Origin: Takakia lepidozioides
Taxonomy: Eukaryota > Plantae > Bryophyta
NCBI GenBank assembly: GCA_030704615.1
Contig: CM060734.1
Coordinates: 57,660,001-57,724,000, forward strand
Length of the DNA: 64,000 bases
Direction: 5' to 3'
Shown here: positions 1-64,000 of the stretch, piece by piece
Position numbering within the stretch: the first letter of the stretch is position 1
How the letters are laid out: the number at the start of each line of letters is the position of its first letter
Translations under genes and position numbers: made by a program
Notes under the pieces: generated by a model
Told to the model about the DNA's origin: nothing
Seen by the model: only the letters and a program-made list of their open reading frames with translations
Databases searched by the model: none

Positions 1-94
1 GGTCAATACTCTCAGGAAATGGTGGATGATCTGAGTAACTACACATATCAATGAATGAAGCAAGAAACTCGCATCTTTCCAAGAAAACATCCTT

Positions 95-2110
95 TCACCA
101 GTAATCCCCACAAGAACAAATCCCATCTTCAAAGTGGTGAAAGCGGTTAGCGTCCCGTAAAACAATTGCTCGGCCAACAATCTTTGAGATGAATTTGGTG
201 GAGGTGTGGCAGTCACCACACACTCGAAGATTCTTAATCAGACGGAGAGGCGTCCTAGGGGTCGTGCTGATCAGCCCAAAACCAATGGCCAGCTTCTCAC
301 TGTGGTGGCAAAGAGAAATTTCCTTTTCCTCCTCCCCGACATCATGCAATACAAAGCGCGTGTCAGGCACATACCCCGCCTCCTTCATCTGCCCAGACAA
401 TCTTCTCAGCTCAGCATGGATTTCCTTAATTCTGGGATGCAACTTGTCATCTCCAACGAAGGTGTGCACCCTGTTGCCAACCTCAATGCAGCAGCGACCT
501 GGCTCCTTTCTAACCCCTCTGACCTTCATCATTCTTCTCACCTTTGCAGTATCATCCCACCTGCCAGCTGCAGCATAGATGTTTGACAGCAACACATAAG
601 TCGCCGCATCCTGTTCATCCCACTTGAGGATAGATGTTGCCGCACGTTCAGCAATCTCCACATTGCCATGGATTCTGCAGGCACCAAGCAAGGCCTTCCA
701 CACCACAACATCTGGATTGATTGGCATCTTATTGATCAGATCCACTGCCTCATCCAGTTGTCCCGCACGTCCAAGAAGGTCCACCATACAGCCAAAGTGC
801 TTTACTGTTGGAGTGACACCATGATCTTGACTCAGGGAATCAAAGTAGCGTCTTCCTTCATTCAGAAGGCCAGTGTGGCTGCATGCAGAGAGAACACATA
901 TAAAGGTGACACTGTCCGGCTTCAGACCGTTCTTTTGCATTCCTTCAAATAGTTGCAGGACATCCCTATGACAACCATGCTGTGCATATCCTGCAATCAT
1001 CGCACTCCACGACACGAAATCTCGTTCAGCCATACTGCCGAACACTCCCTTCGCATCCTCCATGCATCCACATTTGGCATACATGTCCACCAGGGCATTG
1101 TTCAGAATGACATCGGGTACAATTCCAGCTCTGACGATGTCACCATGGACCTCTTTGCCCTTTTCCAGAGCTGCCAGGCTTGCACACGCATTGCAAATGC
1201 ACACAAACGTGATGTGGTTGGGCTTCACCCCTTCCCCCATCATTGTCTCATAGGTCTCCAAAGCCTCTGCCCCGCGTCCCTGCTGTGCATACCCTGCAAT
1301 CATCGCGTTCCACGACACCACATTTCGTTCAGCCATATTGTTGAACACTGCCTTCGCATCCTTAATGCACCCACATTTGGCATACATGTCCACAAGGGCA
1401 GTGTTCAGAAAGACATTTGGTACAATTCCAGCTTTGACGATGTCACCATGGACCTCTTTACCCTTTTCCAGGGCTCCCAGGCTTGCACACGCATTGCAAA
1501 CACAAACAAACGTGATCTGGTTGGGCTTCACCCCTTCGCGCGTCATTTGCTCATAGGTCTCCAAAGCATTCGTACCACACCCATGCTTGGTAAATCCTGC
1601 CAACATTATATTCCACGTGATCAAAGATCGTTCAGGCATTCTGTTGAACACTTGGTGAGCATCCATGATGCTCCCGCACTTAACATACATGTTGACAAGG
1701 GTGTTCAGTAGGAAAACATTTGGCGTGAATCCACTTTGGATAATGTGAGTGTGCACCTGCTTTCCAGCTTCCAGGCCTTTCATCTTGATGCACTTATGCA
1801 AGAGACAGACATACGTATCTGAATCTGCTGAAGTGCCTCCTTGGTTTAAAGTCTGTAGAGCCTCTTTCAGTCTGCCTGCCTCACAAAGCATCTTCACATG
1901 CCCAGAAGTGCCAGAAGAGGCATTGTGGACTCCCTCTTTTGATCCTCTTCCAGAAGCTGTGGTCATGGTTGAGGTGCCTGATTTTATCAACTGTGCCGCT
2001 ACAGCTGCTGCCTTTAGTTGACCATCTACCCATGCAGGTTTCTTGTAGCTATCGATCCACAGGGAATCATAGGTAATCTTGTGCTTGAAATCCAGCCCTC
2101 TTGGATGAAT
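95..2110 (-). CDS. Terminal exon: PLS-class PPR with DYW cytidine deaminase domain (organellar C-to-U editing factor type)
   Basis: ORF 95..2122: L-S-P triplets, P2-L2-S2, E1, E2, HSEK and CxxC zinc ligands, ending GDYW. AG acceptor at 2111-2112. Confidence 0.97.
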   Translation of the reverse strand: MHPRGLDFKHKITYDSLWIDSYKKPAWVDGQLKAAAVAAQLIKSGTSTMTTASGRGSKEGVHNASSGTSGHVKMLCEAGRLKEALQTLNQGGTSADSDTYVCLLHKCIKMKGLEAGKQVHTHIIQSGFTPNVFLLNTLVNMYVKCGSIMDAHQVFNRMPERSLITWNIMLAGFTKHGCGTNALETYEQMTREGVKPNQITFVCVCNACASLGALEKGKEVHGDIVKAGIVPNVFLNTALVDMYAKCGCIKDAKAVFNNMAERNVVSWNAMIAGYAQQGRGAEALETYETMMGEGVKPNHITFVCICNACASLAALEKGKEVHGDIVRAGIVPDVILNNALVDMYAKCGCMEDAKGVFGSMAERDFVSWSAMIAGYAQHGCHRDVLQLFEGMQKNGLKPDSVTFICVLSACSHTGLLNEGRRYFDSLSQDHGVTPTVKHFGCMVDLLGRAGQLDEAVDLINKMPINPDVVVWKALLGACRIHGNVEIAERAATSILKWDEQDAATYVLLSNIYAAAGRWDDTAKVRRMMKVRGVRKEPGRCCIEVGNRVHTFVGDDKLHPRIKEIHAELRRLSGQMKEAGYVPDTRFVLHDVGEEEKEISLCHHSEKLAIGFGLISTTPRTPLRLIKNLRVCGDCHTSTKFISKIVGRAIVLRDANRFHHFEDGICSCGDYW

Positions 2111-4090
2111 CTGGACCCACACCCTATCCCTGCTCCTTCAGCTATCCATGCCTCTGCACAAATCATGCATTCATCCTTGCCTTGCTGCTAGCAGCTGACA
2201 ATAACAGCCTAGATTTGTTCTAGGAAACACCCAACTCAGCTTATCACACTAGTTCCTATGCTGAATTGCGTCTGCTACTCTCTGTAATCTAACAGGCATT
2301 CACCTTTTTGCCTCGGTGGTCCCACCATTGACTGGGGTCAGAAAAGTATTCATTCCACAGCTTCTCCTCATCTCTGTTACCTGTTTTTGGATACTTTCCT
2401 GCGGTCACATTGGCAGTATCATGTCAAAGTCGCTCCAAATTAGATTCACTCAACCAGCTAACTTGCAGAATTCAACATGGAAATTTAGGGCCGATTCTGA
2501 TAAGAGGGAACAACAGGGTGAAATGTGTTGAAGAAGGTGCCTTCATTAGCAGTGCCTGATTTTATCAATTGTGCCACTGCTGCTGCGGCTGCCAGTTGAC
2601 CATCTACCCATGCAGGTTTCTTGTAGCTATCCGTCCACAGGGAATCATAGGTAATCTTGAGCTTGAAATCCAGCCCTCTTGGATGAATCTGGACCCAAAC
2701 TCTATCCCTGCTCCTTCAGCTATCCATGCTCTGCACAAATCATGCATACATCCTTGCCTTGCTGCTAGCAGCTCACAATGACAGCCTAGATTTGTTCTAG
2801 CAAACACTGCAATCCTACTTATCACACTAGTTCCTATGCTGACTTGCGCTTCCAACAGGCATTCACCTTTTTGCCTCGATTGTTCCACCCTTGACTGCGG
2901 TCGGAAACATATTCATTCCAGAGCTTCTCCTTGTCTCCGTTATCTGTTTTTCGATACTTTCCTGTTGCCTCAATGGCAGTGACATGTCAAAATCACTCCA
3001 AAACCACCATAGATCTACTAACGAGCTAACTTGCAGAATTCAACCTGAAAATTTAGGGACGACTCTGATAACAAGGGAAAAACAGGCTGAAATGTGTTGA
3101 AGAAGGTGCCTTCATTAGCAGTGCCTGCTTCTATCAATTGTGCTGCTGCCGCTGCTGTTTCCAGTTGACCATCTACCCACGCAGGTTTCTTGTAGCTATT
3201 GATCCACAGGGAATCAGAAGTAATTTTGTGTTTGAAATCCGGCCCTCTTGGATGAATCTGGACCTCTATCCCTAGACCTTCAGCTATCCCTGCATGTGTA
3301 CAAATCAGGAATACATCTTCAGCCATGCTGCTAGCAGCTGACACTAACCGCGTGAAGTTCTTCCAGCAAACACCCGAACCCTACTTATTACAGTAGTTCC
3401 AATTCTGAATTGCATCTGCTTCTCTCTGTAATCCAACCGGCATTCACCTTTTTGTCTCCATTGTCCCACCATTGACTGGGGTCGGAAAAGTGTTCATTCC
3501 AAAGCTTCTCCTCATCTCTGTTATCTGTTTTTGGATACTTTCCTGCTGCCACATGGGCAGTAACTTGTCAAAGTCACTCCAAACCACAACAGATCCACCC
3601 AACGAGCTAACTTGCAGAATTCAATATGCAAATTCAGGGCCGAGTCTGATGAGAGGGCAAAACAGGCTGAAATAGGTCGAAGAAGAAGGTGCCCTCACCA
3701 CATTGTCCTTCACCTTGTATCACGACCCAGGGAGGATTTGACCGACCATCAACCCAAAAGGACCTCTTGTGTGTGTTGATTGTGTCTGTAGTCAGGTAAT
3801 CTCGGACTGGTCTGTGAGAACCACCACGGTGCAGCTGAGCAGGCAGAGATTGAAACACGGCCTGCTAAGACCAAGCTGACTCTCCCAAGAACCTTGCAAA
3901 CATCAGGAAGAATACCAAATCATGGTACTAACAGGAGCCAAGAGCCCACATTTGCAGGATGGACAAACTTCTTCACATCGTACGTTAGGAAAAAGCCACA
4001 CCTTGCGATTGCGGTTGTCCCACCATCGGGAAGGATCTTCAAGAAACTCGTGCCAGCTCTGCTCCGTGCTCCAAGGTAGAGGTTTGTGCT
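95..4090 (-). CDS. Multi-exon PDF-motif + PLS-PPR-E1-E2-DYW protein. Predicted exons: ~4090-4002 (5' limit uncertain), 3834 or 3811-3693, 3542-3448, 3257-3110, 2961-2867, 2688-2541, 2398-2304, 2110-95
   Basis: The terminal exon has 11 PLS repeats, E1/E2, a PG box (KEPG), HSEKLA, CGDCH and a C-terminal DYW. The upstream exons encode LWNExFSDPSQWWDxRxKK|IHPRG(P/L)DFKHKITxDSLWIxSYKKPAWVDGQL, matching the OSB PDF motif. Splice sites are phase-compatible from 3542 downward. The 5'-most part shows apparent frameshifts. Confidence 0.85.
1974..3692. repeat. Tandem triplication of a ~575-bp unit (about 1974-2551, 2552-3120, 3121-3692); each unit is two exons plus two introns
   Basis: Each unit starts gtgcctg...atcaa and contains gaagaaggtgcc. 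Exon lengths are invariant while intron lengths vary. Confidence 0.95.
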
Positions 4091-4419
4091 CGAAAATCCG
4101 ACAGCATCAACATTTTGACAAGGTCCTTTACTGAGGTGTGCTAGTGAGCTTTCAACAACATTCATGCAAGTTGTTTTGGGCTCCATTGGGCTCCACACGA
4201 TGAGGAACAACGAACATGTCCAGACTTACACAGATGCTAACGCAGCTTATGTTTGCAGTCTGGAGATTGTAGAGTGGCCTCTGAAAACGACCAGGGAGGA
4301 AGGCGCTGAGCAGCCAGAGTCTTCTAGCCTGGGTCTTGGCATTTAAGTTTTTCTCACGTTCTATTGTTCGTTGAGTGGGGGTGTTGGAAATCAACTCCTT
4401 ACCAGTCTACGTGTTGGAG

Positions 4420-4641
4420 AACCCAACAAGCGACATCGCAGGAACAATAAGTGAGAACACTTTGGAGGGCGATACTGACCAAGGAGATGGTCTGGCAGTA
4501 ACAGTGACGAGCAGAAAATGCAGTAACACCCAGTAATCCATAACTAGAATGAAGGACTAGCAGAAGCCCCTGTAACCCTAACCCTAATAAGGAGAAGGAA
4601 CGAGTCTTCTTGGGTGCAGGGCTCTTCCTCCCCTTTCTCTT
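4420..4641. repeat. ~220-bp segment (probable promoter/5' leader of the PDF-PPR gene, with aaccctaa telo-box), duplicated at ~12985-13220
   Basis: Shared gagaacactttggagggc...aatccataactagaatgaagga...ataaggagaaggaacgagtctt in both copies. Confidence 0.9.
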
Positions 4642-4644
4642 AAA

Positions 4645-6870
4645 TTTTTTTTTTTTTTTTTTTTTTTCGCAAGACGGACTCTGGCCTCGGAAACTTTATA
4701 TCAGAGGGGACAAAATGCCCAGGGGAATACAGGAGGAAAAAATAACCTCACTAAAGGGTGCCATAGAGGCTGACCCAGGAAGGCAACTGCTTCGTCACCA
4801 AGACCTTAGTAGACACGAAAGACAGGGAGGTGCAAGGATGTCCAGCCTGCTACGTGAAAGAGAGCTGAGCAGTTTAATAACTATCACGCTTTCTCTTGTA
4901 GGTTTGAAAGGAGAGCTGCGTTCTAGATCTAGTCTTCCTAAGTGGTCCGCAGCGATGTCTCCAATTCACTTCAGATTCTTCCCCATCAACCGGGGAGGGG
5001 AGAGCACTATAGGAGCTCCCAGATCGCAGGGATGGAGTCGTTCCAGCGAACTCCCGAGGATGGGTCTCTAGTGCAGATGATCTCTCCCTTGCCCCACGAT
5101 TCGTCAAACTTAGAGAGTAGTTGGTCCCCTCGCCTGCTGCTACACCTGCTAACAGCTTCCCTCAACACCCGCCAAGCCTTGCGGGCCTCAGACATCAAGT
5201 CTGAGTGAACCAGACACAAAATGACTCTCACGGTACTCGGTCTCCCATCAAAGAATCGCTTGCATCTCGCTTTCCAGATGTGCCACAAGGTTAGAGCTCT
5301 GAGAGCAGCCCAAACCGGGCACTGAGACCACAATCCTCCCTGAGAATAATTAAGAAGCAGAATGGAATCACAAGGCAAGACCAGCAACTTCCACTGCCAG
5401 TAGAAGGCACAAACATGAAGCCAAACCGCGTTGGCCAGAGGGCAGGAAACCAGGCAGTGGTCAATGGTTTCGGCAGCCTGCAAATTACAATGCCCACACT
5501 CCATAGAGCCATCCTGAAAATGAGCACGGACAGGGAGAATCCTGTTGACTAATTTCCACAAGAATCCAGCAATCTTAGAAGCCCTATCCTTACGCCAGAC
5601 ATCCTTCCAAACTGTAGTCCAAGAAGAAGGGCAGTCAGGAAGGTGTGCCCATTTGGACGACCATTTAGGGTCCATGAAGATGTCTGGCTTGAGAAGGCCT
5701 ACCCCTAACTTAACTGAATAATTGAAAAAGGGAGAAAGCTTCCTGTCCTTCCATACCCACTCTCCTGGGTCAAATTGGAGGAGCGTGATGGGGGCCTGAA
5801 GAAACCAGTGGAGGAAAAGGGTTAGTGTGCGCACCATTTTCCACCGATGGGCTTGTCTTCCCTGAAGCCATACAAAAAACACGTATGGCATAGCATTGGG
5901 GTTCAGGCAGCTCGCCAAGGGAAGGGGAGAAGAGGGAGCCAGAGGATGTAACACAATACTTCCATCCTAATAGCAAGGAGTCTGATCTAGCCACTGCAAA
6001 GAAAGCCGTTTTGCCCTCAGCTGAATCACATCCCACCCAAGCAGGCAACGTTCTAAGATTCACAGGGAATGAAGCCAGGGAGATCCATGATGGTGGGATG
6101 CTACCCGTCACCAGATCCCAGCCCGCCCGAGCTCTCCTGCAAGACAGGTGGGTCGTGGCCTCAGATCTGGCTAGCAACGAACCATTTTCCCAGATGTGCG
6201 AAAAGTGGGTGATGTTGGCAGCCTCCCAAGGGGCCCAACGACTAGAACACTTTGCCAGAATGGTGCAGTCTCTACCATGATTGCCGAAAAGAGGTTGTCT
6301 GGACACCTCTTCTGGGGTGGAAGGGCTCAACTGGCTGAGATGGGGACGAAGTCTGGTCCAGGCTGCCCATATAGATCTCCAAGGCAGAGATCCCACTTTT
6401 GTCTTAGAATTCAGAGACCCGCCTTGCACCACCCACTTAAGAGAGAGCGGCCATAAGTGCGAGGAAGAGGGGATGGCTCGGAGAATATGTTGCCTGACCA
6501 AAAAGCACCAAGGAGCATTCAGATTACTAAAGATCCGCGGAATCCATTTCGCGAGTAGAGCACATATCTGTGTATCTGGATCGAGGATCTCGAGGCCACC
6601 AAACCTTTTCTTTTGAGAGATCTGCGCCCAGCTGACCAGAGCCCGTCGGGTTGGTCTAGATGTTGTAGCACCCCAAATAAAGTTCCGAATAAGGGATTTT
6701 ATCTTCCTGATAACAACTGCTCCAGGAGACCACACCGAGGAGATGAACCTGCACGAAGCCAGGTGCATGGAGCTCCAGTAGGCCAGCTGCTTTTTAAGGT
6801 AAGCAAGAATGGAGTCGCTTCTTTGAGAGTCATCCAAATCATGGCCAACGTGATGCCCCAGAAGCACATG
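4645..6870 (-). mobile_element. 5'-truncated, frameshifted L1/Tx1-like LINE (ORF2 C-terminus with zf-RVT) with poly(A) tail
   Basis: KKRFGGLEILDP, FLWKLVNRILPV, CGHC..ETIDHCLVSC, TLWHIWKARC. Poly-T at 4645-4667 on the + strand. Confidence 0.92.
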
Positions 6871-6959
6871 GGGTTTTGTTTTTAAATAATAAGTAGGAAA
6901 AAGCAGAAAAAAACGAGAGCGAAACCCTGGCCGGGGATAATAACTTTATTTGGAAAACA

Positions 6960-9900
6960 AAAGTTTTCAAAGTTATTAACTTTACCTTCAATCCCCGCGA
7001 AACTGTTATTGCTGTGGAAAATCAGGGCACCGCAAGGCACAATGCCCGCAAGCCAAGAGGAACACAAAGCTCAACAATCATGCCGAGCCTGGAAGATCAT
7101 CACTTATTTAAAAGTCTGCTTCTGCCACTATTCGCCCCCATCAAATTCCCCTCAACCATCGACACAACTCCTTCATTCACCCTATCCCTCTGCAGGATGC
7201 TAGCCTGCATCCGGTCCAAGATCATTCCTATCAGCAATGGTATTCAGCGGTCAACCAGATTTCAACCTCCCCACCTGCTAAGAAAAGGAGACAAATCATC
7301 GACCCCATGATTGTGGAAGCTACCTCAGCATCGGCTTCTAAAGCACGGAAGGGCTTGGGATCACTCAACCCAAAATTCGAGGCGGCAAGTATCCAGGGCT
7401 CATCATATCAAACATTCTCAAAGCACATCTTCCAGCATCCCTTCCAGAGGCACCCACCCCCCTTCCAATACCCCAAATTATCTCTTGGGAATTAGAACAG
7501 GCAAAAGGCAAAGGGAAGGTATGCCCCAACATCCACATCAGGCCTCCAGTCGACCCGGCTCCAGCACAGCTTCCCCGTCCCTCCCCGGTGGCACACAACC
7601 CAACGATAGCGAAAATCTATGCTACTCTTGACTCCTTCCCTAACCTACCTGGCAGGTTGCTCATAGCTCACATCTAAAGGGGAGCCGGTTGCCACTTGCC
7701 TTACCCCATTGATCTTCAGAAGGAAGCCCAATCTGGCATTTCTTGTCACCGCTAGGGACAACATGAGCTTTGACTCTATTTGGATCTCACTGCACGACAT
7801 TCAATCCTTCCTATCCAAATGCCCTATGGACAGTTCCCCCATTCCCACCTTATGCAACAAAATTCATGCTTATCTCAAAAACAACCTCCCTCTCTACTCT
7901 CTTCTCCCTCACTCTTCGGTCACTTGGGGCTCTTACATAGAGGCCTTCCCTAGCTTGCGTCAGGACCTTTCTCCCAACACCAATATCTTGGCTCTAATGG
8001 ACGAGGATCTCCTAAGTTCCAGCGGTAACACTCTTCCAGAAGTCTGGGCTGAGCCTGATCACTTTGACGGTCCCTGCATCCCAAGCAAGGCCTTGACCAG
8101 AGCCAAAGACACCCTAGGCAATGCGTTCACTGTTCTCAATGCCCTCTTGGATTTGGAGTTTGAAGACCAGAATGACGAGATCGAATGAAGGCGCATTGAA
8201 GACTTCAACAAGCCTTCTTACGACCCCAAAGGCTCTTTGTCAACCTCCAGCTCCTCCGAACTGCAGATCTCACAATTCTTCACGCAGCATTCGCCGGTGG
8301 ATTCACAACAACCCTCAAAGCCCTACCTCCAGGTGTTGTGCTGCCTTCCCCGACACCTGCGTGGCCTTGTAAGTCCCCTACTGCCCTCTCAGTCCATTCC
8401 TCTCCTTTGTTTCTCTGCTTGGAAAGTACTGCCCTCGATCACCTACCCCCCGCCCCCACACCTGCTCTCCAAAATCCTGCAATCTGGTTCCACACCGCTT
8501 CCCTCTCCTGTATCGTTCAAAACCTCCCTCCAAAGCTCACTCAGGTTCATCCCCCTCGACAATGCAGGAAATCCCCTTACGAATCGAACTAGCACCCTAG
8601 TCCTATTTGTTAACATCATTCACCCCATCCCGCCCGATCCTCCAGGCCTCTCCTGGTGTCTTTCCCTCATCCCCTCGGACAAGATAACAAGGTTCCGCTT
8701 CCTACCATCCAGGCCATCATTTGAGTCTCAACCCCTTAGCCTGTCTCCATCCCTCGATGCAGGTTAGCATGTCTTCCTGGAATATCAGAGGCCTGGGCTC
8801 TAACCAAATGGCCCTGAAAAAAGTCAAGCTCTCGGCTTGGCTAGCCCCCCTCATCCCCTCTCAAGCAATAGTTTTTCTCCAAGAGCACAAGCTATGTCAC
8901 CGCAAAATCCTTAAGCTCACTAATCAATTATGGCCTAAGTCCTCAGCTCTCTGGAAACCTTCTTTGGAAGGGACGCGGGGCGGGACGGCCATCCTCCTCT
9001 CCCCATCCCTCTTCCAGGTTCCTAATCAAAGATGAGATTTGGGAAACCGGGAGAGCCCAATTCTGCTCCCTCCAGTTTCCCAATAGCACATAACCCATAG
9101 GCTTTATTAACATTTATGCTTCCAATGACTCTCTCGAAAGAGCTGCTCTCTGGAACAAGTTAACCATTCTCATGTCAAACCAATCAGACATCAGTAAATG
9201 GGTGATTGCAGGCGACTTCAATATGGTAGAGAATGAAAGGGACAGACTCGGTAGAGGTTCCAATCGCCTCAACCCGGAGGAGGAACTTTCATGGCTCACT
9301 CTAACCCAGACACACAGCCTCACCGAAATGGAAGGACCTCCCAACGACCCAGCTGGCTCCAATCCCTTCTTTACCTGGACAAACAACAGAGATTTCACTG
9401 ATCTTAGCATGGCCAGACTTGATAGATTCTACGCCTCTATTTCTCTATCCCATGTTGCCTTCTTAGACCCGCAGGACCCTATCCCCCTAGGTTTCGATCA
9501 CGCCCTCATCTCAGCTTCTCTTAAACTGCCTTTCTCCCATCCCAGAGGAGAAGGGATCTTCAGACTCAACTCTTCCCACCTCCGGTTATCCTCATTTACC
9601 GATGCTCTAAAGTCTGCCCGGCTATTAGCTGCAAATGACATCCCTTGTCATATTCAAAGATTCCAAGCCAAGCTAGCTGCCATTTGCAAAGTAAGTCAAG
9701 AGCTCAGTCGAGATTTGGCCGCTGCAAAGAAAAGGAAAACTCTGGCTCTCAAAAAGTGCCTCAAAAGAAGCTGGCCCTCCGGTTTCTGCGATGCCCACAC
9801 CTACCAATTCACCTACCTAGAAGCTCGGCACAACATGGATATCCACCTTATTCTTCAGGAACAAAAAATCAAGATGCAAGCGGGGATCAACTGGTCATCC

Positions 9901-11610
9901 AATGGAGAGAAAATGACCAAATACTTCTTCCAGAAGTTGAAGCTCCGTAGAGCAAGCCAGGCCATTTCGCAGCTTTACGCAGACATCCCAGGGGTCGCAT
10001 CATCCAACCCCAAACAGATGGGAGCCTCAACCTTCAACCACTTTGCTTCCTTGTGCCAGGCAGATCCTAGAGACGCTCTCTACCCTGTCAGGCTTGAGGA
10101 AATGCCTTCAAACTATCCCCACATCTATGCGACCAGCAGACTCGGCAAGTTTGGAGGAAGAACTCACCCTGAGGAGCTTCATATCGCCCTCAAAGCCATG
10201 AACAACAACGAAGCTCCTGGCATTGATGGGATGCCAGTGGAATTTTACAAATCCTTGTGGTCAACCATCGTCAAGGACTTTTCTGATATGGCAAACGCCA
10301 TCAAGGCCCAAGGCTTCATGCCTGCAGCAATGAATAAGGGGGTGATCACCCTGCTCTTCAAAAAAGAAGATAGAGCTAACCTCAACAACTATAGGCCAAT
10401 CACCCTTCTTAACGTGGCATATAAAATTATAGCTAAGGCCCTAGCCATCCGCATCCAACCCCTTCTCCCTTCAATGATTAGATCAGGTCAGGCAGGCTAC
10501 GTCAAAGGAAGATACATCCTCGACAATGTCCTGTTAGCTCAAGAAGCTAACATCTACGCATGCAAAACAGGGCAGTCATTGGCCCTCTGGCTCCTAGACT
10601 TCGAGAAAGCATTTGACAAAGTCGACTGGTCCTTCCTTATGGCCGTGCTCCACAAATCAGGCATCCCTCATGGCTTCTGCCAGTGGGTTCAGATTTTGCT
10701 GCAAGGGGCAACCAGCAGAGTCATGGTTGATGGGTATCTCTCCAAACCCTTCCCGCTCCAAAGGTCAGTAAGGCAGGGCTGCCCTCTGGCACCTTTTCTC
10801 TTCTTGTTTGTGGCAGACGCTCTCAGGCACATGTTATACAGCAACCCTCAGGTGAAAGGCCTAAAGCTTGAGACCCTAAGAACCAACACATGGAAGGAAG
10901 TCAAGGACTCAATGTTCATTGATGACACCTTCTTACTTCTCCAAGCCAACAACCCCTCGCTAGAAACCGCACAAGCCACGCTCAACCACTTCTGTAGTGT
11001 CTCTGGGTTCAGAATCAATTGGTCCAAAACCAAAGCCTTGTTACTAGGGGACCGCTCAAAATCTGACATTGGGACAGCTCCCACCTGGGGACAGCATTTG
11101 GGCCTGCATTGGCTTAAAGAAGGGGAGCCTACCACACTATTAGGGCACACATTTGGCATCAATCTCACTGAAGTACAAAGGATGGAGCCCACAATTCAAA
11201 AGATGAAGCGCCACCTGGCCTACTGGGGGTCGTGTCATCTATCTATCACAGGAAGAGCACTGGTAGCCAACCAGATTATTCTGGCAAGTATTTGGTGATT
11301 TGTTTCAACCTGGGGCCCTCAATCAAAATTCCTCAAGGAAATCAAAAAGTTGATTAGGAACTTTATCTGGGAAGCTGCTTCCTCCTCCCAAAACAAGATA
11401 CCTCAGGTGTCCTAGGCCCAAATCTGCCTGCCAAAAAGATGGGGGCTTAGGTGTACTTGACCCAGCTACGTAGATCAAGGCTCTCCTAGGAAAATGGATT
11501 CCTAGATTCAATGGGCCGGACGGAGGCTGCTGGAAGCTAATGGTCTCCACCACAATATCCTCCTCCACTCCTCTGCAACGTGTGCAATGGCCTGCCTCAA
11601 ACCGCTGGCT
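6960..11610 (+). mobile_element. Degenerate L1/Tx1-like LINE: probable ORF1 remnants, then ORF2 (APE endonuclease + reverse transcriptase), 3'-truncated
   Basis: SWNIRGL and FLQEHK (8770-8890), GDFN, RLDRFY, APGIDG, NYRPITLLN, DFEKAFD, VRQGCPLAP and a mutated FIDD catalytic motif. Stops/frameshifts near 9035 and 11298. The 5' boundary is approximate. Confidence 0.93.
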
Positions 11611-11787
11611 GGATAATTACCTCAGTCAATGTTTTGTGGATTTGTTGACATATGCATCAATCTAATAGAGTTGAATAGACTTAAATGACTTGAATGTTGG
11701 AATTTGCGCTCTTAAGCTAGGCCTGTTGTGAACCTCTTTCCTTGCAAACGTGACAATCCCAGATGTGGCACAAAATCAAGTGGATAG

Positions 11788-11847
11788 TTTGCTGCAGAGC
11801 CTCACAATGTAAAGCTTGGATTATCTTTGGATGGAGTGAACCCCTTT
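11788..11847 (+). mobile_element. Relic of a CACTA (En/Spm) Tnp2-type transposase
   Basis: Translates FAAEPHNVKLGLSLDGVNPF, matching the FxxEPRNxRLGLxxDGxNPF motif. Confidence 0.75.
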
Positions 11848-12984
11848 TATATAAGAACAATTAACTTAATGACTTGTTGATGCACAGTTATGGATATTTT
11901 CATCCACTAATCTACTCATTTGAGATGCATTATCCATTTAGTAGGCCACCATGTGGGCAGGGAGAGAGAGAATGTGCTCATGTAGTCTCTGTTCCGCCCA
12001 AACTGGCTATGGGGTCTATGGCCACAATGCTATAGCAAACGTCTTATGCGTGGAACACAGAGAGAGAAAGAAAGAAAACAAAGACACCAACCATTCTGCT
12101 CCAAAACAGTGACGCCTGGTGCATAATGTAGGTGATGTCAAGTACAGAATCACAGGTGCAACCAGCCTATATCTGATGTGGCATGCAGAGAAGGGAGCCT
12201 GATACAATTTGTTACAAAATATAAATTGGATTCGGGGCTTCATCTTATATGGCATTTGCCAAGCATTTATCATGCCCACAAACTTTGTGCATTTTCTGCA
12301 ATGTGAAGACATCTACAGATATAAGCAAGTTGCTGGTTGAGGGTCAAGATCACATCTAGTCAATGGGCCTCAGAAATCTAAGAAATCTAAGAAATCCTCA
12401 TAAATCTGGCGACTAAGGTGTACCTCTGAGGAACTGCTATGCCGCTGCAAAGATGCAATTCTGTGACTGACAGAGTGAAGAACCTTAGAATAGATGAGCA
12501 TAACTTATTTAGATCTTCATCAAATGAGACTTGACAAGTGCAACAAGAAGCTTATGTCATAAGCTATTTATCGACCCATTGTTCACAACATTTGGATAAA
12601 GATTGATTCTTGAAATGTCTAAAATCCCTATAGGTAATGTACTTAGCAACCTAACATTCATGAAGATTGACCTTGTGAAAGGTGATATCTCTATCCTTCA
12701 ATTTTTATTCTTTTATTGATTTTTTTTCGAAGAAAAGAGGGCGAAATCCCTGCTGGTCCCTCATGTTCAGCATCCCTAGACTTTGACAAGTCTGTATCAA
12801 TTGGAAACACATAAAGATTGCCACTAAGACTGGGCTACATTACCATAGATAGCCATTCATCGATAGAATAATTATTTTGTCCCTCCTAGCAGAATAGATT
12901 TAGAGAGCTTTATTGAATGTTATTGAAGGGGAAAAAAATGAAAACCCTTACAAGTCCGAAGGCCATGGAAGACCATGTTTTAGA

Positions 12985-13220
12985 ACCCAAGGAGCGATAT
13001 TGCAGGAACAATAAACCATAAGGGAGAACACTTTGGAGGGCAATACTGACCAAGGAGATGATATAGCAGTAACAGTGACGAGCAGAAAATGCAAAGAGAG
13101 CAGTAGCACCCAATAATCCATAACTAGAATGAAGGATTAGCAGAAGCCCCTACAACCCTAATAAGGAGAAGGAACGAGTCTTTTGGGGTGCAGGACTCTT
13201 CTCTTCCTCCTCTTTCTCTT
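12985..13220. repeat. Second copy of the 4420-4641 segment
   Basis: Direct repeat with small indels. Confidence 0.9.
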
Positions 13221-13349
13221 GACCCCTAAACGCTCATGGCCCTATTTTACTTTTTCAAAAAGGAAAAAACCCTTGCAGTGAAAAATGGTGTAACTTCTAC
13301 ATAATTGACTTTTCTATAAAAATTTGATGCACATTATGTGTGTATCTTC

Positions 13350-14096
13350 CAGTGTTGGCAGGGTATAGCACTCTACCCCGGTTAGTGAGTCGGTTACCAC
13401 CCCGGTTAGTAGGTATACATAACTGCATACATGGTATTTTTACAAAACAGAGCAAATAGATAACCGACGGTTGGGAGGTGAGTATGTATATGTACCCTAT
13501 ATTAAGGTTAGCACTACACTCTATACCCGGATTAGTCCGGCGTTTTGACCACCCCGAGAGCGGTTACAATATAGGACACGCCTCCTCACACAACGCAACT
13601 GCATTGATTGCCTGCATGCCTCACTATTGGCAACTTTTGCAAGAGGTGCACTCAGTATGTATAACTTATTGCTATGTTAAATGTTAGCCAACTTCCCTCT
13701 TTGGCTTTCTTCCTTTCTTACTTTAGTCATTTTATTTGTCATTGTGGATAAATCTCTCATGTACTTGGAGCATTCTAGCATTACCTATCTATTACTCATC
13801 TTTATTAAAGGTTCTCATCTTCATTTGGATGTTATGTGGGAATTGATTATTTTTAACAAAAATCATTGAGAAGTGCCCATTCAATATATTATATGTAACC
13901 GCCAATTGTATATATATCCGCCAATTTTAGGACACCTCTAACCGTCATATTCATAACCGTCTAAATTTGAAGCATTTTGTATATACTAAAAATATATATA
14001 TATCCTTATACATAACCATGGAGTGTGTCCATCCCAAAAATATTGAAGTAACCTTAACCGGCGGATATGTAAAATTCTTATAACCGGCCAACACTG
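13350..14096. mobile_element. Non-autonomous hAT-type MITE
   Basis: TIRs CAGTGTTGGCAGGGTATA / TATAACCGGCCAACACTG. Perfect 8-bp TSD GTATCTTC at 13342-13349 and 14097-14104. Subterminal CCGGTTA/TAACCG motifs. Confidence 0.93.
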
Positions 14097-15073
14097 GTAT
14101 CTTCCTCCTGCACCCACCTCCCAATTTCCAGGGCAATCAGCCCCAGATCCAGAAAATGGCACAGTTGAATGTGGGACCATTAACATAATATTTTTTAGCA
14201 ATTTTTTAAGGATTTAAGTGATGAGATCAACTCCAATTGAGGCGAGATTTGGCAAGCTTCATCATCTTGGGATCTCTCATCCAACAAGCCAAAAACCATC
14301 CAATTTGGCAACACATCTAGTGCTGCCACTTGGTCAAACCTGGTCAGATCCTTAATTACAACTCTCTCCCACACGACAATTTTGCTTTAACTAGAAATTA
14401 GAGCAATCAATTGCGCAATCGTGCACCATAGGGGCCACTCCATGGCACTAATTTCATACAATTTGAAGCAGATCTGAAAACGCAATTGATGTTTAAGTGG
14501 GAAGGTGGACACCTTTGTGACACCAATCTGTGTATTGGACCCAGAACCACTTCCGAGGTGGTATGTGCCCATTACCACTAGTTGAAAGCCATAATAGGCA
14601 AATGGAACTCTTTCTTATGTGAAAACCACAACTGCAGACTCAAAGCTCAAAGCTTTACCAGCGCGTAGGGCAAGAGGGGGGCGAGCATCTCTAGGGAACT
14701 GAGGAGGCCCCACAGCCCTAAAGCTACTCCTCATCTGGCCCGTCAGATCATCCTGCGTGGGGCCCGCCATGGCGACAATCTGTGCTGCCCCCTGGGTCCA
14801 CAGGCGAGGACCTTTTTGAGACCCCCCAGCTTTTGGCGAAAACTGCCTTATTTGGACGTCTTTTTCCCTTTGTTTCAATCGCCAAGGGGATTTTTAGGCG
14901 GCCAAATGGCGAAAAATCGCCAATAAAAAAAACGCTGGTGGGGGGTGGGGGCAAGGTGGATTTTTGTTTATATATATATATATGGTAACTCATATGAAAT
15001 CAAGGGAAATAACCTTGGGAGAAATAACCTGGGCCCTTACAAGAAGGTGGGTATCATACCCCGGGGGAAGATT

Positions 15074-15148
15074 TTTTTGTTTTGGATATGAAACCCCAAG
15101 AGGCTATTTTTGTTTTGGATATGAAACCCCAAGAGGCTATTTTTGTTT
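15074..15148. repeat. 33-bp tandem duplication
   Basis: tttttgttttggatatgaaaccccaagaggcta present about 2.2 times. Confidence 0.9.
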
Positions 15149-15431
15149 GTTGCGGTATGGATCAAAGATCCACACGGACAGCCGGGATACATTTGATAAT
15201 ATTTCATGAAGATCAGAGCTGTTGCTCTACATAAATTATCAAAACAGAGGGAAGTCTTGGATGGGGAGGTTTTCCACCACACTTAAGTTATTTGGCTCCC
15301 TTCAGTTTTCTTCCGAGTCTTCTGTTCATTCTTGCCCTTCTGAGCTCCTGCACTTCCTTCTAGAATTCTTCTCTTGCGCGCCTGTTGTTCTCTGGATCTG
15401 AACCTAGACAAAAGGCATGAGTCCTCCAAAC

Positions 15432-16875
15432 AGTCTCCCCTCTGCTCTTCAATGTTTTCATCAATCAACTCCTCGAGGATGTGGAAAGTGAGGGATTTGG
15501 GTTAAGGGTGGGTGATACCACCATACCAGCCCTTATGTTTGCGGATGACTTCGCAGGCATAGGGGAGACTCCAACCAATCTCCAGGAGTTGATTGATTGC
15601 GCGAAGAGATACTTTGATCTTTGGGGGCTAGAGGCTAATGTCAGCAAATGTGCAGTGGTAGCATTCAACGACAGAGGAGAGGGAGGAAGTGATCTTAAGT
15701 GGCAGGGGGGTAGCCAAGAGATCCCGGTCCTCCCTTCCTACACTTACCTGGGCGTTGAGTTCTCCTCCAATTGTAATTGGGATGCACATATCCCGAAAGT
15801 TGTTCAAACTGGCAAGGGCAAAGCTCTGGGGCTCACTAAATTTTTCCACTGCAGAGGGGTCAACTCTGAGGTTAAGAAAACCATGCTTTGTCGCGTTATT
15901 AGACCTGCCTTGGAGTACGGATCTGCTATATGGATTGATAACTCCAACCAGGCTAAGTCTCTAGAATCCATTCAAGTGGGGGTGCTTAAGGAGTGTATGT
16001 CAGCATGCTCCAAAACAGCCAATGTGGCTGTTCGGGGTGAGTTTGGCATTCCGTCCTTAAGCTCCCGACAAGATGAATTCAAGGTCAGATGGTGGGGTTA
16101 GCTGCAACATATGCCCAACACCAGATATCCTAAATTAATCAACTCTATATCTTGGAAACAGGACCGCCCTGTCAAACAGGCTAAGTCCTGGCAGAAGAGA
16201 GTAGAAGAGATCCTCAAGGACCTGGACCTGGATCCGCAAGTCTTGACCCTGCTGGATAAATCTGACTTAGAGGCTGTAGTGTCCTCAGCCATGTCTGTTG
16301 CCATGAGATTGTCTGATGAAAATGAAGTTAGGCAGAAAACTTCCCTGAACTTGTTTCCAGTCTGTGACATGAGGGAGGACATCTTGGATGACCTCAAGGG
16401 TCTACCCCACTCGGCACTAGACTGAAATTTAAAGGCAGGAAGCCTACCTTTGAACAGCAAACAGAAGCAGAGAGGAAAGGGAGAGTGCAATTGCCCGTTG
16501 TGTGGGCAATCTGAAGACAGTATTCATTTTCTGATACACTGTCCGGGGTTCTCTCACCAAAGAGACGCTCTCTTCAAATCTATTAAGGGAATTGTGCCTG
16601 TACCCTTGTTTACCAACTTTGAAAGTCTCGAGGCTGAGCCAAAAGCCCAGGCCCTCCTGAGGCCTAGTTTTTGGGCAAACCACACACAGCAGATTGATGC
16701 TTGTGTGAAGGGATTTCTAGAGGATATCTGGAAAACCCGGATTAATTCTTTATATGGAGGTAAGTCTTACTACCAACATCAGCCCCTGACAGAGGTAGGT
16801 TCTGTCCCTTTTGTTCCCGCTCAAACTGGGCGCGGGGTCAATGGCCACAAGGCTACGGCAAACAACTTCTTATGA
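15432..16875 (+). mobile_element. 5'-truncated non-LTR retrotransposon of a different clade (RTE-X-like): RT C-half plus C-terminal CCHC finger
   Basis: SPLLFNVFINQLL, ALMFADD, YTYLGV, IRPALEYGSAIW, CPLC...EDSIHFLIHC. In-frame stops at ~16099 and ~16423. Confidence 0.85.
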
Positions 16876-18057
16876 GTACAATCTATACATTGGGCAAAGA
16901 GCTGGACATATCATTTGTTGGAGTCACTGGTGGAATGTCTCAAAAGCTTGATAAGGGCAGCAGCACTCTGGTCCTGTTGACTTTGAGAGTAGATCTGCTT
17001 GATTGAATTGCCCTATGTTTGCAACAAGAGGCCATGTTCAGTCTCTATGTTGTAAAGATGCAACCTTTTGGATACTGAGACCAATAAATAACAGCCATTG
17101 CAGAATTCAGACAAGTTTTGGGACCCCAAGATTTGACACAGAACAGAAACCATTGCCCGATTTCACCATTTGACATTTCATGGGACAAATTTGAGAGTGA
17201 AGTACCAACACACACGTAGAGATCTTTTACTGTCACTCACACAGACACTAAATTTGCATCCAGGGAAAAAGGTTGAGGGATGTAAGTAACAAGGCAGTAT
17301 CATGCCTAGCACGGAGAGCTCTGGTAGGAACACCCCCAACTTAAATTATGATTGCGGAGTGACACTGGTCACAGGTAGCACAGGCGCTTTAACCAGGGCA
17401 TCACAGAGTCTCTCCCAGCAGAGAGAGAGGAGCGGGGAAAAGAATGGGCTGTCCTGTATGATCCTTGGTAAGTTTGAGGCCACGAAGTCAAAAGCTTTGC
17501 AACATTTGCTGTATATGCGAGGTTGCCAATTTTATTGAACATCAACAGCACCAAGCATCATATGTTTCAATAAGTCTTTACTCCAGCAGCTGACCTCCAG
17601 CACAGCTTGCATCAGCCTCCGTTCTTTGAAAATAATCAGCAAAGAGGGTAGCCCTGGGGTGGCTGGAGATGCACTAGTTGCAAAGTTGCATCAAAGCCAC
17701 TAGCCTTTGCCCAGAGAGAGGGGGGCTGGTAAGCGAAGCTGGAAAATGCTGAACAAGAGAAAACTTCATCAGCACTAAGACCTCTAGAGAATGGTGGATT
17801 TGACATTGAGGTAACAATGCCTGAACAAATAGATACACTGAACATTCTTGCGAGGGACCAGTTCCATTATGAAGCATTAACCAATCTTACAAAGCCACAG
17901 TAGCACATACCGGGGCATATGGTCACCTTGGTCGAAGAATAATGACCTACAATGTTGCACTTCAGGCTTACGAAAAATTCCAAGGGACATGAGCTGCACA
18001 TGGGGGAACCAGGCACCAGAGAGTCGCAATGAAGGTGCAGCTGACTCATACCACTTA

Positions 18058-20865
18058 CTACCATGGCTTGAGGTCTTCAGGGGGACCTTCGGTCCAATTT
18101 AGCACAGCTTGCCCCGGCTCTAAATAGACGCCACTGTCATGTGGCAGCTTGCGTGCCAAGCCATTCAATATTTGGTGGAAAGCATCCCCTGGTTGTGCAG
18201 GCTGCGGGAATAGCATCGCTTGTTTCATTGCCGGGTTCGCCAACAGCCTTTGCTTTTCAAGGACTTGCTCCGGGGTAATTGAAGACAAGATTTGGTCAAG
18301 ATGCGGGACATCTTTCTCAGCTACAAAAATCCCAATTTTCTCCCAGGGTATAGCATCAGCAAATGGAAGGACAATATCGTCGGCAATAATGACAGGGATA
18401 CACCCAAAAATCACACCTTCAACCAACCGGGGACTCCATGGTGCCCAGCCCAACGGGCAGAGGCAAAAGATTGCACGCTGCATGTCCTCATAATATGTGG
18501 TTGGGTGCTCTGTGGAGATGTCAAACAGTGGGTTGTCCTTGAAATTTTCCCACAGAGCTGCCCTGGCTCCCCTGAAAAGTCCAAAACGTCCAACAATAGT
18601 TAGTAGCCTAAATACTCTGCCTTTCAAGGCATGCCAGCTGCTGCGACTGCTCGTAAAATACTTTTGCAACAACATCCCCATCCAGTCATTCCCCTTTAGG
18701 AGATTTAAAATGTTGTTCGAAGAGGGTAGCCCATGGTGATACTACAAAAGGCACTTGCTAAACACATCCCTGGCACAGCCATTACAGCACACTAGTGCAA
18801 TGCAAACACCAATCATGAGGCTTCGGTAATAACAGACATACCGGGCATAATAACCACCTTTTGGATCATTGCCAACATCGTAGAAAAGGCCACGGAAGTA
18901 TACAAAAATGGAGCGTGGGACACTTGGAGGAATAAACCGGGATTGCATTTTCTGAGGTGGGGCATAAGGAGGAACCACAATGGAGCCCTCCTTGAGACAC
19001 ACATGGTAGCTCTGACCAAATGTTTGCACGAGCGTTGCACGCATCAGCAGTGGTAATATACCCCTCTCAATTGCAGTCTCTTCCTGTGTAGCCACACAGT
19101 TTACAAAGGACTTACAATATGGACTCAAGAAGATCAATTACATATTTGCTCTGCCTTTGGGCTTAGCGAGAAATTAATTTCATGCTTGCAAACCTACCCA
19201 AATCACAAGGTCAAACATCTAGCCTAAGATTATTTTTCACCCCATTCATAGAATCCGAGATATTGACCTTTTTCCAAAGTACCTGATAGTGGAAGCAGGC
19301 ACCAAAGTCATGGGGCACAACGAAGAAGTGGTCTGCACCCTCTGTCCGGTTCCAGTAGGGCCACTGTCTTGAAATATATTGAATGGCACTACGCATCATA
19401 CGGGGGGACTTGAAAGGCAGAGGAAGCCCATTGGGAGTCAAATCACAGGTGGTGTAAACTGGCGTGTAGAACCAGTCAGCCTCTTCAGGGTTCAAAGTGC
19501 GGACTGGACTTGCGAGTAAGAATTCGTGGACAAAAATCTCAGTGGCAAACATGTGGGTGAGGCAGCGAGGGTCCTTCTCCACCCATTTCCTGTTATACCT
19601 CCTGAGATACAAACAACATAAAACCTTCAGTTACAATCAAGGCACTAAGGTGAGGCAGGATCTAGACTGCATCATGAATGCATTGAGGTGAGGCTGAAGA
19701 CTAAAAAATGAAACTGATGTAGAGCTTATCTGTGTAGCTTGACTACATTTTAAGAGAATCAACATTCTGTGGTTTGAACATTAAAATCTGCACCTATGTT
19801 GTGGGATTGCACGGGCAGCATTCATGAACCTCTCATGAAGGTGACCTATTGCTGCACAGGAATACTCATAGACATTGTACAAACAGGATAATCCCAAGAC
19901 AGTTTAATCTCTTGTGGAGCCTCTGATAATGGAAGTATGCAGGTGCTTCTCTGCCCACAACAACGTAGCCAGACAGGCAGAATCACGCCTAATATGTCAA
20001 GACAAAAACACTCCATGCAATGCAAAACGTGGAAAGCTGAGATGATGATTCATTTCATAGGAAACTCAGACGCAATTGTCTGACTAAAAGCTTTGGCCAA
20101 CGTCTTAAAGACTGCCCCTACTTGGGAATTTCATAAACGAAGACTTTGAGGCGGCCTACTGGATCATCCTCCAGCACATCGCCTGCACTCCCTGCACAGA
20201 TATCCAACCATTACAAATCAACAGTTGCTTTAGCACAGGACTTTTGAAAGTAATGGTTCAGATTAAACTTATTCAGTTCAGTCCTTGGGGTATGAGTTTG
20301 AAGGATTTTGTGACGTCAGAAAAAATATGCACAACTCGTTAACAACCTGAGCACTTGACAAGTGAAGCATGTCTACGAGGTGCACAAGGGATATGGTAGC
20401 CCAGACCTTCTTCTTGACTATTATCCTGCACAACCTTGCCCAAATGCAGTATATAATATTGCACAACAGAAGGTCTTTTAGTCCACCACATGCATGGTCC
20501 AGATGGATCTTAGCTACCAAGTACAGCCACTGCGGGATCTAGAGGTTTATTGGTTATGAGAGTTGAGACAGGAGCGAGCCCGACGTTGTTCGCTGGACGG
20601 CGGCCAACCGGCCACAACAATGAATGTAAGAACTTTAGACATAATGACAGCTGGATGCCATGCTGTGAGATTGTCTGACACTGTGACCTACAGAAGAGTC
20701 ATGGACACTACATACTCCTTCAAGCTGAGAGAGCATGCAACAAAATAAAAATTGAAGTTGGAGGAGAGAGATACCAGAGATTCGCTGATGCTGGACTGAG
20801 GCGATGGACGTCTTGCACAATAGCAGTAAAAGAAACCAAATACTCGTCAATCGTACGCCCTGCAT
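18058..20865 (-). CDS. IRX10: GT47/exostosin xylan synthase, IRX10/GUT1-like. Exons 20865-20775, 20191-20122, 19601-19283, 19083-18842, 18571-18058
   Basis: Signal anchor, GSAGDVLEDDPVGRLKVFVYE, DPRCLTHMFA, FCLCPLGWAPWSPRLVE and C-terminal DLKPW. All GT-AG junctions are in phase. Confidence 0.95.
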
Positions 20866-22054
20866 TCCGCTTCTCACATGCCTATAGGCCTTCCCTTTCC
20901 CGCAGACAACCGACCATGACTGATCATCTGATTCCCCAGCCGTTGAGTGAGTGGACCAGAGTGGCCCTGCCATTTCATACGATAACTGCTCCCCTTCCAC
21001 CACATCTTGTTTCTCTCTCTCCCACTACCTGGCTTTTCTCAATCTCCGCGTCGGTTGCATTGTCAGAGCAACAACTAACCAAGGTTGACCATGAGATTTA
21101 TTTTCCTCTCTCAGCGATTGATTCCACTATTCCACTCCTTTCACAAGCACGACCTGTACTGACCTGCTCGACCTGTTCTCTACTCTGTCAATCATGCGTT
21201 CATGTTTTAAACCTCCTGCCCCTCCTTCCGCTCACTGAGTCGTTTTAGTCCATCTTCGCCTCTTTGTCTCCATGCACACTCTGCCTACCTCTTCTCCTCC
21301 GTCTTCCCGCTTCTAAGCTAAGATCCATGGCAGAAACCGCATGTGAGTAATGTTGTAGCGAGATCGTGGAGGTGTGCAGAGCGTGCTGGAGACTGCGGGG
21401 AGTGTGTGCGAGAAGACAGCTACCGGTAGCAGGTAGCCAACCCTATTACCGCCCCTTCCTACCAGAAGGATGAATGTCTCTACGCCATATCTGTCCGTTA
21501 CATCTTGCCTTTCGCTCTTTTTCATCTGTTTGGTGTTTCGTACGTTCATCCTTCAGTTTTTCATTCACTCTAGGGGTTGAGACTATTTTTATAAGAAAAC
21601 TATGGATGAAAGGAATGTTTGTAGGAATCCATTCTCGACGACCTTTCGGAGATGACTAGATGCATCCAATCCCAGCATCGTTTGGATGACTTCCGTTTGG
21701 AGTCTTCGAGGAATGCCAGCCCACCAACTCTCACTTGCTGGCAACGTCATTTTTTTATTTTTTTATTTGGAAAACCCTGGTAAAGTCATTTTATCTTATT
21801 TTATTCACTCTCCTTTCTCTCTTTTTCTTCGTTTTCTGGGCCAAAGGCCTTTATCAATCCCCGATTTCAAAATAGATCTGTTGATCAGTGTATAGGTATA
21901 ATATATGTGTTCCGGTGATCTTTCCTGAGTTCGGAGCGAATATGGATCCGCCATGTGTTGTAGAAGGTTGATGTCCCATTGCTTACAAGCACTTACATGT
22001 GGGGGTGGTACCAGTTGTTTTCTTTTAAAGAAAGGGGATGGAGGCCCTGAAAAA

Positions 22055-23275
22055 TTTTATTGATAAGACAAAATTTGGAAGACAAGCAAGCAAACCCTCA
22101 AGACGGCAGATCAGATCCTTTTGCAAGGCTCAAAGGAGAGATGAACTCTAGATTTAGTTTTCCTGAAGCTTCTCTTGTGGCGAAAGTTGACCTCCTGCTC
22201 CTCCCCATCTATGGGAGAGAACTTAGCGCTGAAGGAGCTCCCAGCTTGTAGGGATGGCGTCGTTCCATGCAACTCGAAGCTCAGCAGTTCTATAGCAGAA
22301 GACGACTCCCTTTGCCCATGAAGCGTCAAAGCTGGCATGTTCCTGCTGCCTCCTTTCTTCGGACCACCTGGGGAAAGCTGCACAAAACACAACCCATGCT
22401 TTCCGACAGACTGTAAGTCTGAGTGAGCTCTATGCAGAATGGCACTAGCACTAGGCAATACATCATCAAACATGGATTTAGACCTAGCTTCCCATATTTG
22501 CCAAAGGTCGGTATGCACACGGAGCGCCGACTAGACAAGGCAGAGAGACCACAGCCTGCCATTATTCAGATTTAAGAGAATTAGAGTGGGGTCTCTGGGG
22601 AGGTTGGGCACCCAAATCCTGTACAGATGTGCAACTCTGTCCCAAATCCGAGAAACAAAAGGGCATGAGCAGAATAGGTGCTCGATCGATTCAATCACTG
22701 TAGCAGAGCAGAATTGGCAGGTCGAGATCGAAGCAGAGGAGAGATGAGTAAGAGAGATGATCCTATTCACCAATCTCCATAAGAACGCGCTCACCTTAGT
22801 TGCCCTTTCCTTTTTCTAGACATCCTTCCACACTGGCTTCCAAACAAAAGGCCCAACAACCAGGTGTCTCCATTTTCTAGTTAACTTGAGATCAAAAGAG
22901 GACTGCGGGACCAACGAAGAATAGCCTATCTTTACCTTATAACCAAAGAATGGATCATGTTTTTTGGTCCGCCACACCCACTCTCATTGGTCAAATTGTA
23001 AGGAGGCAATAGACTTAAGAACCAGCAAAAATGAATCTAAGTAATGACTCACATTAGTTGGGAGGCTCGGGTCTATCTGACCAGAAGCTTGCCAAACACC
23101 CTGATGGCAAACATATTTGCTTCTCTAAGATCGGCCCTACAGGGAGAGTACAAAGTTCCAATGGAGTCTACTCGAAACTTCCAGCCATGCAGGAGCTCAC
23201 CGTGGGCCTATAAAGGGCCAGAAACGCAAAAGCCTGAGGCTCACCCAGATAACCCAGCCAAACAGATAGGGGTTG
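22055..23275 (-). mobile_element. Degenerate LINE 3' fragment related to the 4645-6870 element, cut at its 5' side by the CACTA-like terminus
   Basis: FLWRLVNRII...CQFC..ESIEHLFCSC, LWQIWEARSK. Confidence 0.85.
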
Positions 23276-24413
23276 CACTACAACAAATCCCGGCTTTTAC
23301 GTCTGTTATTTTCCAGTTGTATCAGCCTTTTATGAGTGCATGACTGCCCAGTCAGATAAACCCAGTCAGTTGTGATAAATGAGTCGTAAGCGCCATAGAC
23401 TCGTATCTACCAGTCGTGGAGCTCACTGTTGACGTGGCAACGGGGACGCCTAATCATAGTCATTGATAGGCCATAGTAAATGACTACGAATCCATGTCAG
23501 CTTCACGTGGAACGGAAGGGATATGCCACGTGTCACGTCAAAGGGAAGGCGACAGGATCTTCACGACTGGCATATACGACTTCCGCGGATTAACCCCAGG
23601 ACAGCACATGGAGAATACCATGAACAACACGTGGCATGACAAGGTGACTTCCGCAGATTAACCCCAGGACAACACGTGGATTAGACTGGACATGACACGA
23701 GGCATGACAATATGGAGCGGGAGGGTCTTTCGTGACTGGCATAAATGACTTCGGACGTTTAATCCCAGGTCCACACGTAGAGTCAAATTATGCACGATGG
23801 GGGTGGGGTGGTCGTTATGACTGGAACATATGACTTCCATGGCGCACTCTGGATACTGCACGTGGCACGAGTATGGGCGAACACGAGGGGTGAAAGTGGC
23901 ACGTGGCAGAGGCTCTGTGGATGGGAGATAGTCGTGTACATGACCGTAGCATTGAAACACGAAAGCACATTGAAAGCATACGAAAACACCATTGAAACAT
24001 GAAATCACATTTGAAATTGGAACATCGATTCAAATACAACGTGACTTAATGTTCAGAGCTCCGTTCCATAATCTAATCCTCTGCTACAAAAATGCACAAA
24101 GCTGCAAAGTCTTAGTAGACTGCCAAATGCCTGAGTAGAAGATGCATACACTAGCTTGGCCGGACTTGGTCACCCACCTTCAACTGCCATCCAACCCAAA
24201 AACGGCAGAAGATACATGAGCAAGCTTTCAGGCAATATAGCAACAACAACATTGACATATGTGAAACTAACTAACATCGCTAAGAATGTCTAAGCACCGT
24301 TACACAAACTTGATGTGTGCAAAATGGAAAATTGCAGGTAGAGAACCCTTACCCCATTCTGGCAGTCAAGGACTGGAGGTTTGGGAGTTGTCTTGTGGCA
24401 GGTAGCGCGGTGG

Positions 24414-24754
24414 CTGCAAGCATCGCACTCCACGATATCACATCTCATTCAGCCATAGTGTTGAACACTCCTTTACATCCTCGATGCACCCACATTTGGC
24501 ATACATGTCCACCAGGGCAGTATTCCACAGCTTGTCCTCATCTCTGTTACATGTTTTTGGATACTTTCCTGTTGTCTCATTGGCAGTATCATGTCAAAGT
24601 CACTCCAAACTATCAAAGGTTCACTCAACCAGCTAACTTGCAGAAGTCAACATAAAAATTTAGGGCTGTAAAACAGGGTGAAACGTGTTGAAGAAGGTGC
24701 CTTTATTAGCAGTGCATATCAATTGTGCCGGTGCTGCTGCGGCTTCCAGTTGAC
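24414..24754 (-). pseudogene. Internally deleted fragment of a PDF-PPR paralogue
   Basis: Matches the repeat unit at ~2350-2600, joined directly to an S-type PPR (KLWN|TALVDMYAKCGCIED). Confidence 0.88.
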
Positions 24755-25940
24755 ATAGCACAATGGCATACTGCAGATCATATCTGAATTGCCCTGTGTG
24801 GATTCCAGTGAAAGACTCATGGCAGACATGATCTTCCTATCGATGGAATGTGAACTGACACTTGATTAGACTATGACTCTCACCTCATTGACAAACTATC
24901 CATGCAACTTGACCCGTGGGAAGTCAAAGGCGTTTCCCTAATCAACATAAACTTTGGTGTTGCACATACGTCTACAATTATTGGAAGGGATGGCTTGCCC
25001 TCTGGGTCATCCAGGTATTGCCACTTTATATCATCTCCAGATGGTTAAGTTGTTGAACTGAGTAAAGAGAAAATGGTCATCTGGGACGAAGTTATTCCTT
25101 GGTAGATATGTTATTTGAGATGTTAAAACTGCTAATTTGACTTCGGTTTCAAAGGGCAAACCAACAGCAAAGAAGCTAAGACTGGACAATAGATAATATC
25201 CCAAGCAAGCACTGGTTAGCAACAGGCTGCCTGTGCATGCCAGCTACCAATTGATCCAAAGTGGGTAGTGAATGAAAACTAGCAGATAAGGGTGTATGAG
25301 CAGCTTAGTCATGTATTACCAAAATCCACACAATATGCCCACTTTAAGACAGACTGCACAATCCTCATGAATGGAAAGGAAAGAAATTCTTAGACTAACA
25401 AGTTGTGCTCATTAAGTAGGCGTTGAATGGCTTAAGTGTTTGTTGTATTATTGTGGTGTACAACATTTGTTATTTTTTGAGTAAAATTGTCAACAAGTTT
25501 TATTCATTTGTCATGGCACATTATTGGCAGAAGCTTTTGCACGTTTGGGGGAGAAGACAACTATATTGTCATCGGAAGTATTGGTTGTTGCAGATGTGCC
25601 ACGTTGCAGGTTGGTCAAATTGCCCTCATTTTCTCTTACTGTGACGTAAGTTAAGATGTTGAACTTGGAAGTGGAGGAAATGTTTATACATCCCTCTTTC
25701 TCAATTTGAGGAAGGTAATTTTTCTTCTTTTGATTGTTTTGATGAGAATGTCTTGGTATCTTTGTCATGCATGAGCTGGCGGATTTAGGATTGCAAAAGT
25801 CTTTGGTTCTTTATAGGTGATGCTTCAAGGATCTCACCGCTCCCTCCCCAAACTCAGTTTTTCTTCTATGTCAATGATTAGTGAGCCACCAACTCTTTGC
25901 AACCTTGTTGTGGGCTTTGCTTATCATCTGTTGGTGGCAG

Positions 25941-26008
25941 GCTTGTGCAGTATGCTGGTGAGTATGTTGTGACCTTCCCACGTGCCTATCATTTGGGCTT
26001 CAACCATG
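25941..26008 (+). pseudogene. Isolated exon of a JmjC histone demethylase
   Basis: RLVQYAGEYVVTFPRAYHLGFNHG flanked by AG and GT. Confidence 0.88.
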
Positions 26009-26427
26009 GTGTGACCCCCAACTCCTACCTTATTTGTGAGTTGGTTCTCAGCTGGTGGCTAGAGGTGTCCTTCTGTCAATTGTATCTTTGGTACTAAGCC
26101 AGTAAAGAATCCCCTGCTACATGGCATGCCTATTGCATGAATCAATGTCCTCTGATGAACCATTGCAGCATAAGTGACCGGCTCTCTGATGTACCATTTA
26201 AGGCTCTATTCCCAATAACACCCCTAGAGCTGGCTGCGAGGTTTCAGTCCACCAGGATATATGAGACTAGACCCAAATTGCCATGGGAATTGAATGTGGA
26301 TTTATGTCCATTATTTAGGAATTGTGAGGTTGATTTCAGACTGCTCCTCTAGCAAAAAGAGAGCGAGGGCTAATACATGTGGATAAAGGGGCTGAGATGA
26401 AATGTTCCTGATAGTATGGCATGGCAG

Positions 26428-26578
26428 CTCGGATGAGGCATCATGGAAGCATGCTGCAAAGTTATTGGATAATGTGGCAGCACATGGGGAGACCAATGGG
26501 TTTGAGGTGCCTTGCCTGTTCATAGCTGCCAAAGATGATCTTGAGCCTGATCCTGCTTGCATCCACAACTCTACATGG
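26428..26578 (+). pseudogene. Isolated exon of MIRO mitochondrial Rho GTPase (second GTPase domain)
   Basis: SDEASWKHAAKLLDNVAAHGETNGFEVPCLFIAAKDDL flanked by AG and GT. Confidence 0.85.
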
Positions 26579-26875
26579 GTATGGATCCTACTTTTGTTCC
26601 TATGCATGGCTGTCTTGGCCATGGCAGTACAAGCGATGAGGAGTCAAAGTCTTGTCAGACGCAAGATTTCTTTTATCAAAGTAGAACAGCGGTAGCAGGC
26701 GTGTTTGTTTCACAAAATGCCTATGTGTGAAACTCCCATCAAAGCTACGCTTGCACAAAGCCTCCTCAGTCTGAATTTAAACCTGGATCTCAGTGATAAC
26801 TGAAGTTCCACATCTATAGTGTGTGCCCTCAAACCATCCTATTTCCTAGTATACATCAAAGGTGCATCCATCTCA

Positions 26876-27594
<719 letters not shown>

Positions 27595-27595
27595 C

Positions 27596-27953
27596 AAACA
27601 GGCTGGAATAAGTCAAAGAAGAAGGTGCCCTCACCACATTGTCCTCGACCTTGTGTCATGACCCATGGAGGATTTGACTGACCATGAACCCAAGAGGACC
27701 TCTTGTGTGTGCTGTTGTGTCTGTAGTCAGGCAATGTCGGATTGGTTTGTGAGAACCATCACGATGCAGTTGAGTGGGCAGAGATTGAGACACGGCCTGC
27801 TAAGACCAAGCTGACTCTCCGAAGAACCTTGTAAACATCAGGAAGAATGCCAAATGATGGTACTAACAGGAGCCAACAGCCCACATTTGCACTATGGACA
27901 AACTTCTTCACATCGTATTGAGAAAAAGCCACACCTTGCGATTGCGGTTGTCC
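27596..27953 (-). pseudogene. Copy of the first PDF exon pair region (matches 3659-4020)
   Basis: Clearly alignable by eye. Encodes DNRNRK|TNPTLPDYRHNSTHKRSSWVHGQSNPPWV. Confidence 0.92.
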
Positions 27954-28040
27954 ATCGTGAAGGTGACCAGCCACTTCCCATAGTAGTCGATGGCCACATC
28001 GTGCACCACATCTTCATGCCCCGATTCTAGGGTTTGAGTC
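27954..28040 (-). pseudogene. N-terminal fragment of SEC13
   Basis: QTLESGHEDVVHDVAIDYYGKWLVT resembles the SEC13 N-terminus (ETGHxDxVHDVxMDYYGKRLAT). Confidence 0.85.
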
Positions 28041-29204
28041 CCTGTCCGCCCCCTATCCCACCAGCTCCGCTCATCGTCTCTCATCATCAGACTCGACACT
28101 AAAACAAAACAAACATAGCTCTGCCTTGATCGACGTCTCTCATGATCAGACTCGACACTATAAGAAAGCAAACACGGCTCCGTCTTGTTTGTCGTCTCTC
28201 ACGATCAAACTCGACACAAAGAAAACAAACAGATGGCAGGGGAGACAAAAAAACGCTAAGTCCCCTCTACTCATGACTGGATGGATGAATGTAGCGAGGA
28301 TGGATTTTGGGTTTTCCATCAATACATCCATCCATTCATTTGTTTTTCCATTTTTTGGCCATTTTAATTTCATCCATTCATCCAAAATGAATCTTTAAAT
28401 GAGTTTCACTGTCAGTTCATCCAATAATGCCAGCTCAGCGTTTGCATTATTATTTGTTCCTATGTTTATCCAATAGTTGCCAACAAGGCGTTTGTTGTAT
28501 CATTCGTTCATACGTTCATCCAGTGCACAAAAGTTATATTTGATACATTCATCCAATAGTTGCGAGCAATGCGTTTGTGTATCATTCGTTGAGATAATAC
28601 AGTCGTTTTGTTTCACTAACCTTAACCAGCAGTCGATTAGTGTACTGTTAATCTGTTGGGTCAGTGAAACAATAGTTAAATATTTTTACTATTTATTATC
28701 CTCATACTTAACACTGCGACCTAGTAACCCTAAATTCGAGCACATTCATCCTAATTCATCCTAGTTTACTTATCATAATTCATCCTAATCATTCATTTAT
28801 CCATTCATTCCTTCATTCACAGGGTGCTGTTAGTGCCCGCGAGCAATGATATCTTGACACGTCGTCATTTGCAATCACATCCTTCATCTGTTTCATCCAT
28901 TTATGTTTGCATCGTCCACGTAGACACTCCTTGGGCAACCGACAATCGCCACATGCAGTCGTCAATCGCCACATGCAGTCGTGAATACTGGCAGTCATAC
29001 ATTCCCATGCCCACGTCATCCTGTTGCAGTTTTGGCCATGACTCATAGTCGTATTTGACCGCAGATCCTGACGTGGCGGAGGTACAAGGTGGTATATACG
29101 ACTTCTGGTGGTCACAAATGGCAACCAAGATTGTGTCGTGCGCATACATATCGCTACACAACTACATCGCTGTCCAAAACCACACAACATCTGTGCACAC
29201 CAAA

Positions 29205-29361
29205 CACTAGTCTATCACTAATCTACCACTAGTGCACCACTAGGCTGCCACTAGACAACCGCTAGTCACCACTAGTGCAGCCACTAGTCCAACCACTAGG
29301 CTGCCACTAGCCACCACTAGTACAGCCACTAGTCCAACCACTAGGCTGCCACTAGTCACCA
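29205..29361. repeat. CCACTAG-based minisatellite (10-12 bp period)
   Basis: About 14 copies of (c)cactag with variable spacers. Confidence 0.9.
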
Positions 29362-29681
29362 CAATGATAAAGAAATGAATGATACACGCACACAAGCTCT
29401 CTCAAACTCACATACTTGCACATGAAAACATCACTCATATATTAAGTCGAGCCAAGTGCACCCCACGCCATGGGGAATCCACACTACGGCGCCATAGCTA
29501 GACGCGGTGAGGCTCAACTCGATAAAGATGAGCCCACCGCGATCTGTCGTGAAGATAACAACGCCAGGTGTCAAAACATGTATTGGCCTCTAGATTGACA
29601 CTTGGGTCAATCCCAAATGTCAATATATAAAAGCTAGCTATTTCCTAGCTAATTTCACACTAGTGGTAAAATAACTTGACA

Positions 29682-31420
29682 ATGGCAGCCTAGATTTGTT
29701 CCAGCAAACACCCTAACCCTACTTATCACACTGATTCATATGTTGACTTGCGCTTCCAACAGGCCTTCACGTTTTATGCACCACAGAGCTAACTTGCAGA
29801 ATTCAACCTGAAAATTTAGGGACGACTCTGATAACAGGGAAAACAGGCTGAAATGTGTTGAAGAAGGTGCTCATAGGTCTCCAAAGCCTCAAACACGCGC
29901 CCTTGTTGTGCATATCCTGCAGTCATCGCACTCCACGACACCACATCTCGTTCAGCCATACTATTGAACACTCCCTTTGCATCCTCAATGCACCCACATT
30001 TTGCATACATGTCCACGAGAGTACTGTACAGAATGACATCGGGTACAATTCCAGCTCTGACAAGTTACCATGGATCTCTTTGCCCTTTTCTGCGCAGGCT
30101 TGCACATGCATTGCAAATGCCATCAAACGTGATGTGGTCGGGCTTCACCCCTTCCGCTATCATTTGATCATAGGTCTCCAAAGCCTCCTTCCCGCGGCCT
30201 TGCTGTGCATACCCCAATGTCCAAAATTAAGGACTGAAAGATTGTGCACACAATTATCACATTTTACCAGTTCATTTTCATGCACTCCATAATAATATGT
30301 GCATCTTGTTGTGATCTAGAGTCTTATACTGCCTTTTCCATAGTAAAGTCTTGGACTTTAATCAGCAATCAACAGAAATGCCTCCATAGCTAACTACGCA
30401 AACCTGAGTCAAGTTAACTCCAACAATTGTGCAACGGCCCCTGGCAGCGTGATGTCCTACTACACTTGTGCTCAATGGATTGTAATTGACGTTGATTTAG
30501 GTCCAGCTACTGGTTACGGAGACTGTGTTGAACTGGTGGATTCATCATATTGTGAATTCGAGTCTAAAATTGCCAGAGTGTATTGTAGATTAGCATTTTA
30601 TAGTCATTATCGTACTATACAGTCACATTTTCTACCTCCCGAACTGAACATAAGTGATCTCACTGTGATTATTCACCTCACAAAAATCTCTCATCCCTCA
30701 CAAAAGTGTTGGTTAACTATCTTGATTATGTCAAAAGAAGAAAAGCATAGTGTTCCACGACAACACATCTCGTTCAACCATACTGTTGAAAACTCCCTTC
30801 GCATCCTCGATGCACCCACATTTTGCTTACATGTCCACCAGTGTATTGTTCAGAATGATGTCGGGTACAATTCCAGCTCTGATGATGTCACCTTTGCCCT
30901 TTTCCAGGGTTGACAGGCTCGCACACGCATTGCATATACAAACGAACGTGACCGGGTCTGGCTTTACCCCTTCCCGTATCGTTTGCTCATAGGTCTCCAA
31001 TGCCTCCATCCCGCATCCATGCTGGGGATTATCTCGCGATCATCACACTCCAGGACACGACATTTCGTTCAGCCATATTCTCAAACACTCCATTTGTATC
31101 CTCAATACTGCCACATTTGGCATACATGTCCCCGAGGGTATTGTCCAGAATGACATCGGGTACAATTCCAAATTTGACAATGGCACCATGTACCTTTTAC
31201 CCTTTTCCAGGGCTGCCAGGCCCGCTCACGCATTGCAAACACAACCCGGTCCGGCTTCACCCCTTCCCATATTATTTGTTCATAGGTCTCCGAAGCCTCT
31301 ATACCACGCCCCTGATGTGCATATCCTCGCCCTTCCTCCATCATTTGCTCAAGAATAGGTCTGAAAGCCTCTATCCCACGCCCCTGTATTGCATATCATG
31401 CGATCATGGCGTTCCATGAC
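29682..31420 (-). pseudogene. Scrambled PDF-PPR paralogue fragments: intron pieces (29682-29870), PPR repeats (29871-30213 and 30751-31420), and a ~540-bp unrelated insert
   Basis: DMYAKCGCIEDAKGVFNSMAERDVVSWSAM and EALETYEQTIREGVKPD closely match the 95-2110 exon. Many frameshifts. Confidence 0.88.
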
Positions 31421-33019
31421 ACAAGTTCTCACTGCTTCGGCTCAATACTAAGAAAACAAAACTGATCGTAGCACGGGAGACAAAAGGAGGATAAGTCCCA
31501 GCCCTCTGTTCACGGCTGAACGTGGGCAATCCTAAGGAAACTTTTTGAATTTTTGAATTTTTTGCACTTTGTGTCATCCCAATGACACAAGTGCTTTATT
31601 AAAGATAGATGGATGAGGTCATCCAATGGATGAACCCATTCATGTATATGCCTTAAGATGCCACATGTAGTGATGTCGTCATATTACAGAGCTGTGAAAC
31701 CTCATGTAGTCATGTAGTCATAAGCTTCTATGGCATATCATCAATGTGTAGTAATGGTGTAGTCATTTAGTCATAAGCTTATGTAGCACTTGTTGACGTG
31801 TAGTAGTGCATATGACTACTAGTTATATAAACCAAGCCTCTGTTCTTGGTCAACAATGTTTGACCGCGGCTCCCAGTCATGTAGTAATATGTATGACTTC
31901 ATTAGATTAAAATATATTAAATTTCGTCCAACAATGGGTTTCGTCACTCTGTAGTCACATATATAGTCATGGTAACCAAGGTTTATATCACCCGTAGTCA
32001 TAAAAACGTTAATCTGTACTAGTGTTTGATGGTCCGAGAGATCATGCCCAATAGGCTGCCTTTAAAGGATATAAGCATGGCCATCTGGGAGCCATCTCAC
32101 GCCAAGATCGTCCCCCCATGGTGCGCAATGCGAAGCAAGCCCTGGCTGCTCGATCTTAGAGAGAATCCCGACTGATTTCCCCCAGTTGACAGACAATCTA
32201 GAGGCCTCACTATCACAACCCGTTGTAACAGCAAATTAGTGAAAAGAAAGGATGCAAACCTCTTCAATTACTACGCTAAAAAGATGAAAGGACCCGGGGA
32301 GGTCACTTCCAAAAATTTCCAACCGACGTGCAAAACAATATAGGGTGCAATTTATTCACAAAAGATAAAAATTAGAAAACATTTAAAAGTAATAAAGGGT
32401 ACAATAAATTGTGATCATTATAGGGTCTAAAATAATGACTGATTTTAATTTTTTTCTTAAAACTAATATAGGGTTGAGATAAATATCTATGAAAAATTCC
32501 AAAAATATATACTTGCTCTTAGGGGAAAACTTAATACTTACCAAAAAAACTTACGGGTACCTGGCAGCCGCATCATCATGAGATCAAACCTCTATTACGT
32601 TCGTTTATTTTTCTTTTGTCCGCCTCATGCACTGAGGTCACCCCCCACTGCGTGCGCACACGACCTAAGTTAGTCGTACCAACAACAAGTGGATAGATGT
32701 AGATTCAATTATTAGTTCAGTCACTATAACTTTCGATAGAGCGCAAAATGTTTATACTTTGAATGCAGATGATGCGAATGTTTTAAATAAATTTATTTCA
32801 ACCAAATAATAAATTCATTTATCTTGTAATTTTTTTCTTTTATTGTATTATTAATATAGGGTGCCTAATATTTGTTTGAAACAAAAATTATAATTAAAAT
32901 AGCATGCCAAAAAATCACCATATTACAAAATTATGTGAAAAATACCCAAAGTAAAAGTAATACCCCCCTACAAAATACCCATTTATCTCACGTGCCCTAT
33001 ACAAGTGATAGGGAGTGAT

Positions 33020-33180
33020 TCCCCCAAGGGAAAGGACTCCAAGGGCATTAGTCACATTCAAGAGGGAGGTATTATCGATTAGGAGAACCGTGTCATCGAC
33101 ATAAAGAGACGCCTTGATGGAGTGCGGGGAAAGCAGGGATCTTGGAATGGCCAAGCCTTTAACTGTACCAGCAAGTCTAG
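33020..33180 (-). mobile_element. Short LINE reverse transcriptase relic
   Basis: VKGLAIP...ASLYVDDTVLL. Confidence 0.6.
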
Positions 33181-35194
33181 TAAAGCTTTTGTGATTCCAC
33201 ATACAAGGAAGAAATGCAAAATATTGAAGCAATTGGTATAGGAGAAACCCTTTTCCTGCGTAAAGAACCATGGTATTCTGAATTTTATAAGGTATTTTGC
33301 CAGCGTGGCAAGGACCTTAGGGGGCGGAAGGTATAGTGCAATCTAAAGGACCTAAAAATGAACTAAAGAAAAATATCATGGTTCTTTAGGCATCCACAAT
33401 GCCATGGCCTTTGGTCATTCATTCAATTGATATCCACAGTGCCCTAACCTGCGGACATTCATTCAATTGCCTTGCATAAATATGCGAACACTTCAATAGA
33501 ATGAATAAATTTGATGAGAACTCATAGTAAACATGATATGCAAATGATGTTTATATACATTTGGACAAATAACCTTTAGATTTTGAAATAGGAAACCTAT
33601 TTTCCTAAATTTTCAATGACCTCGATAGTGCGACACCATTTGTCATAATATTGAGAATGTGACACCTCAATATTGCAATAATTTTTCAGTTTCCCCAAGG
33701 TATCATAACAATAATGATTTTTATTCTTAAAATTTCATAATTTTCTATTATATTGTGGTTTGTGAGATTTTCTTTAGAAAGTGAGTATTGAAAAAAAAAA
33801 AAAAAAAAAATCTTTGGATTTATCAGTAAAGATCACAAACATGAAAATTTGTTGGAAATTGGCTACATTAAATGCAATTTATCTGAAATGAAAAGTGAGT
33901 GTCATTATTTATTTTGATTCAAGATTTTTTGCTACTTTGAGTACATCATAAAATTGAAAAACAAATAACAAGAAATCATGGTTATCCCTTACATGGACCC
34001 AAAGCATCTGAAACGACATTAAAACGATGGCATATTAGGTGAACATTGATGTTAACCCCTAAATGCCTAGTAAGCTCCTTGAGATATGTCCGCATGTATG
34101 CTCAATTCACATCATATACTCATTTCTTCTTCAGTTGGTTTGTCTCTCTCTAGACAAGGCTGAATGGGGCTGAAGAAGACTCTTGCATCTATCGGGTTCT
34201 CGAGAGGATTTGCAGAAATTCCTCCTCAACTTGGAGGCGATGCGGGGTGAAATGAAAGAGGAATTTGCAATAGTGGATGGTACGTTGAAGATTCAGGATC
34301 TGAATTAATAGGGTTCAAGTCAATGATACATATGTCAATTACATCATACAACCATAAAGAATATGTAAATTTTAAAATCAACATATACTATTGTTGTATG
34401 AAGTCTTTGAGATTTGTATGAACATGGTTATGGTCGTGATATCTTGAACAAAATCTTTTTACATTAATCTATAGATTATTTGAACATATTATTTTGATGT
34501 GAAACAATTATATTTATATATATCCCATATAACCAGTGGACACTTTATACCAATATTATAAGTTAGTTACCTCGTCCCAATGAATGCATGAAACTACCAG
34601 CAAATTTCCTGGCATCCCTTTATCTTTGTGGCAATGAATGAATGGTGGAAATTCTCCACACAAATCTTCATCAAACGTCTAAATTGCCGGCATCCTCAAA
34701 ATCTTGATTGGATCCCAAGAGACATCATAAGTTCAAAGTTCAATTCGGTTACACGGTGAAGATATGGGCTATGGAAAGATTAGGTTGCTAGAGAACTAAA
34801 ACTGAGAAACTATCTATGGAGGCAACACCTGCGCTACAATGGAGAGAGAGCAAACACGACAATGGTCCATCTTCCCCCCAACGTAACCCACATGTTGTGG
34901 TTGGCGTGCCATATGCCTGCATGGTCATGGAGTGAGTGCAACATTTTTCCTTGTGTGATCTACTTCTGGCTAGACTTCTGCCATGCGCAGAACTCATGCA
35001 AGCAATCTATCTCTCTCTTTCTCTAACAAAGGCTCATTTGTTGTCCAGAACTCGATGAACATTCACAGTGACAATTGGAATTTCTGAAAGCTTTTATCTG
35101 AATATTGTGCACGAAGATTTCTATATAGGATAAAGGAATGGGGAATGCAGCCTCTATCTTACAGTGATCCCTCATTCTTCAGAGAAGGCCCCCC

Positions 35195-38052
35195 ATGGCC
35201 TGCTCAATATGCACTCATAGATGCAACAAACTTCATGGAAAGACACCACGTTGGCGTCCGAGTTTTGTCAAGAGCGTGACAACTGACTCCGATATGTTCG
35301 TGAGTTGGAAGAACAAAGATGGCGAATCCCAGGTAATTTACTTTAATTTGCGAGGACATATTGAACTAATAAGGTGGAGAAAGTATATCCATTTTACGTG
35401 TACAACATAGGAAATCATACTAGGGAGAAAGTTGAGCACCTATTTGAGTGGAAAGTGTCTACCGTTGTTAGCGTCGTGTTTGTAAGGCTTGACTGATTAC
35501 ATAAATAGTCTAGAACACTGTACATGGAGTTCTTCTTGTAGTCGACACTACAACCATTTCAACCATTGCATTGGATGCCGCAACCCTCTCAGAAAACGGT
35601 ACTTGAAACCTTGATGGTTGCAGATCTTCAATGTTTAGCACTTGTAAGAAATTAGAATCACCGCTTACTGATGGGTTTCTTCCTGGACAACGCATTGGTG
35701 TAGAGGTTTCCACACAAAATTTTCCCATCAGTAATGGTCTTAGTTTCAGATGGCCAGGGTAGCTCGTTATGTCAAAACTCACAAAAGTTGTGATATCACA
35801 ACAACAATTGATTGTTGATTGCATCTGCCAAAGCAAACCTTGATTTCATTTATCCAGCATTAGACTTGAAATTTCTCAAAGTGGTGCCTTCGGAAGATCC
35901 TCCTTCTTTTATCTTATCTCTCGAGCTATCCCAAACTTAGTGTGGGCCATTTGTTGCAGTGGATACCCCCCGAGTTTTTGAAGCAGAACAAGGGCAGAAT
36001 ATTACACATCGTGAGTTTGGAAGGACCAAGCTCCCGCGTGTGGGAAGTGGTGGCTCTAGGTGATTTAAGCTTCAGCACCTCAGGATTGCGAGAATTTGCC
36101 TCGGAGCATGGCCTGGAAGCAGGGGACAACGTTGTGTTTACTCTCATTGCAGACTCCTACTTCATTGTGCAAATATACAACAAACATGGGTGCGAAAAAC
36201 AATGCAATGTTGTCATTTCCAGCACTCAACCTTGTCGCCCTCAAGCACCAAGGTACTTGGTGCTTAGGCAAGTTGGTTACAAAACGATCATAAGAGTGGA
36301 TAGCAGGAGAGATGCACCAATTCAACTCCCACTCTAAGCTTAATCTAAATGAAAATGCATGACCTCAGATCACTAATTCTTATTGTGAGGTTGCACAGGT
36401 TACAAAAGGAGATAAATATGATGGGAGATGATGATACCAAAAGGGCCATTGAACAATTCACTGGGCACCTCTCGCACCTTCTAGGTTTGCATTCAAGCTT
36501 TTGTTGAAGCTTTAGGGCACTGCATGATCAAGAGCGAAATTATGTTGTTTCCCAATTGAGCAGATCCTTCTCAACAGAGACTAACCGTAGACCAAGTCAT
36601 TATATGCTCACCTCAGTCCTCATCTTCGTTTGCTAAGGCAACTACCTGCTTTCACTAGTGTTTGCCTCTTATCTAGAGTTCAAGAAGGAGAATGGAGCTA
36701 AGAACGCTGACATGAACCAAGATCCTAGTGAAGTGAGTAGTTCACGAGTGGGGAAAGAAATCAAGCAAAGACGATACAGTGAAGGTGAAGCTCTAGTGCA
36801 CACACAACAAGCTATGCACAAAAACGTTTATCACAGGCGCCATGTCAGTGCAACTCCACGTGAGATAGGCAGGGCAGCTGCAACTACCAATCCAAGAGCT
36901 GCTGTTATAATGAAGGCGTGGATGGTGAATTCATGCTTATTGCTGGTGAGTTCACCATTCTTGGCACTCCCTTTTGAACTCCTGCCTCTGCACTCTCCTC
37001 CTCATCTTAACCCACAGTGATTCTTAGTATGGACAGTGAGAGACAAGACTCTTGTCCCAGGCCTTCTCCCCCACTCAACAAATACCTCTACTCATTGAGG
37101 ATGGATAAAGACTTCCACAGGCTTTGTCATATCTGGAATCCCTTTACAGATATAGATTTGAACCAAGGCACATTGTGGTGGCCGTTTGCTACAGGCGCTA
37201 CCAAAGGATTTCACCAAGAAACACTTTCCCAAAAAGAGAGTGGTCATAACCCTCATGGACTGCAACAGGAAGTCATGGCATGTACAATGGCTTGGACACC
37301 GCAAGAGTCCATTTTTGAGTGCAGGATGGGGAAAATTTTCTAATGACCATAGCCTCCAGGTAGGAGACATATGTGAGTTTGAGGTCATTAATACCAGCAC
37401 ATTCACACTCTTGGTGCACATCCAGCAAAAATCTGAAGCAAGAGAGTCTTTGGCCCCTTTGCTCGAAGTCATCTTGCCACCAACCCCTCAAGACTTGAAA
37501 GAAGCACACCCACCTAGGGACATAACTGGCTGCCAACCAAGTCATGAGGAAACTCATGGGACTGGAAGCGATGCCCATATAGCTGCTGATCAACTCTGCC
37601 AACTGTCAAGGAAGAGATCAGCATTGCCATTGGAAGCCTCAGAAAGCAGTCTTACCCCGCATCTAGATAAGACCAAGAGGAAGCTGATAAGCCACAGTGA
37701 AATGATTCATGTCGATGAACCTCAAGGTTGCCAGAAGGAAGCAATTTTGCTAAATACAGGAACACATGCAAATGTTGGGCTCCTCCAGGGATCCGATCCG
37801 GAGGAGAACGGAAATCACATGCAATATTACAAAGTGTCACGGGTCATAAATCGCAATATACATTCTGTTGAGAAAGAATATCTTGTGGAGCTGGAGCCAT
37901 TACAACTGAACAGACAGGAAGGCGGGTCCACGGAAGATGGCAAAGAGCTCTGGTGGGTACCCGTCAGTCATTCCTCTTATGATTTGAGTGCTGCAACATC
38001 GATTGACTCTTTTCAGTCATTGTTAGAAAATGGGTTAGTGGGGCACAGGTAG
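35195..38052 (+). CDS. REM-family protein with two B3 domains and a C-terminal chromo-like segment. Exons 35195-35299, 35960-36252, 36399-36484, 36677-36945, 37195-38052
   Basis: B3-1: SFVK..WIPPEF..LEGPSSRVW..GLREFASEHGLEAGDNVVF. B3-2: LPKDF..LMDCNRKSW..AGWGKFSNDHSLQVGDICEF. N-terminal CxxCxxxC. Splice phases are consistent. Confidence 0.88.
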
Positions 38053-41000
38053 GTTCCAGCCATTACTGAAGGAGATCATGTACATATAAAACTGCATGAT
38101 ATGTTTAGGAAGAGAAATAGCTTATATGATGGTGCAAATATCGGTCGCCAACTCTTGACACGTCAATGAAAATGATTGGTACATAGGTTTCAAATTTAGA
38201 AGTAGTACTCATCCATGATCAGGCCTGGAATATCCATTAAATGTAAGAGCTGGAAACCATTTTTTGATGATGAGTTAGATATTCATTTAGGTTGGAGATG
38301 TAGGCTGAGTAACCTTGTTACATAGCTAGAAATTTCTTGTTGCCATACTCTTGCAGTGGAATCCACACCCCAAGACACAATGTACTCAATGATTTCCCAT
38401 AACATACATCCAACCTGCGGGGGAAACATGCCATGGTTGGATGATAATGTAAGTGTGAAACTGCCGTACTTCTCCCTCAACCAGCGAGGCCCCGTTGCAA
38501 GATAAGAGATTGCAGTATGTGACATTAAGAGGCACATAGAAGTTTTGTGTCTGCCCCCTCAACAATAACTAATGAGTTTCGTTCCAGCTGGGTGTGACAA
38601 AGGTAAGTGGAGGCCTTGGAGAAAAAAAGGAAGGGGAACTTTACTCAGTAGGATATCAAAGGCCAGTGAAATTGAGTTCATTCACTGGTAATGTGCTATT
38701 GATACTTTCAGGGGCCAAAAGAAACACTGAGACCTCTTTCTCTATTGATTGGAGACCAAGGACTGCTCAGAGAACGAGAGACAAAAGAGCTATGTGAGCA
38801 CAATGTTAAAGAGATAAACAATGTCATAGGAAAGAGAGACACTGAGTAGACTTTCCTTGTCATGCCGTCGTAGTCCACCCATACCCACTCTGTACGGGGT
38901 GGAGGAGGAGGGAGGGATGCGCCCATGTGATTCATAAATCACAAAATGCAAACAGACCACGGGCCCTCACCTCGTTTCCTTCACATCTCATCAAACTTTA
39001 TCTGTCAGTTGAAGAGCTATAGAATTTTAAAGAGCCACAGGCATGATATATCCAAAGTCCACTTCACTCTTAAGCATCACAACAACCATACATGTGATTC
39101 GATATCTAGTCAAGGGCCTACGACACCAATTTTTCAATCTTTTGTTGAAATTATTCATGTCACAAGATGTTTAAGTTATGTTCTGATACATCTTTTGACC
39201 CTTGGATTAGACAAAAGGCTTCTTTGTAGACTTCAGATCGCTGAAAATTTTGAAATTTGGGAATCCAAAATACAAACCAGTTTTTGGGGATGATCCAATC
39301 ATGTGCCTCTTGTAGTTTGTTCCATGAAATTTTGTCTACTTATAAACATTAGTATTTAAGAATAGTTTTTGTGATGTTAATTTAAAAACAATCACAATTT
39401 TTTTTATATTTGCATGAGATTATTTGTACGTAAATCAAATATCGTAGTACCTAATTGGCTTTGGCAGCCTCACTTCGTAAATTTTTGGACACTTCGACAC
39501 CAAGTAGTTAAAGTAGACAAGGCTAAATACGTTTCCTCTACGATGACATTGACACAAGGACCATGGCTAGAAAGGCTAACCTGGAAGCATGAAGACACTC
39601 CACATACCTCTCTGAAGAGATCACAAACAACTTGCCCTGTGCACACACCACTTGAAGCACCAAAATGTAACCCAAACTGAAAACTCATGCATTGGGGAAT
39701 CAAACCCCAAGTCCATATTGGACTTTTGCCGATGTGGGTGGCCTATAAAAAGAAAGTAGTTAGAACAAAATATAACACCATATTTGATAATATAAAAAAT
39801 TACTACGACCAATGCATGGCACCAAAATGTATAGCATACTGTGACCCAAAATGACTTGTAAAGTGCATAAACAATAAATTGTATCCACAAAAAAATGAAG
39901 ATAGAGGGATCGAAAGACATACTTGCTCTTAAAAGTAATGCTCGTTCTCAGACCAAAGTTTGTTCAAAGGAATTATATACCATATGGTCCTTACCATATT
40001 CCTTCGAACGAACTTTGATCTAAAAGCGATGAACTCTATCATTATTCCAATTAATCTTTGGTTACTTGCCTGCAACAATTACTGTGCCACTGACCGTACC
40101 ACTGCTTGAACAAAACGACCATAATAGTTTGAATTAGGGCAAAGCAAGTAGAACAATTCCAATGAACTTGTTGTAAATCTTTCATCTATCTATATTATCA
40201 ATTAACAATCTAGGCAGCGGCGCATAGAGAAACAATCGATGACTCATTATTTGGCATAAAATATGAATGAACATACTTCTCTTTCTCCCCGTATGCGTTG
40301 ACATTATTGAATAGTATGTGAATGAATTTTTGGCTTCAATGAAATGTGACGTAGCAGTAACATTTGAAACAACTTTAGTTTAGTGTTGTGTCATTTGAAT
40401 AAAAATAGAAAACCCTTCAATCTAGCGCCTTATGAACAAAAGAACCACCAATGTAAATTGAAGTCTATTTATTTTCATTTTTAAATTATATATGTGTTCA
40501 TCATAGAGTTCCACTTGTGTCCTAAAAGTTTTACAGTTCTAATTCATTTGAAATCGTAACAAATGGAGGTTAGATGGATTGCTGAAATTTGATGCATCGT
40601 ACACAAGATTATATAGGTTGTGCATTATAAAAATACCCTGTGTATATGGACAATGCACCAAGCTCTTCTCAATTTTCAAATTTGGCAGACATCTTCTCGC
40701 TCTTGCCCTACATGGGCCTCTCTTCAGGCTTTGACACTTGTGGAAGTCGATGTGACCTTTTGTTCAGAGGATTTCACCTTAGCATGGAATCGACTATGTT
40801 CAACATCTACTTCGATTTTAATGACTAAAGGGAGGAAAGCTTAATGGATCTTGTTATGTGCAAATTTTCCTAGAGCTTCTGACTGCAGACATCTGCAATA
40901 AGTTAATTCAAGACTTTGATCTCTCTCCGGGGCAAGAGCGGCCTAGTGCTCTGCTCCATCTTAGACTCAACCATTCTCTTAAACAACTCGCTTTCCTCGT

Positions 41001-41519
41001 GCTGGCAAATTACCAGCAGATGGTGAAGAGGGGGATGTCATGAACTGGCGCCATCACTGAGCGCGCGACATCAAACTAAAGACAGCTGAAATTCAGATTC
41101 TTCCTTTTGTGTTTCTCTCTGCTCTCTCTTTGTTTGTATCTCTTTGCAATCACCTCTCCAGATCACCTGGTCGTCCTTTGTCTCTCCTGTCACTCTTGCT
41201 ATTTTCGTCCTTGGTTCCGGGTGGTATCCCTTCAAGGCCTCAAATAATTATGTTTTCCATGTCCTTTCAATGCAATTCCAAGGCCTTTCCCCCCTTGTTC
41301 TCCAATAAATAAATAAATGATTGATGGCAGAATATACTGGACCTATGTAGACGATTGAATTGAAATGGTTCTAAGTGTGGGCATTTGTTAGATCCGGCTA
41401 GATGACTCAACTGGACACCTTTCTGACACCAATCACTGGATTGACCCCAAGGTGGTATGTGCTCATACCACGGGCTACAATTGGGTGTCTGTGTATAAGG
41501 CAGGGCCGAGTTGAATTTT

Positions 41520-41750
41520 TCATAGGGCAAGTGCCCTGCTGCTGCCCACTAAGTTAGGATTTGGCATGTGCAGTCAGGGAGATCTCATGTAGGACCACGT
41601 GACCTGGAATGTCCCCAACATGCTCCCATGCCGTAATAAGCAAAACGGAGACGGTGGAAGATTCCTTGCCGCCCTAACATATTTGATTGAACCCAGGATC
41701 CTCAGTAGTGATGCGGTAAGTAAGCCCTCGGCCACGTAGGCCCTATCCCT
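41520..41750 (-). mobile_element. Possible tRNA-derived SINE
   Basis: A-box-like TGGCCGAGGG and B-box-like GGTTCAATC on the minus strand, ending in a short A run. Confidence 0.4.
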
Positions 41751-41836
41751 AGAGTAAGTCAGATTCTGACAGGTGGGCCATCGACTTGCCTAGATTCCTG
41801 ACCAACTGTTTTCATCCATAATTTTTATTTTATTTT

Positions 41837-42031
41837 GTAGAACAGGCGGTGGCCCTGGATTGTTATGGAGAAGGAGAGGGAAAATAACCTCTACCTTCCA
41901 GCTCCTCCCATTTAGCAAGCAGACCGAAGGCAATCAGGGAGAAGATTATGCAACACCCGAAAAAGTAGCAGGAGTTGAACCCAGAATTATCTGGGTGGCA
42001 CTCGGTGCACTATCCACCTGAGCTCCCGACC
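41837..42031 (-). mobile_element. tRNA-derived SINE
   Basis: Head GGTCGGGAGCTCAGGTGG (A box), GGTTCAACTCC (B box), (AAAAT)n tail. Confidence 0.65.
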
Positions 42032-43778
42032 AAAAATAAAATAAAAATTATATCAACTTCTCGCGGAAATGGATATCCAAAACATTTTCCAAAATAAAAA
42101 GAGAAAATGAGGCCGGAGAAAAAAGAAAAGAAAATTAATATTAAGAATTATGATCAGAAAAAGAAATACAAAGTAATATTCAGTTATCTGTAGCATGGAG
42201 ACCGAACGGTTGAGAGGGGATGTGCACGTGTGTTCCAACAAGAATGAACGTAGGATACACATCCATCATAGCACCGTCATCTGCAGTGAATGAGGTTGGC
42301 TAAACAGGAACTCGAGGGTGCCCTAATAACAGGATACACAAGGATTCCAGAATCTGCTAACTCCGTGCTACCCGCGGTTTAGTTACGGAGTATAACGTTC
42401 CATAAATCCAGGGAACGGGTTCCCTTCAAGGCCGAGTGTCTTGTCCCCGGAGTCAGGGGACGCGTTCCCATGGTGATACAGTTACAGCGCGGGAGTGGAA
42501 AGGGGGGCGGCCCTACAAGTAAAAAAGTGAAAAGGGAAAGGGGGATTTGTGGGATCGCAAAAGAGATGGATGGGAACGCGGTGCTGGAGACGACCGCCAT
42601 CGCCATAGCCTTTCTTCTCGTCGTCTTCGTATGCATCCACCGAGCTCGCCGCCATTGCTGCCCTTGTCTACGCGTCTCTTTCCCTTGTCCGTCTTGTTGT
42701 AATCTCACGGAATCGTCCTCATCCCGTTGGCGCGACAATCTTGCTTGTTTTGCTTTCTTTCAACTGCGTGACCTTGGTTCGTCTGTCCGTTCCATATCGC
42801 ATTGTCTTGTTCTTACCCTGCATCGAGGAAGAAATCTGTATCTCGTCCCGTCTCCTTTTTCGTTCGCGCACCCCTCTGTATCTTCCCTTTCTTGTGTTTT
42901 CCATCCACCGCCTGTGCTCCGTTGCGGTATCCCCTGTTTTTCAATCTCTCCCGTGTTCTTTATAGGCAGTGTCGCTTACCCTGAGTCAGTGTGAAGCTGG
43001 TTATGCACGCTGCATAGTCAATTTGACAGGGTTATTCCGAGGTTTCTTATAAGGTCATGGCCAATGGTTGCATCACTGTCAATCTCTCTTGCATACATTG
43101 GTTGTTGCTGTTGCCCCAGAGCCTCTTGGCACAACTATAGCACTAGAAGTATTAGGATCCATGGATCCGGATTGATGTCAGTCTTGATGGTACTGAAGCC
43201 TCCTTGAACTGGTGGCGTGGCCTGCACGGCTTTGCTTTTGCCGTGGTTTCCAAGTTTTTTTTGGGGCGGCCGTTCTAAGCGGTGATCCTCTGTATCTTTT
43301 TCTCTTCAATTAGGCTAAAGATAACAGTCGAGAATGAAATCGACTTCAAGCTGCTAAACCAGTCATACATAATCTTCTTTCTGTGGATTCCAAAGTGGGA
43401 TCCTTCAAAGTTCAGGCCGTCGTAGAGGCAGGGTTTTTTCGGATAAGGCTACATCAAATGGCCAAAATACAATTTGTATGTCAATTGCAGATCAGGTCGT
43501 GGCTCTAGCCAGCCTTGACTTATTCAATCTGGCAATCAAATAACACTTCTTCAATTCTGGAGAGATGTTGCTGTTTGAATTTCTTGAAGCAGAGGAGTCT
43601 CTTTTCTTAGTTGAGTTCTTAGTTATTCAGAATTAATTGGATTCGCTGAAAACGTCTTCTTTGGAAGGATTTGGAGTTTGCCCTTCGAAAATTTGCAAGC
43701 AGCAGACGCTCGCAAGTCTTCAGCGGGACTCAAGGTGGACGGTTGTGAAGAGAGTGAAAGTAAGGCAAAGCCCCAAAG

Positions 43779-46700
43779 ATGGATGATTTTGAGAGAGCCA
43801 TTTTTTTCAGTTTTGACCAAAGTGGGGCAGTAGACGCACAGCTGAAGGCCCAGGCGATGGCCTACTGTGAGCATGCGAAGCAGACTCCTAACATTTGGCA
43901 AGTATCCCTGGACAAGTTTCGCCTTTCCCAATACGCCGAGGTACAATTCTGGTGCCTTCAAACTCTGGAAGAAGTAATGCGGCAGCGTTATATGAGTCTG
44001 GATCCGCAGGAACGCTTGTTCATTCGGTCGTCACTGATGGCAGCCTTTCGCAACTTTGACCTGGACGATCAGTCGTCCCAGTCGCCAGATCCTGGAAATG
44101 CTACCCTAACTAGACCTGCATTTGTGAAAAACAAATTGGCGCAACTCATTGTTATTCTCATCTATATTGAGTATCCTGCGGAGTGGCCTTCGGTTTTCGG
44201 AGATATGCTGGGCGTCCTTAACAAGGGACCAGCAGTGGTCGATATGTTCATTCGAGTATTGAATACATTGGATGAAGAGGTCATAAGCTTGGACTTTCCA
44301 CGAACTGCAGAGGAGACTGCCACCGCAACACGAATTAAAGATGTGATGAGGCAGCAATGCATTTCACAGGTTGTGGGAGCTTGGTACAGTCTGATTGTCA
44401 TGTATAAAGCCCAAAGCCCACACCTTGCCACTGCTGTGCTGGAGATGATGCTCAAGTATGTGGCATGGATTGATATTGGTCTGGTGGCCAATGAAAGTTT
44501 CGTTCATCTGCTCTTTGAATTCCTGGTTTCCCCTCATGAATATCCTCGTCTTCGCGGAGCAGCTGCTGATTGCTTGCTGGCGATTGTGTCCAAGAGAATG
44601 GAAGCTCCTTCAAAGCTTGCTCTTTTGGAGCGGCTTCGGATTGGCCAGGCCTGTAGCCACATCATGGAGGCTCAGGAACCTGAGTTTGCTCTGAAGCTCA
44701 CCAGTCTGCTCACTGGAATTGCAACAGAGGTTTTGGAATGTAGCAAAAAGATAGATCTTGGTACATCCTCAGGCCAATCTCTTGCGATGATAGAAGCAGT
44801 GTCTGCCATGTTAGATGAGGTCCTTCCTCCTGTGTTCTATTTTATGCGGCATGGTGATGAAGACATGTCGACAACAACCTTTCAGTTTCTGAATAATTAT
44901 GTAGCAAGGATGAAGAGCTTTAGTCCTCTGAATGGCAAACAGGCCATTCACATTGGACAGATATTGGAAGTTATTTACAGTCGCATGCGCTTTGATTCGG
45001 AAAGTCAGGAGTCATTGGATGAACCGGACAAGGATGGGCAGGAAGAAGAGGAGAGGATGGCAGACTACCGCAAAGATTTATTGTCATTGTTCAGGAGCGT
45101 AAATCGAGTAGCACCTGATGTGACCAGAACATTTGTTCAAAGCAGTCTTGCCTTATGTTTAGGGAAGCCGGACTCAGTATTTGAAGACGTTGAGGCGGTG
45201 ATTGTGCTCCTTCATGTACTTGGAGAGGGAGTGACAGAGGAAGCTTTGAAGCCTGGTGGAGGATCTCTGGAGGAGATGGTTGGAGCATTATTGTCCACAA
45301 ACATACCTCACCATTCGCATCGATTAGTGGCACTCATTTATCTAGAGACGGTTACTAGATATGTTCGGTTTGTGCAGCAGCATGCTGAATACATACCTTC
45401 AGTGCTAGCAGCCTTTTTGGATTCCAGGGGCATACACCATCCAAACCCCAATGTAAGCACTAGAGCAAGCTACCTCTTTATGCGCCTGGTGAAGGTGCTG
45501 CGCATCCAGTTGGTTCCATACTTGGAAAACATTCTTCAGGTATACGTAGCTTTCCGTGTAGACTTCAGTGCGTTCAGCTCATGATAAAGGCTAAGAATCT
45601 TCTGTAGAAGGTTGTAGACTGATTCATTCTGTGGATCTCCTCTCAGAGCCTGCAAGACACATTGTCGGCATTTGCAACCGGCAAACGAAGCATGGGGAAG
45701 GCAGATCTTGATGATCGAAGTTATGCTTTTGAGGTGATTGTCAGCTCCATCTTTTGGTGAATGGGAAGGAAGAACAAGGGACAAAAGTGTTTATAGCTCT
45801 TTCAAGAAACTCTGGAGCAGTATAATTGTTGAACGTCTCTATTGCTTTACTTCTGCCTTCCTTCCTTGGAGTCAATCTACAATTGGCATGTGTGTGCAGG
45901 CAGTTGGCTTGTTGATTGGCATGGAGGAGCTGTCAGTTGATAAGCAGGCAAAGTTTGTTTCTGCACTTCTGGTGCCTCTTTGTGGGCAGGTAATCCTATT
46001 TCCTTCCAGTATGGTACGGTAGAATTCTTTGGCTCTACATCTTTGTTAAAGGATGGTATCTCGGCTGCTAAAGGTGGAGCTTCAAGGAAGCAGGGTTTAG
46101 GGTTTTTGAGGTAGGTCCCAGGTTTCTCCTGCTAGCACGCCTTGACTTTGGGCTTGACTTGTGAAGTAGACTTAGTAATCTCAGATTCTTGTCCAAAGCC
46201 GTGTACAATGTGTGGACTCACTTTGATTACATTTTGTTATACTCCTTCCTAAGAGAAATCATAGAGGCGGATTTGGTGGAATGCAGGTGGAGGCCATCCT
46301 GGCAAATGAATCTGTGAAAGGTGACCTAGTGGGGCCTGCAGCAACTGTGGCTGCTCTGCAGCAAGTTATATTGGCTATCAGTTACTTGAGCAAGGTTAGT
46401 GTCAAGCTCGGCCTGACCTCATCACATTTACAATCAAAATTTCAGAAGGTTAAAAAATGGTGTGCCCTGCATAAATGGCAACAAACTTAGTCTCATGTCA
46501 CCATTATTATCTGAGCAATGCCCATGCTTGTTACCGTCTACATATTTCTTCAAGGAAGTTTGCATATTTGATGCTAACCTTGGTTATTGTGCCTGAGAGT
46601 AGGATGCTGTTGGAGACTCTTCCAAGGTCAATTTCATAGGTCAAATATGTAAGCTATAGGCAATCATTGATTTATGCATGAGTTTCAAGTCGACGGGGAT

Positions 46701-49700
46701 ATCAGTTCATTATGTGTTGATGGTTGCGAATCGGGAGCTGTGTGAGAAGTTCCTTCACTCATTGTTTGTGTATTTTGGTTTGATGGCAATAATCAAGTCC
46801 TCATCAATGACCTATGCAAATCATTATGGGAACTGAATGGTGCACTGAAAATGACAGTTCTGATGTGGTCTTAATAAATGTTGATATGCAGGGATTCGGT
46901 GAGCAGCTTGCAACCAACAGCCGGCCTGCAATTGGAAATATGTTCAAACAGGTAATTGGGGGGTATCTCTATTACTAGGGTTTCTGTGTGTTGGAATCAA
47001 CTTCTTTTAGCAAAGATCTGTGATCATGCAGTAGCTTGATGGACATTCGAGTTGTTGAGCTGGCAAGCTGAGCTGAATTTTTATGGGGTGGTATTAGTTT
47101 CTTATAGCAGCCCAAGTTCAGTGAGCTGCTTTCTATGAACGCTTTAGTCAAAAGTATGTGGTCCATGCACTGTTACATGGAAGAACAGGGGGAGCTCTAG
47201 AGACATGGGTGCCTTCAATAGTGAGGTGTAGGATACCATGAGCTGTGGTCTGCGAAGCTTTTTAAACCCTCAGAAGTAAATGAGCATCCTTCTTCTTTTC
47301 TTCAATCTTCTTTTGATGGGCTAAAGTACAGTTTTGTGGATATTACTTGCTCATGACCGGAAAAATGCAGCGTGTCTCAATTCTCCTTATTGCACCAGGA
47401 TGTAGGTTGTCCTCAGTCAACTGTCATGGCAGTTGGTGTCTCACTGATCCAAAAAGCTTCTCGTGTTGGTGACAGACCCTGGATGTTGTTCTACGGGTGA
47501 TTCCAGCATTTCCGAAAAACAAAATTTTGCGGACTAAGGTATATTCTTGATTGTGGATCTTCAGACCTTTCTTCACAATTGTTGACGTCGCAACCAATCT
47601 TAAGAGTAGATACAATTTGTATTGGGGCTAGTGGCCATTTGGGCACCCCTAAACAGTGACATTGTGTTGAAGTGGTCAAGCATAGCTACTTCAGTTTCCC
47701 ATGTTCTTTGACTGGTTTGAAGTCTATAGTACCATGCCAAGTACTGGGTTTTGGGTGTCCTCAGAAAGTTTGTAATGTTTTTGTAGGTGATCTCCTTTCT
47801 CCATCGAATGGTGGAAACTCTAGGCAGTGCGCTTTTCCCAGCTCTTCCAACCATTATTCAACAGCTCCTTTCTGAGAGTGAGGTACGGCTTTATTTGTGG
47901 CTTTCATGTCTGATTTGGGAAGGAGGCATTTGCCTCAGTTTGTCAGGTGTCAGATCCAGGTGGGCCTGCACAAAGAAGTTGGGTTGTAGTATTCCTCATC
48001 ATATCTATGCTTGCAATTTACCCCATTCTTAGGTGTCTACGAATGTCAGGAATGAGACTATTTTTCTCCTTGACTAGAAAGAAAAGTCTCTGCTCATTCA
48101 TAAGAAAACCCATTTTCTATCACACAATTAGTGCATGTTCATCAGGAATTTCTCTTTGGTATAAAATAGTGGATATGCTTTGCTGTTCTGATGTGCCAAT
48201 TGGGTCGTAGGCAATGTCCTCCACACTCATGTTGGCCCTCCAATGGACTGTCTTTTTTTGGAGAATGTTTGCCCGTGTGGGAGAATTCTTTGGGATGCAG
48301 CCTAGGCAAAAAGCTAAGACAAACTAAAACAAGCAAAAGGAAGGAACACAGTTGGGAAGTTGTTTGATGTTCTGCTAAACTGTCATGGCAGCCAAAAGAT
48401 CTAGCGGAATTCATACAGTTGGTAAATCAACTTATCAACAAATTCAAGTCGGGTATGAGAGAAATTCTTCAGGAAGTATTCCCTGCTATTGTGGGTCGGG
48501 TGTTCGCCCTTCTGCCCAAGGATGGGTTCCCAGAAGGCCCAAGTAGCCACACCGAGGTGAGGAGAAATCACACTTGGCTGACACTCTCATGGTTGGATTG
48601 ATGCGACTTATTGATTGAAGGGGCAGCCTAGGTTTCTTCTGACCATCGGTACTATAGAATGTGCATGTGTTTGTAAGTTGTAGCACGAAAAGAGCACATT
48701 GTGATGATTACAGATTTGGACAGAATGGCTTTGTGCTAAAATGAAATGGTGACCTTTGTTAGTCTCGTTTGAGCTAGTGCTGGCCTCTTTCAAACTGCAG
48801 TCATTACAATGAGAAGTAAAGGCGGGTGTTTGTGCAGAATCCAAGTGCTAGTTTAGGATTATATCACCCTCACAGGGCTCTTATGTTTGATGAAGCTTGT
48901 TGAGTTGTTTGAATCTATATTTCTCTACCTGTTGTTTTGTATGTGTCAGGTTTCCAGTTACAGGAATTGCAAATGTGGTGACATATGACTGATCTGTCTG
49001 ATCTTTGTGTATATGGACCTTCACAGGAAGTACGGGAGTTGCTGGAGCTCCAACGAAACTATTATTTGTTTTTGCACGCTGTGACTTCAAGTGACCTGTC
49101 CTCAGTAATGCTCAGTCCTCAGAGCAGCCAATGCCTGAATGATATCATTCGCCTACTTTTGGATTCCTCCTGCAATCATAAGGATGTTCTTGTTAGAAAG
49201 GTGGGTTCTGGCCCTCCTCCCCTTGTCCTCTGATAATCTAGTGAAAGTGGCTCTAATCTAGTGAAAGTGACTGCCCAAAAGGTTGTTGTCCCATTGAGCG
49301 TGGGGACTCATTTGTTTTGCACTCTTCGTCTCAAGTAATTATACCAAGAGAGTGTTCTCCTGGTTGTTCTAAAAGTGATTATGATACCTCAGTTGATGTA
49401 CTGTTAAGTGCTGGAACCTGTAGTTGCTCCAGTGGTCTGACATGTTTGTGTTTGGATCACTAAGATTTTGTACTACATTCTTGTGTCTGCAAAGTTGTAA
49501 CTGGCAATTGACATGCACAGCTCATCTTGTCACATGGGTGGCAATTTGTCTGTGCAAGCAGGTCTGTGTTCAAGTGTTTGGTAAGCTGATATCAGATTGG
49601 TGTGGCAGCAGCAGTGAAGAGGAGAGGGTGAGTTCAGTTCATGTTTTTTAATTTTCTCATGTCACATACAATGTCAGTCTTATGGAGGGAGTTTACCTGA

Positions 49701-51130
49701 ACTTGATGCACCTCAACAAGCATCAGGAAGTATGCTATGTGTAGATTGGTCTTGATTTTGAAACAAGGCTAATTGGTTGAGTTAGTGCTGTCTTCAGAAC
49801 TGGACACGGGATATAGCCTTAATGGCAGTCAGCATAGTTCAGCAATTATATTTTAGAAAAACAGATCTGAACTTAGCTGTCTTTTGATTCATGCTGAATG
49901 AGGTCCTACAATTGGAGCCACACATGCTGTCCTGTTCAAGAGCTCAGTCTCTCTCATCGTCTCATGATTGTACAAGAGAGACAGACTCGCTGAGTCTTGC
50001 GGGTTGAAAGGGAAAGAGGGTGTTCCAATCCTTCTGGACTTAACAATATCTTAAATATGAAGAGAAGGAAAATATTTGGGTGACAAAGCAATGTTGACTT
50101 CTAACACTTTTGAGTCATGTAGGTCCCTGGGTTTCGACAATTTGCAGTGGAGCGTTTTGCTGCGGAATGCTGCATTTACAGTGTATTGCAGCGTTCTTTT
50201 GACCTTCGAGATGCAAATACTGTAAGTCTTCTGTGCAATTCGGATTGGGTCCAGTCCAACATCTTGGAGGCATCCAAAATGTTGGGAATGGTTCAGTGGT
50301 TCTAACTTAATGTAGCTTGATCTCAGATAAATGTGAAGATGGATGTCTGTTACCTGATCTCTTAGTCTTCCACCTCCTATTGCTTGGTGCTTGGCGCATA
50401 TGAAGGTTGCCATTCCATGGTGCAGTTGATGCTAGTTCATCTGCATGGACCTCGTACCCAGTTGAGCTGCAAAACGTATTAATATACGTGTGGTGGCAGT
50501 TTTCCCTCTTTGGTGAGATAGTCGGTGCCCAGAAGATTATGTATGAAAGGTGTGGAGATGATTTCTTGATGCATCTCGCGACCAAAGTGCTGCCCACTGT
50601 TGAGTGCCCTCCCAACTTGGCTGAGCAGTACTGCCTTCATATTCAGGTATGCCAGTCACTGTTGTTGTGCACCATACATGACACATTTACTTGAAGATTA
50701 TCTGTTTTAGATTGGAGCTGGAGGTTTCACATTCAACTGAGTAGAAGTTCACCTTGTCAGAGAGCCCTATGTCTTCAGTACTCAGGGATGAAGGTCTTGT
50801 TTTCTCTTAAGTATAACTAGGTTCTAACGCATGTGTTTGTTTAGCTTGCTACAGCAGAAAGCAGTATGCTTTTTGCAGACAGTCATAAAATCCTGTAGAG
50901 CTCAATGTACTTCATGTTTCTTCCATGCTTTCCTGACATGATCTGGTCAAGATATGCTACCACCAGAGAAGGCTACAGACTCCCTCACAAATACAGGAAG
51001 AGAGTAAGCTTATGGAGATGTGATATGTTGTCTGTGGCAGAGGTCTGATGTAAAGGATGTGAAGGCTTTCTACAAGCCTTTCATAGAAAAGCTAAGGCCA
51101 CAGCAGAATGGCAGCCTGCAGAGCAGATAA
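43779..51130 (+). CDS. PSD: Exportin-T (PAUSED/XPOT), about 13 coding exons; first exon 43779-45539, last 51041-51130
   Basis: MDDFERAIFFSFD.., QFWCLQ, KNKLAQ, RIKDVMRQQC, WIDIGLVAN, RASYLFMRLVK. Downstream exons at ~45647, 45900, 46288, 46891, 47475, 47787, 48392, 49027, 49562, 50123, 50500, 51041. Confidence 0.94.
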
Positions 51131-51298
51131 CAGTGGGAGCTCCGCTGCACTCCAACCACACTCGGTTATGGTGTAGTGAAGGGGTACAGTCCAAGATAAT
51201 GTGTGGTTTCCTTGATGCTCAACGCATGCTGGCCAAATAATTTGAAGGAATGCTTGCTCTTTTAGTCAGCCACCTACATATCCAGCACCCCTGCATGG

Positions 51299-51318
51299 CT
51301 CTCTCTCTCTCTCTCTCT
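51299..51318. repeat. (CT)n microsatellite
   Basis: About 10 CT units downstream of the exportin-T stop. Confidence 0.85.
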
Positions 51319-54300
51319 GTGCCACATTTGAGGAGTTCTTTGGTTCTATGATTCTGTTTTGTCACCCTGCCAAAGTAGCAGGAATGCTAAGTGAGGCTGC
51401 TCATGGGAGTCTGTGAGCCTGCTCATGCTCACGTGAGCTGGAGATTGCTGGCCCATGAGATCCTATTACCGTGGATGTGTTCCCCATTCCTGTGGGAATG
51501 GAGTGGTCTAGGTCCCCCATACCCACAGAAGACGGTCACCACTATGGGTACATTTGTGAGTAGGAGGGAGAAGGTGAATGGCCCAAATTTCAGGGTAAGG
51601 CAACTTTTTAATGCCAACAGCCCCAGACTGGTTGACAGGCAGCATGGAAGCCGGTATGAAGCGAGTACATTTGTGGAATCCACCTGGATGTGACATTGCA
51701 CACAGATTGCCAAGCATCTGGAAGGATTCCGTGCTTGCAGGCAAGGCTTACAGATAGGAGGGAGAGGTTAGCTGTCCGAAGAAAAGGATGGATATGCCCA
51801 TCTTAGAAGTATCCGGTTGACAAATTTTTGGAGACAACTTTTACCACAGAAAGGAGGTGGAGTGCTGGGGCCTGGTATTAGTGGAGTGCACTACAAGAGT
51901 TCTAAGTGGTGGTGACCTGTGTAGCAAGAGTGCAAGTATCAGGCTTGCACGTCAGGATTTTGATTTACTTAGTAGTACAAACGTCATTGACCGGAGGCAG
52001 ACGTGGCAGAAACTTAGATCGGAGTCACAAATGGGAAGACCCAAGTATTTTGGGAAAAGGACGGTTATTCCGGGAAAGGATGGTTGTCAGTACAATCCTT
52101 CCAATAATATGCTGCGAATTGTTACGGCTTCACAATAATACACTGCAAGATCAGATCAGTTTCTTGATGCCATCACAGAAGCTAGCAGGATTGCTTTGTG
52201 TGGATGAGAAGGAAGGGGAGCTTTGGGTGGCGCTACCAAATTCTTGTGTGGAATCTGGATGTGGAGAAGTCTGCCTGGCAAGACCAGAATTGGGCTTTGT
52301 GGACACACACAGCTGGATGTGTGTGCAGATTCCTGCAATCACTGGACAAAGGGAGGGAGTGGCGCTAAGAGTTTTCTGAAGTTCAAATCGCGCTGTAGTG
52401 CATCCCAAACCTGAGCTTAGTGGTTCTCTGAGAGAGTGGGATACAGAAAAGCTGAAGGTAGTTGCCAGCTTATCAGTATCACAGTACATCCAAATTATGA
52501 GGCATGTGTTTTCATTCTACCTTGTATTTGTGATGTTCTTTCAGCTTAATCGCTATTGTAATTTCCCATGTACATGTGTTTTATTGGGTGAGATGTGTGT
52601 TAGCATGTCAGCCTCTTCGAATGTGAAGGTTTGGAGACATGAATTTTTGTTGTCTGTCTTTGGGAATTTCAGACCCTGCATGTTAGGTCTGATCCCCTGT
52701 TCAATTTCTCTTGTAATAATGCATCTTGGAAAAAAGTAACACCCTTACGTTTGCATCTTTGCAGGAACAGAATGAAACTCCAGATCTTACGGGGGCCAGT
52801 TATGCGTAGAGAGTTTTTTTTGTCAGCTGCCAAAACTGAAACTACCATGATTGTGAATCAAGAACATCTTAATTGGAAGTTGACAAATCCCCCAGGTCAT
52901 TCATCATGCTGTTATTCTACTTTTTGCCAGTCTTATTTTCTGGGTTGTTCAGTGGAGGTTCCTATATGTCAAGTCTTATTATACCATTTGCGGAGCTTTG
53001 TGTACACTGTACACCAGTCATAAATGAATACGCCCTACCCGGACCCTTCAATATGCCCAAAATGTGATACCCGGCCAACACTGGCTACCAATTATAGGTC
53101 CGAAAAATGTGCATGAACGGCTGCTACCGATAATGGGTAGGGCTCATACACCTGGGCAAAGTACAGTGGCTAACTAGCAACTATACTTAATTGGTTCCTA
53201 AGATTCCTGTACATCGCCCACTTTTTGTTTGTCTCGGCTTTGTTAGGGGTAAATGATGGGCAAAATGTTGTATCCCTGGAAAATTAAAGGAAGTCCACCC
53301 TTTGGAACTCAAGTTTACATGCAGAACAATTGCCCTTTACCTGTAAGTAGCACCAGGCAAGGTTCTCTAATGCCAACCTTCCAAGAACGGGAAGGTGCGC
53401 TAGGACTGCATAACCACTGCATATCAACTGATCTAGGATGTTAGCTTAGCCCTGGGCTCCCCCTGCTTCCTCACTGACCTATCTTGCTCGAGGCCTTCAA
53501 CGTTGGCAGCAATATTCCAGAAAGGAAAACTGTAACAAGTGAGGTCAACCAGAATGGCAGGAGGAAGAATTATGACTCAACATCAAACTGTTATGTGACA
53601 TGATGGTCACAGCTTCAAACTTAGATGCAATTCTCGATGCATCACAAGCTGATTTCATATGCGAAGGATTTCTAGAATTGCAGCCACAAAGGCGGTGGCA
53701 TAAAATCAAACACAAGCCTGTCTAACAACCATCCACATTGTTGCCTCTGTGTCATGTCTGTGTAGATTGCCTTAGATTTGGCAATCTACGCAGACTTGTG
53801 CTTGTCACAATGCACATAAGCACATAAGCACATAAGCAGACTACCAATCCACCTGCATATCGGAGTGTGAAGCATGGTTAGAAGTAAGAGGCATTTCTGG
53901 ATTGCTGTCTTGCTCACTGCCACACTCAGATCCACTTGACTGATTTTTCCGCCAAGCCGCAATTGCGTCCACACACCATTAAGCACCCTTCAGAAATTTA
54001 CACAACAACAAAACAGCTGCAAGAATTTTACCCCAGAGATTGGAACCTTCAAGCAGAGACAACAGAAGGGAAGAAATTTGCACGGTGACATGTCTGAGCA
54101 AATTTCTAGCAGTAATGAGGGTTTTGGAGAAACAGGACAGGACATAATGAAGCTTCATCAGCTGTCAGCAGGTTTGATTATTCAGTCCATAGTTCGTCAT
54201 CCCTCACCCACCTTCATCTTCTTGAGAAGAGGAAGATATGGCTGCTTGGTACTGGCGCTTCATGTCTTAGAACTTCCAGCGAATGAGGTGAGATACGAAT

Positions 54301-54778
54301 GATGGAGAAGAGACAGTCCCGTGATAAACGGGAGAAAGGATGTGAAGGATCACGGTTGTGAGAGCAAATGACCCACTCACATATTCCATACGGTTATTAG
54401 ACAGACAACAGCACCTCCTCCTTCATAAGCTCCAGGCATGCATGGAAAACCCGTGAACGACAAACCAAGAACGATTGCTATGCGTACAACTCACTATAAC
54501 AGGCCGAAAACATTCATTGACCTCTTCATGTGCAGAACAAACCCTAGATGGTGACGGCAGCGAGCAAATCATCTCATTAACATTAGGGATAGAGTCCAAC
54601 AAAATGGAATTCAAGAGATTCAAACTCCCCAAACTGGAGATCCAAGTGCGTAAACCTCCAGGCCACCGTGTGGACCCATCACCATGCGCAGCTTCATCTC
54701 TAATAGGGGCCTACCACAATACCACCCAAGACATACAATCTTCGCCTCTGCTGAGCCCGCCATCCTCATACAAAATCC

Positions 54779-55114
54779 TCATTCAGTCGGCATAGACCTG
54801 ATGATATCAGAGTCACCAGGGTCAGTGATGCTTAAGCAGCAGACACGGTAATACTTGCCACAGGCGGTGCCCAAATCAACGTTATTCCCGCTGTAGTGGT
54901 GAACACCAGTCTTGGACAACATGGCGTAATACTCAATCTCCGACTTCCTCAGAGGCGGGCAATTGTTGGCAATGATCACCAGCTTCCCCTTGCCTCCCCT
55001 CAGCGACTTGAGCGTTGTGGTGTAGCCCAGCGTGAACTTTCCTGACTTCATTACCAGGGCCAGCCTATTGTTGATGCTCTCCTGCGCCTTCTTGGTCTTC
55101 TTAGCGGCCACCAT
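54779..55114 (-). CDS. RPL30: 60S ribosomal protein L30 (eL30), intronless CDS
   Basis: [46 protein letters not shown]; complete ORF. Confidence 0.97.
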
Positions 55115-55276
55115 CTTGGCTTCCTTTCTCGCTCACAGAGATGGCGGCGACGGTCCCTCGAGCAACGGAGACGAAAGAGAGGGATCCACCAACCCTCCTC
55201 CCCGTCCTCAACCCTCAGATGCCCGGGTCTCTCCGGGTGACCCGCCGCACACCGCGTCAATAAGCGACAAGCCCAA

Positions 55277-55331
55277 GTTAGGGTTTCACATTTAGGGTTT
55301 AGGGTTTAAGCTCTGATGGGGTCTAGGGTTT
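55277..55331. promoter_or_regulatory. Telo-box cluster in a probable bidirectional promoter
   Basis: Four TAGGGTTT copies plus a site II-like AGCCCA at ~55270, between divergent transcription units. Confidence 0.7.
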
Positions 55332-55339
55332 ACAGAATT

Positions 55340-55605
55340 CTGAAGTAGAGGCTGGGCCTCGTTGAGAATACTCAGGGGTACTGACAATGTTTCGCTTGAG
55401 GGGCGAGGGGAAGAAGCTGGTGATCATTCTCAACGTCTGCCCGTCTCGCATGGCTTTCGAGATTGATGCAATGCTATTGGAATACGTCGTTCATCGGTAC
55501 AGCGGGAGTAATGCTGAGTTTGGCACTTCCTGCGGGACATTTCCTCGGGTCTGCTGCTTGGGCAGCGCTGCCCCTCTAGACTTGATATCAGCAGGTCCAT
55601 ACCTG
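55340..55605 (+). pseudogene. Diverged inverted copy of RPL30 (open 55387-55677)
   Basis: LRGEGKKLVIILNVCP..EIDAML..VHRYSGSNAEFGTSCGTFPRVCCL aligns with [40 protein letters not shown]. Confidence 0.88.
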
Positions 55606-55699
55606 CTATATAGAGACAACACTGGTTGTTGCCATCCACAATTTTATATGAAGGTGTCAGGCGTGGCAGAGGAATGATTCCGTGTGTTGGCGATGTGGA

Positions 55700-58600
55700 A
55701 TGGGCTTTGATAGAAAAATCTGCGGTCTTCGGTATGCTTTGTATTCATCGTCTTGTCTGTAGTTTGAATTTGAAAAATTGGGAGGGTGGATAGCTTTACA
55801 CAAATGGTTAAAGTCCGATCACAGAGAGTGCTACAGTTAGTAGGCATTGAATGTTGGCAATTTTATTATGAATAATCCTCGAATAGTCATTGAAGCAGTT
55901 TGGCATTGTCACTTGCTTATTTATCGTGCAGGGCTGTGGCATTGCAAGTCTGGAATCGGACCCAGTTGTCTGTTCGAAATCAGAGTGGGAGCAAGGGCAT
56001 TAGCGTTGGCGCATTACCTTTAGCCGCTACTGCTAGAGGAGATGGGAGATCGATCCATAAGGAGGAGGGATGCAATAATGAATCTTCTGAAACTAGATCT
56101 AATTTGAGCAAATTGCTCAAGGAGGGACGATTGAATGAGGTATTGCAACTTCTGGATCTCGTGAAACACCGAGGCTTTCGCACGTATGTCAAGACCTGCA
56201 CGTCTCTCTTGCAGGGGTGTGCAAAGATGAAATCCCTGGCAGATGGCAAGGGGTTCCACGCCCACATCATTAACAGTGGATTTAATCTAGACATCTCCCT
56301 AGGAAACAACCTTCTCAGCATGTACATGAAGTGTGGAACTGCGGTGGATGCTCGCCAAGTATTTGACAAAATGTTGAAACGAGATGTGGTTTCATGGAAT
56401 ATGATGATTTCCGGATTAGCTCAACAAGGGCATGTTGAAGAGGCATTCCAATTTTTTCAGCAAATGCAACGACAGAAGGTGAAGCCAAATAAGATCACAT
56501 TCATGAGCATCCTCACTGCATGTGCTGGCCCAGTAGCTCTGGATCATGGCAAGTGGCTCCATGCAGGCATTGTCAAAGCTCGATTGGAGTCAGATGTCCG
56601 GGTGGGGACTGCCCTTGTTAGCATGTATTGCAAGTGCGGGAGGGTGGGGGATGCGCGGAAAGTGTTTGACAAGTTGCAAGAGCGAGATGTGGTCTCATGG
56701 ACTGCAATGATTGCAGGATCTGCTCAGCATGGTCATGGAAAGGAGGCTTTCGAACTCTTTTGCCAGATGCAAAGAGAGAGTGTAAAGGCAGACAAGATCA
56801 CCTTTGTTTGCGTCCTCAATGCATGTGCCAGCCCAGCAGCTCTTGAACAGGGCAAGCTGCTCCATGATTGCATCATCAAAGCTGGATTGGAGTCAGATGT
56901 CCGGGTGGGGAATGCCCTCATCAGTATGTATTGCAAGTGTGGAGCTGTGGTGGTTGCCCGTCAAGTCTTTGACAAAATGCCTTGGCGAGATGTGGTTTCG
57001 TGGAATGCTATAATTGCAGGATCTGCACAGCATGGGCATGGTAAGGAAGCTTTTGAAATGTACCACCAAATGCAAATAGAAGGCATGAAGGCAGACGAGG
57101 TCACTTTCATTGGCATCCTCAACACCTGTGCCAGCCCAGCCGCTCTAGAACAGGGTGTGCAGCTCCATGCGAGCATCATCAAGGCTGGATTGGATTCAGA
57201 TGTTCGATTGGGGAATGCCCTTGTCAGCATGTACTGCAAGTGCGGGAGTGTGATGGATGCACGGCAAGTCTTTGAGAAAATGCCAAAGCGAGATGTAATC
57301 TCATGGAACACGATGATCGGAGGAATTGCTCAGCATGGCAATGGTGAGGAGGCTTTTGAACTCTTTTGGAACATGCAAAACGAGTGTATGCAAGCAGACA
57401 AGGTCACTTACATTAGTATCCTCAGGATATGTGCCAACCTGGCAGCTCTTGAAGAGGGGAAGCGGATCCATGCCCATGTCATCAAAGCTGGATTTGAGTC
57501 AGATGTCTGTGTGGCAAATACTCTTGTCAGCATGTACTGCAAGTGTAGGAGTGTTGCCGATGCACGCCAAGTGTTCTACAAAATGCTTCAACGAGGTGCA
57601 GTCTCAACAGGATCTGCTCAGCAATGGCATGGTGAAGAGGCATTTGAACCCTTTCCACAAATGCAACAAGACGGTGTGAAGCCTGATAAGGTTGTTTTCA
57701 TCAGCATCCTCGACGCCTGTGCCAGCCTAGCAGCTCTGGAGGAAGGCAAACGGGTCCATGCCCACATAATCAAGTCTGGGTTTGAGTCAGATGTCTCTGT
57801 GGGGACTGCCCTTGTCGACATGTATGGGAAGTGTGGGAGCGTGGGGGATGCAAGGAAAGTCTTTGACAAAATTCCTGAACAAGACATAATCTTGTGGAAT
57901 GCTATGATTACAGGATATGCCCAGCATGGTCATGGCAAGGATTCCCTGCAACTCTTCGATCAGATGCTATTGAGAGGGTTAAAGCCAAATGAGGTAACGC
58001 TTATTGGCGTTCTCTCTGCATGCAGCCATGTGGGCCTAGTGGAGGAAGGGTATCATTACTTCCGTTCTATGAGTCAAGATCATGCCATCACACCAACAGG
58101 AAAGCATTATAGCTGCATGGTTGACCTTCTTGGTCGTGCAGGGTATCTGAAGGATGCAGAAAACCTCATCAAGGAAATGTCATTCAAACCAGGTGCTTCT
58201 GTGTGGGGGGCCTTGCTTAGTGCCTGCAGAATACACAGCAATGTCGATCTAGCAGAGCGTGCTGCAGAATGTCTCCTTGAGTTGGAACCAGAAGATGCTT
58301 CAGTATATGTGCTTCTTTCACACACCTATGCTGCAGCTGGTAGGTGGGATGCTGTTGCAAAGGTGAGGAAAGTGATGGAGGGCAGAAAAGTGAAAAAGGA
58401 TGCAGGGTGGAGCTGGATTGAGGTCAACAATAGGGTGCATTCATTTGGTGCAGAAGATAGATCACACTCACAAACGCAGGAAATATATGCTGAGTTGGAG
58501 GTATTGACCAGGCAAATGAAGGAGAGGGGGTATGTCCCTGACACACGCTTTGTATTGCACAACGTTGGAGAGCCGGATAAGGAACAGGCTCTGTGTCATC

Positions 58601-58809
58601 ATAGTGAAAAACTGGCCATTGCTTTTGGGCTCATCAGCACACCTGCTGGGACACCTATCCATATATTCAAGAACCTTCGCATTTGTGGTGATTGCCACAC
58701 TGCCACCAAGCTCATCTCCAAGATTGTTGGGCGAGAAATTCTTGCAAGAGATGCTAGCCGCTTCCATCATTTCAAGGATGGAGCATGTTCTTGTGGGGAT
58801 TATTGGTGA
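55700..58809 (+). CDS. PLS-class PPR-E-DYW editing factor (~20 repeats). Predicted exons 55700-55731 and 55932-58809
   Basis: Long ORF with L-S-P triplets, E1/E2, HSEKLA, CGDCH and GDYW. ATG 55700 joins in phase via a CG|GTATGC donor and TGCAG acceptor; the start is inferred. Confidence 0.95.
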
Positions 58810-61800
58810 TTATAAGCAACATGGAAACACGGATACATCCTTTTTAAGTACTGCAGCCTTCAACATGCCGGTAATCCCTAGTGCGCTCCGGGACCATTAG
58901 TCCCATTGTTATGGCGGTTACAGTGGTAATGGATAAAGATCGCTCTCACCCATTCTTCCCAGCCATATGCGAGGGAGAGAGATGACCCAGCCGTAACTAA
59001 GAGCCACTTCACTGACAGGAGCATGGAACATGAAATTATCTTGGCAGAGTTCAGCGCGGTCCACTGGAATTTGAGCCCCTGTTCAAGCTCATCGTCTTCC
59101 TGGACAGATCGTGTTAGGCCATTGGCCACCAGCAAGAGTGCATCGCAGCTCCCAGAAATAAGTCCAACCTGACTCCAAAATTGGCTGGTTCACTAAGTGT
59201 GCCACTGGTCTTGGCATCACCTCAGTGGAAGCACAAGTTAGCCGTTTCCTTGCAGACACAAAACGTACAAATTTCCGGATTTGATCTACCCCTGGTGTTA
59301 TCCTCACAAAGCAGCACAGGAACAGGGTGAACAGGAACAATAACCTTGGAAGATTCACGTGGTTCATATCTTGGGCTCGATGCATCTGCTCACCTCATAA
59401 ATTCCAAATTTACAGGGATACCCCTCCTTGTCAAGGATACATGCATCCTGATGCCATACTACTTGTCGACAACTCGGGCTGTGGGGACTCTCAGGAATCA
59501 GCTTCAACAATCGTAATCTTGAGACAGGCAGATGGATGACGTATACCATGAACTCTATGTCGCAAGATGTTTTCCTCAACTAATTGACAAGTTTGAACAT
59601 AAATTGCTAGCTTTCAACATCTTCTTTTTCCTTGCTCGACAGGCTGCCCGGTGTTTTAATATACATGGATGCGGCACAGCAGAAGGTGAGAGTTACTGTA
59701 TAACAGCACTTGAGCAGGGCTTTTGAACTCAAGCAAAGGGAATGTTTTGGATGCTCAATCTGTCAAAGCCTGTGACTTAATCAACCTCGTCAAGTCAGCA
59801 AAAGATCTATCACAGGTACAGAACTTAGATAACCTTTTAAACATTAGTGTGCTCTGAAAGTGCTGACAGGTTTATGCGCACTCGTACTGACGAGTCCAAA
59901 TGAATTGGTTGCATCAAGCTGGTCGTTTTTCACGTATCTTCCACTGCTTTTTGAATCAGTAACTGTTTTTTGGATAATGATAGTATTGTTTTTCTGATTG
60001 GTTCCTGTAGCAAGAAATACATATAGTCTTCACTTGACACCAGCTTCATGAGGTGGGTTACTGGAAGATCAATCAAGCTTATAATTGTCAATCTGGATGG
60101 TCCATTGTTTTGTATTCTCTGCCTGTCTCCTCCTTAAACCCTCTGGTTAGGGGCACCAGTGTGCGCTGCTGTGTCTAAGAAGTTTGGACCAGCTTTGCTT
60201 GCTGGTGCAAATGGAATTAAGCCTTGTAGGCTTATATTGTTTATTCATGAAGCTTTGTCAGTCATGCCAACTGCAACTAAATGATTCTGCTATGGGGTTT
60301 TGTTGCAATACTGAGATTAGACTTTTTTTTTTTCTCTCAGGGCTTGTAGAAATATTGGAGCGAAAGGCATCAGGGCACGATGTCCCTGTGCTCTTGCCGC
60401 CCGACTACTGGCTCAGCCCTTTCCCACCTCCTGTGAGTTCCAGTATCCACAGTTATCAATGCTAATTTGAAATTAGTGGCGAATGCAATGTAAAGCCATT
60501 CCACTTGGCATGCTCTGTTTGTCATTGGGCAGATTTTAAATAATTCCAGTAGTGATCTTCTTTTGTGTGGCCAGATCATTCTCATTTCCTGCCAAAGAAC
60601 TCGCATATTAATCATGTAATAGCTCTTAGAATGATTTTTACTGCTTTTAAGAGGGGGGCAGCCCCCAAGAGAGACACCAAACGGGCCGAGGATGATACCT
60701 GACGCAGGTCCTCACTTGATATGTGGCTTGTTGCTGGATGGATCTTTGTGGCACACACATACATTGTTTCTAACATGATGTAACTGCTGAACTAGGTTGG
60801 CTACATTGAGGGAACTATCTCAAAGACTGATGCAATGGAGATGACAGCAAAAAGTTATGTGTGATCAGGTATGGAAGTTGACTCGCCACTGAGGCAGGGC
60901 CATCTTCTCCTGCACCCCTCGTCACACTAGATATGGGAGATTAGACAAATGTGTTCATTTTAATGCACGCATGGTCATAGACCAAGCCTGTTCTGAGAAT
61001 ATTCAAGTATACCTCAGGATACAGACCTGGCGTCATCCTCTGAAACTCCAGCACTAAGTGAATTGAAGTGCAATGACAAATTGTTCGATGCGTTCAAGAG
61101 GACTTGAGAGTATTTGCCATCCTCACCCTTTGTATAATGTACCCATCAGCACCGGACATGCAGCACTAAGGACAAACTGATCCATGTGAGGAAAATTCAA
61201 ACATGCAAGTAGTCCTGCCAATGGTGTTGCCATCATCTCTCCTTTGGAACACCAAAATAGGTTCATGCAAGAGAGGAGATGCAGATCGATGCCAGCATTG
61301 TCATCAAGGGTGGAAGGAGCCGTTCTAGTTTTGAGTAGACAAGGATCAGAGACACGGATCAGAGACACATATATACGGACCAAGAGCCTCCACCCATGAG
61401 TTCGGGAGCTGCTGAGCACAACATTGTGAGTCTGGGAGATTGTGCCCAGACTTACAGAAAGCTACTGACGAGTAATGGGAGAAGATTCACAAGATTTACA
61501 AGATTCACAAGCATGGATTACAGGTTTAAAGCTCATTGGCTCAGGGTCTCACGAATCCTCCTCATGGATTGGTTTGTCTTTTGGCCTACAATATACCCTG
61601 ACAAACAATGTACAATGTGTGGCTCTCAACCATCCCTGGCTGCATCTTCTTTTACATTGCAAAGACCCAAGACTACATGGCTTCTAAATTACTCCAGAAT
61701 TGAGGGTCTAGCACCTCCAAAATCTCCTCCTATCACATCCTACATCCACATGGCTTAACATCAACCTCATCAAAGTTGGTACTTGGCAGGTTCCAAGGTA

Positions 61801-62502
61801 GACCATTGACCGCATATGCATATGTATGTCACACATCTCAACCTTTGAAACAGAATGTATGTCCCCTCTTCTCAAAAGAGAAAAAAACAAGAAATGTATG
61901 GAATGGCGCAGTAGTTCTTGGACATAAAGTGCTACCATGAGTTAGTTTGCTTTGGGCAGGATTATTTTGGAATGGTGATCATCCTACAAGTTTCCGATGC
62001 CACCAAAAATATGCAGAAATCCATTTACAAAGTGTGAAGGAAAAGTCAGTAGGTCAACAATACCTACACAAATGCCCTGAAAATCTTGCTACAAAACAGT
62101 CAAATGCATATTGATTCTGTCATTGCAGAATTTTGGGATGAGAGGGATCAAACTAGGATTGTCTTGGACTGAAATGGATTGTTTATTTCCATACTGAAAT
62201 GGATTGTTTTGGACATAGAAAACAGAAAAGAGAGAACACACTAGATCTGCTATCTAACGCCGTGATGGACATTTGACATTTTTCACCGGCTTTGAGTAAG
62301 TCCGAAGTATATAGAAAATGAATGGCATTGAATACCTTTTGTCAAATTCTTCAAAATGTAATCATCAGTCAAGTGGAGGACGTGGCCAACACCTATATAA
62401 CATCAAATCTCCAAGGTGGCTTTCATTTCCAATGTAAATGTTTGCAACAAACCATGCAAGAACGTGATACAGTTCAAAAGAATCTCTAAAGTTGGCATTG
62501 TC

Positions 62503-62730
62503 CCAGGTGTTGCGCACGCAAACGTGATGAGTGTCACGAAGAAATAAACGAAATCACGTGATATTACGTGATATTCAGTCATAAGCTCTAGGTTGAACAA
62601 TTTTTGGATTCCACTTCGTGATATTACGTGACATATCACGAAGAAATAAGCTAAATCTCGTGATATTACGTTATCATGTGTTATTACGTGATATCACGTA
62701 ATAAGCTTTCGGTTGACAATTTTTGGATTT
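62503..62730. repeat. ~100-bp tandem duplication rich in CGTGATATTA motifs, possibly a DNA transposon end
   Basis: cacgaagaaataa...cgtgatattacgt...ataagct...caatttttggatt occurs twice, preceded by CAGGTGTTGC. Confidence 0.6.
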
Positions 62731-64000
62731 CAAACCCACTTCCCAAAGTTTGTGAGGGGGAGGGAGAGAGCTTTAAGAAAAAAAAAGAAAAAAAAAAGAG
62801 AAAAACTGGTGTATTAGTTAGAATGTTAGTTCTATGATCGCATGGATAGAACTGGTGTATTAGTTATAATCTTCTCTCTCTCAGCTGGGGCTGGTGTTTC
62901 AAAATAACAATACAAATATTAATATTAATATTAATTTTATAATTTTGAATTTATCCCTTACTGATAAATGGCCACATAACATGGGTCACTCATCCAAAGG
63001 ACCTTCAGTGAGACAGTGAAAGCGGTCCAATTCACACGGGCCTCTTGTGAGGCATTCATTCCCTGCACTGTTCCACCAAACAGCATTCCTTCAAGGAATG
63101 AACCGCTTTTTATCCACTACGCTATGCTGCTCTCTTCTATTCTCGTCCTGCCCCTCTGCATGGCAATTCACTATTTGAAGCCAGCGGCCGGACAAGTCCC
63201 TCCTTTGATGCTCGCTCTGTCGGGCCGACCTTGGATATCCACGGCTTCGCTTGTGTTGTGATTGGCGCAAACAGAAGCCTGGAGGATTGATAGCACCGGA
63301 CTGCTTTTATTAACACTGCATACTACAAAACAGCTGAGGTCAGAGGGGAGTGGCGCAGATGGTGGCTGCCATCACTACCTCTACACTGCACGCTCAGTTT
63401 ATTCCATGGCGAGAGGTCAGAGCAAGCTGTAACCAGCCCATCCTGTTGAAACCAGTGGATGGGTGTCGGCTCCCATACCACCTTCCGAGTCAATACTTAC
63501 CAACAACATGGCAAGTGGGAACTCGAATCACTGTGATCATCGATGGAGGATCTCTTTTTTTCCTTAGATCCAGCAAAGTGAGATCACCGTCACCAACCTT
63601 TGGATGAATCTCTGCAATATAGGTAGCCATCTCCTAGTTTTTTATGGAGGCAGACGCTCCAAGACCGTGGACAAAAATAAGTTGCAGCCTGGTAGCTTTT
63701 CAGTCAATAATGCCCTTACGTACGTAGTAGGGAAATACAGATATCTGCAACAAATGCTGTTGTGATCAGACTGGCGATGCTGCGGCTGGGCCCTACAAGG
63801 AGAAGTACCCTTTATGAGGAAATAAGACAACAAGTCTACGCTGCGTGTTTAGTCTACGTGACAGAAAGTGACACCACCATCCCCAACATCGGATTGATTT
63901 CTATTTCATAAGGAACACCATCGCAACTTTCCACGAGGGCGTACTGATGATTTGTTGGTAATGATGATACGCACTACAGCGTGCCTGCATCCATTCATTT

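What the first reader, a model, noticed from the sequence alone, without database searches (positions are those of the whole stretch)
95..4090. Hidden fusion of tandem OSB-type PDF (ssDNA-binding) motifs to a PPR-DYW cytidine deaminase
Seen: splicing 3542-3448, 3257-3110, 2961-2867, 2688-2541, 2398-2304 and 2110-95 gives one open frame with three 81-aa units, e.g. EEKLWNEHFSDPSQWWDNGDKK|IHPRGPDFKHKITSDSLWINSYKKPAWVDGQL. A fourth, divergent unit lies upstream (WHEFLEDPSRWWDNRNRK|TSPRLPDYRH..FWVDGRSNPPWV). The frame then runs into 11 PLS repeats and an intact DYW domain. Known: PDF motifs are the ssDNA-binding module of plant organellar OSB proteins, and DYW domains are zinc cytidine deaminases for organellar RNA editing. 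Inference: the protein could be a nucleoid-tethered or co-transcriptional RNA editor, or a deaminase acting on ssDNA or R-loops. I know of no functional description of this architecture, but uncharacterised homologues may exist among predicted bryophyte or fern proteins.
Basis: partly seen in the sequence, partly recalled or inferred. Interest (0 to 1): 0.95.

Follow-up and report, generated by a model that had tools for sequence, protein, structure and literature searches.

The report
Decaying PPR-DYW editor with PDF modules
This plant gene for an organelle RNA-editing enzyme (PPR-DYW) carries in front a tandem set of the small single-stranded-DNA-binding 'PDF' modules of OSB proteins; the combination is real and common in mosses, clubmosses and ferns and I found no paper describing it, but this copy looks partly broken.

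Summary
Observation confirmed. The six exons give one open frame with three PDF units, 11 PLS repeats, E, E+ and DYW. Each unit's exon halves match a profile built only from OSB proteins. Their intron positions and phases match those of Riccia and Canna OSB genes and of a Sphagnum PDF-PPR-DYW gene, so the module was shuffled out of an OSB gene. I found 61 database fusions (Diphasiastrum, Sphagnum, Adiantum, unnamed assemblies); only 13 keep DYW. No paper found. This copy looks decayed. The upstream fourth unit is frameshifted, no start codon precedes the array, and the inter-unit introns need weak GC donors. Every unit has a change at a >=94% conserved residue, and the PG box has lost its Trp. 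RNA contigs come from paralogs, not provably this copy. Best reading: an organellar C-to-U RNA editor whose PDF modules act as a non-specific single-strand tether near nucleoids or nascent RNA (inferred). DNA deamination is unsupported. The scan already reported this family at eight or more other loci of this genome.

The parts
4002..4088 (-). Unit 0, exon A (first half of PDF motif); GT donor at 4001; acceptor and upstream start exon uncertain
   Evidence: OSB-only profile E 1e-10; acceptor candidates
3714..3811 (-). Unit 0, exon B (second half of PDF); one extra base at about 3779 shifts the frame, stop at 3751-3749; possible donors GT 3713 or GC 3692
3448..3542 (-). Unit 1, exon A (95 nt, phase 1 in, phase 0 out); conserved Arg replaced by Gly at 3459-3457
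   Evidence: joint 3257/3448 in RNA-run contigs of X1 and X2
3110..3257 (-). Unit 1, exon B (intact PDF signature); donor is GC at 3109, or in-frame alternatives 3124, 3169, 3034
2867..2961 (-). Unit 2, exon A; degenerate (P>R, W>G, D>N at conserved sites)
2541..2688 (-). Unit 2, exon B (LDF instead of PDF, H>L); GC donor at 2540 or 2555
   Evidence: one X1 contig skips 157 nt, fitting GC 2555 to AG 2399
2304..2398 (-). Unit 3, exon A
   Evidence: OSB-only profile E 4e-11
1823..2110 (-). Start of the large exon: second half of unit 3 (signature Pro replaced by Leu at 2095-2093), Ala/Ser/Gly-rich linker and the helix before the PPRs
710..1822 (-). 11 PLS-type PPR repeats
   Evidence: Pfam PPR_2 E 4e-60; motif parse; 303-nt tandem period
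377..709 (-). E and E+ region with PG box reading PGRCC (Trp replaced by Cys at 490-488)
95..376 (-). DYW deaminase domain with HSE, CxxC, Zn2 ligands and terminal DYW; stop at 97-95
   Evidence: Pfam DYW_deaminase E 3e-43; match to 9kfx, 7o4e, 7w86
4230..4345 (-). Candidate upstream exon: Arg/Leu/Ser-rich, acid-free frame ending at a GTAAGT donor (4229); the nearby ATG (4342) is out of frame with it (inference only)
   Evidence: paralog RNA coverage falls off above about 4320

Best explanation
The locus is one member of a large seedless-plant family of organellar PLS-PPR(-E-DYW) RNA-editing factors. The family took up the two-exon PDF module of an OSB gene by exon shuffling. Here the module was then tandemly duplicated, introns included. 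Shown: homology, shared intron positions, family breadth, DYW catalytic motifs. Inferred mechanism in working members: the PPR array reads a specific organellar RNA and the DYW domain (own, or recruited in E-type members) deaminates one C to U. The N-terminal PDF modules bind single-stranded nucleic acid without sequence specificity and hold the editor at nucleoids, on displaced ssDNA at transcription bubbles, or on the nascent RNA. That raises local concentration and makes editing more co-transcriptional. This particular copy is probably decaying: at best it makes shortened or exon-skipped forms. Rough odds: fusion real as a family 0.95; tether role 0.5; this copy makes the full three-unit protein 0.2.
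For: OSB-only profile hits each exon half at the expected profile positions. The phase-0 intron in mid-motif and the phase-1 intron before it are shared with Riccia OSB, Canna OSB3 and Sphagnum compactum PDF-PPR-DYW. 61 fusions, none with an OB fold. An intron-less Logan contig encodes three PDFs plus PPRs in one ORF. A confident PDF model (pLDDT 94) matches SSB/OSB and PPR/DYW Atlas clusters at TM 0.87-0.95. PDF is sufficient for ssDNA binding in AtOSB1 (PMC6963530), and OSB1/2 prefer ssDNA over dsDNA or RNA (PMC4166229). pN/pS between units 1 and 3 is 0.22, p=0.002. Decay.
Against: No binding, localisation or editing data exist for any fusion. OSB PDFs were tested only in Arabidopsis OSBs. 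Targeting to organelles was not tested. One RNA-run contig shows an in-frame GC-AG joint between units 2 and 3, and about 1400 short X1 contigs are 99% or more alike, so low expression of this copy is not excluded. Sites where all contigs differ could partly be allele differences.
Confidence: 0.55

Rival explanations
1. The PDF modules are neutral passengers: captured once or a few times, spread by gene duplication and transposon capture of a fast-expanding PPR family, with editing done by the PPR-DYW part alone.
For: Module number varies from 1 to 3 and upstream copies often decay. Isoforms of P0001's gene drop the PDF. Fragments of this family lie rearranged at 24.4-31.3 kb. Every unit here is damaged.
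Against: Core PDF residues are 92-100% conserved in the PPR-adjacent motif of 61 fusions, as high as in OSBs. A PDF-PPR junction type is shared between Sphagnum and Diphasiastrum, so the module has been kept across the moss-lycophyte split.
Confidence: 0.2
2. In the fusions the PDF has been re-purposed as a protein-interaction or capping module: it binds editosome partners or packs on the first PPR and stabilises the array, in plants that lack the MORF helpers of seed plants (MORF distribution from my own knowledge).
For: In the short-linker type the predicted PDF+PPR piece folds with pTM 0.72 (only 7 sequences, contacts not inspected). All named fusions are from seedless plants.
Against: This gene's type has a long flexible linker. 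The basic and aromatic residues conserved in OSB motifs are kept. Only the top 150 of 679 hits were seen.
Confidence: 0.15
3. The family deaminates cytidine in organellar ssDNA or R-loops, with PDF presenting the strand and the PPRs giving sequence choice.
For: Designer P-type PPRs bind ssDNA with the same code (PMC12733224). OSB1 acts on R-loops (PMC8330923). The DYW active site resembles APOBEC3A (PMC7611903).
Against: 48 of 61 fusions lack DYW. The DYW is an ordinary PG-type C-to-U editing domain. I found no report of DYW acting on DNA. Plant organellar genomes mutate slowly (established knowledge).
Confidence: 0.07

Closest known systems
PLS-class PPR-E-DYW (DYW:PG type) C-to-U RNA editing factors, e.g. 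OTP86, DYW1, PpPPR56/65, synthetic PPR-DYW 9kfx
   Same: 11 PLS repeats, E, E+, DYW with HSE, CxxC and terminal DYW; E 3e-81 to 9kfx over the last 155 aa.
   Different: N-terminal PDF modules on separate exons; PG-box SW replaced by CC; no intact start or transit peptide found in this copy.
OSB1-4 organellar ssDNA-binding proteins
   Same: PDF motif sequence, predicted fold, tandem arrangement, and intron positions and phases.
   Different: No OB-fold domain; the PDFs are N-terminal and followed by PPRs, whereas OSBs have them C-terminal. The 2026 OSB survey kept only proteins with both OB and PDF and never mentions PPR (PMC13393729).
Uncharacterised PDF-PPR(-E/-DYW) proteins of Diphasiastrum complanatum, Sphagnum spp. 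and Adiantum capillus-veneris
   Same: Same architecture; 51 of 61 share this gene's linker-plus-helix junction; 55-59% identity over the PPR-DYW part to the best ones.
   Different: Annotated only as hypothetical or PPR proteins; their PPR-adjacent PDF is intact whereas this copy's is not; at most three units were seen.

Membership tests
PLS-class PPR-DYW editing factor | Array of P, L, S repeats ending P2-L2-S2 | tested here: met
   11 repeats parsed; Pfam
PLS-class PPR-DYW editing factor | E, E+ and DYW domain with HxE, CxxC and terminal DYW | tested here: met
PLS-class PPR-DYW editing factor | Canonical PG box (PGxSW) | tested here: not met
   Reads PGRCC; 17 of 18 relatives with a scorable box keep the Trp. 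Effect on activity unknown.
PLS-class PPR-DYW editing factor | In-frame start and organellar transit peptide | tested here: inconclusive
   No Met before the linker; candidate upstream exon lacks an in-frame ATG; no targeting predictor available
PLS-class PPR-DYW editing factor | C-to-U editing of an organellar RNA site | not testable with these tools
   Needs an assay; organellar editome of this species not at hand
OSB proteins | PDF motif | tested here: met
   Exon halves score E 3e-15 to 2e-6 against an OSB-only profile, frameshifted unit-0 piece 8e-5; each unit has a lesion
OSB proteins | OB-fold (SSB-like) domain N-terminal of the PDFs | tested here: not met
   No SSB hit in Pfam for the exons scanned; none of the fusions has an OB fold. 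Not an OSB member.
OSB proteins | Conserved intron positions of the PDF module | tested here: met
OSB proteins | ssDNA binding | not testable with these tools
   Needs EMSA or anisotropy
Expressed full-length PDFx3-PPR-DYW gene | Copy-specific spliced transcript through all junctions | tested here: inconclusive
   Contigs are mostly 4-9% diverged paralogs; at several sites (160, 236, 239, 453, 1833) all depth shows another letter in all three runs; the key 2303/2111 joint was not among those listed

The most novel reading that the evidence does not exclude
Seedless plants have an old, large, undescribed class of organellar editors whose OSB-derived PDF modules tether them to single-stranded organellar DNA, coupling C-to-U RNA editing to the nucleoid or transcription bubble; in the extreme case some members also deaminate ssDNA.
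Probability: 0.35. Interest if true: 0.85.

Novelty: new variant of a known kind. Interest (0 to 1): 0.55.

Why it matters
How PPR-DYW editors find their sites, and whether editing is coupled to transcription at nucleoids, are open questions. A natural fusion of an editor to a proven ssDNA-binding module makes this testable by one domain deletion. It would also be the first use of the PDF motif outside OSB proteins that I could find, and a candidate part for engineered PPR editors. For experiments, an intact family member (for example the Sphagnum compactum or Diphasiastrum DYW-bearing ones) is a better subject than this damaged copy.

Tried and rejected
Full-motif searches used the database protein P0001:144-201 instead. 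Blanks: word search with the 42-aa half motif; two Atlas feature searches; Pfam has no PDF model; no PDB sequence or fold match for PDF (best Z 2.6); MAFFT misaligned the exon halves (not used). Zaegel 2006 is not held, so I could not check whether it mentions PDF in PPR proteins. Diphasiastrum loci could not be fetched. The 58-column tree is poorly resolved: it needs 4-6 label changes and cannot decide one versus several origins. Rejected: chance resemblance; U-to-C (KP-type) editor (box is PG-type); OSB membership (no OB fold). I considered that the duplication breakpoint removed an ancestral GT donor (3713), but a GC donor at 3692 fits the phase equally well, so this stays open. The organism was not identified; run names are coded.

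Full report
Observation. The three introns inside the units are GT-AG and phase 0. The two introns between units are phase 1 and GC-AG with a poor donor (AAG|GCACCT); other in-frame donors exist at 3124/2555, 3169/2600 and 3034. The units are tandem duplicates including their introns: exons are 85-96% alike and introns 82-93% alike among units 1-3. The large exon holds 11 PLS repeats, E, E+ and a DYW domain. Its last 155 residues match the synthetic PPR-DYW structure 9kfx at E 3e-81, with HSE, CxxC and DYW intact.

The units are OSB-type PDF motifs. Pfam has no model for the motif, so I built one. A 58-residue motif from the lycophyte hit P0001 found 679 proteins among 1.84 billion. Of the 137 non-PPR hits seen, 67 have an OB fold, and checked examples include a named OSB3 and Pfam SSB proteins. 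A profile from 162 motifs of those OB-fold proteins alone hits every A exon at profile positions 2-24 and every intact B exon at 26-55, with E from 3e-15 to 2e-6. Gene structure agrees independently. Riccia OSB, all three motifs of Canna OSB3 and a Sphagnum compactum PDF-PPR-DYW gene have a phase-0 intron at the same point in mid-motif and a phase-1 intron before the motif, as here. A module entered and left in phase 1 can be shuffled and duplicated without breaking the frame; that it arose this way is inference. An AlphaFold model of a homologous motif is confident (pLDDT 94). It matches Atlas clusters of SSB/OSB proteins and three clusters of PPR/DYW proteins at TM 0.87-0.95, and has no counterpart among solved structures.

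The fusion is a real family. I found 61 non-redundant database proteins with PDF motifs in front of PLS repeats. Over 50 are from Diphasiastrum complanatum; others are from several Sphagnum species, Adiantum capillus-veneris and unnamed Logan assemblies. They carry 1-3 motifs, none has an OB fold, and 13 end in DYW. One Logan contig encodes three PDFs plus PPRs in a single intron-less ORF, which points to a spliced mRNA. Two junction types occur: 51 have a linker and a leading helix like this gene; most of the other 10 run straight into the first PPR, a type shared by Sphagnum and Diphasiastrum. The motif tree cannot settle the number of origins. In the PPR-adjacent motif the core residues are 92-100% conserved, which argues against pure hitch-hiking.

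This copy looks decayed. First, unit 0's second exon has one base more than a paralogous fragment at 27596-27963 and reaches a stop at 3751-3749. A transcript from the native 5' end must skip that exon to stay in frame; joining exon A0 to any later B exon would do so by phase. Second, no Met occurs before the linker, and the best-looking upstream exon (4345-4230) has its nearby ATG out of frame (its role is inferred). Third, each unit has a change at a site conserved in at least 94% of motifs: unit 1 R>G, unit 2 five changes, unit 3 the Pro of the PDF signature. Fourth, the PG box reads PGRCC, where 17 of 18 relatives keep the Trp; this region forms the first two strands of the deaminase fold (PMC7611903), and the effect of the change is not known. 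Against complete neutrality, pN/pS between units 1 and 3 is 0.22 (p=0.002); the pairs with unit 2 are not significant. So the array was probably translated for a time after duplication.

RNA evidence is at family level only. Three runs, none on record as RNA, share 20-42% of sampled words. Their contigs show the 3257/3448 joint (X1, X2) and, in one X1 contig, a 157-nt skip that fits an in-frame GC-AG intron from 2555 to 2399. They also show weaker joints that skip units or B exons. The listed long pieces differ by 4-9%, and at sites such as 160, 236, 239, 453 and 1833 all depth in all three runs carries another letter. Expression of this copy is therefore not shown; contigs cannot prove absence.

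Mechanism. Established: PLS-DYW proteins edit C to U in organellar RNA; the PDF motif of AtOSB1 suffices for ssDNA binding (PMC6963530), with preference over dsDNA and RNA (PMC4166229); OSB1 restrains R-loops (PMC8330923). Inferred: in working members the PDFs hold the editor on single-stranded nucleic acid at nucleoids or transcription bubbles, so that the PPRs meet their nascent target sooner. I put the whole reading at about 0.55. Rivals are a neutral passenger (0.2), a protein-binding or capping role (0.15) and DNA deamination (0.07). The last is weakened because 48 of 61 fusions lack DYW and no DNA activity of DYW turned up, although designer PPRs can bind ssDNA.

Comparison and novelty. 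It works like, and by domain content belongs with, PG-type PPR-DYW editors, apart from the altered PG box and the missing start. It is not an OSB, because the OB fold is absent. Nine literature searches found no description of PDF-PPR fusions. The 2026 OSB survey required an OB fold and never mentions PPR. The founding OSB paper and most subscription papers were not readable, so 'undescribed' is provisional. The scan's own notes list the same family at eight or more other loci of this genome; these are unchecked notes and I did not count them as evidence. Verdict: new variant of a known kind; the family is interesting, this copy is a poor representative. The joined-protein search step was left out.

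Noticed in passing
window 4644-6867 (-): LINE remnant (zf-RVT hit, E 4e-9) with a poly-A tail at about 4666-4644, directly upstream of the gene; a LINE ORF2-like frame also lies at 9172-11298 (+).
   Followed up: partly
window 24414-24754, 27596-27963, 29677-31327: Rearranged fragments of this PDF-PPR family (75-97% alike), with PPR pieces joined to intron pieces; fits the Pack-type element noted in s1-474416. Such copies may supply many of the laid contigs.
   Followed up: partly
window 12976-13220: 82% copy of 4412-4641, the gene's probable 5' region with a telo-box-like motif.
   Followed up: partly
window 451-498: Contigs in X1 and X2 skip 48 nt with GT-AG ends, in frame, removing part of the PG-box/E+ region: a possible cryptic intron in paralogs.
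   Followed up: no
window 55900-58809 (+): A second, intron-less PLS-DYW gene without a PDF motif; its box reads AGWSW.
   Followed up: partly
Atlas fold search of the PDF model: Two clusters of phage (Uroviricota) hypothetical proteins match the PDF fold at TM 0.80 and 0.71; a lead for a phage relative of the motif, untested.
   Followed up: no
window 18058-18681, 37186-38052, 43779-45584: ORFs that by eye resemble an exostosin-type glycosyltransferase, a B3-domain protein and exportin-T; not tested.
   Followed up: no
P0064, P0070: Very long PDF arrays exist: 13 motifs in a Kingdonia protein, and 5 in a Sanguina (green alga) protein with no Pfam hit.
   Followed up: no
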